IMG/VR virus record: IMGVR_UViG_3300045988_180190
Origin: a virus
Reading direction: 5' to 3' (one strand)
DNA length: 64,000 nucleotides
Positions 1-64,000 of the stretch are shown one piece after another. Numbering within the stretch: position 1 is the first letter of the stretch; each line of letters opens with the position of its first letter. The translations under genes and the position numbers were made by a program. Below the pieces are notes generated by a model, which saw nothing but the letters and a program-made list of their open reading frames with translations, did no database searches and was not told the origin of the DNA.

Positions 1-85
1 GGAATATCTGGTAAATTTAAAAGCTCTGGATTTTTAATTGATTGCATTATTAGGATTTAATAATGCATAAACAAAAGCATATGTC

Positions 86-130
86 AAAAAAAAAAAAACG
101 AAAGACCCCGAAATACTCCGAGATCTTTCG
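86..130 (-). terminator. intrinsic terminator
   Basis: On the minus strand a 12-bp stem (two G-U pairs that would be A-C mismatches on the plus strand) is followed by 13 T. Confidence 0.75.
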
Positions 131-141
131 CTGACCGAGAT

Positions 142-442
142 TCACCAGTCCATTGGCTTCATTGAAACCCTCCACATTTGGGCATTGTTAAGAGGCCTGG
201 CAGGTATGTTGAGTATAATATCGGATAAAATTTTTAATTCATCAAGCTTTTTAACGCTCACCATACAATTTTTCTTGCTGTTCAGTAGCTCTTTTGTTGT
301 AATGTTTTGTTTGATTAGGGTTTCCAAAATTCAAATATCGATTCAAAGTTGCTTCTGCAAGCGGCAGAAATTTAACAGTATTAAAAGGAATTTCATTATT
401 CATGGTTTTAAGGATGCATAGAGAAAAGTAGCCATCAAGCAT
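142..442 (-). CDS. two overlapping short ORFs (63 and 61 aa), possibly one frameshifted small gene
   Basis: ORFs 251..442 and 142..327 overlap in different frames between terminators. No recognisable motif. Confidence 0.2.
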
Positions 443-490
443 AAAATCCTATGCCAAAAGTTATTTTTTAAACTTTCGGCATAGGATTTT
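443..490 (-). terminator. 20-bp hairpin, terminator-like
   Basis: AAAATCCTATGCCAAAAGTT / AACTTTCGGCATAGGATTTT with an 8-nt loop. The single imperfect pair is G-U only on the minus strand. Confidence 0.55.
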
Positions 491-520
491 AATACAAAAC
501 TAAAAATTATTAGGAGACAA

Positions 521-568
521 AAAATACTAGCCCAAAAGTTGTAAAAATAACTTTTGGGCTAGTATTTT
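521..568 (-). terminator. 20-bp hairpin + T-run, terminator of the RNAP gene
   Basis: Perfect stem AAAATACTAGCCCAAAAGTT / AACTTTTGGGCTAGTATTTT. On the minus strand it is followed by TTTTTT. It is a sequence relative of hairpin 443..490. Confidence 0.7.
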
Positions 569-587
569 ATCTATAGTTTAACTAAAT

Positions 588-3500
588 CTACGAATTTCTT
601 ATGCACACAAACACGTGCCCCCATTGGCAGTCTCCGTCAAAGTCCGCGCCAAGTCCAGTGCTAACCAAAGGCGGAAGCAATATATTCTTGCCCTCATGAA
701 ATACAGGCTTAAACCCAAGCATATTATATTTATGCCAAGCTGGAGCTCTGTCAGACACTATCCATCTTCCCTTGTCCACAATTGACTGCATTACATTTTT
801 AGCCAAATCTGTTTTATTTTTTATATGCGTTAATGCTTCCTTTGGAGAAAAACCGCGCTTAACGAGCTCACCCTGAATATATGGAGCATACAGCTCTAAG
901 CCCATTTCGTAGGGTAGTCCAAGCTCATCCATAGATATCTCGGGATTAGCATCAATAACTCCTCTTGCGGAGAAGTCAACAGGTTTACTAATAATATTTC
1001 TATTCCACTGAGAAAATTTTGAAGTTCCCCCAATGATTTTCTGTAAAAATCCGGATACTCCCCTTTGCTTTAATTTTCTGCTATTAGGTTCACCGAAACC
1101 ATATAATGCCTTAAGTGATTTATAAACATTAATTGCATTTTTATTTGCCTCTTCATCACCCAACTCTTCTCGAATTTCTTTTTGTGTATGCGCAGTATTC
1201 AGCATATCCTGATAAAGTTCGTTTGCATCCCCTGGAAGAAATGTACTATCCCCCATAATGGCATAAGGTCTAAACTTAGGAGGTATCACTGGAACCTTAG
1301 ATATCATATATTCCTCTGGACTCATCTTATTTCTTTTTAATCCGTCCAAAGCTAAAATACGATTTAAAGCCTGTTGCTTCTTAGATTTAGGTCCATGACT
1401 AAAATCTTGTTTAGCCTGCTCTAGATCTCTATCTATATTTATATCCTTTAAAGCCTTATACAAAGCTTCTGTTCCAGTTCCGTATTTACGCAGTGTTTCA
1501 TTTCCTGTAATAATATCATTAAAGTCTTTTCTTGTTATACCAAGTAAAGAAATTATTGTGTCTTCAAATGCGGGATTTGGGTAATGCTTATCTAAAGTTA
1601 TTTTACCCCATTTATTAGCTACAGTTAATGTGGGATCAAATAATCCACCTTGCAGTGGACGCATGGTTTTAAAGTCCACAATGTTATCATTCTCAATTTC
1701 GATAGGATTAAATTTATCAAAATCTTTATCCGTGAACGGAGTAGCTTGAAGAGATTCTCCATTGTCAGCTCGCTTAGTATTAATTCCGGCACCTTGCATC
1801 AAGGCTATATATTTATCCCATATAAACGGAGATTTCCTAGCTAAAGTTGGTGTCTGCCCCATTCTTACTTGGCGCCAATAATCGTCATTACGCTGACCCC
1901 TTAATAAGATCGCATCTTTAATTACATTATATGCACCAGAAGATAGAAGAGCATTTACAGTTAAACCAGACATTCTTTTAGATCTCATACCCTCTTCTCC
2001 TCCCTTTACTGGAATCTCATTCTGGTCATAAATGCCTTGACCTCTTGAAGATAATTTTGAATCAGAGGTATGATGCAGCTTAAGAAAATAAGCATTGCCG
2101 ACTGTAATAGGTTGGTCTAATTCTCTATCAATAAGTGGATCATACACAGGCTCTGTATCTGATAAATTATTCTTTTTCAATTCACCCTCTACAAAGTCAT
2201 ACCATTTTTCTGTATTCTTATTGAATGTAGGCAATTTATATTTCTTTCCAGTCTTTTCCGCAACCTTACCAAGCATTGACTCATACATCATATTAGCATT
2301 AACACGTGATACAAGTCCTAGCTGATTAAATAACACATCCAAAGGTCTGCCATCTCTAGTTCTAGGCATATCTTTTTGCGGAATTATATGTGATACAGTT
2401 AACTTATTTCCGGAGCGAGTTGAATTGCCCGAGAATATAGGTTTATTGTGATATCTGGTAAGAATTATATGATATCTGCTATTTACTCCTATGCATACAA
2501 CGGGTCCATGATAATTCTTTAAGGTAAAGCATTTTTCTGTATCTAATTTAGTAAAACATACATCTTTGCCATTTGAATTAAGCAAGGTATCTTCACCGTT
2601 TATTTCACCGTTTATTTCACCGTTTATTCCACCGTTTATTCCACCGTTTATTTTACTGTTGATAGAAATAAATTGATTATCTACACATAATGTTAGCATT
2701 GCGGCAGGTAGTATATGCACTTCACCAGTATCTACGACAGGACATCTGTGATTACTTGTAACGAGTTGCGCCACATTATCATCTTCATATCCATATAAAT
2801 CCTCCCCAAGTAACATATATTTATGTATCTCAGTAACGTCATGCCAGTCCCACCTAATATCCTTTAAATCAGAAGCTACAATAAGTGAGGCAACCCTATC
2901 TCCTAATTTTACATTATTTATATTCTTCCATCCCTCTGAAGTAAGAATATCCGTATCCGGGTGATAGCACATCTTATCTCCCTCCCTCATTGGAGCAAAT
3001 GTTTCTACATTAACCTTATAGCCATCCTTAGTCTTTACTACATCTGTTACTACACCTGGAGTATCGTGATCCCAAACTTGAGAGGCATCGACTCTTGTGG
3101 ATTTTAAATACTTAGAGAGTTTACCTAGATTTGCATCATTTGCGGACACGGTCCTTGCTCTAGTAGAAAGAATCAATGGGTCACCAGGATTAACTGTGGA
3201 ACCAACTCTAATAATTCCATTATCATCCAAGTTAGCCATTTGCTCCTTCTTAAACTTGTCAGGATAAAATGTTTTAAAGTGCTCTTTTCCAGTTTTAAGC
3301 CCCTTATCGTTCTCCTCCATATATTGATACATATGTTGAGAAGTCATCCTATTAGCAAAATCCTCTGACACAACAACTGCGTCATCCATAGACCAACCTT
3401 TATAAGGAACAAATCCAACCCTTGCATTTAGCCCCATATTCAATGTGCCATTATCATCGGTAAAATTTGTTTTAGCCAATACTGGATTTCTCTTAGTTGA

Positions 3501-3983
3501 AGAGTCTCTAGATATTTTATCCCCAGGTTTGACTAAAGGATAATTGGTTAACATTGTTTTGCGATTAAAAGCAAAATTGTTATATAAATTTTTTACCTTG
3601 GTCTGACCTTTGTCATTTTTATACTTAATATAATCCGGAGAAACCTCCAGAATATCTGCAGAATTATCATCGTCATCTAAAGTTACAACACCTGTACGTT
3701 TTCCCATAAAATCCTCATAGGACTCATCTTTATCTGAATTTTTCAAGGACTGTACATTAGGGGATTCACCATTTTTAAGGGGCAATGCTTGAGTAACGAA
3801 TTTATGTTCGTAAAATCCCCTGGCTGCAGTTACAGAATTTTGCATGGGTAATAAATTTAATGTATTCCCAAAAAATTGATTGGGAGATACAAACTCATAC
3901 CTTACTTTATCCGTATCATCAGGTTCCTCAGTTATTACACCGCGTTTTAAAACAGGTATCATTTTATTATTTGATAAAGACAT
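588..3983 (-). CDS. multisubunit RNA polymerase, beta C-terminal half fused to beta-prime N-terminal part, intein-containing
   Basis: Beta motifs: LLPMQNSVTAARGFYEHKFVTQALPL (cf. FLEHDDANRALMG.NMQRQAVPL), GDKM[intein]STRSGNKL (cf. GDKMAGRHGNKG), GNAYFLKLHH. Beta-prime motifs: VPVIPPKFRP, KPVDFSARGVI, DRAPAWHKYN, GADFDGD. Confidence 0.9.
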   Translation of the reverse strand: MSLSNNKMIPVLKRGVITEEPDDTDKVRYEFVSPNQFFGNTLNLLPMQNSVTAARGFYEHKFVTQALPLKNGESPNVQSLKNSDKDESYEDFMGKRTGVVTLDDDDNSADILEVSPDYIKYKNDKGQTKVKNLYNNFAFNRKTMLTNYPLVKPGDKISRDSSTKRNPVLAKTNFTDDNGTLNMGLNARVGFVPYKGWSMDDAVVVSEDFANRMTSQHMYQYMEENDKGLKTGKEHFKTFYPDKFKKEQMANLDDNGIIRVGSTVNPGDPLILSTRARTVSANDANLGKLSKYLKSTRVDASQVWDHDTPGVVTDVVKTKDGYKVNVETFAPMREGDKMCYHPDTDILTSEGWKNINNVKLGDRVASLIVASDLKDIRWDWHDVTEIHKYMLLGEDLYGYEDDNVAQLVTSNHRCPVVDTGEVHILPAAMLTLCVDNQFISINSKINGGINGGINGEINGEINGEDTLLNSNGKDVCFTKLDTEKCFTLKNYHGPVVCIGVNSRYHIILTRYHNKPIFSGNSTRSGNKLTVSHIIPQKDMPRTRDGRPLDVLFNQLGLVSRVNANMMYESMLGKVAEKTGKKYKLPTFNKNTEKWYDFVEGELKKNNLSDTEPVYDPLIDRELDQPITVGNAYFLKLHHTSDSKLSSRGQGIYDQNEIPVKGGEEGMRSKRMSGLTVNALLSSGAYNVIKDAILLRGQRNDDYWRQVRMGQTPTLARKSPFIWDKYIALMQGAGINTKRADNGESLQATPFTDKDFDKFNPIEIENDNIVDFKTMRPLQGGLFDPTLTVANKWGKITLDKHYPNPAFEDTIISLLGITRKDFNDIITGNETLRKYGTGTEALYKALKDINIDRDLEQAKQDFSHGPKSKKQQALNRILALDGLKRNKMSPEEYMISKVPVIPPKFRPYAIMGDSTFLPGDANELYQDMLNTAHTQKEIREELGDEEANKNAINVYKSLKALYGFGEPNSRKLKQRGVSGFLQKIIGGTSKFSQWNRNIISKPVDFSARGVIDANPEISMDELGLPYEMGLELYAPYIQGELVKRGFSPKEALTHIKNKTDLAKNVMQSIVDKGRWIVSDRAPAWHKYNMLGFKPVFHEGKNILLPPLVSTGLGADFDGDCQWGHVFVCIRNS
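2424..2969 (-). mobile_element. mini-intein (182 aa) in the beta GDKM/RHGNKG motif
   Basis: Starts at Cys339 (CYHPDTDILTSEGWK). Block B is LVTSNHRCPV. Ends FSGN followed by Ser521. Removing it restores GDKM-STRSGNKL. Confidence 0.8.
2593..2652 (-). repeat. 5 x 12-nt tandem repeat encoding (ING[G/E])5 inside the intein
   Basis: tcaccgtttatt x3 then ccaccgtttatt x2 on the plus strand. Confidence 0.9.
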
Positions 3984-4042
3984 ATCAACATATTCAACTA
4001 TTTAGCCCCATAGTTCAAGCAATTTTATTAGATGTTATAGCT

Positions 4043-4082
4043 AAAAAAATACACAACCGGTGGATTTCCACCGATTGTGTAT
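4043..4082 (-). terminator. hairpin terminator (family 1)
   Basis: ATACACAACCGGTGG/CCACCGATTGTGTAT stem, then T7 on the minus strand, then AGCTATAAC. Confidence 0.75.
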
Positions 4083-4088
4083 TGCGAG

Positions 4089-4598
4089 CTATTTCCATTT
4101 TTGGGCTGTGAGCTCGATAATTTTCTTTACATTTCCTGGAAGTTGCCCGAACTTCAGGAAATCCTCTAGAGAGGAGGTACTGTATCCTAATGCAACCTCG
4201 ACCCCCCATACGGAGGATTTATAGATTGTCAACGTACGGGGGGCTAGCCCATGTATGACGACGTAGTCGTCGTTGGAGTTTATGTCTGCAAAACCACCAA
4301 CATAAAACTCTCCGCCTAGGTTGGCTTCTCCGCCGATGTGGGCATTATCGCCCACGCTTACGCTTCCGCCCACGTGGGCATTGCCGTTAACGACAGCATC
4401 GCCCTTTATTACGGCCGCGCCGTGTATCTTGGCGTTGCCTTGGATTAGGGCCCAATCTTCTACGCGTGCGTAAGCGGTGACGTACGCGTTTTCCCTGACC
4501 GTTGCGGATGGTCCGATGAAAGCGTCGTGATTGACGCTCGCATTCTCTAGTACTTTTCCCTCTATTACGGGATTTCCATATTTTACATGCTCGTTCAT
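4089..4598 (-). CDS. beta-helix (hexapeptide/bactofilin-like) repeat protein, cassette cargo
   Basis: Repetitive [VI]xGxAxVxG pattern (AKIHGAAVIKGDAVVNGNAHVGGSVSVGDNAHIGGEANLGG). Paralogue of 6716..7234. GC-rich. Confidence 0.7.
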   Translation of the reverse strand: MNEHVKYGNPVIEGKVLENASVNHDAFIGPSATVRENAYVTAYARVEDWALIQGNAKIHGAAVIKGDAVVNGNAHVGGSVSVGDNAHIGGEANLGGEFYVGGFADINSNDDYVVIHGLAPRTLTIYKSSVWGVEVALGYSTSSLEDFLKFGQLPGNVKKIIELTAQKWK

Positions 4599-4733
4599 AT
4601 CAGTAATCTATTTACCTACATCTAAATTTCCCATTTCGCACAGAATATGCGAAATGTCTAGTTGTAGATAAAATATTCCTTTCTAAATATATATACCACA
4701 ATTATATAAATATTTTCATGGGATGTTATAGCT
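4599..4733 (-). promoter_or_regulatory. cassette module A: extended -10-like TGGTATATA + leader stem-loop
   Basis: Conserved block repeated at five other sites. Stem-loop at 4632..4656. Confidence 0.6.
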
Positions 4734-4773
4734 AAAAAAATACACAACCGGTGGAAATCCACCGGTTGTGTAT
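4734..4773 (-). terminator. hairpin terminator (family 1)
   Basis: Near-identical to 4043..4082, with T7 on the minus strand. Confidence 0.75.
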
Positions 4774-4780
4774 TGTATGA

Positions 4781-5119
4781 CTAAAATTTCGCGTCGTGCA
4801 AATCAACGCTATCCAGGTTTACCCCTGCAAGGTTTGCGCCTTGCAGGTTGGTCCCTGTCAACTTTGCGCCCTTCAGGTTGGTCCCCGTTAACTTTGCGCC
4901 CCTCAGGTCAGCGCCTGAGAGGTCTGCATCTGTTAAGTCGGCCCTACTTAGGTCGGCCCCTATGAGGTTCACACCTCTGAGATTTGACTCCATCAAGAGA
5001 GCCAACTCGAGGTTGGCCCCCTCGAGGTCCGCACCCTCGAAGTTTGCCTCTGGTAGGATCACAAACCGCATGTCTGCATTCCTGAGATTTGCATTTTTAA
5101 AATTGAGCCTATTTTCCAT
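4781..5119 (-). CDS. pentapeptide-repeat protein
   Basis: A(D/N)LxG-type repeats throughout (ADLSRADLTDADLSGADLRGAKLTGTNLKGAKLTGTNLQGANLAGVNL). Confidence 0.85.
   Translation of the reverse strand: MENRLNFKNANLRNADMRFVILPEANFEGADLEGANLELALLMESNLRGVNLIGADLSRADLTDADLSGADLRGAKLTGTNLKGAKLTGTNLQGANLAGVNLDSVDLHDAKF
4844..4903 (-). repeat. 2 x 30-nt tandem duplication inside the pentapeptide gene
   Basis: caggttggtccctgtcaactttgcgccctt / caggttggtccccgttaactttgcgcccct. Confidence 0.85.
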
Positions 5120-5253
5120 AACTATAATCTATTTACCCACACCTAAATTTCCCTTCTTACACAGAATATGTAAGAAGTCTAGACATAGGTAAAATATCCT
5201 TTCTAAATATATATACCACAATTATATAAATATTTTCACGGGATGTTATGACT
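5120..5253 (-). promoter_or_regulatory. cassette module B
   Basis: Same conserved block. Stem-loop at 5153..5177. Confidence 0.6.
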
Positions 5254-5296
5254 AAAAAAACAAATCAAGGACCTATTCGAGGTCCTTGATTTGTTT
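5254..5296 (-). terminator. hairpin terminator
   Basis: CAAATCAAGGACC/GGTCCTTGATTTG stem overlapping the last codons of 5273..5644, followed by T7. Confidence 0.7.
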
Positions 5297-5644
5297 GTAC
5301 ACTTTATAAGTCTTTTGTAACTCATAAAGTGATCTATCCTCTTCTTCGCGGGCGCGTATGCGCCTGCCAAGAGATGAAAAATCGCACTCCCTATACATCC
5401 ACGCGGCCCTTCTGGACCCGGACTTAACGATTGTCTCAACCGGGAAGTTCGGTGGGAACTTAATCCCACTTTGCCCCAACTCATAGATACACTGGGAGAC
5501 CAGTGTATCTATCTTATTGGTGTGGTCCGTAAACACGGATAGGAACGAGAGGCTGAAGGCCTCTGCGTAGTTCTGAAGTCGAACTATAAGTTCTACTACA
5601 AGGTTGGACAAAAGAGAATTATATTTATTCGAGTCAATTTCCAT
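5273..5644 (-). CDS. hypothetical protein, cassette cargo
   Basis: 123-aa ORF bounded by module and terminator. No motif recognised. Confidence 0.6.
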   Translation of the reverse strand: MEIDSNKYNSLLSNLVVELIVRLQNYAEAFSLSFLSVFTDHTNKIDTLVSQCIYELGQSGIKFPPNFPVETIVKSGSRRAAWMYRECDFSSLGRRIRAREEEDRSLYELQKTYKVYKQIKDLE

Positions 5645-5776
5645 AATAAAAATTATATTAACTTCACCTATTTCCCATTTATAAACAGTTTATTTATAAA
5701 TGTATGTCAAAGTTAATATTCCTTTCTAAATATATATACCACAAGTATATAAATATTTTCATAGGATGTTATAATT
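5645..5776 (-). promoter_or_regulatory. cassette module C (diverged)
   Basis: Same architecture. AU-rich stem-loop at 5676..5702. Confidence 0.5.
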
Positions 5777-5813
5777 AAAAAAAAAGACCACCAGGGAATA
5801 ATCCCCAGTGGTC
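5777..5813 (-). terminator. hairpin terminator
   Basis: GACCACCAGGG/CCCCAGTGGTC stem followed by T9 on the minus strand. Confidence 0.7.
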
Positions 5814-5822
5814 TCGTGGAAC

Positions 5823-6158
5823 TTACTTGTACGTGAGCAAGTAAATCCCAAAACCATCTATCTTCGGAACAAACAGGACGACCTGTTTGACACGTATTCC
5901 GTTGACAGAGACCCCATTCTCCCAGGGGGTTTTTTTAACCGTGATTTTATTCTCACGGGGGAGAATATACCTTCCGCAAATAGCGCTTGCCATATGTGCG
6001 GCTCTTAATGAGCTGAACATTAGCATAGCACCATTACGGACTAGGCGCTTGAACCGCGCCTCCCCAAGCGGGGATATTTTTAATTCGCCCTCATAGAGGG
6101 ATATAGAATTCTTGTCGGTCACTATTATATTATCAATATTCATAATTGTTCCTTTCAT
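5823..6158 (-). CDS. hypothetical protein, cassette cargo
   Basis: The track ORF starts at 6185 inside the conserved ATGGGAAATTTAG module sequence. The internal Met (MKGTIMNID) at 6158 is the more likely start. Confidence 0.55.
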   Translation of the reverse strand: MKGTIMNIDNIIVTDKNSISLYEGELKISPLGEARFKRLVRNGAMLMFSSLRAAHMASAICGRYILPRENKITVKKTPWENGVSVNGIRVKQVVLFVPKIDGFGIYLLTYK

Positions 6159-6669
6159 TTGGAATTTTATTTCTAAATTTCCCATTTTATATGATTACAT
6201 AAAATGTCTAGAAATAATAAGCTAGCTTCTAATACAAGCTGAAGCTAGCTGGTGTGTAACCGTACAAGAATATAAAAGTGGCAAAGGAGAGAATTGCTCT
6301 CCTTCCCCACCCCTGAGGCATTGCCCCTTGGCAATCCTCAGGAGCCCCGCAATACACAACTTCAGCATAGGATAGCTGTCAGAGACACTCATGTCTAAGA
6401 GAGCCCTTTCCTTATATGTGCACACGGGGCAACCAACAACAGGTATTCCTCCCTGTTAGGTATTGTCCTGCTGGATACAATATACGGTCTCCAGAAGAAT
6501 ACCACCTCTTCTCCTAATTAGGAAAAGAGGTTTTCCTCTCCTTAAGGTACCAACCGCTTACCGCGATTGATACGCAGTTCGGAAAGGAATTTCCGTGAAG
6601 GATCTAAAATATCCTTTACTAAATATATATACCACAAAAGGTATATTTTTTTCATGTAGTGTTATAGCT
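6159..6669 (-). promoter_or_regulatory. cassette module D, split by an insertion of about 400 nt
   Basis: Promoter-proximal part at about 6600..6669. Stem-loop at 6183..6206. Foreign sequence lies between them. Confidence 0.55.
6207..6600 (-). ncRNA. candidate structured RNA / leader element, class unknown
   Basis: Chain of strong hairpins (e.g. CCTGAGGATTGCC-aagg-GGCAATGCCTCAGG, AAGGAGAG-caatt-CTCTCCTT, AGCTAGCTTC...GAAGCTAGCT). G-U pairs favour the minus strand. No credible ORF. Confidence 0.35.
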
Positions 6670-6709
6670 AAAAAAATACGCAACCGGTGGAAATCCACCG
6701 GTTGCGTAT
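6670..6709 (-). terminator. hairpin terminator (family 1)
   Basis: Same as 4734..4773 but with a compensatory A-T to G-C pair (ATACGCAACC/GGTTGCGTAT). Confidence 0.75.
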
Positions 6710-6715
6710 TGTGGG

Positions 6716-7234
6716 CTATTCTTGCCATTTTTTGGCAATGGCCCTAACTACTTCCCTTACGCTCTGGGGGAAGTCCCCAAAGTGTAAGAAAGTTTGTAGG
6801 GCCTGCGACGTACCCTCCGTCGCAACCTCAATGCCCCAGGTCGAGGATTTGTAAACCGCCAGGGGACACGGGGTCAACCCCTGGACGATGACTATGTCAT
6901 CGTTGGAGTTTATGTCGGCGTTTCCGCCGATAAAGCCCACACCACGTAGGAGGGCGTTCCCACCTATGTGGGCGTTTCCTCCTATTACCATATGGCCGCC
7001 TATAACGGCGTTACCATCTATGACGGCATCGCCCCTGAGCGACGCTGACTCACAGACCTCGGCGTTCCCGCCGACGATAGCCCTGTCTTCCAGGGTCGCG
7101 TCGTCCCATATAGACGCGTTGCCCTGGACGACGACCTGTTGCCCCACGTAAGCGTCATGATTGACGCTCGCGTCGTCTTTTATTGTTCCCTCAATAAGAG
7201 GGCAGCCGTACATAATGTGTTTATTGTTATCCAT
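6716..7234 (-). CDS. beta-helix repeat protein, paralogue of 4089..4598
   Basis: Alignable over its full length (GGNADINSNDDIVIVQGLTPCPLAVYKSSTWGIEVA vs GGFADINSNDDYVVIHGLAPRTLTIYKSSVWGVEVA). Confidence 0.7.
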   Translation of the reverse strand: MDNNKHIMYGCPLIEGTIKDDASVNHDAYVGQQVVVQGNASIWDDATLEDRAIVGGNAEVCESASLRGDAVIDGNAVIGGHMVIGGNAHIGGNALLRGVGFIGGNADINSNDDIVIVQGLTPCPLAVYKSSTWGIEVATEGTSQALQTFLHFGDFPQSVREVVRAIAKKWQE

Positions 7235-7368
7235 AACTATAATCTATTTACCTACACCTAAATTTCCCTTCTTACACAGAATATGTAAGAAGTCTAGTTG
7301 TAGATAAAATATCCTTTCTAAATATATATACCACAATTATCCGTATTTTTTCACAGGATGCTATAGCT
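7235..7368 (-). promoter_or_regulatory. cassette module E
   Basis: Same conserved block. Stem-loop at 7268..7292. Confidence 0.6.
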
Positions 7369-7396
7369 AAAAAAAAGAGAAGACCACAGTCTTCTC
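7369..7396 (-). terminator. hairpin terminator (family 2)
   Basis: GAGAAGAC-caca-GTCTTCTC followed by T8 on the minus strand. Confidence 0.7.
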
Positions 7397-7453
7397 TTCG
7401 CTATAACTAAACTGACATCTCCAACGGTTAAAACTCATTGGGTTCTAAGGTAT

Positions 7454-8041
7454 TTAATCCTTAAGTCGTAATTGTAGCTTCATTTCGGGGAACCTTTCTA
7501 ACAATTTCTTATACAAAAATAAAGAAGGTCTATTCTCTTTGTTAACTGTATATGCGTTCATATCAAACTTGTCTCCTTCTTCTAATAAGCTTTTTATCAT
7601 TGCTTTTTCTGCTAAACCTTTACCTCTAAATTCGGGAAGCACTCCTATAGAATAATAAGCTACACGTTTATTTTCGGGATTGGTTCTTACTTGCACACCT
7701 CTAAATCCTGCTGGGGCTCCTGTTTCTTCATCTTTTATAATTTCTAAAACATCGTCATTCCCATTATATCGCTCTTTATATAGTCCATGAGGAAAATAAC
7801 GTTTATTCTCTTCATAGATTCGAGATAAAATTTTATCAAGATCTCTTTGAACACCCTCAATATCCGTCGAACGTATTGATCCCTTTTTCTCTATATTGCC
7901 AGTTTCTTGTTTCCGCTTGTCTTTTCTTAGTCTAGAGAATAAGCGTAGTAGTCCAGGGGTAGCATATGAGGAATTTTCACTTTTTTTAGTTGATGCTTCT
8001 TTTTTTAATTGAAACTTAGAAATTAGTTGATCAATTGTCAT
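7454..8041 (-). CDS. GNAT-family N-acetyltransferase
   Basis: Motif A-like YYSIGVLPEFRGKGLAEKAM (R/Q-x-x-G-x-G/A). Confidence 0.6.
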   Translation of the reverse strand: MTIDQLISKFQLKKEASTKKSENSSYATPGLLRLFSRLRKDKRKQETGNIEKKGSIRSTDIEGVQRDLDKILSRIYEENKRYFPHGLYKERYNGNDDVLEIIKDEETGAPAGFRGVQVRTNPENKRVAYYSIGVLPEFRGKGLAEKAMIKSLLEEGDKFDMNAYTVNKENRPSLFLYKKLLERFPEMKLQLRLKD

Positions 8042-8210
8042 AATTTTAGAAATTTTTATTTATCAATATTAGTTGCGTTATATTGTCTGTCAACAAAGTT
8101 AATTTCCCTTCTTACGCAGAATATGCAAGAAGTCTAGTTATAGGTAAAATTCTCCTTTCTAGTTGCATATACCACTTTTATCTGTATTTTTTCACAAAGG
8201 TGTCATAGAT
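8042..8210 (-). promoter_or_regulatory. cassette module F (diverged)
   Basis: Same block. Stem-loop at 8108..8132. Confidence 0.5.
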
Positions 8211-8237
8211 AAAAAAAGAGAAGACTGTGGTCTTCTC
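8211..8237 (-). terminator. hairpin terminator (family 2)
   Basis: GAGAAGAC-tgtg-GTCTTCTC followed by T7. Same stem as 7369..7396 with an inverted loop. Confidence 0.7.
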
Positions 8238-8396
8238 TTCGCTATGACTATGTCAACTACTCACTAGACGAGCTAGTGAGCTTGTAACTAGGTATTACTA
8301 CCTGCTACAATAGGCTTGTTGGCGGAAGCCCTAAATTCCTCGCAATAGACAAGCTATTGCATATCCTTTCGGGATTTTAAATGAATAAAAATTAAA

Positions 8397-8753
8397 TTAG
8401 CCTCTTAAATTTGTATTTGTAATTAGTCTAGAATCAAGTTTTGCATATGGGCAATTAAATGCCGAGGATTCTATTTTTTTAAATATCACTTTATCTTTCT
8501 TATCAACTTCTTTATTGTCAGAAATTATTGATTCTGACTTAGATGACTCAGAGATTATATCATCATTATCATCCATTATCTCCTTAACTTCTTCTTTTAA
8601 TTCTTTAACTTCTTCTGGTGTAACTTGTTGCACAACTGTATATGGAGCGCCTTCGACCTCCACAAACGAGTTATCCAAATCCGTAACTTCATTGTGTTCT
8701 GATACTTGCGTATATTGAGTCTGTTTGGTTTGTGTATTTTTGCTTTTACTCAT
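8397..8753 (-). CDS. acidic hypothetical protein
   Basis: 118-aa ORF rich in D/E/S. Confidence 0.5.
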   Translation of the reverse strand: MSKSKNTQTKQTQYTQVSEHNEVTDLDNSFVEVEGAPYTVVQQVTPEEVKELKEEVKEIMDDNDDIISESSKSESIISDNKEVDKKDKVIFKKIESSAFNCPYAKLDSRLITNTNLRG

Positions 8754-9094
8754 AGTGTTTTGATAGGTAATGATTTATGTAACCACTGCACATAATAATT
8801 CCTACTTCTTAAAAAATTATTCAGAATAATTACGTCACAGCAATTATTTTAATTGTGTTAACGTATTTTACTGCGCAGTCGATGTCAATACCTATTTTTA
8901 AACAAATCAGACATCAAGATAAAAAAGTATTTCCTTAAGTGAGTAATTATTGTCTTTTACACCAAAACGGATAAGGGAATATCCTAAATGCCTTCAAGAG
9001 CTATTATACGTATTTTTGGATTATTAAAAAATTAATGTTGAAAGCTTATTTATTTTAATCAAGTATATATGCACTACACAATTTATATAAGCAT

Positions 9095-9754
9095 ATGCCT
9101 ACAAAATTAACTGAACAAGATTTAGATGTGCTTCTGCCAACAACTGGATGGCAAGGAGCTATTGGAGACGTTTTAACACATTCAAGCCCAAGGCAAGGAT
9201 ATAGGTCCGCAATTGCCAATGCACTTGCACAGGCTTCAGGAGACAAGGATGCTTTAGAAGACGCAAATTCATTCTTGATAAAGTATCCTTTTTTGTCTGC
9301 CATTGGGGGGACAGCTATCCCCGCCTTATTGGGTGGCACGATTGGATATAATGTTGCAGGGGATGACCCCAATAATCAACTTATGGGTGCCATAGGTGGT
9401 GCTGCATTATCTGCGCTTTTGGGGGGAATCACTACTTCGCTTATGCGACGTAAGAAGATAAAAAATATTAAAAATCGAGTTATAAATAAACTATTGTCCG
9501 CAGATAAAGTTAATACTTTAAAATCCTATAGTCCGCTAGGGGAATTATATAATGCAGACATCAAGGGACTACGAAAAATCCTTCAGGAAAAAAAGAACAA
9601 TAAACCTATAACTGAAGAAGATTATGATAATGCTTTTGGTAATAATGACCTTGGTAGCACATTAGTAGAAGTGGGAACAAGAATACCTTACGCTGGGGCT
9701 GCGGCTGCACCGTTATATGTGGCTGGAAAATTATTGACGCATCCTCAGTATTAA
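9095..9754 (+). CDS. glycine-zipper membrane protein
   Basis: SAIGGTAIPALLGGTIGY and LMGAIGGAALSALLGGITTSL segments. One of only two plus-strand genes. Confidence 0.6.
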   Translation: MPTKLTEQDLDVLLPTTGWQGAIGDVLTHSSPRQGYRSAIANALAQASGDKDALEDANSFLIKYPFLSAIGGTAIPALLGGTIGYNVAGDDPNNQLMGAIGGAALSALLGGITTSLMRRKKIKNIKNRVINKLLSADKVNTLKSYSPLGELYNADIKGLRKILQEKKNNKPITEEDYDNAFGNNDLGSTLVEVGTRIPYAGAAAAPLYVAGKLLTHPQY

Positions 9755-9776
9755 AATTATCATTTACTAAAGTTTT

Positions 9777-9810
9777 AAAAAAACCCAGTGTGCTATACAC
9801 TGGGTTTTTT
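9777..9810. terminator. bidirectional terminator between convergent genes
   Basis: A7-CCCAGTG-tgctata-CACTGGG-T6. Confidence 0.8.
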
Positions 9811-9828
9811 GTATGCCTAGATTAACCT

Positions 9829-10212
9829 TTACTTACACCTTGTATTCCAAGCTTCTGCAGCTTCTTTACTTCTGCCGGAGCCTTCTATCTGGGCCCCGCA
9901 GTTATTGCATGAAACAATGTAAAATACGTCTTTATCATGATATTCTTCAGCACTTAATTCTATATCCTTGCTACCGCAGAACGGGCAAGGCTTTAGCTGC
10001 ACTTCTTCAATAGAATCAACCTGAAAGCTGTTGTCGCAATACTCATTATTATATTCATAAGTATAACTTACTTCTTCAGTCGATTTATCCATAGCTCTTA
10101 AAGCTTGTTCAAGTTTTTCCTTAGCCTCATCCAAGCTATCTGCTTTTACTTTAGCTGATCCTCCAGAAAGTATAACTTCTGAGCAACAAAAATTTAAATC
10201 ATAGGTATTCAT
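9829..10212 (-). CDS. Lar-like restriction-alleviation protein (C-terminal zinc ribbon)
   Basis: CPFCGS...CNNCGAQ...EAAEAWNTR matches the Lar-family pattern CPFCG..C..CG...A..AWNRR. Confidence 0.55.
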   Translation of the reverse strand: MNTYDLNFCCSEVILSGGSAKVKADSLDEAKEKLEQALRAMDKSTEEVSYTYEYNNEYCDNSFQVDSIEEVQLKPCPFCGSKDIELSAEEYHDKDVFYIVSCNNCGAQIEGSGRSKEAAEAWNTRCK

Positions 10213-10241
10213 ATTTCTTTTCCTTTACTAGTAAGTTGACA

Positions 10242-10445
10242 TTAAATAAATATATAAAAGGATTCTGTGTCAGAATCATATTTAAAGCCTAATTCCTCAA
10301 GCCTTTCTTTTTCCCAATCAGGTATCGTTTCGGGATCGACTTCCACATGAAACTCTTCGTTATTACACCAACAAGGATAAGGAGTCTTTGTATACGTTCT
10401 AAAAATCTTTAAAGCCTCAATAAATTTATCCAAAAAGTTATCCAT
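10242..10445 (-). CDS. hypothetical protein
   Basis: 67-aa ORF with GGAGG 8 nt upstream of the ATG. Confidence 0.55.
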   Translation of the reverse strand: MDNFLDKFIEALKIFRTYTKTPYPCWCNNEEFHVEVDPETIPDWEKERLEELGFKYDSDTESFYIFI

Positions 10446-10470
10446 TGTTATTTACCTCCGTATTTATTTA

Positions 10471-10866
10471 TTAAGTATTATAATAATAATCTTCTATATC
10501 CAAATTAGTAATACACCCGTATTTATCCTTTTTAAAGGTTAATCCATCTGTGGGTATTACCAACAAGCCTAAATAATTAACTCCGATTGGTCTGTCATAC
10601 AGTATATCTGGTGCGGTCCAATCCTCGTCTTTATGCATTACACCCAAAGCTTTAAACCCTTTAAACCCTTTTGATTCAAGCTCTTTATTTAATGATTTTA
10701 CCTCAGAAGCTCCTAGCCTTCCGTCTATAAGATATCCTTCTTTCTTTACTATTGGGCTATCCTCAGTTCTATTATCCCTCAAATGGACCTCAAACTTTAT
10801 TATAGATATACCCTTACCTTTAACATATTTATTAATTATTGCTTTTATCCCTCTTTTCATAAACAA
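10471..10866 (-). CDS. hypothetical protein
   Basis: 131-aa ORF in the co-directional gene string. Confidence 0.6.
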   Translation of the reverse strand: MFMKRGIKAIINKYVKGKGISIIKFEVHLRDNRTEDSPIVKKEGYLIDGRLGASEVKSLNKELESKGFKGFKALGVMHKDEDWTAPDILYDRPIGVNYLGLLVIPTDGLTFKKDKYGCITNLDIEDYYYNT

Positions 10867-10913
10867 AATAATCTTAATTATTGGTTAATACCTAGTTTCC
10901 GAAACAAATATGC

Positions 10914-11510
10914 TTACTCCTCCATCTTCCAAGTGTAAGTAGTCAATAGTCTATTTTTATCTTTAACTACTTCAGGTTTAATTTCTATTATCTCATCTTC
11001 AGAAGACTTATTAAACTTTTTAGCATAAGCCCAAGATATTGCTTGTTTAAGCTCGCTATTAGACTTTCGTTTAGGATCAGAATGTAATGGCGAAAGATAA
11101 TCACAGCATATATATCTATTTTCTATATATTCCTGTGGCAATATGGCAAGAAGCTCAAAAGGTTCAGTCCAATTTTTATTGTCGTCGCTAAATACACATA
11201 ATGTTCCAATATCTTTTTTCGTTGGTATGACATCAACCACATCAATCTTTTTACTAAATTGTTCCTTAGTTATTGAGTCTACTATAGTTTTTTCTAGCTG
11301 TCTTCCATAGTGTCTATCGCTTGTAGGTATACATACTAAGGAATCCTTGCAGCCTATGATAGGTGCGTGCTCAATTAACGGAATACTACATACCCCACCG
11401 TCCTCAAATCTTATTCTTCCTGAACTTTTGAAATTACCATGTCTTGATTTCACCTGTATCAAAAGATGCTTTGGACACTCACGGGAAAAAACTAATTTTA
11501 ATGATTTCAT
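10914..11510 (-). CDS. hypothetical protein
   Basis: 198-aa ORF. Confidence 0.6.
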   Translation of the reverse strand: MKSLKLVFSRECPKHLLIQVKSRHGNFKSSGRIRFEDGGVCSIPLIEHAPIIGCKDSLVCIPTSDRHYGRQLEKTIVDSITKEQFSKKIDVVDVIPTKKDIGTLCVFSDDNKNWTEPFELLAILPQEYIENRYICCDYLSPLHSDPKRKSNSELKQAISWAYAKKFNKSSEDEIIEIKPEVVKDKNRLLTTYTWKMEE

Positions 11511-11585
11511 AATATGATATTTGTCTCCTTTTTGTTATGTTATTTGTCTCCCTATTATTATGATATTTGTCTCCCTGTTATTACG

Positions 11586-12131
11586 TTATTTGGCTAAGTC
11601 AAAGCTGATGTCAGAATCTATTTCGTCTCCCCAACTATCCCAACCATCAGCTTTATTTCTAGCAAATAATTCTATTCTAGGTAAATCACCTACTAATTCT
11701 ATAATTTTATCTCTTACACAATCAGGCTTTTGCGAATGATTACGTAGTGGACTAAACACAAGCTGTGATACATTTGGGCTAATCCTCTTAGGCTTTCCTT
11801 TAGTCGCCAATAAACAAGGTTCACTGTTGCCTCTAGTCCACCTTCCCAATCCAAAGAATAATCCGTCTCCAGATTTATTCTGTTTTATCCACTGAAAAGC
11901 TATGGTTTTATATTTAAATCCCCAAGCGTCAATAACGTCTAAAGCTTCTTTTAGTTTGGGATACGTAGCCCACATAAACAAGATACAGTCATCCGCAGCT
12001 ATATCTTTAATTGGGAGTGACTGTAATTCAGAATCCGTCATTGTTTTATAATGACGGGCACAAGCACCTTGACAGTTCTTATCTTGATATGTCCATGGAG
12101 GATCGGCGTAAATAATGTTATACTTTTTCAT
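11586..12131 (-). CDS. MT-A70-like N6-adenine DNA methyltransferase
   Basis: Catalytic IIYADPPWTY (DPPW) motif near the N-terminus. Confidence 0.75.
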   Translation of the reverse strand: MKKYNIIYADPPWTYQDKNCQGACARHYKTMTDSELQSLPIKDIAADDCILFMWATYPKLKEALDVIDAWGFKYKTIAFQWIKQNKSGDGLFFGLGRWTRGNSEPCLLATKGKPKRISPNVSQLVFSPLRNHSQKPDCVRDKIIELVGDLPRIELFARNKADGWDSWGDEIDSDISFDLAK

Positions 12132-12137
12132 TGTAAC

Positions 12138-12368
12138 TTAATTAATCTCCTCACATTCACATATGTTAAATTCACTATCATTAGCGTAGGAATCTTCTAA
12201 GTAGCCATCCATTTCAATTTCACCACTCCAATGCTTATCCCAAACTGCCTCTTCTGCCGCTTCTTTGCTAGACGCTAAAACGACAATAGACCCTGGAACT
12301 ATAACTTCTTGGGTATAATAAAAATTAACTCTATATTTCTTTAACTCTGGTTTCTTAGAAGATTTCAT
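12138..12368 (-). CDS. hypothetical protein sharing an N-terminal domain with 9829..10212
   Basis: FYYTQEVIVPGSIVVLASSKEAAEEAV vs FCCSEVILSGGSAKVKADSLDEAKEKL. AGGAG upstream. Confidence 0.55.
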   Translation of the reverse strand: MKSSKKPELKKYRVNFYYTQEVIVPGSIVVLASSKEAAEEAVWDKHWSGEIEMDGYLEDSYANDSEFNICECEEIN

Positions 12369-12369
12369 A

Positions 12370-13107
12370 TTAATTCTCCTTTTCTTGTTGACTTGGGTTA
12401 GTAAATATAACTGGATACTTTTCTTTAAGTATATCCTCCATACTTTTAGCTATTACTTGAATATCAGGGTGAGCTCTTGGTGAAGTTCTAAGATCAAGAA
12501 AGTTTAGCAATGACCTTATATTCATAGTAGATATGATTTCAGTCTTTAAACACCCTGGCAAAGACACACGAGCTTGCTGGGGTTTCCAACCTAAGTCCAA
12601 CTTCATATTATATGAAAACTCAGCACGTTTTATGTCTTCAATCCAATTACAAACGCACTTTATATCCTTATCAATATCTGGATTATTTAACTCATACAAT
12701 ACCGAAGACTCATCCCTGGATTGTAACAAATTGTTTGCCTTTTCTATTTGTTCCCAGGTAATCCATTGAGGTTTTACAAAGGTTAGTCCCTTCTTAGAAT
12801 CCCCGTAATTACAATACCTAGTGCTTTCCACAGACAAACTTTGTATTCTATGTCTTGCATATTCCTGCAATACATCTCTTGAGGTTATTATTCTAAATGT
12901 AAACGAAACATGCTCAAGAGTTGAAGTGTGTCCATTATCTAATACAAGCTTTATTATAGACTTCCATGAGTCATCAGTAATCTTGTCTTCGGATTTATAA
13001 CAGTTTCGTATACATAACTCTAGCAACTTCATTGGAGACTCACCGCTCAAGTCATCCAACGCATAGGTTTGTCCTAGTAAGCTTACGCTTGGATCTATTA
13101 TTTTCAT
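12370..13107 (-). CDS. thyX: FAD-dependent thymidylate synthase
   Basis: ThyX signature ARHRIQSLSVESTRY (RHR..S....S.R). Confidence 0.85.
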   Translation of the reverse strand: MKIIDPSVSLLGQTYALDDLSGESPMKLLELCIRNCYKSEDKITDDSWKSIIKLVLDNGHTSTLEHVSFTFRIITSRDVLQEYARHRIQSLSVESTRYCNYGDSKKGLTFVKPQWITWEQIEKANNLLQSRDESSVLYELNNPDIDKDIKCVCNWIEDIKRAEFSYNMKLDLGWKPQQARVSLPGCLKTEIISTMNIRSLLNFLDLRTSPRAHPDIQVIAKSMEDILKEKYPVIFTNPSQQEKEN

Positions 13108-13119
13108 GTTATCAATGTA

Positions 13120-13284
13120 CTATTTTAAGTTAAATATCTTTTTATCTATAAAGAAAAATACACAACCTCCAATTAAATTGCCAATAATTGCTGACCACAC
13201 AGGGTCAGCAATAGCAGCAATCACTGGTATAAGAATGAGCGATGACATTTGCCATCTCATTAAATAAAACATAAATTTCTTCAT
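13120..13284 (-). CDS. small hydrophobic membrane protein (54 aa, below the ORF-track cutoff)
   Basis: Hand translation gives MKKFMFYLMRWQMSSLILIPVIAAIADPVWSAIIGNLIGGCVFFFIDKKIFNLK. GAGGA upstream. It fills an otherwise empty gap. Confidence 0.4.
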   Translation of the reverse strand: MKKFMFYLMRWQMSSLILIPVIAAIADPVWSAIIGNLIGGCVFFFIDKKIFNLK

Positions 13285-13290
13285 TCCTCA

Positions 13291-13575
13291 CTAAAAATAG
13301 CTAGGGTCATACCCACGAGAAGGAGTGGTTGGAACATAATACGGCAAAAGAGGATCACTAGGAGTTGTTGGTTGCGTAATAGTATCTTTTTGTTTATCTG
13401 AAATCCTATCTAAACCATTCATTAATATGACAGCTCTCAGCTGTTGTACCTCTGATGTCAAAAGCCCAATTGCTTCTTTTAAAGCACTAATACTATCCAG
13501 AAGGTCCTTTTTAAAAGGATCTTCCCGTTCCCGTATAATTAGTTTATTATTTTTGTCCATACTTAAAAATTGCAA
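13291..13575 (-). CDS. hypothetical protein
   Basis: 94-aa ORF. Confidence 0.5.
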   Translation of the reverse strand: MQFLSMDKNNKLIIREREDPFKKDLLDSISALKEAIGLLTSEVQQLRAVILMNGLDRISDKQKDTITQPTTPSDPLLPYYVPTTPSRGYDPSYF

Positions 13576-14204
13576 TAGGATCCTAATAAAGGATCATTTT
13601 TTATGGCTCTTAATACTTTATTTGGCAAACCTCTGTCAAGTAAATCTTGTTTGCTACTGCATAAAGAAATCTCTTCAAGCTCTTCTGCGGTAGAATACAT
13701 TATGTGACCGGATAGTTGTGTAGGCTCTTGCCATAAACTAAACCCATCAGGAGACTTAATAAAATATTTAAAATCTTCGTCGTCCATCAGTATTGACAAT
13801 AGCCTATCTACATTGTAAGGCAAAATAGCGCAAGTTGAGTAGTTAGCCCTTACGTCTCCATGTAAATGCATAGCAAATAAAGTGAATGGATACCTATTGG
13901 AACCTTCATATTCTTCCTGAGTGTAGTCATAATATGTTAATCTTACAGGCTTAACTACCCATGTCAAAGGTAAGTCATCATTGTAAGAATTATATGCTTT
14001 TTCCTCCGAAACTTTTATAGTGTCACCATGGTCATCACATGACCATAAGCCAAAATCTTCTTTATCCATTATGGGTACATGTATTTCTCCATATTTTTTT
14101 AAAGCATTGACAAACTGTATCTTATACTTATTTAAAGCTTTATCAGGAAAAGTCTTTTGAGATTCCTTAATGTCTTTTATTATTTTATCTAATTGAGTCT
14201 TCAT
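13563..14204 (-). CDS. hypothetical protein
   Basis: 213-aa ORF. Confidence 0.6.
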   Translation of the reverse strand: MKTQLDKIIKDIKESQKTFPDKALNKYKIQFVNALKKYGEIHVPIMDKEDFGLWSCDDHGDTIKVSEEKAYNSYNDDLPLTWVVKPVRLTYYDYTQEEYEGSNRYPFTLFAMHLHGDVRANYSTCAILPYNVDRLLSILMDDEDFKYFIKSPDGFSLWQEPTQLSGHIMYSTAEELEEISLCSSKQDLLDRGLPNKVLRAIKNDPLLGSYCNF

Positions 14205-14231
14205 AAGTTTAGGTTGATGATATTAACATAA

Positions 14232-14267
14232 AATAAGCTCAAGAAAATCGATTTTCTTGAGCTTATT
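14232..14267 (-). terminator. hairpin terminator
   Basis: AATAAGCTCAAGAAAATC/GATTTTCTTGAGCTTATT followed by a T-rich tract. Confidence 0.65.
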
Positions 14268-14303
14268 ATTTATAATTTTACGAGATTACAACTACCTGTG
14301 TTA

Positions 14304-14579
14304 TTATAGTTTTTCAAGAATTCTAAAAGCTATAGAATGTCCATCTTCCCTATGAAAAGGTCCAACTACAAAAAGTTTGAGATCATTAATATCTGGGGTA
14401 AAGGACTCTTCATCTTCTATATACTTCTGAGTGCTCTCCGATTCATCGCATCTCAAGTGTTCCGAAAATGCATCCTCAAGAGCAACAAGTCTACGTGTTA
14501 GTGCGTCTATATCCTCTGTGCTAACTTTACGGATATTCTTATTTAGTTTATTGTTTTTAACTGTATTTGTTTTTTTCAT
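14304..14579 (-). CDS. hypothetical protein
   Basis: 91-aa ORF. Confidence 0.5.
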   Translation of the reverse strand: MKKTNTVKNNKLNKNIRKVSTEDIDALTRRLVALEDAFSEHLRCDESESTQKYIEDEESFTPDINDLKLFVVGPFHREDGHSIAFRILEKL

Positions 14580-14623
14580 TTTAGTTATCCTTTGTTTAAT
14601 TTTTGATAGTTTGTTGTAAGTTA

Positions 14624-16045
14624 TTAATCCATTTCATCGAAATCAATACAGTCACTTAACTGATGATTTCTGCTTCTGTAAGCACCATCTCCCAATGAAG
14701 CATAATGATCCTTTTCTAAATCAGTATCAGCATAAAATATATCAGATCTATTTGAAGATATATAGTCTCCACATGCGTCTCTATACCTCCTTCTGAATAT
14801 ACCATCACTATCTAGAATAAAATCATTTAGTAGCTTTTTGGGTTTATGTGTTTCAAAATTTAACTCCGCATCGTAGGAGTCATCATAATCCTCGGCGTCT
14901 TCTTGTTCAACTTCATCACCTTCCTCGGAATCTACATAATCAGTTTTAGCAGTTTCCACACTAGAGATGACTTTACTTGCAGGTGTTGCAAAATCCTTTA
15001 AGTCTAATGCGACAGAAAATGAATTCTCTTTTCCTCCAATCTCAGCCACAATCCCGTCAAAATATACTTCAAAACTTGATCCGGGAAAAGATTCATTTTC
15101 GTAATAAAAACCCTTAGGACAAAACTTAAAAGAAGGTACGTTATCCCTTGATGATTTATCCATAGCATCTAGATGTCCACAAGGAAACAACCCCCACAAA
15201 CCTGTTTTTGTTTTAAATTTAATCACTTTACCTGTAGCGACATCTGTAACGGGTAGCCCTGCTAAAGTTGCGGCATATTCCCCGTCTGAACCACTTAATG
15301 CAGAAAATAATATGAAATATGGTTCATTGTTCTTAAATACTGCCGTAAATTTACGCTTATTACCCTTTGTCAAAGTGGACGAAAGATACCCCTCCAAGTC
15401 CATCCAATCATAAAGATCCTCAAAATCTTCTGCACTTAAACTATTATAAGGATCATCTATGTAAAAATCCTTAATACCCTTAGCATTAAATACTTTAAAT
15501 ATGTCATGTACAAAATGCAAGTCATTGCCATCCTGTAAGGTTGGGTCAGATACTACAGTCACAAAGTTAAAAACATTAGCTGGTGGACATTCTTTTCTGT
15601 CCATTGATTTCACTATTGTGTCTACCTGGTCGTCTGTAGGGAACTCCGCAGTAACTTCCGTTGCATGCTCAGGAGTACTCGAACCTGTAGCGCCAACTTG
15701 TTTTACCCAAGTGCCATCTGAAAGCTTCCTATAACCTGCAGGGCGTCCTCTTTTCTTTGGCGCTACATCATCTTTTTTGGGAGATACTACTTCTCCAAGT
15801 TTTACCCAAGTACCATCTTGTAACTTTCTATATCCACTAGGTCTACCCCTTTTTTTATGTGTCACATCGTCTGGTACGCTTACTTTCGTGACTGAAGGCT
15901 CTATTATTTTTTGAGGATCCTCCATTTGAGTACACTCCGGTAAGCTTTCATCAGCAGGAGTAACTGTGCTCGTTTTTACCCAAGTACCATCAGGCTGCTT
16001 ACGATATCCTGCAGGTCTTCCTCGTTTTTTTCTAAGTTCTTCCAT
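14624..16045 (-). CDS. protein with three N-terminal AT-hook-like repeats
   Basis: KKRGRPAGYRKQPDGTWVK, KKRGRPSGYRKLQDGTWVK, KKRGRPAGYRKLSDGTWVK. Confidence 0.7.
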   Translation of the reverse strand: MEELRKKRGRPAGYRKQPDGTWVKTSTVTPADESLPECTQMEDPQKIIEPSVTKVSVPDDVTHKKRGRPSGYRKLQDGTWVKLGEVVSPKKDDVAPKKRGRPAGYRKLSDGTWVKQVGATGSSTPEHATEVTAEFPTDDQVDTIVKSMDRKECPPANVFNFVTVVSDPTLQDGNDLHFVHDIFKVFNAKGIKDFYIDDPYNSLSAEDFEDLYDWMDLEGYLSSTLTKGNKRKFTAVFKNNEPYFILFSALSGSDGEYAATLAGLPVTDVATGKVIKFKTKTGLWGLFPCGHLDAMDKSSRDNVPSFKFCPKGFYYENESFPGSSFEVYFDGIVAEIGGKENSFSVALDLKDFATPASKVISSVETAKTDYVDSEEGDEVEQEDAEDYDDSYDAELNFETHKPKKLLNDFILDSDGIFRRRYRDACGDYISSNRSDIFYADTDLEKDHYASLGDGAYRSRNHQLSDCIDFDEMD

Positions 16046-16088
16046 AATTAATTTTCAGTAGTTTATTAAATATATTATATTAAAAGAT

Positions 16089-16427
16089 TTAACTATAATT
16101 TTTACCTATTAAGATTACCTGACATGGATTTATTGTAGCGTATGAATAAATATTACCGTCACTTCCAATTGCCTCATACCTATCCACAGGCATAAAACTT
16201 AGTAATACATGATCACCATTTTTTAAAATGTTTTTCCTAGACTTTCCACAATTTAAATCTTTAAATTCCCCATTGTCCATAGTGCCCACTGATACAACTA
16301 CTGCTTCCTTGTTGGAAAATGTGCCTTGGCTTGGTAAAATTATACCATCGCGCTCAGTATCCACAGCCTGAAGCTGCCTTACAATGATTCTTCCCCTTGG
16401 GGCTTTAAGTTCTATTTCTTTTATCAT
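16089..16427 (-). CDS. GroES/gp31-like co-chaperonin
   Basis: PRGRIIVRQL...DGIILP...AVVVSVG...LKNGDHVLL parallels GroES DRVIVKR..GGIVL..GEVLAVG..VKVGDIVIF. Confidence 0.5.
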   Translation of the reverse strand: MIKEIELKAPRGRIIVRQLQAVDTERDGIILPSQGTFSNKEAVVVSVGTMDNGEFKDLNCGKSRKNILKNGDHVLLSFMPVDRYEAIGSDGNIYSYATINPCQVILIGKNYS

Positions 16428-16524
16428 AATTATTATGTTCGAAGATTGATTCTAAAATACAAGTGTGTCAATATATAAATTACACTTTAAACTAAAATTT
16501 TTTATTGATTGTATTACCAAAATA

Positions 16525-16555
16525 AAAATAGGGAACCTAGAAGTTCCCTATTTTT
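16525..16555 (-). terminator. hairpin terminator
   Basis: AAAAATAGGGAAC-ctagaa-GTTCCCTATTTTT. Confidence 0.75.
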
Positions 16556-16578
16556 AATTAACTTTAAATAGTAAAATA

Positions 16579-17700
16579 CTAAAAAGTATTTCCAGACTGA
16601 TGGGTACTCATATAATTTGAAGGTCGGGACCTATTTATTGCATATTCGTATAGCCTATTCACAGCACTAGGGTCAGATAACATGGAATTCGCTTGTAAAG
16701 AAGGTGCACGTCTTGATCTTCCTTGCGGGTCGATAAAACTTACAGTGGAAGCAACTTCGTACCTAGGAGTTATTAAGCCCATCATTTCTAAAACTGTAGG
16801 TCCATATTTATTGAGCAGTGACCCTACATAGGTATCCCAGGATCTATTATCGGGATGAGTTGGCATTGCTGCTCCAGCTACTTCAGCCTTAGCTTCTACA
16901 GGGGTATTGGGCTTTGATTGTGTCTGAATTGACTTTAAAGGTTTCCTTACATCGTCCACAGAATATGCTACTTTATCAAAAGATTCCAAATCTTCCACGG
17001 GATAGCCTTCATTTTCTAAGTCTTTTATATATTTCCTTCTAATAATTCTACCCTGTTCATCTTTATCCTTAAAAAGAATCTCACGTCCTAAGCGACTATA
17101 AAATTGCGGAGATAACTTCTCTTCCGGTATATGCAGTGCAACGTCATTTCCATTATTATTTTTCTTAAATGAATTGTATGCATATAAAGCCGTAAGTAAT
17201 GCAGCAACTCCTCCAAGATAAGGAAGACCCTTGTTTGCCAGGTCCAACCACCTTTTAGAAGTTTCATTACCCATTGCAGCAATATCCTTATTTTGTATGG
17301 CAGCTGCTAATTGGTTCTTTGTAATCTCAACATTTTTATCAGCTAAGTCATTCTGAATTTTAGTATAATCAGAAATTGATCTCTCTACCGCATTTAAGGA
17401 ATTACTAACATCCTTGGCACGCTCTAACCCTACTAAAGCCCCTTGCTTCATGCCTAGCAGACCCAACAAACCCGCGATACCTAGTCCGCGAGTCTTGGGG
17501 CTAACCAAAGATCCGCCTATAACTGCACCAAGTCCGGGTCCCATCAAGCTAGTAAGGTGCCTAGTCTGATCGTGTTCATATAATTTTTGATTTTCCCAAC
17601 GAGCTAAACCCTCACCCGCAATGCCCCCAGCAACGACTCCGGCCGTTGTTGGAGAAGCTATGGACTTAAAAAGTTTTGTTAGTATTCGAGATTTTGGCAT
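16579..17700 (-). CDS. glycine-zipper protein (possible internal/ejected virion protein)
   Basis: GVVAGGIAGEG and GPGLGAVIGGSLV...GLGIAGLLGLLG segments. Confidence 0.6.
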   Translation of the reverse strand: MPKSRILTKLFKSIASPTTAGVVAGGIAGEGLARWENQKLYEHDQTRHLTSLMGPGLGAVIGGSLVSPKTRGLGIAGLLGLLGMKQGALVGLERAKDVSNSLNAVERSISDYTKIQNDLADKNVEITKNQLAAAIQNKDIAAMGNETSKRWLDLANKGLPYLGGVAALLTALYAYNSFKKNNNGNDVALHIPEEKLSPQFYSRLGREILFKDKDEQGRIIRRKYIKDLENEGYPVEDLESFDKVAYSVDDVRKPLKSIQTQSKPNTPVEAKAEVAGAAMPTHPDNRSWDTYVGSLLNKYGPTVLEMMGLITPRYEVASTVSFIDPQGRSRRAPSLQANSMLSDPSAVNRLYEYAINRSRPSNYMSTHQSGNTF

Positions 17701-17701
17701 A

Positions 17702-18142
17702 TTATACCTTCCACTTAAACGTTATCTCTCTAGCCACTTTTGCACTAGGTGGAGTTTTGGGAGTAATTTGAAAAGAAGGAGGCTTAGGAAGCCCGGCAGG
17801 AGCCGCAGAAGATGGGTTCATGCCTAAGTTCTGAGGTTTGCTTGCAAAATTTGCTACGTTCTGCTTCCATCGATCCGTAGGAGACTGTGGCATGGCAGCC
17901 TGTTGCTTTGCGGACTCGGCTTCCGCCTTGCGTTTTTGCTCTAAAGCTTCCTGTTCCTTTTTTGCTGCTTCGTCTAAGCGTTTTTGCTTTAATGACGCCA
18001 ACATTGAATTAAAGCGATCTATACGATAACCTGTATTCTTTACAGAAGGACTTTTGGAATCCGAGTACTTAACATAACCACATTTTAAAAGTGTGGATCG
18101 GAGGAGATCTTTGGCCGTATTTTCTATGTATAAAGGATTCAT
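17702..18142 (-). CDS. hypothetical coiled-coil protein
   Basis: KQKRLDEAAKKEQEALEQKRKAEAESAKQQAA. Confidence 0.55.
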   Translation of the reverse strand: MNPLYIENTAKDLLRSTLLKCGYVKYSDSKSPSVKNTGYRIDRFNSMLASLKQKRLDEAAKKEQEALEQKRKAEAESAKQQAAMPQSPTDRWKQNVANFASKPQNLGMNPSSAAPAGLPKPPSFQITPKTPPSAKVAREITFKWKV

Positions 18143-18198
18143 AAAATTTTTATAGTAAATATTCTTGCATTATATCTCCTCCAATCGCAAGACTAAAT

Positions 18199-18510
18199 TT
18201 AACCTATTTTACTTTCAATAAATTTTATAAATTCTCTGATCTGAACAATAGGATAATGATGCAGCGGAGTATTTGGTATTCTATCCCCGTTCTTTTTCAA
18301 GACTGAAATCAAAGAATTACCAGGCTTTATGTCCTTGTCTTTAACATGGATTCTAGCAAAACAAATGGCTCCAATATTTCCGGCGGGAATAGCTGGGGGA
18401 TAATCTAAATACGGAGTATCCTCAACGGTTTGCCAGTAGTCCTGCAATATTGGGAGCATTACTGTTGAATAGTACGCGACTTGTGAATCTTTTGTTGTTT
18501 TTTTACTCAT
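18199..18510 (-). CDS. hypothetical protein
   Basis: 103-aa ORF. Confidence 0.55.
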   Translation of the reverse strand: MSKKTTKDSQVAYYSTVMLPILQDYWQTVEDTPYLDYPPAIPAGNIGAICFARIHVKDKDIKPGNSLISVLKKNGDRIPNTPLHHYPIVQIREFIKFIESKIG

Positions 18511-18532
18511 ATTTCCCTTTTTTTAGTTATAG

Positions 18533-18946
18533 TTACTTTGAAAATCCATAGTAGTCGTCTTCGGTACCGAGGTCCAAATTACGCATATTTGTAAAATCTA
18601 GCTCTTCCTCCGGGTCTAGCTTAGCCAATACATCATCTTCAAATACAAGAAATAAAGATTTACCCTGATCTGATACGAATGTTACCTTGTTATTCACAGA
18701 TAAAATTCTATCCCCAACGGATATTCCTAATTCTTTTCCATTTACATTATCAGGAATTTCCACTACGACTCCAGATATCGGAGTATCATTTTTTATCGAA
18801 GGGTTGCTAAACGAATTAAATAAATCCGTTATAACATCACCACTCTCACTTACTTTATCCTTTAATACTAATATCCTTCCATTTGCATGCACACTTGGTA
18901 CATAAGAATGTAAGGCATCCTTATCAATAATAATTTTTTCTGGCAT
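18533..18946 (-). CDS. hypothetical protein, weakly GroES-like
   Basis: ANGRILVLK...SGVVVEIP...VGDRILS...DDVLAKL. Confidence 0.3.
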   Translation of the reverse strand: MPEKIIIDKDALHSYVPSVHANGRILVLKDKVSESGDVITDLFNSFSNPSIKNDTPISGVVVEIPDNVNGKELGISVGDRILSVNNKVTFVSDQGKSLFLVFEDDVLAKLDPEEELDFTNMRNLDLGTEDDYYGFSK

Positions 18947-19549
18947 TTAGTTTAAGTCAGGCAAAAAGCCTATGTTTTTATGGTTAGTCTTATTAGTTAA
19001 AATTGTATCTAAAGATTTAAGATGGGAATACTTAGGTTTTAAAGTACGCTTTCTTCTACCCTTAATCCAACGTAATTCCTCTGGAATATATCCAATGTCC
19101 TGAAAAAATTCACTAGGAACCACTTTATTGACATGCTTATGATATTTCCAAAAAACCAATTTTTGATGGATAGGGAAAATACGGTCGCCCCCAAATCTAT
19201 TATATCCCCCTTTTACATCCACATAAAATTCATCATCTGATAACCTTAATTTACAATAATCACCTAGAACTGAATTATAATACACTTTTGGATTAACTTT
19301 CACCCAAAAATCAGCAGTATAACTGTGCTCTCTATATAAAACCTTCGTGCGTAGTTTTTGCTTACCTGATTTTGTAGATACCACAGTAGTTTCCACTGCT
19401 TTTGGAACAAGCAAAAAAGATTTGGGCTGATATGAAAAATCTATAATCAACCCAAGCCTTTTAGCATCCCTTAAGAAAATATAAAACTGAATTTCTTCTT
19501 CAGAATCAAACTCAATACCCTCATACTTAAGCTTATTCTTGTTTGTCAT
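18947..19549 (-). CDS. putative PD-(D/E)XK nuclease (DUF1064-like resolvase candidate)
   Basis: YTADFWV ... YVDVKGG spacing typical of a D...(D/E)xK core. Confidence 0.35.
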   Translation of the reverse strand: MTNKNKLKYEGIEFDSEEEIQFYIFLRDAKRLGLIIDFSYQPKSFLLVPKAVETTVVSTKSGKQKLRTKVLYREHSYTADFWVKVNPKVYYNSVLGDYCKLRLSDDEFYVDVKGGYNRFGGDRIFPIHQKLVFWKYHKHVNKVVPSEFFQDIGYIPEELRWIKGRRKRTLKPKYSHLKSLDTILTNKTNHKNIGFLPDLN

Positions 19550-19558
19550 CGGAAAGCC

Positions 19559-20851
19559 TTAAAGACCCAAGAAATCGCATACGTGTATATGGGTGGTAAG
19601 TCCGTTATCAAAAGGAAAATCAAAAATTTTTTTATCCAATTTTCCGTCCTTGCGTAACTGTTCCGCAGCTTGTTTCCTAAAGGGCGCAAAGTTATGTGCC
19701 CTACTCAGTACGTTATTTATAGTGCAAATTATAGACATATCAGACTTAGCAAATGCGTCATCCATTGCGGGCTCAATAAGTGAAGCCATCTTATTCTGCA
19801 AGGGAAATGCGTGTAAAACTTGTATTGCCGCAGCAGGAACGACTGCCTCTTTTAAGATTGGATCTTTTGCTATGGCTCCGAATGATAACTCAAGTTTCAA
19901 TGGATCCGAAGCTAATTTAACTGTATCTTCTTGTGAATCAGATATATCAAATAATTCTTCTAATGAGGAAGCTTGCTTTAACAACTTTCCTTTACCGTTG
20001 GCAACATTGTGAACAACGCCCTGTATTCCTAGATTATCCATATTTGTGGTCTCGGAATGATAAGCCAACTTTATAATATTCTCATTGACCTCATCTTTTA
20101 ATAGATCCGTTACTGTAGAAGCAAGTTTTAATGCGGAATCTGCGTCTTCTGCGTTTTCTTCTAAGATACTGCGTAAAACTTCCTCCTTTTCAAGCTGCAT
20201 ATCTTCTCTGCGTTTTCGGTCGTCCGCATACTCCACCGTAGGCTGTGGCACTATTTTTAATGCTTCCTCATAGGCATTTTCAGTATTTAGTAAAGGATAT
20301 TTATCTTTTAATATCTGACGTGTCATTATGGTGGAAGCAAGCCCACCCAAAAGGAGCAACCCCCCGAGTCCCCCTATCATTGTTCCTATTGATCCGTACT
20401 TATTCGTTCTACCACGAGCAATATTACTATCTTGTAAATTCTTTAACAGAAATAGCTGATCATAGTAGTCCTTCATTATATCTGCTTGTTCATCTTTTAG
20501 GGACTGTTTCTTTATATAGTTATAGAGCTTATTAGCTCCATAATAAGATGCACCCAAGGCTAAAATACCACCTAGCACATTTGCCATTGTAGTATAAGCG
20601 TCTCCATACTTATCCTTTTCTGAAGCGGTCTTCACCTCATTGTCTACGTCGTTTAGTAGCAATTCTTTAAGGTCTTTAGGGGTAACATTTGCAGTAACTC
20701 CAGTTACTCTTCGTGTAATTTTTTTCTCAAGCTCTTGCTTACGCTTGAGATCTTTTAACTCCGAAAGAGTATTGATAAGAAGACTTGTTCCCCCACCAAG
20801 AGCTGTGGCGGTTAATATCGTAGATAAAATATTATAATCAGAAGTATTCAT
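19559..20851 (-). CDS. glycine-zipper protein
   Basis: ALGGGTSLL, LGGILALGASYYG and GSIGTMIGGLGGLLLLGGLAS. Confidence 0.6.
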   Translation of the reverse strand: MNTSDYNILSTILTATALGGGTSLLINTLSELKDLKRKQELEKKITRRVTGVTANVTPKDLKELLLNDVDNEVKTASEKDKYGDAYTTMANVLGGILALGASYYGANKLYNYIKKQSLKDEQADIMKDYYDQLFLLKNLQDSNIARGRTNKYGSIGTMIGGLGGLLLLGGLASTIMTRQILKDKYPLLNTENAYEEALKIVPQPTVEYADDRKRREDMQLEKEEVLRSILEENAEDADSALKLASTVTDLLKDEVNENIIKLAYHSETTNMDNLGIQGVVHNVANGKGKLLKQASSLEELFDISDSQEDTVKLASDPLKLELSFGAIAKDPILKEAVVPAAAIQVLHAFPLQNKMASLIEPAMDDAFAKSDMSIICTINNVLSRAHNFAPFRKQAAEQLRKDGKLDKKIFDFPFDNGLTTHIHVCDFLGL

Positions 20852-20854
20852 AAT

Positions 20855-21412
20855 CTAAAGTGGTCTCTTAAATTTAAAAGTGTCATAAACAACCAAAGCA
20901 ATAAAATTTCCAGTTTTTTCAGAAAATTTTATAATACTATTGCGTATTTTTATACAGGCAGCTTCACCCTGAGCCTGATTTAATATATTCTGATAATGGT
21001 CTACATCATCAGCAATAGTAAAATCTAAGACCAATACACGCGTTAAAACACGTTCACACAAGGTAGGGTAAAGCTCCAGCTGATTCTTGATCACTGGCAT
21101 TTTATTCCATTCTGGATAGGACAGTGGTTGTTCCGGTTGTGTGTTATGGTTTGGTTGGTTTGGAATTAAATCCTTTGTGTAGTCGATAAACTCTGGAGGA
21201 TTCTGTGTAACAGTCACTTGTCCGCTTAAATTGGATTGCAAAGACTCTGGAAATACTATATCTGAAGCCTCTGATCCCATCGCAGATTGCCCCAAGGATA
21301 TGCCCTCTCCTGAGGGTGCAAGTTCCTCTATAGGCTGATCTGTTATATTATCTTGCGATACTTTCGTACGAGACATACTTGTCCTCCGGGAGTAAAGATA
21401 ACCCTTCATCAC
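20855..21412 (-). CDS. hypothetical protein (start probably internal, near 21376)
   Basis: 185-aa ORF overlapping the end of 21348..21965. Confidence 0.5.
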   Translation of the reverse strand: MMKGYLYSRRTSMSRTKVSQDNITDQPIEELAPSGEGISLGQSAMGSEASDIVFPESLQSNLSGQVTVTQNPPEFIDYTKDLIPNQPNHNTQPEQPLSYPEWNKMPVIKNQLELYPTLCERVLTRVLVLDFTIADDVDHYQNILNQAQGEAACIKIRNSIIKFSEKTGNFIALVVYDTFKFKRPL

Positions 21413-21965
21413 GCAAACGTCTTGCTACATCTGCAGACAATGTTCTATATGCAATATTTTTTGCCTTTTGCTTTTCAACTTCTGCCGCGTCTTCATTTAC
21501 GCCCTTTTCCGCAAAATAGGCCGAACCGGCAAGAAGTGCTCCTATGATAGGTATGGCCGCCAATGCAACGCCAGGGAAACTGCCTGCAGCAACCGGCAAA
21601 ATTTTTGCCATATTGCTAGCCATCGCCCCACTTGCACACTTTATACTTCCAATAGAGTCTACAGCTGCATTTACACAAGTGGAGACCACGTCTTGAAAGT
21701 AGGAATTCCAGTTATCTTTATTTGCGGAAGCTACTTTAGACAGTACTAAAATTTCCGGAGCATAAGCATGGCTATCTACATTTCTAAACAAATCCGCAAA
21801 AGACGCAGCAATTTTAGTATAAACATTTTCTACAAGATGATCCTGTAAGTCTTGATCTACATCATTATACGTATACACCACGTCAGCGGACAATGCGTCT
21901 GGTGTAACGCCGATAGCAGATAATTCCATGGTAGTGCCAAGTTTTGTAAAAATATTTTCTTTCAT
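21348..21965 (-). CDS. hypothetical protein with a Gly/Ala-rich hydrophobic segment
   Basis: PVAAGSFPGVALAAIPIIGALLAGSAYF. Confidence 0.55.
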   Translation of the reverse strand: MKENIFTKLGTTMELSAIGVTPDALSADVVYTYNDVDQDLQDHLVENVYTKIAASFADLFRNVDSHAYAPEILVLSKVASANKDNWNSYFQDVVSTCVNAAVDSIGSIKCASGAMASNMAKILPVAAGSFPGVALAAIPIIGALLAGSAYFAEKGVNEDAAEVEKQKAKNIAYRTLSADVARRLRDEGLSLLPEDKYVSYESIAR

Positions 21966-21970
21966 AAATT

Positions 21971-22291
21971 TTAAAGTAATCTACCAAAAGTATCTCTAAA
22001 TCCAGAATTTTGTAAAGGATTAAATGCAGGCGGTGCATAGTTATTGGACACACCAAAATTCCTACCAGCCATACCCCCCAATATTGAAAAAATAAGTGTA
22101 CCACCTATACCCATATTTAGAAGCAACTTAGCAATTACAGCCCCAATTCCAGCCCCTACTAATGTAGAGGTTGCGGTATTAATTTGATTTTGCACCCCCT
22201 GAGGAAGTGACTGTAAAAATCCAACCAGAGAAAGTCTTTGGTTGTAGGGAAGTGTAAAATCTTGTAATAATTTTGTCTCTAAATTGTTCAT
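21971..22291 (-). CDS. small glycine-zipper membrane protein
   Basis: LVGAGIGAVIAKLLLNMGIGGTLIFSILGGMAG. Confidence 0.55.
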   Translation of the reverse strand: MNNLETKLLQDFTLPYNQRLSLVGFLQSLPQGVQNQINTATSTLVGAGIGAVIAKLLLNMGIGGTLIFSILGGMAGRNFGVSNNYAPPAFNPLQNSGFRDTFGRLL

Positions 22292-22294
22292 TTG

Positions 22295-23080
22295 TTAGCC
22301 TACGGTTCGATTTTGAGGATGAGATCCAAGAATTGCGCCCAATAACGCCCCAGCACCTCCGGTATATAGTGCTCCTCTCAAGAGCGCTTTCCCTATGGTA
22401 TCTTCTGGGTTACGATACTCTTCGGGAATACCCCAATTATCATACATATGCTTTGCGGCCATAGCTAATGCCCCAGCAGTTCCAAAACTCAGAGCACCCC
22501 CGAGTGCCCCTATCCCCGATCCCTGCTTTGCAGACATTCCTGTGTAGTAAAGTGGATTTATGGGGCGTGTAAAATCAACTAATCGTTTTGTAAGAGGGGT
22601 TAAAGAATCTCCCCCCTTATCTGCTAAAGCATTTTTTGAAGACTCTAATAAGCCTCCTACATCCGAAGATACATATTGCGTAAAAGGTTTTGGTTGGGGT
22701 ATTCGTGAATCTTCAATTGTAGCAGAAGATTTTACCATAGACCTGGGAAATATTTCTTGACCAGCTCCCGTACCTGTACTGACATTCGAGTATTCGTATG
22801 AGTAAAAATTTGGGGGGAAGCGAACGCTAGAACCTGTGTCTATTGCATTTTGTGGAAACTTATTTCCTAAATCAAATTTTAATTTTGTGCTACTGATACG
22901 AGGAAGGCTATTCACCTTCTGCGAATTATCGGCAACACTAAACTCAACGTCAGTGTCTCCATCCTTTATCTGTACAGTGTCCTCTTTAGGTAAGACCTTA
23001 TTAGACGTTTTACCTAATGTAGTACTCTTGAATAATGAAGAAAAAATATCAAAAGGAGATTTATTCTTATCGGAAGTCAT
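22295..23080 (-). CDS. glycine-zipper protein
   Basis: GSGIGALGGALSFGTAGALAMA and YTGGAGALLGAILG. Confidence 0.6.
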   Translation of the reverse strand: MTSDKNKSPFDIFSSLFKSTTLGKTSNKVLPKEDTVQIKDGDTDVEFSVADNSQKVNSLPRISSTKLKFDLGNKFPQNAIDTGSSVRFPPNFYSYEYSNVSTGTGAGQEIFPRSMVKSSATIEDSRIPQPKPFTQYVSSDVGGLLESSKNALADKGGDSLTPLTKRLVDFTRPINPLYYTGMSAKQGSGIGALGGALSFGTAGALAMAAKHMYDNWGIPEEYRNPEDTIGKALLRGALYTGGAGALLGAILGSHPQNRTVG

Positions 23081-23108
23081 AGTTAAATATTCAATTTAAA
23101 TTACTATA

Positions 23109-24896
23109 TTATCCATTTGGATTATACCCATTTTGAGCTTTCATCGCAGCATAGCCCTGGCTACGCATTTGATTGCGCTCCTGGTCCATATAAGCTCTTA
23201 CCATTGAATATAATGTGAAATCCTGTTGCTCAAGAGCTTGAAGTTGTTGTCTTGATTGTCCTACGGGCATAGCTAGAAATTGCTGTGCTATACCCATAGC
23301 TCTCTGCTCCATCGTGAGTACAGAGGTACTAGGAGGTGTGCCCCCAGAAGCCAAAGAATTGTCTTGCAATTCTGCTTCAAGATTCTGACGAGCTTCTTGT
23401 TCTTTTTGAATCTCCTCTTGAACCTTTTGCTGTTCAACTTGTATCTGAGCATCCTCACGCTGCCTTTGTGTAATAGAGCTGATTGGATCTGTGATACCAA
23501 GCGGCTCCATAAAGGTTTTGTATGGAAGCAGTCCTTGTGTACCAAGACTGATCTTTGTTGCTTGGGTGTTTACGTCGTCTATAATTTTGGGTTGTGGCAA
23601 CTCTACTTCAACAGGTTTTTCGTTAAAAATCTGTTGTGTTTTCTTTAAAACCCATTTACCTAACTTATTGAATTGGTTATAAATATACCAAAAATTATTC
23701 TGCAAAAGCTTAAGAGAAGTAGGCAAAATCTGTAAGTCTAAAGACAGATCGTATAACCTAGCGGGGAATCCAGCACCATTTAATAGCTCTTCTTTCTCGG
23801 CATTAATGATGTCCTTGCTTATATATTGTTTACCTGTTCCCCCTAGTTCTTGATAGCTCAAAGCAAAGGGAGCCACCTGCCAAGTTGTGGGATCCGCCCT
23901 ATAGTTAGCGATCATTCTGGTAATTTGGTCTTTAAACATTACTGCATCAAATGATTGTGCAATACTGTCGTTACCCCCTTGTAGTGCATGGGGGTCCATA
24001 GATATAACACGCAGAGGAGTTACATAATCTAAAGCCAACATCTCATCGGCTTTAGAATAAAGCAACATTTTATAAATTACTCGAAAATTTAGTAAAAATT
24101 CTGATATTCCCCAACCATCTCGAGATAACCCGGAGATGGCAGGACCCCTAAAATGGAAAAGCTCACCTTTGTTAAACTTAAAATCCTGGTGGTTATTCAG
24201 TGCCGTGAGCATTGGTCTTGGAATCGTATTGATAACATCTAGCATTCCTCTCTCCACCTGCTCTCTTACATCTTGGTCAAATTTCCATATGTAAGTATTC
24301 TCTCCATTAATACGGCTATGAATAATGCGAATATACCTAGGGTCTATCAGCATTAATCGAAAATTTTCCTTACGTTTATCTATCTTGTCAATAAATTGAC
24401 AAGTAATTGATCCATTAAAGTTATTTTGTATATCTGGTACGGTAAACGTTAGATCCTTGGGATTAAATTTTATCTGGTCTAAATACCCATTAAAATTAGC
24501 AAATGTATAAAATTTCCCCTTAAACTCTGGACGTGGGTCTAATAGGATACGTTCAAATGGTACATAGAGTCTAACAAAAGCATTACCATAACATCCCCAC
24601 TCATCTCCTATATTCTGCATTACTTGTTTTATATCCAGAATATCGTTAAAGAATGCTCTTAATGATTTCTGAGTAGACTCGTCACAATCTTTGAATTCAA
24701 AATCTGAAATAAAAAATGAAGTTAACCTTCGCACAACTTGACGAAATATCGGAACATTTGCATAGAGCCATTGACATAATTCAAACCCCTCGCTTAAAGT
24801 TCTAGGAAACCAAGCCGAAGAAGGCATGAAGACAGGATCCCTAAACTTTGAAGCATAAGGAGAAAAGAAATCTGATAATATTGGTCTATCTGCCAT
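23109..24896 (-). CDS. large virion-module protein, possibly portal
   Basis: Suggested only by its size (595 aa), its position among putative virion genes and its Q/E-rich C-terminal coil. No diagnostic motif. Confidence 0.3.
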   Translation of the reverse strand: MADRPILSDFFSPYASKFRDPVFMPSSAWFPRTLSEGFELCQWLYANVPIFRQVVRRLTSFFISDFEFKDCDESTQKSLRAFFNDILDIKQVMQNIGDEWGCYGNAFVRLYVPFERILLDPRPEFKGKFYTFANFNGYLDQIKFNPKDLTFTVPDIQNNFNGSITCQFIDKIDKRKENFRLMLIDPRYIRIIHSRINGENTYIWKFDQDVREQVERGMLDVINTIPRPMLTALNNHQDFKFNKGELFHFRGPAISGLSRDGWGISEFLLNFRVIYKMLLYSKADEMLALDYVTPLRVISMDPHALQGGNDSIAQSFDAVMFKDQITRMIANYRADPTTWQVAPFALSYQELGGTGKQYISKDIINAEKEELLNGAGFPARLYDLSLDLQILPTSLKLLQNNFWYIYNQFNKLGKWVLKKTQQIFNEKPVEVELPQPKIIDDVNTQATKISLGTQGLLPYKTFMEPLGITDPISSITQRQREDAQIQVEQQKVQEEIQKEQEARQNLEAELQDNSLASGGTPPSTSVLTMEQRAMGIAQQFLAMPVGQSRQQLQALEQQDFTLYSMVRAYMDQERNQMRSQGYAAMKAQNGYNPNG

Positions 24897-25116
24897 GTTC
24901 GTCTTCTGTGGTTGATTCCCTTGGCTGCGCTAAAATATCTATGAAATCTGCCAATAATTCCTTAGAGGTAGGATCTTCTAAGTTTTTTCTATCTTCAGAT
25001 TCTGTAATATTGCTAATTTGCCCATTGGTCAAATTATTAAGAACCTCCTGCGGGTCTTTCTGTACTACGCCTTTTTTAATCATATGAGTTTTGAATTGAA
25101 AATAATACAACAACAC
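24886..25116 (-). CDS. hypothetical protein
   Basis: 76-aa ORF abutting the next gene. Confidence 0.4.
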   Translation of the reverse strand: MLLYYFQFKTHMIKKGVVQKDPQEVLNNLTNGQISNITESEDRKNLEDPTSKELLADFIDILAQPRESTTEDEHGR

Positions 25117-25144
25117 AAATAAAGCTATGTCAACAAAAAAGGCA

Positions 25145-25777
25145 CTAGTCTGTACTGCTTCGTTCCGCAGGTATATAAAATATAAGAATGCTATATACCA
25201 TATCTCCTATGTCCAACGTTATCGCAGAGGATAATACTCTTAAATTAAACGAAGTGAAATCACCTTCTGCCTCACCCGGTAAATTTATAATAACTTCTGT
25301 GCCTGGTGCGATCTCTAAGTTAAAGTCCGAGGGATCTACTACAAGCACACATAAATTACCGTCTAAATGAAATTTTAGAAATTTAAAATTATAATTCACC
25401 AAATTCGGAATGATAAATATCCCAGAAGACTTTGGAGGACATCCGCTATTCGGTTGCTTAGAGTCAGAGGGAATAGATTCTAAATGAGAGAGTAGGGCGT
25501 CCTTAATATCAAATACATCTTTGTGGATAATATTAAGACGCTCCACTAGCATAGAATCATCGAATTTTTCCAATTTAGACTCAGGATGGCTCAAGGGAAT
25601 TGGTGTGGTATTGGTTGGTGTCTCTACTTTGGTATACTCAGGGGAAGGATCCACGGGAAAATTCTTAATAGTTACCCTGCTCTTGACATCTACTGGTTGG
25701 ATAGTCTTTGAGATATTAGCAAAAATATCTAATGGAGGAATGGTGTTATTCTGCGAGGAATCCATTGTACTGATCAA
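25145..25777 (-). CDS. hypothetical protein
   Basis: 210-aa ORF. ATGA overlap with the upstream gene. Confidence 0.6.
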   Translation of the reverse strand: MISTMDSSQNNTIPPLDIFANISKTIQPVDVKSRVTIKNFPVDPSPEYTKVETPTNTTPIPLSHPESKLEKFDDSMLVERLNIIHKDVFDIKDALLSHLESIPSDSKQPNSGCPPKSSGIFIIPNLVNYNFKFLKFHLDGNLCVLVVDPSDFNLEIAPGTEVIINLPGEAEGDFTSFNLRVLSSAITLDIGDMVYSILIFYIPAERSSTD

Positions 25778-26394
25778 ATTGGTTTAACTAAGGTGGTGTT
25801 TAAGTCTATTATTCTTAAATACTTTAAAATTATGTCATATGTCAAGCAGTCATATGCTAAATCTGTGAAATTTTCTACAGGAATCGTATGATCCGCAAGA
25901 CATATATATAACTTATTGTGCCACAACTTGAAATAGATATAAAGTATTTTACCAGGAGATAAATGAATACTTAATTCTGCATGTTTTTTATCCCCATAAA
26001 TGGTAAGATCCATTCTTATGTCTGGAAACTCTCTTGAAAAAAATTTATGTAAAAAACTTAAATTGAGCAAAAAATCCCCATAGCTATAAACAAGGTACTT
26101 AAAAAATAAATTTAAATTATTTTTATCTACTAGATGCTCTGGATTAATTAAATCTGTTATGGGATTAAATGGAACTGTTGTCTTTGAGGGGGTAAGAATG
26201 AAGCTATTTGGATTTAATCCAGTGGATTTAAATATTTTCTCTAGAAGATACAAAGAAGGGGTATCCCTGCATTTAAAATAGTAAATAATATTTCTACTGA
26301 GTCCTATTGATTGTAAATAAGACCGCAATGACATTTTTTTAGTTTTAGCTAAAAACTTTAATGCTGAGTCTAATTTTGGTATATCTACTAACAT
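25774..26394 (-). CDS. putative helix-turn-helix regulator
   Basis: MSLRSYLQSIGLSRNIIYYFKCRDTPSLYLLEKIFKSTGL is XRE-like. The track start at 26415 lies in the terminator T-run, so the Met at 26394 is preferred. Confidence 0.4.
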   Translation of the reverse strand: MLVDIPKLDSALKFLAKTKKMSLRSYLQSIGLSRNIIYYFKCRDTPSLYLLEKIFKSTGLNPNSFILTPSKTTVPFNPITDLINPEHLVDKNNLNLFFKYLVYSYGDFLLNLSFLHKFFSREFPDIRMDLTIYGDKKHAELSIHLSPGKILYIYFKLWHNKLYICLADHTIPVENFTDLAYDCLTYDIILKYLRIIDLNTTLVKPI

Positions 26395-26403
26395 AACAGA
26401 CGC

Positions 26404-26442
26404 AAAAATGCACACACTGCAAGACTTATCAAGCAGTGTGTG
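26404..26442 (-). terminator. hairpin terminator
   Basis: CACACACTGC...GCAGTGTGTG followed by T5 on the minus strand. Confidence 0.6.
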
Positions 26443-26475
26443 CTTAATGAGGTACAGAACAAAAAGGGTTTGAAA

Positions 26476-26691
26476 CTACTTTGCGGAAGAAAGAGTTTCT
26501 CTTATGGCTTTTTTGCAAGCCTCAACGTTTTGATTATAGGCGTCTTGCACATTATCAAAATGTGCTGAAGCTATTTTTGTAACTTCAGGGACTTGCTCTT
26601 TTGAAGCACCTAAAATTTTACATTGATTCTTAAAACCAAGCACATAAGCTTGCTTTATCTGCTTAAGCATTTTATTAAATTTATTGTCCAT
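26476..26691 (-). CDS. hypothetical protein
   Basis: 71-aa ORF. Confidence 0.5.
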   Translation of the reverse strand: MDNKFNKMLKQIKQAYVLGFKNQCKILGASKEQVPEVTKIASAHFDNVQDAYNQNVEACKKAIRETLSSAK

Positions 26692-26727
26692 AGAATTTTT
26701 TATTATTCAATTAAGCAAAATATTAGA

Positions 26728-28389
26728 TTAAACGTCAATAAAAAAGTTCAAAGTCTTTGTTATACCTAAAGTCTTATCCATTACAAAACATATCTGCCTA
26801 GGACGACTACTTAAATTTAAATTGTCGGCGTACTCATCAGAAGGCGTTAATGTAGGTAATTGGATGAACTCAAATGAAGACATTTCCTTCTGATTATAGT
26901 GGTGGCGATCCCCCATAAAGAAATATCTATTAATTATTGGTCCCCTAAACTTAGACACCTTATCTAATAAAAGCTTCTGAACATAATTTTCTTTGCTCTT
27001 ATCGTCATTCGGAACTTTGCTAGGGAATCTTGCAGCTGCGCCATGCTCTATAACGCATGCGTTGCATCCAAGTTGAAACATTAACCATCGCGATGAAGAA
27101 ATTTCAAAGTCTATTATATCTTTAAACATCTGCTCGAGACATGTAAATAAAACCCAGTCTCCGAATGAATCATGATTACCGCTAACTGCATAAACCTTTA
27201 TTCTGGAAGTCCCTTTCCATATTGAGGACAGCTGCTGTAAGAAATAGGAAATGGACTCCAATGCAATCTTGAATTGAGTTACGCCCTTGGGATTTGTAAT
27301 AAGTTGAGTTCCTTTATCTGTAAAACCAGTAATAGAATGTAGGATATCCCCCAAGGATAAAACAATACAATTTTTCGGCTTAACCCTCATATTTTGAAGT
27401 TCAGATATAATCTGTGCAATATAGCTGTCTACAGCCTGCTTTGTACTATCAATAGTCCAGTCCTTTTCGGAATAAAAAACATTGTTCTTATCTGAAAATG
27501 AACCAAAATGAACATCGGATAGAGTAGCTACGAATGTCTGATCCTCATTAAATGTTGAATCACCTTGAGTAGAAATGCAACTAGAGGGAATATCTGAGGG
27601 CAAAACCTTGGGGAGTTTAAGAGTGGATAGTACATCCTTAATTGGGTTATAGACGCACTGCTCAAATTGAATCCACTTATTCGCATTTAACTGGATCTCT
27701 TTCCACTGTTGGTGGTTATATTTTTCAGCTACCCTAAATTTGCGTAAAGAAGCTAAATCCTCTACAACTTTATCGTCATCATTTATTTCTGACAAATAGG
27801 AAGATGTTACTGGAAGAGAATTGTGTCTAAACCTTAGCTTATGAAGAACCTTTTCTAGTATGAAGGTGGGTATCTTATGTTTTAAAGCTATCTCAGCAAC
27901 TGTTTGGGGGTTATTGTCAAAATTTGAGTAGTCTTGGAGAATAGCGAGAAGTTGTGTCTTCTTAATTGTTATTACATTAGCGATATTAGATACATTAGTA
28001 AAATCAAACACATAATCGTCTGTATATCGATTATACAGTACGCCTTCGGCTTCAACTATGTAACCTCCATCATCTTTTTCACCCGAAGGTTTATTTGTTT
28101 CGTCAATTTCCTCAACTTCTCCACGCTTAATGAGTCTGGGATCAGTGGTTGACCACATATCCATAAAAGACTTATAAGAACCCCAATGTGTTTCTATATA
28201 AGTGCAAGAGGGTAGAATATTGTTATATTCTTTTCTAAGCTCCCTATATTTACGTCTGGGTATATATGTTTTTGTTGCTAAAAAACCAATTTCAGGATAC
28301 TTCAAACATATTGTACCCTTAATTTGAGCAATAATTGATATTAATTCTTTTCTCCTTTTATTATTCATCATTGTTTTAGTGTTGTACAT
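26728..28389 (-). CDS. calcineurin-like metallophosphoesterase (SbcD/Mre11-like C-terminal domain)
   Basis: LSDVHFG, LGDILH and SGNHDSFG motifs in order. Confidence 0.7.
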   Translation of the reverse strand: MYNTKTMMNNKRRKELISIIAQIKGTICLKYPEIGFLATKTYIPRRKYRELRKEYNNILPSCTYIETHWGSYKSFMDMWSTTDPRLIKRGEVEEIDETNKPSGEKDDGGYIVEAEGVLYNRYTDDYVFDFTNVSNIANVITIKKTQLLAILQDYSNFDNNPQTVAEIALKHKIPTFILEKVLHKLRFRHNSLPVTSSYLSEINDDDKVVEDLASLRKFRVAEKYNHQQWKEIQLNANKWIQFEQCVYNPIKDVLSTLKLPKVLPSDIPSSCISTQGDSTFNEDQTFVATLSDVHFGSFSDKNNVFYSEKDWTIDSTKQAVDSYIAQIISELQNMRVKPKNCIVLSLGDILHSITGFTDKGTQLITNPKGVTQFKIALESISYFLQQLSSIWKGTSRIKVYAVSGNHDSFGDWVLFTCLEQMFKDIIDFEISSSRWLMFQLGCNACVIEHGAAARFPSKVPNDDKSKENYVQKLLLDKVSKFRGPIINRYFFMGDRHHYNQKEMSSFEFIQLPTLTPSDEYADNLNLSSRPRQICFVMDKTLGITKTLNFFIDV

Positions 28390-28395
28390 GGTTAA

Positions 28396-29553
28396 TTATT
28401 CTGGAAATTTTACAATATTATCTTCAATCTCGTCAGGGGTCATCCATACCTTCCTACCCGTTTTCCTATCCCTAAGCAAAGTGTACATTTTACCGTTTTT
28501 CCCCAACCTGGTCATAGAAGCTAAACGTACGTCTACACCAATCTTTTCTGAATTTCCCGTCCAGTAAGGAATTCCATCTGGTCCATATCGCACTACGAAC
28601 ATTCCACCCGATATTTTTAGACACCATACTTTTCCTGTAAACGATTTTGTGTAGCAGTTATCTGAAGTAAAACGTAGTTCCTCCTTGCATATATCTTGTT
28701 GGACTGAAAATAAAAATGTATTATCGGATGCTCTAGCTGTAATATCCTTAGCTAATATAACCTCATAATTTAAATCCTTTGCTAAATCCGGAGTTGTTAC
28801 TAAGATGCGATGATCCGGTGTAGTTTCCTGAAATATGATTCCGTTGTCTATACCCACGATATTACCCACGTAATCTTTAAGGATAATCTCTTCGGGCTCT
28901 GTAAATCCAATAAGCTTAGAGTCATGTTTCCAAAATCCTATCTTATCGCTAAGTGTAATATCCTTTATAGATTTAAAACCAAATTCAGTTAATACCTCAT
29001 ACAATGGATTAAATACTATACATTCCGGACCTACCACAGCGTCAATAACTCCAAACTGACTTGGATGCACATTTTGCGCTTCTTCTGAGACCAAATCAGA
29101 GGAGGACACACCCCCAGGACCAAAAACTGTCACGCGTGACTGCTGATCCATATTATATATGGGGTTAATTTCCTCAGAAGGAAGAGAGAGTGGATTTCCT
29201 ATTATATGCCCTGTAGCATATGAGTCAAATGCACCCGTTGGAAAATATTTTAAACTTTTAGTTTTGTTTAGCTTAGACATAAGCATATTCCTAACCTTAC
29301 CAGCGTCTAAGCGTACTCTTTCGGCTATCAGGTCATCGGGCCCAAGAATTTTTTTAAATCTCAGTGAGTCTCTTTCATCTGAATCAGTTTCACCTCGGTT
29401 TATTGCTAGTAATTTTTGAGTTGCCTTAATAAGTGACCCTACACCTACAGAAGCGCGTCTTGTATTCTTGTCCATCTCAGCAACTTGAATCTTCGGAAAC
29501 GGAGAAGACGCTAATTTTATTTTACCTATGTTATTCATTTTTTTAATTTTCAC
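28396..29553 (-). CDS. RNA polymerase beta subunit, middle fragment, intein-containing
   Basis: VFGPGGVSS..EAQNVHPSQFGVIDAVVGPE[intein]SEKIG parallels GPGGL..RDVH.SHYGR.CPIETPEGPNIG. Confidence 0.8.
   Translation of the reverse strand: MKIKKMNNIGKIKLASSPFPKIQVAEMDKNTRRASVGVGSLIKATQKLLAINRGETDSDERDSLRFKKILGPDDLIAERVRLDAGKVRNMLMSKLNKTKSLKYFPTGAFDSYATGHIIGNPLSLPSEEINPIYNMDQQSRVTVFGPGGVSSSDLVSEEAQNVHPSQFGVIDAVVGPECIVFNPLYEVLTEFGFKSIKDITLSDKIGFWKHDSKLIGFTEPEEIILKDYVGNIVGIDNGIIFQETTPDHRILVTTPDLAKDLNYEVILAKDITARASDNTFLFSVQQDICKEELRFTSDNCYTKSFTGKVWCLKISGGMFVVRYGPDGIPYWTGNSEKIGVDVRLASMTRLGKNGKMYTLLRDRKTGRKVWMTPDEIEDNIVKFPE
28552..29022 (-). mobile_element. mini-intein (157 aa) in the beta ETPEG motif
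   Basis: Starts at Cys178 (CIVFNPLYEVLTEFGFK). Block B is TTPDHRILV. Ends WTGN followed by Ser335. Confidence 0.8.
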
Positions 29554-29567
29554 CGTTAGCTATAATC

Positions 29568-30734
29568 TTACTGTAGGTATTGCTTTGCCTGTCTTCCAAT
29601 ATCGTCATACCCCATGGCATTCGTTTGAAAATTCGGAGTAAATCCCTGTGTTCTGGACCATTCGTCGAATAGTTTTGTGTAAACCGATTGTTGTTGGTCT
29701 CTAGGGGCTTGCTCTATCTGACTTACTAGTTGGGGATTTTCATTTAGATATTGTTGAAAACCTTGGTCTAACATACTATCGTATATTGCTTTACTATTAT
29801 CGTCCCCAAACAACCAATCCTGCGTATATCTTTTTACATCAGGATTATAAGCCAAAAAGTTTCTATAGTTCATATCGTTTTTATATGTCTGAGTTGGGGC
29901 TGTAGCAAACATGTCACCTCCAAACATAGAGCCGGTTAACGCTGCATTCCAAGCACGAGACCCCATAGATTGTCCTTTTCGAAAAACATCTACTGGAGAC
30001 TTTAACAGTGCCAATGGGTTAAGATAATAATGCACTAGATCATCTCCTATACCTCCCATAAACTTGGTAGTACCACCAACTGCTCTATTGACAAAATTAC
30101 CTGCGGTATTTCCTAATAGTCTGGGAGCCACCCTCCCTAACATACCGGCACCCGCTCTAGAAGCTAAGGATGTAGCCCCCCTAGCAAAAAATCCGCCTGT
30201 GCCACCAGTAGCCGCAATTGCAGCACCTGCGACAGCTCCTTTTGCACCTTTAGAGTATGTCTCATTTTGTAAATTTGATGCATCCCTAGCTGCATTTTGA
30301 GCCATCAAATCTCGGTCGTAGTAACCCTTATACTGATTTAGCCCAGAGGCATAATAAGCTAATTCCGGGTGCTCCTGTAACATTCTCTGTACCTTAGAAT
30401 GTGCCCCTATTCCCAAAGCATTTCGTACCCCCTGATATGCAGCCCTAGGAGCATTTCCAAGCATTCCAGCAGTCTGCCACCCCGTGTTAACCACGCCTTT
30501 TCCAAATCTCTTTAGCCAATTGTCTTTCTTTGGATCAACCTCAAAGACATTACCATCAGACATGTAATTAGTATTAAAATTCTCTAGTGCAAGTTCATCA
30601 ACATTTTGCTTAAAACTACGCACCAAATCTTTATTTTTTTGACCCCAAGCTTCAGCATCTTCTGCGGTAATAGTTTTAGGAGTGTAAAATTGTGGTGTAT
30701 TAGCAAATTTTTTAAACTGTGATATTCTTAACAT
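29568..30734 (-). CDS. glycine-rich protein between two RNAP fragments
   Basis: GAKGAVAGAAIAATGGTGGFFARGATSLASRAGAGMLG. Confidence 0.6.
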   Translation of the reverse strand: MLRISQFKKFANTPQFYTPKTITAEDAEAWGQKNKDLVRSFKQNVDELALENFNTNYMSDGNVFEVDPKKDNWLKRFGKGVVNTGWQTAGMLGNAPRAAYQGVRNALGIGAHSKVQRMLQEHPELAYYASGLNQYKGYYDRDLMAQNAARDASNLQNETYSKGAKGAVAGAAIAATGGTGGFFARGATSLASRAGAGMLGRVAPRLLGNTAGNFVNRAVGGTTKFMGGIGDDLVHYYLNPLALLKSPVDVFRKGQSMGSRAWNAALTGSMFGGDMFATAPTQTYKNDMNYRNFLAYNPDVKRYTQDWLFGDDNSKAIYDSMLDQGFQQYLNENPQLVSQIEQAPRDQQQSVYTKLFDEWSRTQGFTPNFQTNAMGYDDIGRQAKQYLQ

Positions 30735-30736
30735 AA

Positions 30737-31516
30737 TTAACCTAAATTTTTCAACTTTATATCCTCGTCAACCTGTTGACTATCAAAAGCCGACTTAAGA
30801 CCCTGAATCATTTCTTCTCTATTGGTAGCCGTCGCCATGCGTCTAGGAACTAGTTTACTATACACCTTGGTTAAAGCTCTAGGGTCATACTTACGCCTAT
30901 TTCTAATAAGAATATCGTCTCCCCAGGCCTTAGAAAGCTCATCATCAGATACTCCTAAATCGTGAAGCAGTGAATACAGGTTAGTACTAGACTGGCCTAT
31001 GTTTAGCTTATAAACTCCAGTTGCAGGATCTAAAGATATTCTATATCCATTTCCAGTGCCACGCTCTATATTAAATTGAGACTCTAGCTCTCCATTAGAT
31101 TTTCTTCTAGAATATATTCCGGGGCGCAATCTTAATTGTCTTAAAGTATTATACTCGTTTCCGTTATGGATAAAAGTTCCCCTCTCGGTATAATATGGTA
31201 CACGCATTAATGTTTTTCCCTTTACGGAATCTAAAAGTTTACCAGTGGTAGAATCGTATAAATAAAGATCCCCCTTCACAGGGTTAGATAAATACTGGTT
31301 ATTTAGTAATGCTTGTTTTTGCTCTTTAAATGTATATCTCTTTGGATTAGCTATACTTACATTCTTAACCTCAAGGCGAACCCCGCCATATTCCAATGGA
31401 AAACTATCCTGTAAGGCTGACTGTACCTTGGACTCTAGAGATGACCTTACATAATTACTATCATCTACTGAATAGGTCTCTCTTTGCAACGTAGTCTTAT
31501 CATCATCGTAAATCAT
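30737..31516 (-). CDS. RNA polymerase beta subunit, N-terminal fragment
   Basis: RGTFIHNGNEYNTLRQLRLRPGIY parallels G.FIINGAERV.VSQL.RSPGVY. Confidence 0.7.
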   Translation of the reverse strand: MIYDDDKTTLQRETYSVDDSNYVRSSLESKVQSALQDSFPLEYGGVRLEVKNVSIANPKRYTFKEQKQALLNNQYLSNPVKGDLYLYDSTTGKLLDSVKGKTLMRVPYYTERGTFIHNGNEYNTLRQLRLRPGIYSRRKSNGELESQFNIERGTGNGYRISLDPATGVYKLNIGQSSTNLYSLLHDLGVSDDELSKAWGDDILIRNRRKYDPRALTKVYSKLVPRRMATATNREEMIQGLKSAFDSQQVDEDIKLKNLG

Positions 31517-31565
31517 ATTTTTAAACTACGTCCAATAAATCAAAATTAAAATACCAACGCAAGAA

Positions 31566-31595
31566 AAATCTTGACCCCAGGAGGGGCCAAGATTT
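31566..31595 (-). terminator. hairpin terminator
   Basis: AAATCTTGGCCCC-tcct-GGGGTCAAGATTT followed by T-rich sequence (minus strand). Confidence 0.7.
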
Positions 31596-31624
31596 TAGAT
31601 ACAGCGAATTGTAAAATACTTAGA

Positions 31625-32422
31625 CTAAAGCTTCTTTATATAGTATAAGTTTCCTCTAATTTCGGATACAATTGCACGAGGGTCTTTGATAAAGTCCATT
31701 GTGCGAATTTTTGATTGCTTGACCAGAGTTGAAAACTTTGATCTTATAGCCTCAGCCTCATAGTCGGAAACAGAAGAATCTTTAAACTCTATAGAGAAAT
31801 CTTTATTATCCCCAAGGGACAATATTACTAGATCATGCAGTGCAGTATCTTTTACGTTTGACAAATCTCCCGATGAGCTATCGCTTTTGCGGATATGGCT
31901 CATAAACGATGTGTTAGCCCCAAAATTTCTTTCAAGCTTATGGAGTGTCTTTAGAGCGTCTGGATCCTCTTGATCTTCTACCCACTTTATATTCGAATAT
32001 AGGCGATTCTCGGGAGAATCCATATCATGAACAACAGGGTCTACAATAATATCATAGGCTATACCATTGACATCGAATTTAACTTTCATTGGATTTGTAG
32101 CCATATATAATTGATGATCCACTATGGCATCCCAAAGCTCGTCCGTCGCGGGAACAGTGATTTCCAAGGTGCTATTGTCATTTGTACGTACCACAATGGG
32201 AATACCAATGCGCCTAATCACTTGAGGTATAAAGGTAGAACCTCCAAAAATGGATCCGCTTTTATTCTCAAGCATACGTGTAACCCCAACTGGATGCCCT
32301 AGCCTTACGATTTTTACTTCCTTGCTCTTAAAATTAGTATAGCAAGGAATCGTTTCTGTTGGGTGAAGCCTTTTATCTATTTGTGTATTATAAGTATCTG
32401 ATACCTGAACTTTTTGATTCAT
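31625..32422 (-). CDS. hypothetical protein
   Basis: 265-aa ORF. Confidence 0.6.
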   Translation of the reverse strand: MNQKVQVSDTYNTQIDKRLHPTETIPCYTNFKSKEVKIVRLGHPVGVTRMLENKSGSIFGGSTFIPQVIRRIGIPIVVRTNDNSTLEITVPATDELWDAIVDHQLYMATNPMKVKFDVNGIAYDIIVDPVVHDMDSPENRLYSNIKWVEDQEDPDALKTLHKLERNFGANTSFMSHIRKSDSSSGDLSNVKDTALHDLVILSLGDNKDFSIEFKDSSVSDYEAEAIRSKFSTLVKQSKIRTMDFIKDPRAIVSEIRGNLYYIKKL

Positions 32423-32598
32423 TGATTTGTCCTTTAGTTAACTTGTTGTTTAATGTTAAGTTTTTTATAAGCTATGTTAATTTTAAATGCCTTGTAGCAT
32501 AAAAACATTTGGTTCAAATTTAGTGGAAGTAACACTATCGTCCACCAAAAACTTTATTTTACTATTATCCACAGTACTATTATTTAAAACTACCATAT

Positions 32599-33138
32599 CT
32601 AGCTAAGTTTTTCTCCTTTAGCTATACGGTCCTTTAATTTTTGGTCATATAATATCTCCTCTATAAGAGGGAGTGCTATAACTTCTCCCTGTTTTTTATT
32701 AGCTAAATCGAAATTTTCAGGATGGCAAGAAGGGCATTGAAGCAAATGATAACATTTACCAGGCTCAAAGGTAAACCCATTTTTAGGATTTATCCCCGGT
32801 TCCATGGCTTGTTTGAACTCCTTACATCCTACACAAACTAACTTCCATAGTTTATTAGATACTACTGTATGCCAACAGTCTTTACATAAGTAAGCTACAA
32901 CTCCCTTTACCACAGGGGTATCAAATATAATTAACTCAGAAGCTGGAACTAATTTGCCACAGGACTTACATTTGTATTTCCCGTCATGCACATTTTCCAC
33001 TCCGAATAAATTAATGGCATCATTCTTATCCTTAATATTATCTGCCAAAGCCTCCAATCCCTTGGAAGCTTTGGACAGTTCTCCCAGTAAATCTTTATTT
33101 ATATTTTCTACGTTTGGCATTTTAACTATGCGTTTCAA
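32599..33138 (-). CDS. zinc-ribbon protein
   Basis: Four CxxC pairs (CKSC, CKDC, CVGC, CPSC). Confidence 0.6.
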   Translation of the reverse strand: MKRIVKMPNVENINKDLLGELSKASKGLEALADNIKDKNDAINLFGVENVHDGKYKCKSCGKLVPASELIIFDTPVVKGVVAYLCKDCWHTVVSNKLWKLVCVGCKEFKQAMEPGINPKNGFTFEPGKCYHLLQCPSCHPENFDLANKKQGEVIALPLIEEILYDQKLKDRIAKGEKLS

Positions 33139-34918
33139 AATATTCGTCTAGATATTGTGATTTCTCAGAATCAGGTATATCCACGAAATTTTTTACTTCG
33201 TCAAGCTTTAATTTCTTTTTTTCTCTTTCTTCTGCGATTTTATCCTTATTAAAAAGTGACATATCGCCTATTATTTTAATAGGGGCACTTCTGGGTGGAG
33301 GTTGATAGTCTATTAATCCCAGTGACTTAAAATTTTTTAAATTAGTCGCTACAGAGCTAGTGCTAGACAACCCAAGTTCCTCTGCTAAATACTCTAAATC
33401 CACATCGTAGCATGATAACTCCGGATTTTCTATACCTACCAAATCAATCTTTTCTTTATAGGTAAGAAATTTTTTACCAATACCCTGAGTATCATCATCT
33501 GGATAATTTAGAAATTTAATCCTCGTTTCTGTGGGCTTGTCTGCACGATCAATAATTTTAAATCCTTTTAAAGCCTCACTAATACTACCAATACACAATG
33601 GATGTACTCCTATAGCGTCTGCAAGTTCTTTTAGAGTAGCCTCTACGGTATGTGTAGAGGGATTCTCTCTCTGCTTTAAAGCTTTAAAGAACTTGTAATA
33701 ATACTGTATATCTGGAAACGCATTACTGATAAAATTTAGCTGAACATTGAGAGTTTTATAATCCGCAATTAAAATACAATCGCAGTCACACCCATTACGA
33801 CCTCCTCTACCAAACTCTTGAATTAACTCTTCTAGACTACCAGGAAAAGATCTTATTATAATTTTTCCTATATCTGCCTTATTTATCCCCATACCAAAGG
33901 CATTGGTGGCAAAGGCTACACGAATATTCCCATTAATAAAGTTAGTTTGATTAGACTTTCGGTGGGAAGAAGACATTTTTCCTGTATACATCATTGCACC
34001 ACCCACTACCGAAGGTCCATACACATGATATAAGTCTTCAACCATATTTATAGTTGAACAATATACAATAGACGGAACTAGGGGTGCTTTATTGATTTCT
34101 CTAAAAATCCAGTCATCCACTAGATTTGAGTCAAGAGTTACAGACCTAAAATGTAAATTAGGTCTTGGGTAAGATTTAACTAACTTAGGCGTATCTTTCA
34201 AATTATAGATTTCTCTAATAGACCTCTCAACGTCATCGGACATCGTAGCGGTCTGCCCTAAAAATAATTTAGGACAAACGCGTTCTACAAAAGGTGCTAT
34301 TTTCTTATACGAAGACCTAAATGAAGTCGCTTGCTCGTAAGCGCAATGGATCTCGTCCACCACGATAAAATCAGGTGGAACTCTATCCATTAACTCTAAA
34401 AACTTTTTATTTTGCAATCTTTCTGGCGCCACAAATAAAAAGTCTAAAGCTCCATGCTCCCACTCAGCTAAAGCTCTATTAGACTCTGCTAAAGAAACAC
34501 CAGAAGATATTACTCCAACTTTAACCCCTCTTTGCATTAATTCTTTCCATTGATCCTGAATTAGCGCAACGAGAGGAAAAAACACAACTGTTTTATACCC
34601 CATGGCTAATGCTGGGGCTATATAGCAAAAAGATTTACCAGAAGATGTACTAGACACCAATAATAAATCTTGTCCTTTCAGCAAATGAACAATAGGTTCT
34701 ACTTGGTTGGGTCGCAGAGAGGGATACTCAAAAACATCTAAAACCTTTTGCAAATTACGCATATAGGTTGATAAGTCATGATGAGTTCTATCTAGTGAAG
34801 ATAGTATTCTCCGCTTCTCAAAAATAGAAATTTTTGTATTTGCGTTTTGGGTAGATGGGTTAGCAATATTTGCTACGCCATCTTTGGATAAGGGTTCAAG
34901 TGAATTAGTCTGATCCAT
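33122..34918 (-). CDS. RecQ-like SF2 DNA helicase
   Basis: SSTSSGKSFCY (motif I), VVDEIHC (II), GQTATMS (III), QEFGRGGRNG (VI, cf. QESGRAGRDG). Confidence 0.75.
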   Translation of the reverse strand: MDQTNSLEPLSKDGVANIANPSTQNANTKISIFEKRRILSSLDRTHHDLSTYMRNLQKVLDVFEYPSLRPNQVEPIVHLLKGQDLLLVSSTSSGKSFCYIAPALAMGYKTVVFFPLVALIQDQWKELMQRGVKVGVISSGVSLAESNRALAEWEHGALDFLFVAPERLQNKKFLELMDRVPPDFIVVDEIHCAYEQATSFRSSYKKIAPFVERVCPKLFLGQTATMSDDVERSIREIYNLKDTPKLVKSYPRPNLHFRSVTLDSNLVDDWIFREINKAPLVPSIVYCSTINMVEDLYHVYGPSVVGGAMMYTGKMSSSHRKSNQTNFINGNIRVAFATNAFGMGINKADIGKIIIRSFPGSLEELIQEFGRGGRNGCDCDCILIADYKTLNVQLNFISNAFPDIQYYYKFFKALKQRENPSTHTVEATLKELADAIGVHPLCIGSISEALKGFKIIDRADKPTETRIKFLNYPDDDTQGIGKKFLTYKEKIDLVGIENPELSCYDVDLEYLAEELGLSSTSSVATNLKNFKSLGLIDYQPPPRSAPIKIIGDMSLFNKDKIAEEREKKKLKLDEVKNFVDIPDSEKSQYLDEYFETHS

Positions 34919-35369
34919 TTATTTGTGTGTAAATAAACCTTTCGTTTTTGTAGTACTTCTTAATAAAATAAAACAGGAACCTGAAGAGATTCGAGATAAG
35001 ATAATACTACTATAATTTTGCTTTGAGGAATGGCTATCATCGTAAAACTAATTTGATGCCCAAAAAAACCTAAAGAGGTAATTGGGATATATTATGCCGC
35101 TAATAATGCTTCATAAAAGGATTTACATTCTACATCCTATTTTCTGATATACTATTTCCAGTGGATAAATTGTCCGGTCGCTTAGAGTCATTCCAATGTT
35201 TTAATAAGCAAAATGGAATTAGTATTACCCCTTCCTTATAAAATTTATAGCATGACCTATAGCGTTTATCAGTAAATATTTGCTGTAGAGTAATCTTATT
35301 TTGGTTTACTAATTCTTCCATATTCTTGTCCAATTTAAAGCTAGGTAAATACGGAATAGATAGCATTAT

Positions 35370-35560
35370 TGAGTAATATGCCCGCAGCAAGCGGGCAAAA
35401 TTAAACAAGGGACACAAGCCCTTACACCCATGAAATAGTATCATGGCTGACATTCTCCAACCACTAAAGTAGTTGGGTTCTCCTAACCTCACGGTTTAGG
35501 TTTTCTGTTTCATCGGCGACTGCATTGGATGCTTCTGCATCCTTTAGTCTTACACCACCT
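35370..35560 (-). ncRNA. putative omega RNA (reRNA) of TnpB
   Basis: Overlaps the tnpB 3' end. Consecutive hairpins at 35428..35446, 35407..35423 and 35379..35397 (GCCCGC-ttgct-GCGGGC). Confidence 0.45.
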
Positions 35561-36663
35561 CCACAGACAAACACGACTTGCCCAGCCGCTAAAATATTTT
35601 TAGCTGCGTTTATATCTCTATCTAATACACTTCCGCAGACTGGACATGTCCAGGACCTTTCGGAAAGCTTTAAGTTTTGTTTGATATAACCGCAGTGATT
35701 GCAAGTTTTAGAGGAAGGAAAAAATCGATCAATGATTTTTAGCTCTCTTCCATACCACTTACATTTGTATTCCAATATATTGCGCAACATACTCCAAGAA
35801 GAATTGGAGATAGCGTGTGCTAACTTATGATTTTTAAGCATATTTTTTACTGCAAGATCTTCCATAACTATCGTTTGGTTTTCACGAATTAGTTTGGTTG
35901 TAATCTTATGTAAATTATCTATACGCTTATTTAAAATTGTTTGATAGCATTTAGCTACCTTGACGTTTGCTTTGGTTCTATTCTTAGAACCTAACTTTTT
36001 GCAAGAAGCCTTACGTTGCAATCTTCGTAATTTATTAAAATCTTTTTTAGTATCCGGATTTTTGAATACTTCCGCATTTGAAGTTGTTATTAAATTGTGC
36101 AGCCCCAAATCCAGACCTACGGATTTATTTGAAACGGGAAGTTTGCAATCTTCATTACGATCTACAGTAATTGAAAAATACCATTCTTGAGAAGGTGTTA
36201 ATCTAACCGTTAAGGAGATTAATTTATCTGTAGGTTTAATTCTCCAATTATCTTTAGATAATTTTAAAGGTTGCTTGGACTTAGCAATATAAACTTGGTT
36301 ATTTTTGATTCTAAACCCCGAAGTAGTAAATCTTGCTGAACTTCCTGAAGATTTCTTTTTAAACTTAGGGTATTTGGCGCGTTTTGCAAAAAAGTTATCA
36401 AACGCTGCGCCTAAATTTTTTATAGCTTGTTGTAAACAAACATTAGATACTTCATTTAACCATGAGTATTCAGGCTGACGTTTCCATTTTGTAAGCTCTT
36501 TCATTAAATCAAACGAACTTAATGATTTGCCTGTTTGCGTAAATGTTGAAGACTTAAGATCAAGACTTTTATTATAGATAAACCTAGCGCATCCCAAGGT
36601 TCTACGTAGAAGAATCTCTTGATCTTTTGTAGGATAAAATCTATGCTTTATAGTCTTTATCAT
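35464..36663 (-). CDS. tnpB: RNA-guided endonuclease TnpB
   Basis: N-terminal HRFYPTKDQEILLRRTLGCARFIYN. RuvC residues in GLDLGLH, IVMEDL and DRDINAAKNI. Zinc finger CNHCG...CPVCG. Confidence 0.95.
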   Translation of the reverse strand: MIKTIKHRFYPTKDQEILLRRTLGCARFIYNKSLDLKSSTFTQTGKSLSSFDLMKELTKWKRQPEYSWLNEVSNVCLQQAIKNLGAAFDNFFAKRAKYPKFKKKSSGSSARFTTSGFRIKNNQVYIAKSKQPLKLSKDNWRIKPTDKLISLTVRLTPSQEWYFSITVDRNEDCKLPVSNKSVGLDLGLHNLITTSNAEVFKNPDTKKDFNKLRRLQRKASCKKLGSKNRTKANVKVAKCYQTILNKRIDNLHKITTKLIRENQTIVMEDLAVKNMLKNHKLAHAISNSSWSMLRNILEYKCKWYGRELKIIDRFFPSSKTCNHCGYIKQNLKLSERSWTCPVCGSVLDRDINAAKNILAAGQVVFVCGGGVRLKDAEASNAVADETENLNREVRRTQLL

Positions 36664-36761
36664 TTTTAATTGAACTTATTTAACTAAATAGATTCAAATA
36701 ATGCAAGAAAAATTTTTCAAATTTACCCACGCTTTAAAGCGTGGGCTTGTTTTAAATGTTG

Positions 36762-37310
36762 TCATATACTTACTAAAAATGACTTTAAGGATATGAGTTG
36801 CCTGCATTCAGGAAATTCAAAAGTATCACCTCCTGCACGTAATTTATTCATAGTAGTAGATGAGGTAACCATAGAAATCACAGTGGCATCATTATCCTGC
36901 ACAACGTATTTTTTTAAAATAGTACTTGGAGTATACATAAACAAATTATTTGGAGGGCTATAATTTGTCTCTACCAGTAGCATCATAACATCGGGATTGG
37001 TTGATTTAGAGTCCAAAACATTAAATAATGCTGCGTCTGGATTTCCTCTCACAGAAGCATTTATAAATGATATTAATGGATTTAGGCTCTCATACACTAC
37101 AATTAAATTTTCATCCTCTAGGGGTAAGTTCAAAACCCCTAGAGAATTTGATAAATAAAACAAAGCCTCACTTGCATTTTTTACTTCTGAGGGAAACTTT
37201 ACTCGAGTAAGTTTACGCAAAGACTGTAAAAAATTATAATCTGTGTAGACTGGAAACTTAGAGATCGTGCTCGACATTGCTTTGAGTTTTAGATTTGGGC
37301 TTACGCCCAC
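36762..37310 (-). CDS. hypothetical protein
   Basis: 182-aa ORF. The start may be the internal Met near 37277. Confidence 0.55.
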   Translation of the reverse strand: MGVSPNLKLKAMSSTISKFPVYTDYNFLQSLRKLTRVKFPSEVKNASEALFYLSNSLGVLNLPLEDENLIVVYESLNPLISFINASVRGNPDAALFNVLDSKSTNPDVMMLLVETNYSPPNNLFMYTPSTILKKYVVQDNDATVISMVTSSTTMNKLRAGGDTFEFPECRQLISLKSFLVSI

Positions 37311-38766
37311 GTTTCTTTGGCGTAATGATTGTGGCTATAGGAACTTCTTGAGAAGATTCATCCAAGGAAACTTCCCCAGAAGTTGCATTGTCTATGTCCT
37401 CCAACGTCTCCTCCACAACAACTGTACCCTCTGGATCTTCGGAACTAGAGGAGTCCCCCTCTAAAACCTGGTCTTCTTCTATGGATATATCTCCAATAGA
37501 TTGTGGTACTTCAAGCCCCCTTATATTTAAGTCAGATAAAATGTCCGCAATAATATCTTCGCGTTTTAATACCTTGATAAACTCTTGTCTTGGAACTTTT
37601 TCTAAACCAAGTGGCTTAGACGTAAAAGTATCTTTTTGTACAGAATCCACTTTTACCCCATATAAATGTTCTTTTATAAACATCTCTGGAAGTCCATAGT
37701 CAAATTTCAGTGGATCATCCCAGGCGTCATCTGTGTCTTCGCTATGGTCTATATTTAGCAAATAAATGCAATCCCTAAAGGGTATAGACTGCGAATTTTT
37801 TACCACCTTTAATTTGACCACCTGCCCTACTGCCTGCTTACTCGTGCTAGTTTCTTTCATGAGAATCTTTCCCTTAGTAAGCGTAAACTGTAAGGCTGCA
37901 CTCTGATTTACGGCATTACCTCCAATTTTTGTACGATTATTCTCTTTTAAATCTGCCGAAGTTAAATATCTGGCAGCGAAAGAATTCATCTCGATCTTAG
38001 TATTTTGGTGAGATACTATAATAAGGCATACACCATACTCCTGCAAAATATGAGGCATCTCTCTAGTCCATTTTTGAAGTGTCTTAGAAAACTCCAAATT
38101 TGAGGTCTCATCTAAGGAATTACTCGAAGGATTTCCTGACTTATCACCGAGCCCAACCAGAGCCGCCTCTCCTTTAGGCATAAGTTTTGATAGGGTATCT
38201 ATAACAACGAAAATAGGAGAATCAGATTTTGCAATTCCGCGCTTATCCAAATTTTCTCGCAAAACACGACTAAAATTTGTAATTGACTCTAATGCATGTG
38301 TTAGTGAAGCTACCTCACTCCATCTGACTCTAGTATTAATCATGCTACGTGCCTCCTTCTTATTTGTACTAAAACAGGAGGCTATTCTATCTTCTCCAAA
38401 CAATTTATTCTTACCCTCGGAATTCAGATATAATGCAGTGGCATAAGGATGAGCTCTCAACCCCATTCCAATAAGAGACAAAGCCATGGTGGTTTTACCA
38501 ATACCGTCTTCCCCTACAATTTCAATTGCGGTCCCCACATTAAATCCATTTTCAGCAAATACATACTGTAACAATATATGGTTTAGTGGTAAGGCTAGTG
38601 AAGCTTCTTGATCCAAGAAATTTTTTAAACTTAATCCAGCAAGTGATGCTTTCTTACCCGTACCCATTGCTCTTAAAGATACTTCTGTATCTATTAATAG
38701 ATCGTTCAAAACATCAGAGGGGTTTTCCTCTGATGTTTCTATTTTCTTTTGATTCATTTTAGGCAT
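37258..38766 (-). CDS. RecA/UvsX-like ATPase (recombinase candidate)
   Basis: Walker A GEDGIGKTT, Walker B FVVIDTLS, IIVSHQN...KIGGNAVNQSAALQF (cf. RecA FINQ.R.KIG...GGNALKFYAS). Confidence 0.55.
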   Translation of the reverse strand: MPKMNQKKIETSEENPSDVLNDLLIDTEVSLRAMGTGKKASLAGLSLKNFLDQEASLALPLNHILLQYVFAENGFNVGTAIEIVGEDGIGKTTMALSLIGMGLRAHPYATALYLNSEGKNKLFGEDRIASCFSTNKKEARSMINTRVRWSEVASLTHALESITNFSRVLRENLDKRGIAKSDSPIFVVIDTLSKLMPKGEAALVGLGDKSGNPSSNSLDETSNLEFSKTLQKWTREMPHILQEYGVCLIIVSHQNTKIEMNSFAARYLTSADLKENNRTKIGGNAVNQSAALQFTLTKGKILMKETSTSKQAVGQVVKLKVVKNSQSIPFRDCIYLLNIDHSEDTDDAWDDPLKFDYGLPEMFIKEHLYGVKVDSVQKDTFTSKPLGLEKVPRQEFIKVLKREDIIADILSDLNIRGLEVPQSIGDISIEEDQVLEGDSSSSEDPEGTVVVEETLEDIDNATSGEVSLDESSQEVPIATIITPKKRGRKPKSKTQSNVEHDL

Positions 38767-38776
38767 TAGCTATAAA

Positions 38777-40279
38777 CTATTGAATTTTTGTGTTGAGTTG
38801 AAAATACTCCATCATTGAACTTGGAGTCAATGATTGAGGATTAGATATCATTGTCATATGCAGTGTCTTGAACTTTTCATACTCCTCCGGAGAGAGTGAC
38901 GCTTTAGCTTTTTCTAAAATCACAGCTTCGTCCTTCCGATCCGATTCCTTGTTGTCAAGAAGTTTCACTGGTATTTCTGGAGCTGGAACATAATCCTCCA
39001 CTATAAAATCTGACTCTGGTATTTGTTCTGATTTAATTGAGTCAGCAACAACTTCCCGATTGATCGGGGGGAGATTGGAGGTAGCAGTGTCCTTAGTAAA
39101 AGTCGGAGTTGTCGGAGTATTTTGTACTATTGGCATTTCTACACGCTGAGGAGCGTTGGGAAACCTGTGCCCTGCTACACCTGGAGTAGGAGTTTTTATT
39201 CCTTCTGAAATGCTCTTTTTGAATGACTCCCTTGCAGCTAAAATCTCCTCACCTTCCTCTCTGAGGTCAAGATTTAATACACCTTCCGGGAAAGCTCCAG
39301 AATCTGCAGCTTTTTTCAGTAGCGTAACTGGAACCAGTGGGTCTTTACATAGCAAGTCTAACTGCCTTTGATATGACCAAATATCAAGAACATTGTCTGG
39401 ATCGCATAAAATATATCTTTTACGCAGAATGTCATCAGACACTGGATAAATTGTATGTCCTAAACGTGTCTCATTATTTGGATCCTTTGAAGGCGTTAGG
39501 GTAAGTATATTGGAATTCGTTAGAGAATTTCGACAGTATCTTACTTCTAGCAAACATCCTGTGTTTTGGTCAGTTACATCTCCAAAAAGCAAATCTGGAT
39601 AATTCTCGGATACTGGAGCAAGTCCGGAATTAACTGGAATTTGATGTTTTACGATTTGTATTAGTGTCTGAAACATTTGCTCGCTATATACACCGATCTT
39701 TTGCTCCATTTCCCCGGAGGTATTATTCTTATGAAGAATGTTGGACAAAACTAGTGTACGAGGCTTGGAAGGCAATGTGCAAGACTCGAGACTTGCTTGA
39801 AAATTTTGCTGAAACTCAATTAATTTTGCTTCTTCCTGAGTTATTGTAGGTGCTCCTGTGTAAGGATTGGAGGTTGCATACTTCCCGGAATTGAAGTAGA
39901 TAAATCTTCTCAAATCATTAATAGCATCTACACCTTTTCTTGGATACTTGTGGGAGGATACATCCAGGGTATCGGGAGATAGTAAATGTGTACGAAGTTT
40001 CCCGAAATACATATATCCCTTAACAAATTGTGCCCAGGAAGTATATTGACCTGAAGATGTCTTAAATGGTTCAGTTGAAGATAAAAGTGCTTCTGTATTA
40101 TCTTGATACGAAAAATCCATTCCTGGGAGTATACGAATTACCATATTTGGCTCGCCATCCCTTGGGGGAGCCAAGCGAACCCAAGGGAGATTATTTTTGA
40201 AAAACGAAGAGCCTGAAGCCTTGTGTGATTGTGACGTTATATTGTGTTGTGAATTTTGTGATAAGTTTAGATATTTCAT
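38777..40279 (-). CDS. hypothetical protein
   Basis: 500-aa ORF between the recombinase and polymerase genes. No motif recognised. Confidence 0.65.
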   Translation of the reverse strand: MKYLNLSQNSQHNITSQSHKASGSSFFKNNLPWVRLAPPRDGEPNMVIRILPGMDFSYQDNTEALLSSTEPFKTSSGQYTSWAQFVKGYMYFGKLRTHLLSPDTLDVSSHKYPRKGVDAINDLRRFIYFNSGKYATSNPYTGAPTITQEEAKLIEFQQNFQASLESCTLPSKPRTLVLSNILHKNNTSGEMEQKIGVYSEQMFQTLIQIVKHQIPVNSGLAPVSENYPDLLFGDVTDQNTGCLLEVRYCRNSLTNSNILTLTPSKDPNNETRLGHTIYPVSDDILRKRYILCDPDNVLDIWSYQRQLDLLCKDPLVPVTLLKKAADSGAFPEGVLNLDLREEGEEILAARESFKKSISEGIKTPTPGVAGHRFPNAPQRVEMPIVQNTPTTPTFTKDTATSNLPPINREVVADSIKSEQIPESDFIVEDYVPAPEIPVKLLDNKESDRKDEAVILEKAKASLSPEEYEKFKTLHMTMISNPQSLTPSSMMEYFQLNTKIQ

Positions 40280-40336
40280 GTGTTCTATTTCCTTAATTTA
40301 TTCTTTGTATTTTCTATGATTTATAGCTCGCCAGAC

Positions 40337-43300
40337 TTACTTAATTTGGTATTTCTGGCAAGCGTTTTTTAGTCCAATTTGTAATTCATGTTTTTCTTCT
40401 TCCGAAGGAGCTGTGCTCCAACGCTTTGTGACTTCAACTTCAATATTATATCGTAATCTGCCTCCTTTCAAATCCCAATAATTGTTATCCGACATAAAAA
40501 ATTTAAGCATACTGCTAGCGAGATCTACTTCCTCATAGGGTGCTAAAATGTAAATAGCGTCATATAACGGTATCACCGCCCTACTTTTCATATGCAACCT
40601 CATGAAACAAGCATTTAATGCAGGTATAGCTCTTGCTAGTGAATCAGCAACCAATGACTGAAGCCCTATATTACAAGCTTCTCTACGTAACTTACTAACA
40701 ATACTTTCCCTTAGATCATCTGACATTTGAGCATCCAGAGGGGGAACTTTGAAATGGCGTTTAAAACCTGAGGGAGACAAATAATACCCCTGTCCCTCTG
40801 GGAGAGTTTTGCACCAATCTAAATATTCTTTTACCTGTGGCTTGGTATTCATATAACCGTCAATAACTTTTTGCCCGGTACCAGGTTCTGGTTTTTCTCC
40901 AGCGGCAATCTCAATTTTTCTCTCCAGCAATGAGGGGCTTGCACCATAAGGTATAGAGTTATGTGACAAAAGGGTCATATCTATATACTTATGTGTATCA
41001 CACTCAATAGCTATTACGTCATATGAAGGAATCAGTTCTTTCGAGACTACTTTAATTATAGCTACAGTTTCCCCTAAGAAGAAATGATCTAAATAAGTTA
41101 ATGACAACTTATGATCACCCTCTAAAGTTGTGCACCAGCCTATCGTAGATGCTAAGACTGCTAAATCGGATAGTAGATCATCGTTAGGAGACTCTAAGCT
41201 TTGTTCCCCTTCCTTAAACAATTTGCAAATGATTTCACTTCTTATGGTTGGGTCACACACAAATAACTCGCAAGGAAGTCTATACGACATGTTACTAGAG
41301 TTACTAATAATATCATTCACGAAATAATCTACGTCATGACTTACATTAACATCCTTTTTCCCGAATGGAATATTAAAGCTAAAAGAAAGAACGTCGGCAC
41401 CTATGCTTAAATCTTCCACCTTTTCCCATTTCTCATAATGGCTGTCTCTACCATCACGTGAAACCCTCAGTTTATGGTCGCTCTTAAATGTAGCTACCAC
41501 ACCATTACTAAAGCGCACCTTATAGCATTCTTGATCCTTTAACCTTACAACATTAAGTACTCTTGTGGCATCAAACGGAGATTTTAAATAGTCTCCTACT
41601 TGAATAGTGTTAGCCTTAACATATCCACCCTTAGATATAGAATAAATATAATTTTCTTCTCCAGAGCAGAAATTAGCGGTTTTGCCTATAGCATTACGTG
41701 TTTTACGCTTATCGAGTTTTTCCCGTGGAGTATTTAAAACATATTTATTCTCTACGGCTGTCCAATGAACATCCTGTAGCGGATGTTTCAGGGTTCCATC
41801 TTTATTACGTACCAAATCTGGGTCATTAGGATCTGTAAGCAATGCTGGGTCTTTCGCATCTTCTGTGAATTCCACTATGTCATCACAGTATGCTATACGC
41901 ACTTGCTTAATACTCCCATCCGGCATTTTCTTGAACGCAAATTGAGGATCAGGGTCATTCAGTGTAGCAATCAATTTTTTGTCATTTGCTAAATATGCGA
42001 TCGTGAATACCTCCGCTGTGGCGTAGTCGGCATCAACAAAACAATAACCTTCTGGGGCTTTGAAACACCATCTTAAAGGTACAGGAACCAAATCCTTAAT
42101 TGTTATATTCTCTTTTATATTATAAGTACTTTTCAGAGAATCAACAATACTCCTAAAATTATCTTGGTCGTAGTTTGAAGTGTCAGATATATCTTCTACA
42201 TTAAGAAACTTTAAAACTTTCTTAAATCCATGACTAATATAGTCGGAAACGTCACTTGGAACATTTAATATATTTGGTTTAAACGACCGTGGTCTACTCG
42301 ATTCGGTCATAACAAAGTTGGAATGCAGCCTTCCATCCGAAGTTAAATACTTTTGCAATCCACCGTCTTCCCCCTTCAAGAAACTTTTTGTAACTTGGTT
42401 TATAGCATTTAGTTGTAATAAATGCAAACATAAGTCATCCCCTTTATCAGAAAATATCTTTAACGTATCTTTATCCACTGCAGGAGAATATTTCTTTTGT
42501 TTAGCCGGGGGCATTTTTAAGACTCTCTCCCAGGGAATGGCATTTCCTTCTTGGGGTTTTGTAGTCTTGATCGGCGTGTACTTTTTTATGTCAAATAGCC
42601 AACGCTTTTTATGATCCGCAGAATTAGGATTAAAAGAATCTATTGTGTAATAATGCTCGAGATAAGGTAGGATAGGCAAGGCATTGCGTTTATACAAGCG
42701 TTTCAAAAGATTAAATATATCTTCCAAACTTCTACCTTCTTCAAAATATCTTTGTATTTCTGCAATATTAGCGATAGGGGTTTCTTGAGCTATCTTAGAG
42801 ACTTCAGTATAAAATAAGTCATGCGCCTCTTTTTTAATCATCATCATAAATAGCTTCTGCATTATAAGACCTGCAGCGAGATAAGCTATTCTAGCTTTAT
42901 TAGCATCCTCTGCGCAAAATGGTACCCCCGCTATAGACATAGAGGTAAATCCATCAATCACAAACGGCAATTTTATATTCATAAAATAGTCATAAGTGCC
43001 GTCCCTTATTAGCATGTCTTTTATAATTGGATATAATCTAAAGGTCACATCTGCGTCAGAACATCCGTAAGGAAACAAAATACTCAATGGAATTTGACCA
43101 TATCCTTGTTCCTCGTCAAAAGACACTCCTTTATTAGATTTTTTCCAAAGAATCAGCTCAATGTCATATCTACCTTTATCTGTATACTTTGCTGCCAGTT
43201 TCTCCAATTTTTGATCCGCATATTCGTCTACAGTTTGTATGCCAAACATTGTATCAAAAATAAACTTTCCATTATACACCTCTAAACCTAAATGTGTAAG

Positions 43301-44266
43301 CATCCACTGTGCGTCAGCTGCACCATTATGCCCTATATAATGAATATCAGGAGAATTAAAGAAACTCTGTAAAAGTTCACAGACCTGTTCCTTGGTAGCG
43401 TCAAACACCCATTCCCCTTGCTCATTATTGAGATTAATATATGCAGCCTGACCCGGAGCCCAAGCAAATTGGATTGATCTAAGATACCCATCCACAAAGC
43501 ACTGCTTGCCCCACTCACAGTCCACACTGAATAATTTATAATTATTGGATTTAAAGTACTCTATTAACTTCTTAAGGTGATCAAATGTTGACACACATTG
43601 GTAGTCGCAAGGTATTTGTTGTATCGTTGTTCCTTGGAGGAAGTGATCGTAAAAATTTGCTAAGATACGAATATCTTGATTAAGTTTATCATACAACTCA
43701 GGCTTATAATAAGCTTTATAGATACTACTAATTACAAAAACATGTGCATTATACTTCTCACTAAAAAACCAAGCTTCTTCGAGTTTAGACACACTTATTT
43801 TATAATTTAAAATAAAATCGCAAGCTTCTGCCCCAACACAGACGATTATCTTTGGATTACAATACCGCATCTCTTCCTCAAGGAGAGGTAAGCAATAATT
43901 TATATCTTTTTTAATACCCTTTAAAACAGACTGATTTAACCCATACTTCACCACAGAAGTAAAATAACAGTCGTCCAGGTCAATGCCGTTTTGAAGGCAT
44001 AAAGACCTAAACATTTCCCCTGCTCCAGATTTTAAATGCATGGGCGCAGAATATCTTGAGTCAATATCTTCCTTCAAAGGCGCCGGAACTAAAAACATTA
44101 TATCTGCCCCAAGTCTACCAACACCATTAAGAAATACTACATTATCATTTTCAGGAGAAGTATCATCTTTTATTCTTTTAAGTGATAGATCACCACAAAA
44201 GTCCGATAAGCTTGGACAAGGTAACTCCATGTTTACCTTGGGAAAATTAATTTCAGTTTCTTTCAT
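40337..44266 (-). CDS. family A DNA polymerase with N-terminal UDG-like domain and 3'-5' exonuclease, intein-containing
   Basis: Exo I VDCEW, Exo II HNGAADAQW, Exo III YGCSDAD. Motif A VDADYATAEV. Motif B RNAIGKTANF[intein]SIPYGAS. Confidence 0.9.
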   Translation of the reverse strand: MKETEINFPKVNMELPCPSLSDFCGDLSLKRIKDDTSPENDNVVFLNGVGRLGADIMFLVPAPLKEDIDSRYSAPMHLKSGAGEMFRSLCLQNGIDLDDCYFTSVVKYGLNQSVLKGIKKDINYCLPLLEEEMRYCNPKIIVCVGAEACDFILNYKISVSKLEEAWFFSEKYNAHVFVISSIYKAYYKPELYDKLNQDIRILANFYDHFLQGTTIQQIPCDYQCVSTFDHLKKLIEYFKSNNYKLFSVDCEWGKQCFVDGYLRSIQFAWAPGQAAYINLNNEQGEWVFDATKEQVCELLQSFFNSPDIHYIGHNGAADAQWMLTHLGLEVYNGKFIFDTMFGIQTVDEYADQKLEKLAAKYTDKGRYDIELILWKKSNKGVSFDEEQGYGQIPLSILFPYGCSDADVTFRLYPIIKDMLIRDGTYDYFMNIKLPFVIDGFTSMSIAGVPFCAEDANKARIAYLAAGLIMQKLFMMMIKKEAHDLFYTEVSKIAQETPIANIAEIQRYFEEGRSLEDIFNLLKRLYKRNALPILPYLEHYYTIDSFNPNSADHKKRWLFDIKKYTPIKTTKPQEGNAIPWERVLKMPPAKQKKYSPAVDKDTLKIFSDKGDDLCLHLLQLNAINQVTKSFLKGEDGGLQKYLTSDGRLHSNFVMTESSRPRSFKPNILNVPSDVSDYISHGFKKVLKFLNVEDISDTSNYDQDNFRSIVDSLKSTYNIKENITIKDLVPVPLRWCFKAPEGYCFVDADYATAEVFTIAYLANDKKLIATLNDPDPQFAFKKMPDGSIKQVRIAYCDDIVEFTEDAKDPALLTDPNDPDLVRNKDGTLKHPLQDVHWTAVENKYVLNTPREKLDKRKTRNAIGKTANFCSGEENYIYSISKGGYVKANTIQVGDYLKSPFDATRVLNVVRLKDQECYKVRFSNGVVATFKSDHKLRVSRDGRDSHYEKWEKVEDLSIGADVLSFSFNIPFGKKDVNVSHDVDYFVNDIISNSSNMSYRLPCELFVCDPTIRSEIICKLFKEGEQSLESPNDDLLSDLAVLASTIGWCTTLEGDHKLSLTYLDHFFLGETVAIIKVVSKELIPSYDVIAIECDTHKYIDMTLLSHNSIPYGASPSLLERKIEIAAGEKPEPGTGQKVIDGYMNTKPQVKEYLDWCKTLPEGQGYYLSPSGFKRHFKVPPLDAQMSDDLRESIVSKLRREACNIGLQSLVADSLARAIPALNACFMRLHMKSRAVIPLYDAIYILAPYEEVDLASSMLKFFMSDNNYWDLKGGRLRYNIEVEVTKRWSTAPSEEEKHELQIGLKNACQKYQIK
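40958..41668 (-). mobile_element. intein (237 aa) in PolA motif B
   Basis: Starts at Cys867 after KTANF. Block B is FKSDHKLRV. Ends LLSHN followed by Ser1104. Confidence 0.8.
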
Positions 44267-44285
44267 AATATCCCTTTCAAAAAAT

Positions 44286-44316
44286 AAAAGGAGATAGCAT
44301 TCTGGCTATCTCCTTT
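44286..44316 (-). terminator. hairpin terminator between the RNR and PolA genes
   Basis: AAAGGAGATAGC-cagaat-GCTATCTCCTTT followed by T-rich sequence (minus strand). Confidence 0.7.
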
Positions 44317-44324
44317 TTGTGAAT

Positions 44325-47300
44325 TTATCCACAAGCGGACCACCCGCAGCTATAACATTTTTTACAACCCTCTTCTCGCAGGACTTTACCCCCACAGACG
44401 GGACAGGTCTCTCCCAAGTCTAACTTACCAGCGCATTGTAACAACACCTTGTTTATAGCTTTTACAATCGATGTGAAATCTCCTTCAGTTTTAGATAGCT
44501 GATGTATAATTTCTTTTAATGATACACCAGATTGAAGATTCAAAGCTACCAGTCTTGCCAAGGCTGTAAGCGTTGCCTTATCCGAGGACTCATTTGTTTT
44601 AACTATTTTGTAATGGAATTTGCCGTCCTTAGAGGTAAACTCAAATGTAGCTTTAGCTATTTTTCTTAATGTTCCCTCCTTGACGTGTTTAGGTATAATC
44701 CTACGGCGTTCAACCCATTCTCCTTCGTCATCAAATATATTATCCTCATTTATATCTATAAACATCTCAAAGGGGCAATCTCCAAGAAAGCTTACTATAA
44801 AGTAGTAGGATACTCCTTTGACTGTTCTAAAGAATACCCTACAAGGCAAAACGTCTGGACGTTTATCAGCAGTTATTGTTGGGTGGATAATAGAAGTAGA
44901 AGTTGGATTTACGTCTTCTTTAGCATCTGTAGACTGTAAGACGGCACTCATTGAGCCTTCTCTGTAGGTAGTAACCCCTTTAATTACTCCGCTATTATAT
45001 GCGTCTAAATAAACGTTCTTAAACTGTTCATAAGGATAGTCCTTACCGACATTTATCGTTTTACTTACAGCGGAATCCAAATGCGCAGATACGAGTTTCA
45101 GAATTTCCAGATGAGATTCAACAGGCAATTGCATAGCTGTTGTGAAAACTTCCTGTGGATATTCTAAATTATGATCCTTAATCCATTGATAGGCATAATC
45201 TCTTATGAGCACCTTCTTGCAAAGACCTCTATCCTTATGTATCTGATACTCTACGCCATCTTCTCCTGTGTAAGTTAGATACGTGAAGTCAGCATATTTA
45301 GCTTCTTTAAAGTACGCATTAGGTTTAAAGTCTCCCTCCCAGAATCTAGGGCATTTATCTCTTAGAAAATCTGGAATATTAGGCATTCCTACGATGCGGT
45401 AGTACTCTAGTTGAAATACAGGTTCTACGCCTCCTGAAATATTATTTGCCAAACAACCAGTATTTCCCGTGGGCTGGACTGAGAACAAGGCTGAATTGCG
45501 AATGCCGTTAGTTTCTAACAATTCTTTTTGCAAAGCATCCAATATATACTTCGGCAGATGTCTAAACGTATATTTTATATTATCAGCATGTTTTGCAGGA
45601 TTACATCCTTTAAACGCACCTTTACATTTAGCTAAAGCAATGCTTGCCCTTATCCCTAAGAAATTATAAACATCAAAAACTTTAGTTAAAAAGTCTTTAG
45701 CTTCCGTAGAATCATATTTTAAACCCAACATCATTAAGGCAGAACCTATGCCTGTAATGCCAAGTCCGATTCTTCGATAGCTTTCAGCCATATATTTATA
45801 TTCTTTCAAAGGCAGATTCGCAATGTCTATGACATTATCCAAGAATCTTACGCAATAAGGAATAATATCGGAAAACTTCTGAAAATTAAAAACAGCAGCG
45901 TGTTTGATTTCATCATATTCTATAAATGCTGTGAGATTGATGGATCCTAAATTGCAGCATCCTCCGCTGTATAAAACCTGCTCTCCGCACTGCTGATTAT
46001 TAAGCATATAAAATTTTGGATGTCCATGTTCGTTCACAGTTTCAAACATCCCAACGCAATAATTATGCACATCATCAACTGTACCGGTATAGACATCTTG
46101 TTTGCCTATATATTCAATAGACACAATTCTATGATTAAAATCAACAGCCTGCGTCTTTAAATCCGCGTAAGAACGGAAAGCAGAAATCGGACCAAATCTA
46201 TGAGGAATCTTATTTTGTTTGCAATAAGAATCAAACTCACATTTAAATGGATCTCTTGACAGAGCAAATTTTAAATCCGTATAAGCTTTAAGTTGTCTTA
46301 TTCTATTCTCACCTTTTGTCTTAGAAGCATAGTTTGAAATTCCCTGTCGCAAATGCTGTATGTAATTTTCCTGCTTAAGTTTGTTACGATTCACACAGAG
46401 ATTTGAACAAAAAGCTACTTCCCTGCTTTGGAAAGGTGTAAAGAACTCTTTACCACAATTTTCACAAATCTTTTTTACTAAAACTCTATTATTAACAATC
46501 TTTGTTTCATAACCTTGTGATACGGCATTTAGATATGTTCTTTGCAACCTACTATCACATTTCATTAAATCATTATAAACACCTAAAGCTTTAGCAGCAT
46601 ATTTACAAATATCACGAATACCTCCGCCTCCAAAAAACTTGACACGATAATCATCATTAAATGACTGTAATACGTGAAAACCTCTAGAAGCTAACTCATC
46701 TTGTAATTCTTTTACAGAGAAGAATCTTTGATATTTTAAAATTAAATCTTTCGCAATATCTAAAAGTATCTCATTAGAAACACCTTTATAATTCTTATTC
46801 TTTTCTCCAAATGAAGCATTTTTTTGCTTCTCTTTATAGGAATCCCACTTTGCCTTAGTCCACTCTGTAGCGGCACGACACATAGGATTAGTCTTTCCAA
46901 ACATACGCTTACAATGTAAAGCATCATGCGCAGCTTTTGACATAACTTCTAAATTATCTAAAGAATTATTTAATCCGTTATAATCCTTATGATGCACAAC
47001 TTCTGCATTAGTGAGTCTTCTACCTATAACATATTCAGCATTAATGCGATGTAATGCCTTGCGAGACTTTTTTCCGGAAGTCTTTATCCAAGCATATAGT
47101 TGAGAATTACTCGATCTATTAAAGATTTCATTAAACTTCTGGTATGAAATAGAAGCAACATACAAAGATTCTCCTGGGGACATATCTTTTACCTCTTTAT
47201 ATGTACCATCGGATAATCTAAACTTATGATTAGACGTGCAATCAATATGATTACCATCATCTAAAGTCACTCGATAAATATCTTTATTATAGCCTGTAAT

Positions 47301-48467
47301 ACGAGGATTACGCATTAACTTTGTAACAATATTGCCAGCATTATCACAAGCTAACACCGGAACATCTCTGCCAGCTTCGGCCAACTCTTTAATAGTCACA
47401 TTTGTACGCCCGTCAGCAACAGCAACTTTGGTATCTCCAGTAAGACAAGGATTTGTCCCAACTAATTGCAACTCAGGTATATAGTTTGCGCAATGTGTCT
47501 CATTTGCCCTATCGAGAAATAAAACTCCAGGTTCCGAACGATTGCTAGTAGACTGCATTAAAGCTTCCCACAAATCCGTAGCCCTAACTGTGCGATAAAC
47601 TTTAACGGGGTAACCTTTTTTCTCCCATTTATCCAAGTCTCCATCCCATTCGGATTTATATTTTTCAAAAGCCGTATCAGGAAATCTCAATTGCCAAAAA
47701 TCAACAGCATCGATTTCTTCCTGCGAAGCATTGTTTTTAACAAGATCGTTAACTCTATTTAAAATATCCATAAAAGCATTGGTAACATTTACGGACATAT
47801 TCATTTTCGTTAAATGAAACGGCTTTTGCTTGGCAGTAATAAATTCGTAAATATCAGGGTGCCAGCAGCTTAAGCATAGCATCATTGCGCCCTTACGAAT
47901 TTTCTTCTTTTCGTTCTTGGGCGTTTTTTCTTTACTCTCTATATAATAATCTCCCGGACCTTCCGTAATAATCTCGGAACTTTTATCAAACAGCTCCAAA
48001 TACTTCACAGCGCCGGGTGTTCTAGCACCTATGCCTTCTATATAAGAACCTCTGGGACGAATAAAACTGCAATTTAAACCCCAACCCCCTTCAGATTTTA
48101 AAGTCAAAACCTGATTCTTTAAGACCTCCATGATTCCTTCAACGGAATCCATATCATACTTAGGTTGGGGGGATAAAAAACAGTTGACGAGGGAGACATT
48201 TGTGCAATTTCCCCCGGCATTTGCCAATATGCGGCCTCCGGGTATAAACTTAAAATCTTTTAAAATATCATAAAAAGCATTGGCATAAAATCTTTTGGAT
48301 TCGTCATCCTTTTCTACGTTAGCTACGGCATTTGCCACACGTCTCCATGTATCTGTAATACTATTTTCATTTTGCGTTTTATAAGTTACTTCCCAAATCT
48401 GACGGGAAAAATCATTCGTAAACGGATCCGGATTATCCGGAGTTTTTGCTTTTAATTGTTCGTCCAT
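44325..48467 (-). CDS. ribonucleotide reductase, class II-like, intein-containing
   Basis: GTNP[intein]CGEQVLYSGGCCNLGSINL restores NPCGEQ...CNLGSINL. C-terminal Cys cluster CPVCGG...CKKCYSCGWSACG. Confidence 0.8.
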   Translation of the reverse strand: MDEQLKAKTPDNPDPFTNDFSRQIWEVTYKTQNENSITDTWRRVANAVANVEKDDESKRFYANAFYDILKDFKFIPGGRILANAGGNCTNVSLVNCFLSPQPKYDMDSVEGIMEVLKNQVLTLKSEGGWGLNCSFIRPRGSYIEGIGARTPGAVKYLELFDKSSEIITEGPGDYYIESKEKTPKNEKKKIRKGAMMLCLSCWHPDIYEFITAKQKPFHLTKMNMSVNVTNAFMDILNRVNDLVKNNASQEEIDAVDFWQLRFPDTAFEKYKSEWDGDLDKWEKKGYPVKVYRTVRATDLWEALMQSTSNRSEPGVLFLDRANETHCANYIPELQLVGTNPCLTGDTKVAVADGRTNVTIKELAEAGRDVPVLACDNAGNIVTKLMRNPRITGYNKDIYRVTLDDGNHIDCTSNHKFRLSDGTYKEVKDMSPGESLYVASISYQKFNEIFNRSSNSQLYAWIKTSGKKSRKALHRINAEYVIGRRLTNAEVVHHKDYNGLNNSLDNLEVMSKAAHDALHCKRMFGKTNPMCRAATEWTKAKWDSYKEKQKNASFGEKNKNYKGVSNEILLDIAKDLILKYQRFFSVKELQDELASRGFHVLQSFNDDYRVKFFGGGGIRDICKYAAKALGVYNDLMKCDSRLQRTYLNAVSQGYETKIVNNRVLVKKICENCGKEFFTPFQSREVAFCSNLCVNRNKLKQENYIQHLRQGISNYASKTKGENRIRQLKAYTDLKFALSRDPFKCEFDSYCKQNKIPHRFGPISAFRSYADLKTQAVDFNHRIVSIEYIGKQDVYTGTVDDVHNYCVGMFETVNEHGHPKFYMLNNQQCGEQVLYSGGCCNLGSINLTAFIEYDEIKHAAVFNFQKFSDIIPYCVRFLDNVIDIANLPLKEYKYMAESYRRIGLGITGIGSALMMLGLKYDSTEAKDFLTKVFDVYNFLGIRASIALAKCKGAFKGCNPAKHADNIKYTFRHLPKYILDALQKELLETNGIRNSALFSVQPTGNTGCLANNISGGVEPVFQLEYYRIVGMPNIPDFLRDKCPRFWEGDFKPNAYFKEAKYADFTYLTYTGEDGVEYQIHKDRGLCKKVLIRDYAYQWIKDHNLEYPQEVFTTAMQLPVESHLEILKLVSAHLDSAVSKTINVGKDYPYEQFKNVYLDAYNSGVIKGVTTYREGSMSAVLQSTDAKEDVNPTSTSIIHPTITADKRPDVLPCRVFFRTVKGVSYYFIVSFLGDCPFEMFIDINEDNIFDDEGEWVERRRIIPKHVKEGTLRKIAKATFEFTSKDGKFHYKIVKTNESSDKATLTALARLVALNLQSGVSLKEIIHQLSKTEGDFTSIVKAINKVLLQCAGKLDLGETCPVCGGKVLREEGCKKCYSCGWSACG
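45990..47447 (-). mobile_element. large intein (486 aa) with an HNH endonuclease domain in the RNR active-site motif
   Basis: Starts CLTGDTKVAV (Cys341). Block B is CTSNHKF. HNH motif VVHHKDYNGLNNSLDNLEVMSKAAHDALH. Block F-like VYTGTVDDVHNYCVG. Last residues are NNQQ before Cys827. Confidence 0.8.
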
Positions 48468-48502
48468 AGTGTTGATTTAGATTCTCTATATTTAATTATG
48501 TG

Positions 48503-49834
48503 TCAATACAATTCATATCTTCTTTTAAGGTCTAAAATAATGTTTTGATCCATTATTTCTCCTAAGTCTTTATAAGCTAATGGATAATCTAGCTCATCAA
48601 CAGAAATACCTCCTAACATAGAAATACTTCTACGAAGTTTCGAAGCCGTGGAGTTTCCAACTGTATCATGATCCACAGCCAAAATAATCCTATCAAACAT
48701 ACCGTTACTAATTAGTTTTAACTGTCCTACAGATAGAGAACCTCCCAAGTATGCGCAGAAGGGAGGTCCCATACGAGCCGCATCCATTACCCCCTCACAC
48801 AAACCTATCACTCTAGAACCGGGAGTTCTTTCAAGATTAAACTCTCTTGCTGCGTCAAATCCCATCAAGACATTCCCCGCCTTAGAACCTGGAGATAAGT
48901 AATATTTCTTCTTGGCTATAGACGGATACACTCCTTCTATAGGTATAAACTTACCTTGAGAATCCTTTTCAGCCACTTTGTAGTACCCACTAATCCTTCC
49001 GTAGGGGTCGTCTACAAAATGAGCATAGAGTAATTTATCATTTCCCACTTGTTTATCAAGTACCCTCGCCTGCCACAGCTTTGGTTTACCTAACTGCAAA
49101 GCGGTAAAAATTAAACAACCCTGGGGCGTAAAAAACTTAAAGGGGTCCACAACATAATTCGTGGTATCTTTCCCTAATTTCAGGTGTTTTAATTGAGGGT
49201 TTTCCTTGACGCAAAAAGAAGTGTTAAACTGCTTTACTAAAGAAGTCATATCTGTAAAGCCTCTGTCGTTCAGATATGCAACAGCCGGATGGTTTACTGG
49301 AAGTGCGTCTACTGGTATCAACTCCCCGGGAGATACCCAGGTGCTTTCCGAAGGTGAAGTGTCGCCAAACACCATAGCTGCAGATAATATGTCTTTGTTT
49401 TTGTAATTTTTGAGAAAAGGCCCAGGGTCCCAGCTCAAATACCACTTATATGATCTGTCACGGTGCCTCACTTCAATCGGTCTCATTTCCAATAAGTCTT
49501 TTATATTATAAAACTTATTTGTCTTTACACATCGTGCTGCATGGTTGTGTCCCTCTGCTGCAAACTTCGATAAATTTATATATAAATGTTTGGAAGATAA
49601 TTCTTTAGGTCCATCTTCCTGAAGTAATTCCGGGTCTGGTATAGATAGTTCCACATGGTTACTGTCTATTACATGAAGTTTTCCGGTGTAATGGATCATT
49701 AAAAGTCTAGTGAGCAATCTTTGTATCTGCTGGCTCAACTTGAAGTTTACTGCATTACATGTTCTTTCTAGGGAAGATAGGTCTATTTTTAACATCCTGT
49801 CGTTTAGGATAAATGTTTTTGAAGATGTTGTCAT
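48503..49834 (-). CDS. Toprim-domain DNA primase
   Basis: GLCEGVMDAARMG (Toprim Glu) and ILAVDHDTVGN (DxD). Confidence 0.6.
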   Translation of the reverse strand: MTTSSKTFILNDRMLKIDLSSLERTCNAVNFKLSQQIQRLLTRLLMIHYTGKLHVIDSNHVELSIPDPELLQEDGPKELSSKHLYINLSKFAAEGHNHAARCVKTNKFYNIKDLLEMRPIEVRHRDRSYKWYLSWDPGPFLKNYKNKDILSAAMVFGDTSPSESTWVSPGELIPVDALPVNHPAVAYLNDRGFTDMTSLVKQFNTSFCVKENPQLKHLKLGKDTTNYVVDPFKFFTPQGCLIFTALQLGKPKLWQARVLDKQVGNDKLLYAHFVDDPYGRISGYYKVAEKDSQGKFIPIEGVYPSIAKKKYYLSPGSKAGNVLMGFDAAREFNLERTPGSRVIGLCEGVMDAARMGPPFCAYLGGSLSVGQLKLISNGMFDRIILAVDHDTVGNSTASKLRRSISMLGGISVDELDYPLAYKDLGEIMDQNIILDLKRRYELY

Positions 49835-49992
49835 AGCTTCTATATTTTCTGGTTATAGCTATTATTGTGGTGAGTTTATTTACACGTAGTTTTCATAGGT
49901 AGTGTTCTTTCTTTTACGTTTTTAGTTGAATTGTATCTAAAAAATCTCTCGTTTATGCAGAAATCGTTTACGATTTCAGCATAAACTTATTA

Positions 49993-50026
49993 GTTTCTTT
50001 AAGATTATGTAAAGAATATTCAGTAT
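49993..50026 (+). repeat. 34-nt perfect direct repeat, copy 1
   Basis: gtttctttaagattatgtaaagaatattcagtat, identical to 50572..50605. Confidence 0.95.
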
Positions 50027-50091
50027 TTATTTATTCTCTAAATATAATTTTGAGCCTTTTTAGTACTGTTTTATTCTCAAAATTATATTTC

Positions 50092-50480
50092 TAAGTAAGC
50101 TTCAAGCTTTAGCCTTGGTAGCTTACTTAGCTTTAAGACACAAGCAGGCTTGTGTCTTAAAGCATACCATTGGGGGAGCACTTTACGGTGCTATCAGGCT
50201 AATACATAAGAGCCAGCAATGCGCTGTGTGGACTAGGATTAGGATATATCTTTACCACTTATCCTCCCCTCAGCAGTCTCTCAAGACCTTAGGTGCGTCT
50301 TTTATCCACAAGCCTCCTGTGAATCACCAAGGTTTTGCTTTGCTACCACCCAAGCCTAATAGGCTCAATACGCAGCTTAGTATGGACACAGCAAACCCAT
50401 CTTCCACCTTAACATTCTCACTCAGTTCTTTCTTTAGTTTCCGGATTTTTCCCCAGATAACTTTTATCTTCCGGTTTTTT
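50092..50480 (+). ncRNA. candidate structured RNA, class unknown
   Basis: TAAGTAAGCT...AGCTTACTTA, a 15-bp hairpin at 50130..50163, long-range GCTGTGT/ACACAGC and GGGGAG/CTCCCC pairings. Ends CCGGA...TCCGG-T6 on the plus strand. Confidence 0.3.
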
Positions 50481-50571
50481 CTATATTATAAGTAATGTAA
50501 TATAAAGAATAAGATCATAATAGTAAGCTTACCACTACCTCCATAGAAAACATTTTTTCACTTAAGCCATC

Positions 50572-50605
50572 GTTTCTTTAAGATTATGTAAAGAATATTC
50601 AGTAT
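50572..50605 (+). repeat. 34-nt perfect direct repeat, copy 2
   Basis: Identical to 49993..50026. Confidence 0.95.
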
Positions 50606-50828
50606 AGACAATGCTTCGGCAAATTACATACACTTGACACCACGCTTTCTTGAATATCCCTCAAAAATTTCATAAATTTACAATTTTAGCTTATTATTTT
50701 CCTAATGAGTTTTTGCATCTTTTTATCTATTACAAATTTACGTATATTAAAATTTTTTATTAAAAATTCTTGACGCATTTAAAATTAGTAGTCATTATCG
50801 GGTTAATTAATTTAAAAACAACACCCTC

Positions 50829-52892
50829 ATGAACGATAAAACTATCCAGCAAATTGAATTCGATTCCTCCCCCTGGGATGAGGAATTGCCCTATGAATAT
50901 GTGGGAGAAGATGAACATGATAAGGTTTTAGAGGACCTTTGCAAACTTCTTAGGACACCCCTTGATCCTGATATACATAGGAAAGTAAATCCAGATTATG
51001 ATACACGTTGCACAAATCTACTGTCCCACAGACATCAGATACCTAAAGGCTTTAAATACTCCAAGCCATTTAACTACTCTGAAGAGGGCAGAAAACGAAA
51101 AGTTTATCTGATGCAACAAATCAATCTCAGAAAGGCTGAGAAGAGAAGGGCTGAAGCACTAGCTAAACAACAACTTATCAATTCAACCGAAGAAGAGCAC
51201 TCCGAAGGAAATGCAACTCAAGGGGTTAGTCAAGATGCAATCTCTAGTGACCAAGGTTGGATTACTTCAGAGGGTCGCATTCACTTGCCTAAAAAGGGCA
51301 TACCCTCCATTAAGTTTCCCCAAATCTATCTTCCTCAATATAAAACTTACAGCAAATCCTACAATCGCATAACCATTGCAGATACACACTCTTTGTATTT
51401 TAGAGAGGTAAAAGCGGATATTGCACCATGGGATAATGAAGTGCTACAATTAAAATTTATATTTGAATCCGTTGAAAGTGACGGACTTAAATTCTCTAAT
51501 ACCATCTTAATTAGACCCAAATGGTCTGTTGCTGAACGCGCTGAAGATAATTCTCTTAAATTCTTTGAGCAGTATCTTAAGAACCTGATCCCCGCTTTAG
51601 GAGGCAGGCTTCGTAAGAATACCTATCAAAAAATGATGTTTGAGTGGACAAAGATAATGCTTGATGTTCCGGATTTTATGGAATACGACAAAACTAATTT
51701 AAGACTGGTAACCCCTGAAGCTTCAAGTCATAAGTATTCCTCCTGGAAACACAATATGGAACGTATTCAGTCATACTTTACTAAATACTACAATCGTAAG
51801 GTTGTCACTATATTACGTTATGATTTCCTTAATCCAAAATATCACACAGTATCTTTGGTACCCCACAGGTTTTTTAAGACCCGCACTAAACGTAGTGACC
51901 TACTTCCTGATATAAAACAAGCAATCGATAAAAGTATTAGTATATTTCAAGATCGCTACAATACTATATCCAAGATCGCATTGGACTCCGGGGAAGCTAT
52001 GGAGAAAGTATACCCAATGGTAGGTCCGGGATTTTGGGGAAAAATTGATAAAGCGAAGTATGAAATAGATTTACCCAAAGCGATTCAAGATCTAGAAACG
52101 CTAAAGAAAAAGTTGAAATCTATGGGCATTAAGCAAGTATTTCGTCCTGGACTGGACTATATAATGAAGTCTGGGGCTAAAGTATATGGAGTTATAGATA
52201 ATCCTAAAACTTTAGAGGAAGAATTTTGTAACGACATGCGCAGAATATGGTATGCTGAAGATTTAAACACAAAGGAAGACCTTACTCCACAAGTCCCACA
52301 ATGGCACATACAGCGCTTGTTGTCTCAGCTATGTCGACACAAAAAATATAAGGATTTACCCATGGAAAGAAAGATTTATCTTACAGGATTGCTTAGACAT
52401 GAAAATGATAAAATTTTTCATAATGACGTTGTTAAGGATATGGAAGAGCTGCAGATTTATGAAAACAGAGAAAAGCTTTCCGAAACTTTAGCGGACTTTG
52501 TATTTCAGCAAAGATTTTATTTTATGCCAAAAGGACCTGTAGGCAGGAACTCCAAAAAGTTCGGAAATAGAGACAGATGTGCAATATACGATTTAGCAAT
52601 AAAACCTTTATTATATAAACTCGCAAAAGGCGTGATTGAAGGTTCTTGCAAAATTAATACATTTGTAGTTAATATCTTGGCTAAGGCAAAAAAATCTATT
52701 CAGTCCTTATTTGGATATGGTAAGTTTTTTAAGCAGTACCTTAATTACAAAAGAGGGGGTCTTACGTTTGACCAGTATGATAAATTAGCCGATAAATGGC
52801 AGCAAGATAACGCTTACGTTTCAAACAACTTATGGATTCCCATCGTGGAGGAAGCTTATTTATCCTTGCACGATGGGAAATCCCAGAAATAA
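50829..52892 (+). CDS. large basic hypothetical protein (687 aa)
   Basis: Long ORF on the opposite strand to its neighbours. K/Y-rich. No motif recognised. Confidence 0.7.
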   Translation: MNDKTIQQIEFDSSPWDEELPYEYVGEDEHDKVLEDLCKLLRTPLDPDIHRKVNPDYDTRCTNLLSHRHQIPKGFKYSKPFNYSEEGRKRKVYLMQQINLRKAEKRRAEALAKQQLINSTEEEHSEGNATQGVSQDAISSDQGWITSEGRIHLPKKGIPSIKFPQIYLPQYKTYSKSYNRITIADTHSLYFREVKADIAPWDNEVLQLKFIFESVESDGLKFSNTILIRPKWSVAERAEDNSLKFFEQYLKNLIPALGGRLRKNTYQKMMFEWTKIMLDVPDFMEYDKTNLRLVTPEASSHKYSSWKHNMERIQSYFTKYYNRKVVTILRYDFLNPKYHTVSLVPHRFFKTRTKRSDLLPDIKQAIDKSISIFQDRYNTISKIALDSGEAMEKVYPMVGPGFWGKIDKAKYEIDLPKAIQDLETLKKKLKSMGIKQVFRPGLDYIMKSGAKVYGVIDNPKTLEEEFCNDMRRIWYAEDLNTKEDLTPQVPQWHIQRLLSQLCRHKKYKDLPMERKIYLTGLLRHENDKIFHNDVVKDMEELQIYENREKLSETLADFVFQQRFYFMPKGPVGRNSKKFGNRDRCAIYDLAIKPLLYKLAKGVIEGSCKINTFVVNILAKAKKSIQSLFGYGKFFKQYLNYKRGGLTFDQYDKLADKWQQDNAYVSNNLWIPIVEEAYLSLHDGKSQK

Positions 52893-52906
52893 TTTACAAA
52901 CCTATG

Positions 52907-54490
52907 TTACGTACGTTTAATGTTTAGGCTATCTACTGAAGCTAGTTCCACCTTTGTCATTACATTGGACATGGGACTCGCTTGCTCTTTCTCCACAAAT
53001 CTCTGATACGCAAAATCCCTTATTACAGGATAGTGGTATGGAGGGGATAGTCTATTTTTCCAAAAGTTAAACGTTTGTTGAGACTTGTATGACGCCTGAA
53101 TCTGATTAGACACTCTTGTTTTTGGATTTTCCAATCTGGAAATTCCCAATGCCCAAGAAGCGTCCTGGTCTAGCGTTTTACAGTCTGCTAGTTCCGTGAT
53201 AGTAATCATTGCTATATTTTCAGCTTGTTTAGGATTTACTTGAGCCATAACTACACCAGCAAGATGTTTTTGCTTCATAACCTTGCAAATATACTTCATA
53301 GTATAGTCGTAATACTCGTTTTTCTTTGCTTTTTCTTCTGGTGGCTTTTCAATGCCTCCACCAATCCAGTCAATAATTACAACATCAAGCCCACCATTTA
53401 ACTCTACAAAGCTATCTATAGCGTGTTCCAAACTACTAGTTATTTTGTTTCCCTTTAAACCCCAGTTTTCAAAATATAAATATGGCTTAACCAGCTGAGT
53501 GAATTCTTTTATTTCAGATATTTGTTGTTTAGACAACTTGTTATTATTAATGGCGTGACGTATTCCGTCATTAATTAAATCAAATGGAATATTTGTACTT
53601 AGACTCACACATCTGGGAACAAGATTCACCGCATGCTGTTCTGTAGATATAAATAATACCTTAAAGGCATTTAATGCGAGTCCAACAGCCAGCTGACACG
53701 CAAACACAGTTTTACCCCCAGAAGGTAGCGACGCTACAATACCGGTTTCTCCCTTTTTCAATCCGCCAGCCAATACCCTTGTAAATATAGGCAGTGTAGC
53801 CACCGGCATGCGATACCCCCCATTATCGGTATCCTCAAAGTCTACAGCATCCTCAAAGGACATGCAAGTGGAGTCTTCCACGGACAAGCCATCAGTTGCA
53901 GATTTAATCTTTGTAATTAACTCTTCTGCGGTTATCTTAGAATTATAGGTATTTGTTGTTATTTGAGCTACACGCCTTAATTCTAACCAAAAAGCTAATC
54001 CAGATTTGGCAAAGCTAAAAATAACTTCCTTATTATCTAAGGAATCTGAAATAAGTTTTCTTATATCAGACAAACTTTCTTCCGCAAATTTTACGTCTTC
54101 TATACTAAGCTTGCCCAAGTACATTTGGTCTCTCAAAAGACCCATTACAAAATTAAGATCTACACCTGTGTCAGTTCTACATTCATTTTCTGCTACTTCG
54201 GAACTTTTATCTCCTAGGGCGTTATAGAAAACAACAATACCATCGTAAATGTTATTATGAATACTCTTACTAAAATCTTCATATGCTCTATATGTCCCAA
54301 TTTTTGCATTAACTCGGTCTTTACAATACACTCTCCAAAAATCATAACTTAAAACCATCGCCGCAAGAAGGTATTGTTCAAACAACCTTGTATTGCTTCT
54401 AATCAAACTTTTAATCGCAGGATTGTCCGTGATGGCGATGTCTCTAGAAGACTCATTCGTTGGCTGTTGTGTTGGGGATTCTATATCCAT
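52907..54490 (-). CDS. DnaB-like replicative helicase
   Basis: Walker A ASLPSGGKTVF, Walker B VVIIDWIGG, VMAQVN. Confidence 0.65.
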   Translation of the reverse strand: MDIESPTQQPTNESSRDIAITDNPAIKSLIRSNTRLFEQYLLAAMVLSYDFWRVYCKDRVNAKIGTYRAYEDFSKSIHNNIYDGIVVFYNALGDKSSEVAENECRTDTGVDLNFVMGLLRDQMYLGKLSIEDVKFAEESLSDIRKLISDSLDNKEVIFSFAKSGLAFWLELRRVAQITTNTYNSKITAEELITKIKSATDGLSVEDSTCMSFEDAVDFEDTDNGGYRMPVATLPIFTRVLAGGLKKGETGIVASLPSGGKTVFACQLAVGLALNAFKVLFISTEQHAVNLVPRCVSLSTNIPFDLINDGIRHAINNNKLSKQQISEIKEFTQLVKPYLYFENWGLKGNKITSSLEHAIDSFVELNGGLDVVIIDWIGGGIEKPPEEKAKKNEYYDYTMKYICKVMKQKHLAGVVMAQVNPKQAENIAMITITELADCKTLDQDASWALGISRLENPKTRVSNQIQASYKSQQTFNFWKNRLSPPYHYPVIRDFAYQRFVEKEQASPMSNVMTKVELASVDSLNIKRT

Positions 54491-55038
54491 GAAAAATCTA
54501 ATAGTCCTTTCTTTTCTGCAATAGCCTTTGCCAGACCTTTAATATTTGCAAGATCCTTTTTGGCGTCATCTAAATATTTAGACCTAACTATATCATCCTC
54601 TGGGGACAAGGATAGCCTAAGCCAAGCAGGAATTTGAAATCCTCCCAGTCTTAAGACCGTAATATGAGAACCCCCTGGATGTGATTTTAGAAAATTTCTA
54701 ATTATCTCCACGGCTTTTTTATATTCCCGGTCCACATATTGTTCCGCAGAAATTTGCGTCTCTTTCCCTACGGTCTCTTGATATTGCTGTATTTTACGTT
54801 CAATTTTTGAGTTTATGAGCGTTGCAGGAAAAATGGTTATGCCTCTTTTCCCCCAAGTGTCAAACACAAAATCAATATAAAATTTTTCAGTTACATCTAG
54901 CTGTTGACATTTTTCGGAAATTTTTTGCCAGATGTCTACCTTGTCATATTTGGGCATTAACTTATAAAACGGGTTACGCTCCTTTTGACACATAATAAAA
55001 TATTCTCTAATATCTTCAATTCTTACTGGCATAAGCAT
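54481..55038 (-). CDS. hypothetical protein (helicase-coupled)
   Basis: The track ORF extends to 55227 through non-coding structured sequence. Met at 55038 follows AAGGAG. Overlaps the helicase start by 10 nt. Confidence 0.55.
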   Translation of the reverse strand: MLMPVRIEDIREYFIMCQKERNPFYKLMPKYDKVDIWQKISEKCQQLDVTEKFYIDFVFDTWGKRGITIFPATLINSKIERKIQQYQETVGKETQISAEQYVDREYKKAVEIIRNFLKSHPGGSHITVLRLGGFQIPAWLRLSLSPEDDIVRSKYLDDAKKDLANIKGLAKAIAEKKGLLDFSWI

Positions 55039-55081
55039 CTCCTTTGAGTTATAGCTAAAAAAAATATGAATAAAGTGAAGT

Positions 55082-55135
55082 AAAAATAAACGATTCAAGG
55101 AGTCCCATTTGCATGGGACTTTTAAACCTTGAATC
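55082..55135 (-). terminator. two-tier hairpin terminator
   Basis: GATTCAAGG..AGTCCCAT-gcaa-ATGGGACT-CCTTGAATC followed by GTTTATTTTT (minus strand). Confidence 0.65.
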
Positions 55136-55588
55136 AGATTATTTTTTTTTCGGTAGTTGTAAATACAGGAAGCCGCCGCAGGGAGAAAGGAGGAAGCCCT
55201 GCGACGGCTCGAGTAGTTAACAATCATTTTACCAATTATCCAGTTGCCCAGATTTTAGCCTTGCGAGATTCCCCGTGTGGCTTAGCCTCTTGGTAGCGGC
55301 TGAATGGCTTAAACTTATAAAATTTAATTAATTATTAATGTACATAACTTCATGTTAATGTCCAGAAAAAAACATATTTTGTTAATAAAAGTAAAGCCAG
55401 AGATTGTCTGCACCCTAACGAACAGGTGTAATTACTACCTGTGGGGAATCGGCGTAGTATTTTCTTATTGCACCACACTCTTTCAGTGGCCTACCTTAGC
55501 GATAAGGCGTATACTCATACTTTTTGACTGACCGTGACAATCTACGGAAAGGTTGCTACCCTTTATTTGACGCCTCTGGCAAAGAACG
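55136..55588 (-). ncRNA. candidate large structured RNA immediately 3' of tRNA-Asn
   Basis: Long-range 8-bp pairings AGATTGTC/GACAATCT and GATTCCCC/GGGGAATC. 12-bp stem GCCGTCGCAGGG/CCCTGCGGCGGC whose G-U pair exists only on the minus strand. No ORF. Confidence 0.35.
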
Positions 55589-55660
55589 CTCCGAGAGAAG
55601 GGCTTGAACCTTCGACCAAGTGATTAACAGTCACCCGCTCTACCACTGAGCTATCTCGGA
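55589..55660 (-). tRNA. tRNA-Asn: tRNA-Asn (anticodon GTT)
   Basis: Hand-folded cloverleaf: acceptor TCCGAGA/TCTCGGA, D stem GCTC/GAGC, anticodon stem GGTGA/TCACT, loop CTGTTAA, T stem GAAGG/CCTTC, loop TTCAAGC, discriminator G. No encoded CCA. Confidence 0.9.
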
Positions 55661-55666
55661 TTTATG

Positions 55667-56041
55667 TTAAGATTCTACAAGAAACACATCTCCTATTGGA
55701 GTACTCAAGACATGCAATCCTTCTTTGTCAAGAAAATCTGAGTTTACCCCAAAGTAAAAGCTTTCGCCTTTGTGTTTTACCTTAAAAATATCTATGTCAA
55801 TAATATCTCCAGAGTCATCCAAACCTAATGTATCTTTATAATAAGCTTTTAGTAATGGACTCTTGAACATTTCGGATTTGGTGACTACTGGAGAAACTAA
55901 ACTAGATACATTAAGCTTGTTGACTGAGGCTTGTGGACAACATTGCGTTGCCAGTGCAGCCTGAGTCTTTCTCTTTATCTGTTTTAAAATTTTTAGTTTA
56001 TTGTCCACTTTATTAAACTTTTCTGTAAATAAATTGAACAA
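55667..56041 (-). CDS. hypothetical protein
   Basis: 124-aa ORF. Confidence 0.55.
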   Translation of the reverse strand: MFNLFTEKFNKVDNKLKILKQIKRKTQAALATQCCPQASVNKLNVSSLVSPVVTKSEMFKSPLLKAYYKDTLGLDDSGDIIDIDIFKVKHKGESFYFGVNSDFLDKEGLHVLSTPIGDVFLVES

Positions 56042-56067
56042 ATTAAAAACTAAAAATCAATACATTT

Positions 56068-59000
56068 TTAAACATTTTTCAGTTTTAGCTGAAAAATATC
56101 TGCAGCGCATATTCTAGCTGGCATTACCAAATACCTTGAGTGTACTACCATCATATAATGTTCTCCACTGGCGGTTTTGATCATAACTATATCATACCCA
56201 CAATAGAGATCCTCAATTTTACTTGGATGTTTAGGCATAAACCTAACTACATTAGTATAATCAGGTATACACTTTGAAAGTACGGCTTTGTCTAATAGTG
56301 CAAATAAAAGGTTATCTTGCACTTTAATCCCTTCTTCAAGACTTTCCACTTTTATGATACTCCTACGGGAACTTGTCACTGTGGAATAATCTACAAAGTT
56401 TAAACCTGAGGGATTTGATATTTCTATGCGAGTCCTTTGGTAGTACTCATTTGTTACTAAGTTATTACTATTAAAATAATTATCTAGAGTGTCATTTATA
56501 AATGGTATTTTAGTACAAGCATTTATGTGGTCTAGATCCTTATCTTCATATGGTTTAACGATCCTAGATAAAGCTTTGGATATAATAAGCTTTATGGTGT
56601 CATCTAATTGATCACCGTAGGTTTCTTTAACTCCTATTTTTATCCCATAAAGGAACTCGAGTGCACTTAACAGCATATTGCTTGTGAGCACAGTACATAA
56701 AGAGGTAGACTCCACAATACGTGAAATCGAGTTTTCTTTAAGATAGATTTCCGTGTTAAATACTCCCCCGTTCGCGTATTGACCTTCGTCCAAATAATTC
56801 CTTACTTGATTCAGTTCTTTTGTATCATTCCTAAATATAATTTGGAACAATGCATTACTAAGATCTATAACAGAATACTTTCCGAGTACCGGAGTGAATG
56901 TTTTAATGGAGTCACCCCAAGTATCTTTTACATTGGCGGATTCCGCATTATTTATATACAGCCCCACGATACCCAATATATTGCTGTCATATATTGCCTG
57001 CTGTACAGCACTTTCATAGTTGCCAAGGCACACTCTATAGTTGCATCCCGCAGCACTATGCACTGAAGCTTTATATGCATATATACTTGGACGCGCTGAT
57101 TCCAGATATGTGATTGTATTCACATTTATTGGATCAAAAATCTGGTCAACAATGTCGTCTACATGATCATTGAGTGTATTAGCCTTTTTGCTGTAACCAA
57201 TTATCTTTAGAACTTCGTATCTTTTAGGGCTTTTAGAATAAAGATATATACCCGTGGAAGAGCTTACTTTACCTCTGCTAAAGTCTACTGGAATATATAA
57301 TCCAAGTACTCCAAGTTCATATTGTAAACCCGTCCTAGGATCCGTAATAGGATTTGGTTGGAAGGATACCTCAATACCGTCCTTGCACAGAATTACTTCT
57401 ATAATTTTTTTATTTTTTCTCAGATTATTAATCTGAGTAATTATATTATCGCAAGTGGAGATATCTTGTTCCTTTGTGAAGTCTAAATCCTTACATTCCA
57501 GTAACTTTTTGTTTAGCTCCTCGATTTCTTTTAGCTTTTCATTTCTCGCTTTTATTAAGCTGTTACTGTCGCTAAAGCTATCTAGAAAACGTTGCCAATA
57601 TACGTGGAAGCAATTAGTTTTAGTTATATAATTGATGAGTGCCTGCGTTGTAACACCTTTTAAGTGTACTATATCGTTGAGACACAACATTGTAGAGTTA
57701 TAATCCTCATCGTATTCTATTAGATCTCCTAAATCCATGCTAAGGTCACCTCGGATCTTAGATACCCAGTCCATATACATATGGGGATGCTTAAATGCAT
57801 TTCTTATAACTATTTTACTTATATTGTTTTGAAATATATAAGGTTCTAGCCTGTTGCTAAGATACTTAATCTGCTGTACTTTTTGATCATTAGTAGTAGT
57901 GATATCAACAAGTATTTCGGATAAAGCAATCTGGAAATTAAGATCTCTAATTTTTCCCGCGTCTCCATTACTGACTGCTACTGGTAAGGATAACTGTGCT
58001 GCTACTGGATTGAAAATTCCATAGATAGCCTCCATGTTTTGCGAAAACAGTAGTAGGTCACTATAGTAGAACATTTCGAACTTGTCCGCCATCGGTGTTA
58101 TATCTACAAAGTCAAACAAATTTGTGTATCCAATGTCTAACTTTGGGTATATACGCCTCCAATTATACGACTGCGTATAAGGTCGCATATCAACAATTTC
58201 AGACTTATCCGGAACTAATCCCATTAACATGCTTTGGTGACACTCTTTTCTGTCTCTTGTATCTGGGACGGACATTGTTGGACCGTTATAGAAACAATCT
58301 TTCAGGTATTCTATCAATTTACTTCCCTTGTATTCTTCTAGGGAATTATCCATTGCCACATTAAATACTTGTGCTAGATTCCTTGAGGAAGAATACTTAT
58401 CTCGTTGTATTGTGTAGACACCTTGGATCCCTTTCCACCTAAAAATTTTATGCCCGTTTTCTACACGGGTTTGGAAAGGTAGCGCTTTGTAGGCCACGGG
58501 TAGTGACGCAACTGTTAGTATTTGGGTAACACTTTTTACCCTGAATGCTTTCATATCCAGATATATATTATCTGGAATGTAAACTTTTAGATTTGTGTGA
58601 GGCAACACTTCTGTGGGAAAATCTGAAATAGTATTTTTCCATTCTGCTACCGTTTTATCTTTATTTATCGCATAATCATACGTTATAAAGTTGAGGGATA
58701 TAGCTTTGTATTGAGCTTCTTTATTTTTTGAATACTCATGGAACGCGTCTAACAGTTCGTTTAAATAGTCCAAGTTCTTTATCAACTGTAGATACGCTAT
58801 GATATAAAAATTACCTTCATTTAGGTCTAATACTATATCTTTTATAAGTTCGGAAAAATCCAACAATCCCTCCAAAGTCATCCTGTTAGGAAGATAGAGG
58901 TTATTGTACAATTTATCTCCAAAATCAACTCCACGCATTAGGAGCTGACAAAGATATCCATTGACATTTCTTGCTATTGCTTCACTGGTAGTCCTCTTAT

Positions 59001-59871
59001 TCTTTAAGAATTGTATATCTTGAAAGAATACCAAATGCCTACTTAAATTTTTTCTAAGGAGAGCATATTTTTTACCTGTTTTAACTTGGTCTATTAGATC
59101 ATCGAATAGCGTTTTAATGATATAACTTTTTGATTCATTAAACGTATTCAGTTTTTCAGCTATTTTATTTAGTTGTGTAGTATCGCTTGCTGATAAATAT
59201 TGTTTCAGTATTTTAAGATAATAAGAGGGATCCACAAATGGTATAAAAATTCTTTCATCTCTGGAATTAAAAAATAAAATTGTGTCAGTCTTGGACTTTG
59301 GCCATATCTTTACACATCCAAATGGGAAGCACTCGTTGCGACTTGATGGGTCAAACGTACTACTGCATCCTGTGATGTTAAACTTATCTAAATCTTCTGT
59401 ATACCCAGAAAACAGTTGCACTTCATTAAATAGTGGACGCAGTACCTTGAACCTATCTAATAATTTAGAGTCATTATCTCCAAATATATCATCTATAAAT
59501 TTGCCTATTACAGGAAAAATACAGTATGGATTATTATAATTAAAAAATAGGTCCGTCTCTTTTCTAGATAGAGATGGTTCCTTCCACACGTCTAAAAGCT
59601 TCTTTTCATCTATCTCCAATAAACCTGACTTAGTATTAAGCTCAAGTTCAGATACTTCGGTATCTTCTATTTGTGTGGAGTCTACGTTAAACATTGCGTA
59701 GATTCCCATTAGCCAATTAAATGAGTCTTTTTTCGGAATAGTTTTCAAATATTCCACAGTTGCCATCGGAACCTCCATGAGAATACGGTTCCTGTAAGGA
59801 ATGGAATAGCTGAACTGTTTCTTAAGTTTTACATTACGCTTTTTCTTATTAAAAATATCATCAATTGTCAT
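56068..59871 (-). CDS. very large hypothetical protein; weak candidate for the missing RNAP beta-prime C-terminal part
   Basis: 1267-aa ORF. Residues 297-316 AIARNVNGYLCQLLMRGVD resemble the bridge helix ALKTANSGYLTRRLVDV at about the expected distance after DFDGD. Confidence 0.7.
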   Translation of the reverse strand: MTIDDIFNKKKRNVKLKKQFSYSIPYRNRILMEVPMATVEYLKTIPKKDSFNWLMGIYAMFNVDSTQIEDTEVSELELNTKSGLLEIDEKKLLDVWKEPSLSRKETDLFFNYNNPYCIFPVIGKFIDDIFGDNDSKLLDRFKVLRPLFNEVQLFSGYTEDLDKFNITGCSSTFDPSSRNECFPFGCVKIWPKSKTDTILFFNSRDERIFIPFVDPSYYLKILKQYLSASDTTQLNKIAEKLNTFNESKSYIIKTLFDDLIDQVKTGKKYALLRKNLSRHLVFFQDIQFLKNKRTTSEAIARNVNGYLCQLLMRGVDFGDKLYNNLYLPNRMTLEGLLDFSELIKDIVLDLNEGNFYIIAYLQLIKNLDYLNELLDAFHEYSKNKEAQYKAISLNFITYDYAINKDKTVAEWKNTISDFPTEVLPHTNLKVYIPDNIYLDMKAFRVKSVTQILTVASLPVAYKALPFQTRVENGHKIFRWKGIQGVYTIQRDKYSSSRNLAQVFNVAMDNSLEEYKGSKLIEYLKDCFYNGPTMSVPDTRDRKECHQSMLMGLVPDKSEIVDMRPYTQSYNWRRIYPKLDIGYTNLFDFVDITPMADKFEMFYYSDLLLFSQNMEAIYGIFNPVAAQLSLPVAVSNGDAGKIRDLNFQIALSEILVDITTTNDQKVQQIKYLSNRLEPYIFQNNISKIVIRNAFKHPHMYMDWVSKIRGDLSMDLGDLIEYDEDYNSTMLCLNDIVHLKGVTTQALINYITKTNCFHVYWQRFLDSFSDSNSLIKARNEKLKEIEELNKKLLECKDLDFTKEQDISTCDNIITQINNLRKNKKIIEVILCKDGIEVSFQPNPITDPRTGLQYELGVLGLYIPVDFSRGKVSSSTGIYLYSKSPKRYEVLKIIGYSKKANTLNDHVDDIVDQIFDPINVNTITYLESARPSIYAYKASVHSAAGCNYRVCLGNYESAVQQAIYDSNILGIVGLYINNAESANVKDTWGDSIKTFTPVLGKYSVIDLSNALFQIIFRNDTKELNQVRNYLDEGQYANGGVFNTEIYLKENSISRIVESTSLCTVLTSNMLLSALEFLYGIKIGVKETYGDQLDDTIKLIISKALSRIVKPYEDKDLDHINACTKIPFINDTLDNYFNSNNLVTNEYYQRTRIEISNPSGLNFVDYSTVTSSRRSIIKVESLEEGIKVQDNLLFALLDKAVLSKCIPDYTNVVRFMPKHPSKIEDLYCGYDIVMIKTASGEHYMMVVHSRYLVMPARICAADIFQLKLKNV

Positions 59872-59896
59872 CGTAATTTCTCTTCCTTTCTAAATT

Positions 59897-59929
59897 AAAA
59901 AAGGGAGCTATAGATTTTCTATAGCTCCC
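59897..59929 (-). terminator. hairpin terminator
   Basis: GGGAGCTATAG-aaaat-CTATAGCTCCC followed by T6 (minus strand). Confidence 0.75.
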
Positions 59930-59954
59930 CGACACGGTTAAAATTTAATACAGA

Positions 59955-60455
59955 CTAGTTACCCTTAGATTGAGTGGCAATCTGAATGAAATCGCCGTCA
60001 TTCGGAACTATGAATGCAGCGTCGCCAGAGATATTATCTCCAGCACCATTCAGACGCACGTCCCACATTCCGCTTTCTACGTCTATACGAACATCCGGGA
60101 AATTGTCCAGGATCATCTTTACACTCCAGTTAGACGGTACAGTTACTTCCCTAAGCTGTGATTGGAACGGCACTACCGTGACCGTTTTTGTTGCAGCCGG
60201 TGTTTCCGCTTCATCTTCTGCCGTGGCACGGTTGGTTTCTTCTTCTTGAGGTTCTTCTACCTGTGTTTCTTCTTCGACTGTGTTGATATAGTTTATCACG
60301 TCTTCCTTCAAAGAGCTGAAGGAACCCCAGTACTGGTACATATCGCCTTCAGATATTATCTTATTCCTTCCACGAATAATGCGGTCCCTTATGAGTTTGG
60401 AAACGTTGTAGTTGATGGATTCTGCTATAGTTTCGATGATTTCGTTCTTTGTCAT
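59955..60455 (-). CDS. putative ubiquitin-like (ThiS/MoaD-type beta-grasp) protein with an HU/IHF-like N-terminal segment
   Basis: C-terminus VRLNGAGDNISGDAAFIVPNDGDFIQIATQSKGN resembles ThiS/MoaD tails (..GD.I.I....GG). N-terminus MTKNEIIETIAES...GDMYQYWGSFS resembles IHF/HU. Confidence 0.4.
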   Translation of the reverse strand: MTKNEIIETIAESINYNVSKLIRDRIIRGRNKIISEGDMYQYWGSFSSLKEDVINYINTVEEETQVEEPQEEETNRATAEDEAETPAATKTVTVVPFQSQLREVTVPSNWSVKMILDNFPDVRIDVESGMWDVRLNGAGDNISGDAAFIVPNDGDFIQIATQSKGN

Positions 60456-60549
60456 ATTGTTTATTCCTTTTTTGTTATTGATTGATTGTTGACTAGTTGT
60501 TGATTGATTAATGATTGGTTATTAATTGGTTTTTAATTGCTTGTTAGTA

Positions 60550-61263
60550 CTACACCCTATACATAAAGTTAAAGTTAGGGCAAACAGAAAATAAAAGTTC
60601 AAACTCTGGGAAAATTTTTACCTTTTCTTCAGTCTGATCTTTTTGTGATACAGTCCATTTAATAAACTGCCATACAGCCATGGAAGCTACCATAGAAGAA
60701 GAGGCTCCCATCATTAGTTTAGTTCCACATTCACTAGTCTCAGCTTGGTCATCCGAGTACAGTGTCTTTTCCCAACGTGTTTGTCCGACTATGTCAGTAG
60801 GATTAAATGTATATACCCTACCTTGTGTTGCGGACAAGCGTGTCTCAACACATATTTTTGTTAACGAATATTTTAAGCAGTTTTCGTATATCTCCTTTCT
60901 TGATGCCATTGTGTCGGTTAATAGAAATACAACATCCCCTAAAGTACCTGTGGAGCTATCCACAAATTCTTTATGTGTTATAATGTCTATATCCGTTATT
61001 GATTTGATAAGTTGTTTTAGCGCTTCAACTTTTGGTTTCCCAACGTCTCCAACACCATACAACTGATTGGGAAGATTGTGGCTTTCCACCTCATCGTTAT
61101 CCCACACATGGATATTTTTTATACCCATTTTTGCTAACTGTAAAACGACATAGGAGCCAGTGGCACCAGCTCCTATAACGTCTATACGCAAATTTTTACT
61201 ATTGAATTGGTGCGGGTCAAGGAAGTGTGCTTGCCTTTCAAAATCAATTTGTTCAAAATTCAT
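60550..61263 (-). CDS. ThiF/MoeB/E1-like adenylyltransferase
   Basis: VIGAGATGS nucleotide loop, VWDNDEVESHNLPNQ (cf. D.D.V..SNL.RQ), GKPKVEAL, LLTDTMASR. Confidence 0.7.
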   Translation of the reverse strand: MNFEQIDFERQAHFLDPHQFNSKNLRIDVIGAGATGSYVVLQLAKMGIKNIHVWDNDEVESHNLPNQLYGVGDVGKPKVEALKQLIKSITDIDIITHKEFVDSSTGTLGDVVFLLTDTMASRKEIYENCLKYSLTKICVETRLSATQGRVYTFNPTDIVGQTRWEKTLYSDDQAETSECGTKLMMGASSSMVASMAVWQFIKWTVSQKDQTEEKVKIFPEFELLFSVCPNFNFMYRV

Positions 61264-61266
61264 ATG

Positions 61267-62043
61267 TTATTTAAAAAACTCCTTATTTGTCAGTTTCCCT
61301 ATTTCTCTAGACTCTTCAGGTTGCTTTAATATAACTCCTTCGTCACAATTCGGTTTTTGATAATCTTTTGATAGTGCGTTATCGAAAGGGTGACCCCAGT
61401 GACTGCAATTACTGGATGCATCAGCCTTGTCCATATATGAAGAAGTTTTCCAACTCCCAATACTATAGTAACTTGGCTTGGGTTTTATCTCGGAAACTTT
61501 AGTCCTTATATCCTCAAGAATTTCCGTAATAGTTTCATCTGGAAGATTCCATTTTGTTTTAACCTCAAGATCTTCGTAAGCGATTCCATGTTCAAAATCA
61601 TAGAAATCTACTCTTATGTCTCCTCGTTTATTAAATATAGCCGCAATAAGATACGGTTTTGTTTTAAACGTTAGCGCATTACTTAAATCTTGTCCACTAG
61701 GGGACACTGACATATCTACGTGGGAATGACCCCAGAAGTTTAAAGAGTTTAATCGCTGCTTCTTCTGAGCATTTGTAAGCGTGTTATCTTGAATGATACT
61801 AGAGGTTAGCTCATTAAGACCTTCTGCCGACTGCTCAGTAGTTGTAGCACTACGCTCTTGCTTTGTAATAAATACATCCGTAATAACATATATCTCACTA
61901 TTGGGATTATGGGAAACACTTCCCATAAATCCAATTTCCATAGGCTCATGGTCCACAATGAACCTTATTTTTTCAAAAGCATGGGAATCAATATAAACTT
62001 TTGGTATAAAAAATTTTTCTGTATCAAGAATTTTTATATTCAT
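61267..62043 (-). CDS. JAB/MPN (JAMM) metallopeptidase
   Basis: EPMEIGFMG plus FWGHSHVDMSVSPSGQD (H-x-H-x7-S-x2-D). Confidence 0.75.
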   Translation of the reverse strand: MNIKILDTEKFFIPKVYIDSHAFEKIRFIVDHEPMEIGFMGSVSHNPNSEIYVITDVFITKQERSATTTEQSAEGLNELTSSIIQDNTLTNAQKKQRLNSLNFWGHSHVDMSVSPSGQDLSNALTFKTKPYLIAAIFNKRGDIRVDFYDFEHGIAYEDLEVKTKWNLPDETITEILEDIRTKVSEIKPKPSYYSIGSWKTSSYMDKADASSNCSHWGHPFDNALSKDYQKPNCDEGVILKQPEESREIGKLTNKEFFK

Positions 62044-62048
62044 AGTTA

Positions 62049-62612
62049 TTACTTTCCAGTTGATCCGAACCCACCCAAATTACGCTCACTTTTACTAAGT
62101 TCCCCATTACGCTGAAACTCTACGTGCACAGTGGGTTCAAACTTTACCTGTGCAATACGATCTCCCTTATGGTACGTCATTGGACGGTTACTGATTATAT
62201 ATTCGTCTACTGCACGTTTAAAAATAGATTTCCATCTCTTACACAAACCTATAGCTCCAGAGTCATTTAGATCTTGTGTTTTCGTTTTTTCGATTCCTAT
62301 TTTCAATGCATTTAGCATAGTAATCCCCGGTAATTTATAAAGCACTACACCCCATTCATTACGGTAGTCACTGTCAATAGTTCCAGCCTTTACAGTTACC
62401 CTGGAACCAACGGGCATTGAACTGCGCTCTAGCAATCTTGCCCCATACCCAGCTGGGATTTCTGTATGAAGACCCGTTTTTGCTATTACGAGTTCCCCAG
62501 GGAAGATTGTAACATCTTCCTCTAGGTATACATCAGCGCAATGGGCGCCTTTGGATTTATATTCGGGAGCTTTTGCAGCCCCAGTGTATTTTACAATAAT
62601 TTTTGTATCCAT
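62049..62612 (-). CDS. dut: dUTPase with an internal insertion
   Basis: Motif 3 AGTIDSDYRNE, motif 4 GDRIAQ, motif 5 GGFGSTG. Confidence 0.85.
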   Translation of the reverse strand: MDTKIIVKYTGAAKAPEYKSKGAHCADVYLEEDVTIFPGELVIAKTGLHTEIPAGYGARLLERSSMPVGSRVTVKAGTIDSDYRNEWGVVLYKLPGITMLNALKIGIEKTKTQDLNDSGAIGLCKRWKSIFKRAVDEYIISNRPMTYHKGDRIAQVKFEPTVHVEFQRNGELSKSERNLGGFGSTGK

Positions 62613-62645
62613 TTATATAGTATACGTTTAATGTTTCTATTTTTT

Positions 62646-63116
62646 TTAGAGTGAAAGCCCTAACTTTTCCTTACACACTTCATAAATTTCTTTTGTAATT
62701 TCAGTTACATCCAAAATTTTAAAGTAGTAAGAAGTTCCTTCTAAGTGAAAAAATCTATCACTATCCTCACTTATCACAATATTCAAAGTTTCTCCCCAAT
62801 CAAATTGGTCGTTTAAGATTTCCCATACACCTGTATCAGGTTCTTCGATAAACTCTTCTAAGGTAACAGTAGGAGGACTAAACACCGAAGAATCAAAGCA
62901 AATAACTTGCTTTCCTATAAAGACCAATTCGCTTGTGTCTACTTTTTCGGAGTATTCACCGGATATTTCCTTTATAGCATGTGCATTAGCCATACCCATC
63001 TCGTCTGACGTTGCTTCAGGCTCTTCTTCATAGTAAGAGTCTTCCCCATAGTCTTCAGGTTCTATCCATTGTTCTATCGCTACTAAGTAAAATTTCTTAT
63101 CATCCTCAGTATCCAT
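62646..63116 (-). CDS. acidic hypothetical protein
   Basis: 156-aa ORF rich in D/E. Confidence 0.55.
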   Translation of the reverse strand: MDTEDDKKFYLVAIEQWIEPEDYGEDSYYEEEPEATSDEMGMANAHAIKEISGEYSEKVDTSELVFIGKQVICFDSSVFSPPTVTLEEFIEEPDTGVWEILNDQFDWGETLNIVISEDSDRFFHLEGTSYYFKILDVTEITKEIYEVCKEKLGLSL

Positions 63117-63120
63117 AAGT

Positions 63121-64000
63121 TTATAGTTTAAAATTTTCTACATTCTCAAGTATATCTATAGTATATCCTAGATTTTTATATGCATTAAGTCTTAAGAAAG
63201 AATCTCTTACAACCATAGCATCACCACCCGCAGGATTACAGCTAGAAGTCGGTGTAAATAGAAAATCTATCATTATACCTTCTTTTTTATTCGGTTTGAT
63301 CTCTGCAAGTCTTCCTGGTTTTTGAGTAGCCATTATTCCGGCACCCCCGCCACAACAATTAATTTCACATCGCAATTCGTCAATAGTTACCCCAGTTGAA
63401 TATATGTTTGAGCAAATACATCTTTTTATTTCATTAGATTTCATTTTTGCAAACAAGTCATGACGCTCTTTTTTGTTCTTCATAAGTTTGTCCATAGCAA
63501 TAACACTTTGATTCACAAACGTTGATAGTGTTTCAGCTTGCTTGGAATTCTCAATAAAGACAAGCGTCTGGTAGTCTGCAGGAATTATATTGTTACAAAT
63601 ATTTCCAACTAAAGCATTAAATTCAGAATTTTGCTGTACTATATACTTATAAGCCAAGTCTCTCCTAGTATAATTCTTTGGGCTGAAAGGTACTTTTATC
63701 ATATACACGTGTATTGGACATAGTGCACCAAGTGCAACACACTCAGCATACGTGGTTTCAGATAAAATGGGACCCATGATTCCGGTAATAAGAATATCTT
63801 CCCCTCCCCAGCGACCATCAGTAGTGGCTCCAAACCCCAATATTCTGGCATTGGAAAATCTTGGGAAAAAAGGTGCTCTACTTTCGGTGACTGCAGCATG
63901 GGGCTCATCTACTAAAACTAATTTTGTATTTTCAAAATCTAGTTTATGCATTGAGTCCAAAGAGCATACCGTAATATCTTCAGAGGGGTACTTATTTTTA
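63121..64000 (-). CDS. SF2 helicase, C-terminal part (ORF open to the window edge)
   Basis: LVLVDEPHAA (motif II). The frame stays open upstream of the annotated Met to position 64000. Confidence 0.6.
   Translation of the reverse strand, partial: KNKYPSEDITVCSLDSMHKLDFENTKLVLVDEPHAAVTESRAPFFPRFSNARILGFGATTDGRWGGEDILITGIMGPILSETTYAECVALGALCPIHVYMIKVPFSPKNYTRRDLAYKYIVQQNSEFNALVGNICNNIIPADYQTLVFIENSKQAETLSTFVNQSVIAMDKLMKNKKERHDLFAKMKSNEIKRCICSNIYSTGVTIDELRCEINCCGGGAGIMATQKPGRLAEIKPNKKEGIMIDFLFTPTSSCNPAGGDAMVVRDSFLRLNAYKNLGYTIDILENVENFKL

Follow-up and report, generated by a model that had tools for sequence, protein, structure and literature searches.

A paired long repeat beside the primase gene of a novel human gut phage lineage: a candidate promoter-type cassette or replication-origin component

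The DNA primase gene (Toprim; Pfam Toprim_2, PHROG DNA primase) of the phage described here is encoded on the minus strand at positions 48503-49834 of the window, by which we mean the whole stretch of 64,000 nucleotides that was analyzed, and is separated from the divergent plus-strand gene ORF687 (50829-52892) by 994 nt, the largest gap in the window. The phage is a novel human gut phage of an unclassified lineage (103-175 kb): the gap gave no blastn match to deposited phages, and no relatives were found when the DnaB helicase was compared by tblastn with 50,697 deposited phage genomes. It encodes its own multisubunit RNA polymerase and carries TnpB/IS605 elements, which are also found beside the primase gene in relatives. 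The primase is the conserved neighbor that anchors the locus in all of these relatives (designated by L numbers), whose loci were fetched through primase homologs of 38-99% identity. ORF687 (687 residues) is lineage-restricted and fast-evolving. It has no Pfam, PHROG or PDB-sequence match, an exhaustive HMMER search recovered only two clusters among 1.84 billion representatives, and it shares 30% identity with its L016 counterpart where the primases of the same pair share 76%; L017, L019 and L048 do not have it. A sigma-70-like promoter (TTGACG-17-CATTAT) is predicted on the plus strand in front of ORF687 at 50770-50798, and the same hexamers (TTGACG-16-CATTAT) occur in L018, but upstream of its distal repeat.

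The gap contains two exact copies of the 34-nt sequence GTTTCTTTAAGATTATGTAAAGAATATTCAGTAT, both on the plus strand, with the primase-proximal copy (DR1) at 49993-50026 and the second (DR2) at 50572-50605, upstream of ORF687, a spacing of 579 nt. This perfect direct repeat had been reported in a preliminary description of the DNA, and both copies are exactly where it placed them. In each, a dyad, TCTTTA-N8-TAAAGA, is succeeded by the TA-rich GAATATTC. Across 300 shuffles of the gap with matched composition, exact repeats were at most 14 nt long, compared with the 34 nt observed. Within the 64 kb window there is no further copy with up to three mismatches (none is expected in shuffles), and besides the two full copies there is a single partial match (19 nt, 79%) at 50493. 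The count is exactly two in each complete contig of 110-164 kb, where a loose dyad pattern detected no looser copies upstream of other genes and no enriched upstream motif marked a genome-wide promoter class. A class of this kind, with the repeat as a member, was rejected accordingly. The repeat was not found elsewhere in IMG/VR, nor does any of 185,579 species genomes contain it exactly. In the sister phage L015, the Logan contig (k = 31) stops about 10 nt downstream of DR2.

The island between the repeats is not a coding region, in agreement with the preliminary description, since a 126-residue ORF (50115-50495) is missing in both close relatives and substitutions show no codon periodicity. 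The hairpins described previously are all present and each is slightly longer than was first given. The one that lies between the primase gene and DR1 (49951-49967/49970-49986) has 17-nt arms that are 94% complementary, and with an A6 run upstream and T-rich sequence on both sides it resembles a bidirectional terminator or insulator. Four of its pairs are changed on both sides when the window is compared with L004, and none is broken, pairing being complete across a block (49951-49986) that has diverged by 27%, and this hairpin is under selection. Equivalent hairpins adjoin the primase-proximal repeat in L016, L017 and L018. Beyond DR1, three perfect hairpins of 15 bp (50040-50054/50076-50090), 11 bp (50091-50101/50120-50130) and 16 bp (50130-50145/50148-50163) abut one another and occupy the most AT-rich part of the gap, and this abutting cluster (50040-50163) is unique among the 25 perfect hairpins of the window (stems of at least 10 bp). 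Their arms are invariant across three sequences, for which about 10-14 changes would be expected under neutrality, and their loops vary, a pattern that suggests constraint on the sequence beyond pairing alone. In L016, L017 and L018, too, the proximal repeat is followed by comparable AT-rich hairpins. A cloverleaf closing stem around the three hairpins was rejected as it forms in the window and L003 and fails in L004.

The GC content is only 0.19-0.22 across 49950-50099 (0.19 at 50000-50099) and the elevation noted in the preliminary description is evident at 50100-50400, where it reaches 0.44-0.48 versus 0.19-0.30 in the flanks. The GC-elevated non-coding core (50164-50440) has no conserved ORF and no Rfam match; it carries a G5 run at 50165-50169 and is nearly invariant at 50206-50307. 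A structured plus-strand RNA of about 390 nt had been implied for this region, but the folding of the GC core (50164-50485) does not exceed that of shuffled sequences (plus strand, z = -0.9; minus strand, z = -1.1), covariation is absent, and, for a large structured non-coding RNA, broken pairs are about as common as one-sided changes. The long-range pairings that had been suggested (GGGGAG/CTCCCC, GCTGTGT/ACACAGC and CCTTAGGTG/CACCAAGG) did not survive comparison, their pairs being lost in relatives with no compensation. Rfam searches of the window (gathering and E-value modes) and of seven related loci (gathering mode) returned no family, the best E-value matches being chance hairpins, and RNAalifold analysis of both strands in two clades found covariation in the 49951-49986 hairpin and in nothing else. 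The plus-strand terminator-like site CCGGA...GATAACTTTTATC...TCCGG-T6 (50441-50480) is present as a motif read from the sequence but is weak: a G to T change at 50473 disrupts its outer stem in L004, and a terminator scanner skips it because its loop exceeds 8 nt. Elsewhere in IMG/VR, the island core was found in two sister contigs only, the remaining 17-mer matches being due to chance.

The arrangement is conserved across the lineage. Six clades have a long perfect or near-perfect repeat pair of 21-67 nt, with copies 457-786 bp apart, in the equivalent primase-side gap, and in one further clade (L045) the pair is inverted. The repeat is 34 or 32 nt at a spacing of 579-584 in the window clade, 21-24 nt at 783-786 in the L016 clade (eight sequences), 30 nt at 776 in L017 and 23 nt at 662 in L018, while L019/L020 have pairs of both 67 nt and 32 nt, and L048 has one of 50 nt with 98% identity; every clade's pair far exceeds its shuffle maximum of 14-18 nt. 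The comparison of related genomes that had been proposed for the 579-bp unit shows the module in all four sequences of the window clade (the window, L003, L004 and L024, which represent two repeat haplotypes) and in all eight of the L016 clade, and it is lacking in the relatives L021 and L022. It is always found between the genes for a DnaB-type helicase and the primase, the other neighbors being variable. Neither blastn nor nhmmer profiles detect homology between the gaps of different clades, and hence there is no cross-clade covariance model. A core of TTTCTTT, a loop and AAAGAA, followed by ATAT-like bases, is nevertheless shared by the window, L018, L017 and L045. Since the relatives keep the layout while their sequences differ, the paired-repeat stretch is a genuine control element.

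The two copies also evolve in concert. DR1 and DR2 of L004/L024 share the same four substitutions relative to the window, and the divergence of the repeat between the window and L004 (12-15%) can be set beside that of third codon positions (11.5-16.7%). Hence the repeat drifts near the neutral rate yet does so in concert, and the pair provides a clean natural case of two short sites that evolve together in this way. In L048, a 50-nt part of a duplication keeps 98% identity, whereas its remaining 49 nt, which lie next to that part, have decayed to 73%.

Judged from sequence and its comparison among relatives, the paired-repeat stretch is in all likelihood either a promoter-type cassette in duplicate or a portion of a replication origin. 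We tentatively favor, at somewhat less than even confidence, a promoter-sized regulatory cassette that is used twice and whose copies are kept identical by recombination. The 34-nt repeat would be a cis-regulatory cassette comprising a short dyad and a TA-rich, -10-like hexamer, placed twice in the same orientation (that of the window plus strand). The 49951-49986 hairpin would serve as a bidirectional terminator insulating DR1 from the primase gene, DR1 would head a non-coding unit of three hairpins followed by the conserved GC-richer core, and DR2 would head the transcription unit of the fast-evolving ORF687. As the phage has its own multisubunit RNA polymerase, the cassette would probably be read by a transcription machinery that is phage-specific or depends on an activator. 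The copies may be kept identical by recombination or gene conversion, as with the other repeated cassettes of this genome, and the non-coding unit would probably control the replication-gene cluster.

The layout kept across clades, the shared core motif and the concerted, near-neutral change of the copies are consistent with this cassette reading, as are several further features. The repeats are of promoter-like size (21-38 nt, except for 50 and 67 nt in two clades) with sharp boundaries, and the 3' edge comes 4-11 nt after the TA-rich hexamer, so that identity ends at about the would-be transcription start. In L019, both 67-nt copies contain TTGACA-18-TAGAGT (10/12) in the plus-type orientation with a terminator-like hairpin after each. 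The distal copy is upstream of, and oriented to, an ORF687-like start at distances of 224 nt in the window, 180 nt in L016 and 63 nt in L018, and in L045 it is the flipped proximal copy that lies 63 nt upstream of the primase gene and is oriented to it. Strong stem-loops precede DR1 in four clades (z from -4.4 to -8.0) and a stem-loop precedes DR2 in L016 and L018, although not in the window or L017. In addition, the early region of the window (4-8.4 kb) contains terminator-promoter cassettes that share perfect stretches of 25-44 nt. The earlier proposal of a duplicated promoter thus agrees with the size and orientation of the repeats, the sigma-70-type match in L019 and the stem-loops, but the window repeat has no clear -35: a plus-strand promoter scan of it made no call, with neither a -35 nor an extended -10, and the minus strand has the better -10 hexamer (CATAAT, or TATAAT in L004). 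Promoter-like matches in the gaps are no commoner than in shuffles, and a scan for Bacteroidota-type TAnnTTTG promoters was uninformative. Also counting against the cassette are the restriction to two copies per contig, the chance-level folding of the GC core, the predicted promoter of ORF687, which lies downstream of DR2, and the lack of any ORF after the distal copy in L017. DR1 of L018 and of L016 runs almost directly into a terminator-like hairpin, and a transcript from DR1 would therefore be very short unless read through.

The second-best reading, which we regard as possible though unlikely, is that of a replication origin or DNA element of replication control, in which the repeats would be binding sites for a phage initiator and the AT-rich hairpins near DR1 an unwinding or priming zone; a transcript that enters this zone may help priming, as at T4 oriF/oriG or the T7 primary origins. 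It would account for the constant position of the module between the DnaB-type helicase and primase genes, in the largest gap of the window, for the drop in GC content to 0.19 at 50000-50099, and for the trio of abutting perfect hairpins with their invariant arms, as well as for strongly conserved non-coding blocks that lack RNA covariation. Terminator-like hairpins bracket DR1 in several clades and so would shield the site from read-through. An (AT)n tract that extends over about 90 nt is found in L045, the tracts of L022 and L048 (AT-rich or TA-palindrome) are shorter, G or C runs are seen in most clades, and a largely palindromic binding site would tolerate the inverted pair of L045. An origin with iterons had been among the initial proposals, and what holds of it is the adjacent AT-rich region; two copies 457-786 bp apart do not form an iteron cluster, and the half-sites TTCTTT and AAAGAA were rejected as iterons as they are enriched only about fourfold. 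The spacing of the dyad half-sites varies from 6 to 12 nt, too widely for a dimeric binder of rigid build, and GC skew is negative on both sides of 50 kb, with no change of sign. The gap contains one DnaA box, a perfect one at 50302, among four in the whole window, and with no enrichment in the relatives either, such boxes were discarded as origin evidence. No initiator gene is recognizable, ORF687 having no recognizable domain and being missing in L017, L019 and L048, and L021 and L022 do without the module. Doubtful to a greater degree is identity-dependent antisense control, whereby a minus-strand RNA over DR1, ending at the 49951-49986 terminator and bearing the reverse complement of the repeat, would pair perfectly with DR2 in the plus-strand leader of ORF687, a layout like that of tisB/istR-1. 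The near-neutral concerted drift, and the 98% identity of the 50-nt part in L048 beside 49 nt at 73%, fit this idea in that selection seems to favor identity over sequence. A primase-strand terminator lies 0-10 nt after DR1 in the window, L016, L017 and L018, the predicted promoters of L016 and L018 put the distal copy within the ORF687-like leader, and the inverted pair of L045 is as expected if both transcripts came from one strand. However, a short minus-strand RNA over DR1 has no predicted promoter, the window promoter of ORF687 is downstream of DR2, which may thus be untranscribed in the ORF687 mRNA, the L019 repeats themselves carry promoter matches, L017, L019 and L048 have no divergent target gene, and gene conversion is a simpler account of the concerted changes.

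The better -10 hexamer on the minus strand raises the prospect that the repeats instead serve the primase operon, either as tandem minus-strand promoters or as nut-like RNA sites, with the island as a long leader and the 49951-49986 hairpin as an attenuator overcome by antitermination, a reading that we consider improbable. A minus-strand TTGTCT-17-CATAAT (9/12) overlaps DR2, the proximal copy in L016 has TTAACA-17-TACTAT, that copy is upstream of the next primase-strand gene in every clade, and a hairpin and T run come after DR1 in this direction. Yet the two copies do not share the -35, which is outside the repeat, the flipped proximal copy of L045 would face away from the primase gene, the repeats of L019 match a promoter on the opposite strand, and relatives break fewer pairs in the plus than in the minus orientation (11 vs 18 and 21 vs 38). 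Least probable is a mobile insertion with a long target duplication or att-like ends, as initially considered, or a functionless remnant of tandem duplication. Direct repeats do flank a segment of differing GC content, in a phage with TnpB/IS605, elements that in relatives adjoin the primase gene. The module is, however, at the same locus in all members of the six clades, including every sequence of the window (4/4) and L016 (8/8) clades, with no empty site found, its copies change in concert with no independent divergence, and no recombinase gene is nearby. Repeat and island core were found nowhere else in IMG/VR, the repeat being present in 0 of 185,579 species genomes, IS200/IS605 elements do not create such duplications, and the interleaved A-B-A-B order in L019 is impossible by nested insertion, while the core motif kept across clades argues against a neutral remnant. 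A CRISPR array or mini-array, for which spacers of about 26-72 nt between repeats of 23-47 nt and a match to a host array would be expected, was rejected, as the spacer would be 545 nt and the repeat exactly matches none of the same species genomes; no cas genes were found among the approximately 16 window ORFs searched. Two genome-collection scans were negative for a mimic of a host CRISPR repeat, a host origin and prophage relatives. Genome termini or a terminal repeat at the gap were dismissed because contigs from several assemblies run through it and three end elsewhere, about 7-9 kb before the fetched primase locus and about 12-14 kb from the primase gene itself.

To our knowledge, the replication origins and middle-gene control elements of most uncultured gut phages are not known. 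With its long repeat pair, its insulating hairpin and its cluster of AT-rich hairpins beside the primase gene, the module is a landmark that is both conserved and easy to spot, and offers a concrete place to seek an origin or a switch of replication genes. There is some chance, though a minor one, that it is a new replication-control module of these phages, either a transcription-insulated origin with two identical sites that have to match or an identity-dependent antisense or strand-transfer switch, with a non-coding transcript of one copy acting on the other. Under either form, selection would be for copies that are alike, whatever their sequence.

Among known systems, the primary origin of T7 comprises the tandem promoters phi1.1A/1.1B and an AT-rich region, and T4 oriF/oriG a middle promoter and a downstream unwinding element. 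Like these transcription-activated origins, the module has repeated promoter-sized elements near an AT-rich, easily unwound segment at replication genes, and its downstream G runs could stabilize an RNA-DNA hybrid, but its copies are 579 bp apart instead of adjacent and there is no skew signal. Iteron origins (lambda ori, P1 oriR, R6K) have iterons of about 19-22 bp in clusters of 3 to 9 or more, with an initiator gene that adjoins or overlaps them; the module resembles them in its dyad-containing repeated sites beside an AT-rich region near replication genes, and differs in having two distant copies and no recognizable initiator. In the divergent trans-antisense pairs tisB/istR-1, zorO/orzO and dinQ/agrB, which must co-vary, as in the module, an intergenic direct repeat of about 20-35 nt would make opposite transcripts complementary, but the module has no small toxin ORF. 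The P4 CI RNA has a seqA/seqC arrangement, and the island, unlike it, contains no complementary seqB-like element. A close parallel to the favored cassette reading is found in the PeSL cassettes (promoter-early stem-loops) of T4-type phages, in which a stem-loop is followed by a promoter (Arbiol et al. 2010, PMC2839356; Comeau et al. 2014, PMC4122927). PeSLs occur as many copies flanking small ORFs, whereas there are only two copies here, which bracket a non-coding unit in a conserved replication region instead of ORFans in a hyperplastic region; the window repeat lacks clear sigma-70 -35 and -10 elements and the window DR2 lacks an adjacent stem-loop. Both would nevertheless be short regulatory cassettes repeated in a phage genome, a stem-loop lying directly before the putative promoter here in some cases (DR1 of four clades, DR2 of L016 and L018), their near-identical copies flank units of about 0.4-1.4 kb beside fast-evolving genes, and copy identity would be both maintained by recombination and used for it. 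The cassettes at 4-8.4 kb of the window are clearly PeSL-like, and if the cassette reading is true, the module would vary a type of phage promoter cassette that is already known, and would be no more than moderately surprising.

The window is phage DNA in which the 994-nt gap between the genes for DNA primase (48503-49834, minus strand) and ORF687 (50829-52892, plus strand) contains a 34-nt direct repeat, GTTTCTTTAAGATTATGTAAAGAATATTCAGTAT, and its primase-proximal copy (DR1, 49993-50026) and distal copy (DR2, 50572-50605) match exactly, as the preliminary description had claimed. A third copy with up to three mismatches was found neither in the window nor in shuffled sequence, and among 300 shuffled versions of the gap exact repeats reached 14 nt at most; the finding is real and not a chance duplication. 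To the left, beyond the primase gene, lie minus-strand genes for the large subunit of ribonucleotide reductase (44325-48467), with an intein carrying an HNH endonuclease, and for a family A DNA polymerase (40337-44266) that has a fused N-terminal UDG domain and is unusually long at 1309 aa, while to the right, beyond ORF687, lie a DnaB-type helicase gene and tRNA-Asn, both on the minus strand. In relatives the ribonucleotide reductase has other inteins (LAGLIDADG) or is replaced by an anaerobic NrdD.

Related loci were fetched via primase homologues. Their primase gene is plus-strand, and the plus strand of the window is therefore equivalent to the minus strand there. The relatives come from human-gut metagenomes, as contigs of 103-175 kb, and a search of 185,579 bacterial and archaeal genomes gave no relative; among 50,697 deposited phage records there was no tblastn match to the DnaB-type helicase and no blastn match to the gap. 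Six clades have a long repeat pair in the gap adjoining primase: the window with L003 and L004/L024 (primase 99-100% identical to that of the window; repeat of 34 or 32 nt; start-to-start spacing 579-584 nt), L016 with L026-L032 (76%; 21-24 nt; 783-786 nt), L017 (67%; 30 nt, perfect; 776 nt), L018 (51%; 23 nt, perfect; 662 nt), L019/L020 (43%; two interleaved perfect pairs of 67 and 32 nt; 457 and 626 nt) and L048 (38%; 50 nt at 98% next to 49 nt at 73%; 526 nt). In L045 (53%) the pair is inverted, with arms of 38 nt that are 97% complementary and 579 nt apart. In shuffles of the individual gaps no repeat exceeded 14-19 nt, and no pair is present in L021, L022 or the loci with primase identity of 37% or less (L034 to L044). 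No similarity of gap sequence between clades was detectable. A repeat core is recognizable in the window, L018, L017 and L045 (TTTCTTT, a variable-length loop, AAAGAA, then ATAT-like bases), and a recurrent layout surrounds the proximal copy, beginning on the primase side with a strong, T-rich-flanked hairpin and continuing with the repeat, two to three AT-rich hairpins and often G runs. The pair marks a conserved, lineage-specific non-coding control module adjoining primase. A Logan contig from a sister phage (SRR23918761_150, L015 1-214, k=31 assembly) stops about 10 nt downstream of the DR2 position, as expected if a repeat of at least 31 nt is present in that sample too and breaks the assembly graph.

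The hairpins reported earlier are all present, each slightly longer than first described. The one preceding DR1 (49951-49967/49970-49986; 17 nt, 94% complementary) is preceded by an A6 run and followed by T-rich sequence on the plus strand and by a T6 run on the minus strand, and it looks like a bidirectional terminator insulating primase from the module. It differs by 27% in L004 yet is fully paired there, with four pairs altered on both sides and none broken, and is a selected structure. Downstream of DR1, hairpins of 15 bp (50040-50054/50076-50090), 11 bp (50091-50101/50120-50130) and 16 bp (50130-50145/50148-50163) abut one another, an arrangement not repeated among the window's 25 perfect hairpins; at the neutral rate the arms of these three should show about 10-14 changes but have none, and the loops are variable.

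L004/L024 have four substitutions in the repeat relative to the window (A9T, G17A, A29G and G30A), all four in both copies, and DR1 of L004 has one additional change near the 3' edge. This divergence of 12-15% equals the synonymous-site level, which indicates that the exact repeat sequence is weakly constrained, though the copies stay alike. As judged from these substitutions, the likely cause of copy identity is either gene conversion or selection for identity, acting on a functional core that is retained from clade to clade.

The island between the repeats has the elevated GC content described for it (0.44-0.48 at 50100-50400 versus 0.19-0.30 in the flanks) and is non-coding, as a 126-aa ORF (50115-50495) is absent in both close relatives and broken by single-base indels, and substitutions in the island lack codon periodicity. 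Folding of the GC core (50164-50485) is at shuffle level (z = -0.9 and -1.1 for the plus and minus strands), the strong values for the whole island (-5.7 and -5.1) being due to the perfect hairpins, and no Rfam family matches the island in the window or seven related loci. All three proposed long-range pairings fail: GGGGAG/CTCCCC by a change of GGGGAG to GGCAAG in L004 without a matching change, GCTGTGT/ACACAGC by ACTCAGC for ACACAGC in both relatives, and the third by CTCCAAGG for CACCAAGG in L004, where the outer stem of the terminator-like CCGGA...TCCGG is disrupted as well. With RNAalifold, broken pairs and one-sided changes in the core were about equally numerous on either strand. A structured RNA in the GC core is therefore not supported. 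Despite this chance-level folding the core is under constraint, since 50206-50307 has only 2-4 substitutions and 50164-50350 diverges from L004 by 8.5%, versus 11.5-16.7% at third codon positions of the flanking genes. The core includes a perfect DnaA-box 9-mer, TTATCCACA, at 50302-50310 (TTATCCGCA in L004), but the window has four such boxes and this one alone is not evidence of an origin.

ORF687 is an orphan matched by only two clusters among 1.84 billion representatives. Its L016 counterpart (L016 2429-4744) is 30% identical where primase is 76% identical, the same-position gene of L018 (2911-5028) has no detectable similarity to it, and it is absent in L017, L019 and L048; it is a hypervariable gene within an otherwise conserved replication module. 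The window also has a TnpB/IS605-type transposase gene (35464-36663, minus strand), and such genes occur near primase or helicase in three relatives (L016 7333-9015, L018 1-311 and L045 3730-4928).

Of the three explanations that had been offered for the repeat, a mobile insertion with a long target duplication or att-like ends is rejected as very improbable, as is a neutral duplication relic. There is no empty site in four window-clade and eight L016-clade sequences, the copies evolve in concert and not by independent decay, no recombinase is nearby, repeat and island core are nowhere else in IMG/VR, the repeat is missing from the 185,579 genomes, and the interleaved order in L019 is not producible by insertion. 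A CRISPR-like reading is ruled out by the 545-nt spacer and the lack of a host match. The main alternative, a less probable one, is a replication origin or replication-control DNA site. It draws on a location that is always between helicase and primase, an AT-rich cluster of hairpins whose arm sequences do not vary, terminators that shield DR1, conserved blocks without RNA covariation, and tracts in relatives: (AT)n over about 90 nt in L045, and shorter ones, AT-rich or TA-palindromic, in L022 and L048. The iterons once suggested are, however, two copies only and far apart, dyad-internal spacing is variable, and there is no GC-skew switch, DnaA-box cluster or recognizable initiator. Identity-dependent antisense control between oppositely transcribed copies would account for selection for sameness and for the inverted pair of L045 but is without promoter support, and is doubtful; minus-strand tandem promoters or nut-like sites, against which the arrangements in L045 and L019 speak, are slightly more doubtful still.

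Comparative evidence favors, tentatively, a regulatory cassette of promoter size that is used twice, each time in the plus orientation of the window; this is the first explanation of the preliminary description, a duplicated promoter serving an ncRNA and then the 687-aa gene. A promoter- or operator-type cassette would head first the non-coding unit and then ORF687, and recombination would keep its two copies identical. With sharp boundaries and lengths of 21-38 nt (more in two clades), the repeats fit the stretch between about -35 and the start site, which favors such a cassette, and a TA-rich hexamer lies 4-11 nt before the repeat's 3' edge. In L019 both 67-nt copies contain TTGACA-18-TAGAGT in window-plus orientation, each followed by a terminator-like hairpin. 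The distal copy is 224, 180 and 63 nt upstream of an ORF687-like start in three clades, and the flipped proximal copy of L045 is 63 nt upstream of primase and directed at it. Against this, the window repeat has neither a -35 nor an extended -10, the better of its -10 hexamers lies on the minus strand, promoter scans of the gaps were not above chance, ORF687 has a separate sigma-70-like promoter downstream of DR2, and in L016 and L018 a terminator-like hairpin lies almost directly after the proximal copy. Host-type scans may miss promoters of this phage, as an RNA polymerase beta-like protein (588-3983, minus strand, 1131 aa; matching PHROGs annotated as RNA polymerase beta subunit) implies a multisubunit RNA polymerase of its own. 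Broken pairs among relatives are fewer in the plus than in the minus orientation in both clades tested, but consensus folding energy favors plus in the L016 clade only, the minus strand being more stable in the window clade, so support for a plus-strand RNA is weak. Promoter and origin functions may also coexist, as they do at transcription-activated phage origins.

In L019 (5873-7000) and L048 (2530-3485) a terminator-like hairpin lies within about 55-215 nt after the repeat, a sigma-70-type promoter match in the repeat being shown in L019 only, an arrangement suggestive of small paralogous RNA genes in pairs that share the same promoter sequence. Hairpin loops in L016, L045 and L048 have a motif in common, AAATGCCC(C)TTAAA. 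Elsewhere in the window, a 587-nt gap at the left end contains the Rfam abiF RNA motif (167-204, minus strand; 43.4 bits versus a gathering score of 37). A second non-coding gap (6186-6715, minus strand), whose sequence has no Rfam match, contains a GC-rich core of about 400 nt (~6215-6640) directly after an early promoter cassette; it folds very strongly (MFE -181 kcal/mol, z = -9.9 versus shuffles), and the primase-side island is a poorer candidate for a large structured phage ncRNA.

The twice-used promoter cassette has a parallel in the early region of the window (3984-8400, minus-strand small genes), where intergenic cassettes share perfect stretches of 25-44 nt at 4677, 5197, 5720, 7312 and elsewhere, each consisting of a terminator hairpin with T run, then ...TGAAAATATTTATATAATTGTGGTATATATATTTAGAAAGGA, then a second hairpin. 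These resemble the PeSL promoter-terminator cassettes of T4-type phages, which argues for the promoter-cassette reading of the 34-nt repeat. PeSL cassettes consist of a stem-loop and then a promoter, flank units of 0.4-1.4 kb and recombine with one another (PMC2839356), and the module next to primase has the same order, stem-loop and then repeat.

Follow-up and report, generated by a model that had tools for sequence, protein, structure and literature searches.

We lean toward the view that the region analysed here, from a large phage, encodes a complete cassette for activating and conjugating a ubiquitin-like protein, and that this cassette belongs to a family not described before. The initial annotation of the 64,000-nucleotide stretch of viral DNA studied (hereafter the window) had described a JAB peptidase, an E1-like enzyme and a ubiquitin-like protein (Ubl) encoded by consecutive minus-strand open reading frames (ORFs). 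All three ORFs were found exactly where they had been placed, encoding 258, 237 and 166 aa, respectively (Table 1). The motifs quoted for them were likewise all present, namely EPMEIGFMG and HSHVDMSVSPSGQD in the JAB ORF and GAGATGS, DNDEVESHNLPNQ and TDTMASR in the E1 ORF, and the 166-aa ORF indeed terminates in ...NDGDFIQIATQSKGN. Since the E1 matches Pfam ThiF, the JAB profile matches PDB structures and the arrangement recurs in phages and cellular MAGs, these motifs are not attributable to chance. As had also been described, the trio is flanked by a dUTPase gene and a 1267-aa ORF within a replication block; genes for DNA polymerase, RNR, primase, a UvsX-like recombinase, helicases, DnaB and ThyX surround it, covering replication and nucleotide metabolism. 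Given its position in a replication module, the cassette may function at an early or middle stage.

Table 1. Features of the cassette and its immediate surroundings in the window.
Feature	Position	Strand	Basis or detail
E2 (UBC)-like domain (probable), ~aa 809-1023 of the 1267-aa protein	56803..57447	-	hhalign to fourth-gene family
1267-aa giant protein	56068..59871	-	synteny and phmmer
Terminator-like hairpin	59902..59930	-	13-bp stem, 3-nt loop, T-run
Ubl gene, 166 aa	59955-60455	-	stop codon 59955-59957
ThiS/MoaD-type beta-grasp (Ubl) domain, aa 89-166	59958..60191	-	family HMM and profile
Ubl N-terminal extension	60192..60455	-	AF2 secondary structure, pLDDT 50-68
Minimal single-domain ThiF/MoeB-type E1-like adenylating enzyme, 237 aa	60550..61263	-	Pfam ThiF 1.8e-30
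JAB/JAMM (MPN+) zinc metallopeptidase, 258 aa	61267..62043	-	family alignment and profile
dUTPase gene	62049-62612		Pfam dUTPase 4.8e-18

The E1-like protein scored 106 bits against Pfam ThiF, for which the cut-off is 28.1, and this match bears out its designation. It contains a GxGxxGS nucleotide loop, the N-terminal Arg R10, K78 and the Mg-binding D117. G31, G33, K78, D117 and R10 are conserved in the family alignment, in which an invariant C179 falls at about the position of ThiF Cys184. The ATP-contacting Arg of the N-L-x-R-Q motif is changed to Asn in the window protein (NLPNQ), as is visible in its alignments to PaaA and MccB, and among 70 family E1s, 67 have Asn or Gly in its place (Asn in 63). 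The loss of this residue suggests that the nucleotide chemistry of the enzyme may be atypical. None of the NCBIfam equivalog cut-offs for ThiF, MoeB, UbaA and TcdA was reached, the best score being 79.5 bits for TIGR02356 (ThiF) against a cut-off of 275. When the E1 profile was compared with the PDB, it matched PaaA (9e-16), 9egb/9egc, MccB (5e-13), TcdA, ThiF (4.5e-11), MoeB, UBA enzymes, Cap2 and, distantly, BubCD (4e-7). PADLOC gave partial matches to Cap2-type 'E1-E2' models in the Rossmann region.

The JAB assignment was corroborated at the level of the family. The 258-aa protein carries the E...HxH...S...D zinc motif of JAMM/MPN+ enzymes, and its catalytic set of E36, H106-S107-H108, S116 and D119 is invariant in a nine-member family alignment, while the C-terminal ~100 aa are not conserved. 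A profile of these nine members matched JAMM deubiquitinases exclusively in the PDB (Rpn11 at 3.9e-6, CSN5, archaeal JAMM1 and BRCC36; range 4e-6 to 7e-4), and 67 of 68 family members retain an intact HxH..S..D motif. As a single sequence, the window protein gave a weak match to the PADLOC JAB model (E=0.018) and none to Pfam; no single family sequence reached the gathering score of Pfam Prok-JAB.

The C-terminal ~78 aa of the 166-aa protein had been suggested to form a beta-grasp domain, and profile comparisons agree. The domain aligns end-to-end with free-standing proteins of 73-76 aa encoded 3' of the E1 gene in other phages, and the HMM of this Ubl family matched the window protein at E=4e-17. 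A 52-sequence Ubl profile aligned to a manually assembled ThiS/MoaD/SAMP/Urm1 reference at 96.7% and E=4e-10, a score reached by none of 60 shuffles. Pfam ThiS matched the relatives L028 (6e-7; 30.4 bits, above the cut-off of 22.5), L074 and L024; the window protein itself had no Pfam match, and no significant match to Ub or NEDD8 was found. In the AF2 model of the 166-aa protein the C-terminal domain formed beta-beta-alpha and was not modeled as a beta-grasp, but the mean pLDDT of 45 is too low for this model to refute the proposed fold. The N-terminal extension comprises two predicted helices (~aa 3-28 and 36-65) and then an acidic linker (~aa 66-88) that is probably disordered. The proposed resemblance of this extension to half of an HU/IHF fold was not supported: comparisons with HU and with PDB sequences gave no match. 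The extension is restricted to phage lineages with the giant protein, being kept in the L007/L015 and L023 orthologues and absent from free-standing Ubl orthologues.

The tail of the Ubl is its most distinctive feature. The window domain ends in ...DGDFIQIATQSKGN with the stop codon directly after Gly-Asn, and 53 of 59 family members have a Gly-Asn tail where ThiS/MoaD/ubiquitin-type Ubls have a C-terminal Gly, usually Gly-Gly, as the activated residue. Gly-Asn is followed by zero to three variable residues (one to three in 21 members) or, in poly-Ubl precursors, by a linker; these precursors contain two or three repeats, each with an R/Q-G-N end preceding the linker. Such precursors and additional residues imply a need for a processing peptidase. 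In hhalign alignments, the Gly of Gly-Asn pairs with the penultimate Gly of Gly-Gly, and the Asn falls in the slot that the final Gly fills in ThiS/MoaD. The Asn lies 14 residues past 'DGD', which is also the spacing of the terminal Gly in ThiS, MoaD, SAMP, CysO and Urm1. The conserved Asn in this slot suggests that it, and not the preceding Gly, is the activated residue. To our knowledge, a C-terminal Asn is without precedent in E1/E2 thioester cascades. The tail had been read as one residue after a Gly, to be trimmed by the JAB enzyme. Since Asn is conserved jointly with Gly, variation begins downstream of it and the window tail ends at it, trimming between G and N may be possible but is no longer the simplest reading. 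A precedent for single-residue trimming is provided by BilC, the Bil JAB that pre-processes the Ubl C-terminus and in E. aridi removes one residue at G97|A98 (PMC10557695).

No E2 had been visible in the initial annotation, but the neighboring 1267-aa protein bears a domain homologous to an E2-like fourth component of the cassette. This fourth-gene family has the motif [HA]-P-H-[VI]-x3-G-x2-C-L-G-N, and its HMM matched the giant protein at 6e-8. By hhalign, the giant core aligned with the family at 98.8% (E=1e-16, 166 columns). The corresponding domain contains H938-x9-C948-L-G-N951, encoded by codons 57019-57063 (VHSAAGCNYRVCLGN), with an 'AESANVKDTWG' motif further downstream. The fourth-gene core in turn aligned with six canonical E2s at 80% (E=1.4e-5, 78 columns; none of 60 shuffles reached the score) across beta3, beta4, HPN, Cys and helix 2. 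It is on this profile-profile comparison, with six manually entered reference sequences, that the E2 assignment depends. A direct comparison of the giant core with the E2s was not significant, 5 of 60 shuffles reaching its score. The AF2 model of the family member P0025 (pLDDT 83.5) showed a helix at residues 3-16, four strands, a loop with H88/H90...C106 and two helices (pLDDT 85-97). This order is compatible with the UBC topology of helix, four-strand meander, loop and helices, in which an HPN-type motif lies ~8-10 residues before the catalytic Cys. Foldseek of this model against the PDB gave no significant match (best E=0.15; UFC1 at E 0.3-1.0 and TM 0.31-0.36), and the family did not match Pfam UQ_con, Pfam Prok-E2, PADLOC or PDB sequences. 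From the hhalign comparisons, an E2-like partner is probably present within the giant protein.

The giant protein as a whole belongs to an extremely narrow family. It had no match in Pfam, NCBIfam or PADLOC, and an exhaustive phmmer search over 1.84 billion representatives recovered three clusters, the most distant of which matched only residues 768-1017 of the full protein. Its gene adjoins the cassette in three diverged phage lineages, the synteny being seen in L015 and L023. The terminator-like hairpin, which probably ends or attenuates the JAB-E1-Ubl transcript, is located after the Ubl stop codon and before the giant gene begins. A hairpin with a T-run, different in sequence, occupies the same position in L015 (8284-8316) and L023 (7945-7969); none follows the free-standing Ubl gene in L019. 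From the conservation of a terminator at this point, we would expect the giant E2-like protein to be less abundant than Ubl, E1 and JAB. The separation of the Ubl gene from the giant gene by such an element counts against the proposed conjugation cassette.

The JAB-E1-Ubl gene order is shared by several diverged lineages of phages and by dozens of loci in cellular MAGs, whose carriers include Melainabacteria, Patescibacteria and others. Of 59 cellular MAG loci, 47 contain the complete four-gene set, as do 5 of 11 phage loci, and a member of the fourth-gene family, recognizable by its H...C-x-G pattern, adjoins the cassette in 55 of the cellular loci and in several phages. A ClpB-like ATPase/unfoldase is adjacent in 25 of the 59 cellular loci, and in at least one cellular genome the cassette is surrounded by housekeeping genes and lies outside a defence island. 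The set is not confined to lytic phages, being carried by cellular genomes in housekeeping contexts. The system as a unit was not recognized by Pfam, NCBIfam or PADLOC. That a complete set has no characterized role, as the initial annotation stated, is in line with our literature search, which found no paper describing the system.

Bil and Bub are two of the closest known systems. Both are operons encoding an E1, an E2, a Ubl and a JAB that pre-processes the Ubl (PMC10557695, PMC11601596). Antiphage Bil (BilABCD; Iyer 2006 type 6d) likewise consists of four separate parts, a Ubl, an E2-like Cys protein, a JAB/JAMM and an E1, without an E3. Its E1, however, is a large IAD-AAD-CYS protein, whereas the phage E1 is a single ThiF-like domain of ~230 aa without the N-L-x-R-Q Arg; in its Ubl the conserved residue is a Gly, with as many as nine variable residues after it, instead of Gly-Asn; and its E2 carries CEHH but lacks the HPN His, in contrast to the motif of the cassette fourth protein. 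PADLOC did not recognize the cassette components as Bil, and beyond the partial Cap2-type E1 matches it identified none of them. Bub (6E/DUF6527; Iyer 2006 type 6e) resembles the cassette in having Ubls with one to three beta-grasp repeats and varied N-terminal domains, a JAB that cleaves the precursor, and E1 and E2-like proteins. It differs in the fusion of JAB, or of E2, to E1 and, in type I, of Ubl to E2, where the cassette has separate JAB and E1 genes, and in its use of oxyester intermediates with an E1 lacking the catalytic Cys, where the cassette E1 and E2-like proteins keep a conserved Cys. The Bub precursor is cleaved after a conserved Gly, whereas the cassette tail is Gly-Asn. Bub also includes a DUF6527 serine protease, which was not found among the cassette neighbors scanned.

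Homologous E1s with 27-35% identity are found in crAss001 (gp76-gp78 region) and in FpV4, Dulem and Xanthomonas jumbo phages, where these uncharacterized genes are annotated just as hypothetical proteins or 'thiamine biosynthesis protein ThiF'. In crAss001 the E1 gene is directly downstream of the JAMM peptidase gp77 ('metalloprotease domain'), and gp78, upstream, belongs to the H...C-x-G family. Cassettes of this type also lie in a replication module, near UDG or dUTPase. They differ in that no Gly-Asn Ubl gene was detectable beside them; in addition, the crAss001 E1 has a ~150-aa N-terminal extension, and gp78-type proteins have a longer His-to-Cys spacing than those of the cassette.

We propose that the E1 would bind the beta-grasp domain and use ATP to adenylate the C-terminal carboxylate of the Ubl. 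The acyl group might then be transferred to E1 Cys179 and from there to Cys948 of the E2-like domain, which would pass it on to a protein of the phage or the host, at a lysine or another nucleophile. The JAB peptidase would process precursors in relatives, either poly-Ubl or those with one to three residues beyond Gly-Asn, and would reverse conjugation. The window Ubl gene already ends in Gly-Asn. Should Asn be the mature terminus, no C-terminal trimming would be needed, and deconjugation would be the main task left for the JAB. We could identify neither a conjugation target nor an E3 nor a substrate.

The same components could also operate without conjugation. Sets of a ThiS-type Ubl, a ThiF-type E1 and a JAB exist as pure sulfur carriers, and JAB peptidases accompany sulfur carriers in the CysO and Qbs systems. 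By analogy, the ThiS-like Ubl might be adenylated and converted to a C-terminal thiocarboxylate by host persulfide donors. The acceptor of the sulfur would be a nucleotide, tRNA, DNA base or cofactor; the Cys-containing fourth protein would act as sulfurtransferase, and maturation would fall to the JAB peptidase, as in CysO/Mec+, QbsE/QbsD and TtuB/TtuD. The known pairs (ThiS/ThiF, MoaD/MoeB, CysO/Mec+, QbsE/QbsD, TtuB/TtuC/TtuD and SAMP/UbaA) share with the cassette a ThiS/MoaD-type Ubl, here supported by Pfam ThiS and the absence of a significant Ub/NEDD8 match, as well as the '...NG...DGD-x-[IV]...' tail pattern and an identical tail length. Their E1s are likewise single-domain, ThiF/MoeB-like proteins with a Cys near ThiF Cys184, and some include a JAB; the cassette E1 is similarly minimal and its gene lies amid the nucleotide-metabolism genes for dUTPase, ThyX and RNR. 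Yet known sulfur carriers end in Gly-Gly and not Gly-Asn, the cassette E1 is far below the curated ThiF, MoeB and UbaA cut-offs, and the fourth protein is E2-like, unlike known sulfurtransferases. No sulfur-donor or acceptor enzyme accompanies the cassette, with no rhodanese, cysteine desulfurase, PP-loop ATPase or radical-SAM protein among the recognizable ORFs of the window or fused to the E1, and poly-Ubl precursors and the ClpB-like unfoldase at many cellular loci fit protein tagging better. We therefore consider sulfur transfer quite unlikely. Alternatively, the phage copy may mainly interfere with a host Ubl system (CBASS Cap2/Cap3, Bil or a host Gly-Asn system), the JAB stripping host conjugates or the Ubl, E1 and E2-like proteins acting as decoys by which host components would be sequestered or mis-tagged. 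A phage could have captured a host system, as all four genes have close homologues in cells; the E1 partially matches Cap2-type models; and E1, E2 and JAB are the building blocks of the antiphage systems Bil, Bub and type II CBASS (PMC10557695, PMC11601596, PMC10097602). But the cellular cassette escapes PADLOC, the copy among housekeeping genes is not in a defence island, and the retention of all four activities in several diverged phage lineages points to a working pathway rather than a single antagonist, making such a role very unlikely.

A further alternative concerns the chemistry at the tail. The E1 might adenylate the alpha-carboxylate of Asn166, after which attack by the side-chain amide would give a C-terminal aminosuccinimide; this could be nucleotidylated, yielding a protein-Asp/isoAsn-AMP phosphoramidate, or opened by a nucleophile to give an Asn- or isoAsn-linked conjugate, with the Cys-bearing fourth protein and the JAB handling or reversing the non-canonical linkage. 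The model for this is MccB of the microcin C (MccB/MccA) pathway, an E1 homologue that, according to two articles (PMC4010828, PMC11118369), requires a C-terminal Asn in its substrate, activates it at the alpha-carboxylate and proceeds by a succinimide route. MccB and PaaA (of PaaA/PaaP), E1-family adenylating enzymes that act on ribosomal peptides, rank near the top of the PDB matches to the E1 profile, ahead of ThiF. The conservation of Gly-Asn against variable residues beyond, the Asn in the slot and at the spacing of the ThiS/MoaD terminal Gly, and the family-wide loss of the N-L-x-R-Q Arg, which suggests altered active-site chemistry, fit such a route. Conversely, MccB and PaaA retain that Arg, and their matches are limited to the Rossmann half (query ~2-105) and are little better than those of ThiF and TcdA. 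Since the MccB alignment starts at about residue 111 of MccB and 20 of the query, the N-terminal peptide-clamp (RRE-like) domain is absent from the cassette E1, leaving the Asn alone as the shared feature. Moreover, MccB and PaaA act on short peptides and not on a folded beta-grasp protein, and the E1 Cys, E2-like Cys protein and JAB fit a thioester/isopeptide cascade and are absent from microcin-type pathways. The Asn could also owe its conservation to a JAB that cuts between G and N and recognizes it at P1'. On this evidence we regard an MccB-like route as unlikely.

Taken as a conjugation cassette, the system is most likely a new variant of the prokaryotic ubiquitin-like conjugation systems. 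It is an unlikely prospect that Gly-Asn marks a new chemistry in the E1 superfamily, in which a folded Ubl is activated at Asn via a succinimide. If so, the target, be it a protein, nucleotide or nucleic acid, would be joined through an Asn/isoAsn-type or phosphoramidate bond and not through a Gly isopeptide. Phages would then rely on Asn chemistry while their genomes are replicated, and in Melainabacteria and Patescibacteria this chemistry would be linked to a ClpB-like unfoldase.

The three minus-strand ORFs described in the initial annotation were found at exactly its coordinates, together with every motif it had quoted. They encode a JAB peptidase, an E1-like enzyme and a 166-aa ubiquitin-like protein (Ubl), and they precede the ORF for the giant protein of 1267 aa. 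A dUTPase gene (Pfam, 4.8e-18) comes before them, and the gaps are as small as 5 nt between the dUTPase and JAB genes and 3 nt between the JAB and E1 genes. Between the stop codon of the Ubl gene and the giant-protein gene there is a hairpin with a 13-bp stem and a T-run. A hairpin of different sequence recurs at the same site in two diverged lineages, which suggests that a terminator or attenuator is conserved at this point. The description of the surroundings as a phage replication block also holds, because the wider window encodes replication and nucleotide-metabolism proteins, namely a DNA polymerase, ribonucleotide reductase (RNR), primase, UvsX-like recombinase, helicases, DnaB and ThyX; an RNAP beta-like protein is encoded as well. 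The E1 of the window is 100% identical to that on a 164-kb IMG/VR contig, and a near-identity DNA search of phage records with the window returned no match.

Coordinates of the cassette and of other features in the window
Feature	Position	Strand	Product or remark
JAB gene	61267-62043	minus	258 aa
E1 gene	60550-61263	minus	237 aa
Ubl gene	59955-60455	minus	166 aa
Hairpin	59930-59902		13-bp stem and T-run
Giant-protein ORF	56068-59871		1267 aa
tRNA-Asn (GTT) gene	55588-55660	minus	
RNR large-subunit gene	44325-48467	minus	1380 aa
TnpB/IS605 OrfB-type gene	35464-36663	minus	HTH_OrfB_IS605, OrfB_IS605 and Cas12f1-like TNB domains
ThyX (Thy1) gene	12370-13107	minus	flavin-dependent thymidylate synthase
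GNAT gene	7454-8041	minus	acetyltransferase
RNAP beta-like gene	588-3983	minus	1131 aa

Several other genes of the window were recorded in passing, among them those for a GNAT acetyltransferase and for ThyX. The TnpB-type gene lies within the replication region, and a related contig (L023) carries a similar one (18213-19454). At about residues 450-550 the RNR large subunit is interrupted by an HNH endonuclease segment, suggesting that an intein or a homing endonuclease has inserted there. The PHROG families matched by the 1131-aa protein carry the annotation RNA polymerase beta subunit, and a multisubunit-type RNAP is therefore probably among the products of the phage genome.

As single sequences, the JAB and Ubl proteins gave nothing usable against Pfam, PHROGs, NCBIfam and the PDB, and family profiles were therefore needed. 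The JAB protein alone matched PADLOC JAB at E=0.018, with Pfam silent. An alignment was built from the window protein and eight homologues, each encoded directly upstream of the E1 gene in another phage. H106-S-H108, S116 and D119 are invariant in this alignment, as is a Glu (E36), and the PDB matches of its profile were JAMM deubiquitinases only (Rpn11 at 3.9e-6, CSN5, archaeal JAMM1 and BRCC36). The invariant catalytic residues and the restriction of the matches to JAMM enzymes support the original assignment as a JAB peptidase.

The neighboring protein was confirmed as a ThiF-family adenylating enzyme (Pfam ThiF, 106 bits), as its reading as E1-like had implied. It falls in none of the curated housekeeping families, as its best NCBIfam match, at 79.5 bits, falls short of the cut-off of 275. 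Eight diverged phage homologues of the E1 show no variation in the nucleotide loop or at K78, the Mg-binding D117 and C179, and C179 falls in the region aligned with ThiF around Cys184 (phmmer alignment, ThiF residues 29-207). Alignments with PaaA and MccB show that the Arg of the N-L-x-R-Q motif is replaced by Asn in the window E1 (NLPNQ); 63 of 70 family E1s have Asn at this position. The second-best solved match of the E1 profile (1.2e-14), above MccB and ThiF, was a 264-aa "THIF-type NAD/FAD binding fold domain-containing protein" (PDB 9egb, 9egc and 9egd) that is unpublished or unindexed and retains this arginine. A literature search for 9EGB and 9EGC found no relevant paper.

The identity of the Ubl emerged from its family. 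In phages whose E1 is 42-45% identical to that of the window, the next gene after E1 encodes a free-standing protein of 73-76 aa that aligns over its full length with residues 89-166 of the window Ubl and also ends in KGN, as do all eleven further database members. The E1 alignment was scanned against species-representative genomes, yielding 59 MAG loci. With an iterated HMM, the small protein was detected in 56 of the 70 loci overall, and the HMM matched the copy in the window at 4e-17. A profile of 52 Ubl sequences matched a hand-compiled ThiS/MoaD/SAMP/Urm1 reference with a probability of 96.7% (E=4e-10); the observed value of 51.0 compares with a maximum of 14.2 in 60 column-shuffled controls against the ThiS/MoaD reference. 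The curated Pfam ThiS model also matches family members (L028 at 6e-7 and 30.4 bits, with a cut-off of 22.5; L074 at 7e-4; L024 at 5e-3). Given this deep family, the evidence from sequence is strong for a predicted ThiS/MoaD-type Ubl, and the profile and Pfam matches support the beta-grasp-type C-terminal domain proposed earlier. The AF2 model of the full 166-aa protein, of low confidence (pLDDT 45), has two N-terminal helices and a disordered acidic linker followed by beta-beta-alpha. The N-terminal 88 residues occur only in lineages bearing the giant protein. Their supposed HU/IHF resemblance was rejected, as they are similar to nothing in BLASTP or PDB searches. A 111-aa ORF at a related locus (L021), ending in ...KAGG, was likewise dismissed as a di-Gly Ubl for its HTH-protein look; the true family member there is a 68-aa ORF ending in ...KTKGNAAL.

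The C-terminus of the Ubl family is unusual in its Asn. Among 59 matches, 32 end exactly in Gly-Asn, 21 carry one to three residues beyond it (K, N, R, S, C, A, Q, RS, QS, HS, LS, EEV or AAL) and the other 6 are fusions or deviate in some other way; in the window Ubl, Asn is the last residue. Seven poly-Ubl precursors, the L028 protein among them, contain 2-3 repeats each, and a repeat ends in ...RGN or ...QGN before a linker of 10-15 residues. Since the variability in the poly-Ubl and extended tails starts only after the Asn, the conserved unit includes it. By column counts, the Asn lies 14 residues past the first residue of the DGD motif, which is also the distance of the terminal Gly in ThiS, MoaD, SAMP1, CysO and Urm1. 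In the hhalign alignment, the Gly of GN was paired with the penultimate Gly of GG. The initial annotation had regarded the Asn as a single residue trimmed from the Gly. This has a precedent in BilC, which takes one residue off BilA by separating G97 and A98 (PMC10557695), but the conservation of Gly and Asn together, with variation only beyond the Asn, counts against it. The simpler of two readings is that the Asn would be the mature, activated terminus; alternatively, it may be a strict P1' determinant of a G/N cut. Under either reading the family requires an endopeptidase, which accounts for the JAB. The sole tRNA gene of the window, just downstream of the giant gene and a 124-aa ORF, is a tRNA-Asn; its position beside a cassette with an Asn-ended tag is curious and probably a coincidence.

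No E2 had been visible to the initial annotation, a view that the giant protein revises. Diverged phage loci encode, upstream of JAB, a protein of about 400 aa containing 'MHPHISSAGVACLGN', and the giant protein contains 'VHSAAGCNYRVCLGN'. A free-standing homologue, in L011, has 406 aa. Shallow profiles gave no significant match of the giant protein to this fourth-gene family or to E2s; the link to the family reached significance only once P0041, the most distant giant-protein homologue, and cellular homologues were added. An exhaustive phmmer search of 1.84 billion representatives returned three clusters only for the giant protein. P0041 matches residues 768-1017 alone, the motif-bearing segment, and its locus has the order seen in the window (dUTPase, JAB, E1, Ubl ending ...KGN, giant protein). 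Of the 59 cellular loci, 55 carry the fourth-gene family, whose HMM matches the 1267-aa protein at 6e-8. By hhalign, the giant-protein core aligned with the family over 166 columns (98.8%, E=1e-16), and crAss001 gp78-type proteins group with the family in one superfamily (99.7%, E=1e-25). It is highly probable that the giant-protein segment is homologous to the cassette's fourth gene, making it a probable E2-like component.

We hold with moderate confidence that this fourth gene encodes a UBC-like protein. Its core matched six canonical E2s, a hand-compiled reference, with a probability of 80% (E=1.4e-5, 78 columns; observed 38.6 against a maximum of 21.0 in shuffled controls), and the aligned columns cover the GG-x-F-type strand, beta4, the HPN position, the Cys, helix 2 and the PN loop. 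The family motif [HA]-P-H-[VI]-x3-G-x2-C-L is spaced like H-P-N-[IV]-x3-G-x-[IV]-C-L. An AF2 model of a gp78-type member (pLDDT 83.5 overall, 85-97 in the N-terminal domain) runs through a helix, four strands, a His/Cys loop and two helices. Foldseek with this confident model found nothing significant in the PDB (best E 0.15); domain-length alignments were to UFC1 only (TM 0.31-0.36, E 0.3-1.0), and matches in BFVD were uncharacterised phage proteins only. Sequence searches of Pfam, NCBIfam, PADLOC and the PDB gave no match to the fourth component.

E1 homologues occur in 83 phage records, from Flavobacterium FpV4-like phages, crAss-like phages such as crAss001, and Xanthomonas and Erwinia jumbo phages. 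Where annotated, they are mostly named "thiamine biosynthesis protein", and dozens of genomes of crAss-like, Flavobacterium and jumbo phages carry the label "thiamine biosynthesis protein ThiF", almost certainly a misannotation. The order in crAss001 is gp78 (fourth-gene family), gp77 (JAB), gp76 (E1), gp75 and UDG; gp77 is a deubiquitinase-type peptidase and gp78 a probable E2-like enzyme. A Gly-Asn Ubl was not detectable in this cassette, and no cultured phage carrying such a Ubl was found. The gp76 protein (5497-6648) has an N-terminal extension of about 150 aa, the first 37 residues of which end '...HPDGIIIQTAIVGG' and resemble a Ubl tail (DG-x-[IV]-x-[IV]...GG), although they are too short for a full beta-grasp; the extension might be a remnant or mis-started fused Ubl in an otherwise Ubl-less cassette.

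All four genes occur together in 47 of the 59 cellular MAG loci. The carriers are Obscuribacterales/Melainabacteria, Saccharibacteria and other Patescibacteria, Flavobacteriia and one Thorarchaeota contig. The genes flanking one Patescibacteria locus encode HAD, epimerase, CCA/polyA polymerase and pseudouridine synthase proteins, so the cassette there is genuinely cellular. A ClpB-like double-AAA+ ATPase (AAA_2, ClpB_D2-small) is encoded directly after E1 in 25 loci within L025-L067 (e.g. L044, 6778-9117); it is present throughout the Melainabacteria/Obscuribacterales clade and missing from the phage versions, a hint that the cellular tag is coupled to unfolding or degradation. An Obscuribacteraceae locus (L081) has two Gly-Asn Ubl copies (6885-7139 and 8934-9185), each followed by a paralogous protein of about 176 aa (8313-8846; 9393-9923) that could be a dedicated partner or target.

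We propose a Ubl conjugation cascade in which the E1 would pass the Ubl to the E2-like protein, with the JAB serving as processing and deconjugating enzyme. This is the best-supported model and the one to which we lean by a small degree; its components rest on homology and synteny, and we infer every catalytic step. MccB-like chemistry, with a succinimide or nucleotidylation at the Ubl Asn, is an unlikely alternative to conjugation. A sulfur-carrier pathway is less probable again. The poly-Ubl precursors, the association with Clp and the E2-like partner all speak against it, as does the lack of sulfur enzymes: a search of the window for sulfurtransferase partners found none. A role in counter-defence, to which we assign only a slight probability, bears on what the cassette is for rather than on how it works, and does not conflict with the conjugation model.

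Prokaryotic E1/E2/JAB/Ubl operons are already known (Iyer et al. 2006, PMC1779556), as are Bil and Bub. The Gly-Asn family lacks the three-domain E1 that defines Bil and the fused proteins, oxyester chemistry and DUF6527 protease that define Bub. It is set apart from all of these by its Gly-Asn terminus, its Arg-less minimal E1 and an E2-like family that lacks annotation. In this phage lineage, the placement of the E2-like domain inside a protein of 1267 aa is a further distinction. PADLOC did not recognise the cassette as a system, and a literature search on crAss or phage with ThiF, JAB or ubiquitin returned nothing relevant and no paper on the system.

To our knowledge, prokaryotic Ubl conjugation has been shown experimentally only recently (type II CBASS, Bil and Bub), and always in host defence. 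What is new here is a complete Ubl cassette carried by phages within their replication modules, and the same family in the poorly studied Melainabacteria and Patescibacteria, often beside a Clp-type unfoldase. A Gly-Asn tag implies either a very specific trimming step or asparagine activation, for which the microcin C enzyme MccB is the only example known in the E1 superfamily. The analysis also proposes identities for gp77 and gp78 of crAss001, uncharacterised neighbors of its "ThiF" gene. Together these findings open a testable route to a function in gut phages that are among the most abundant.
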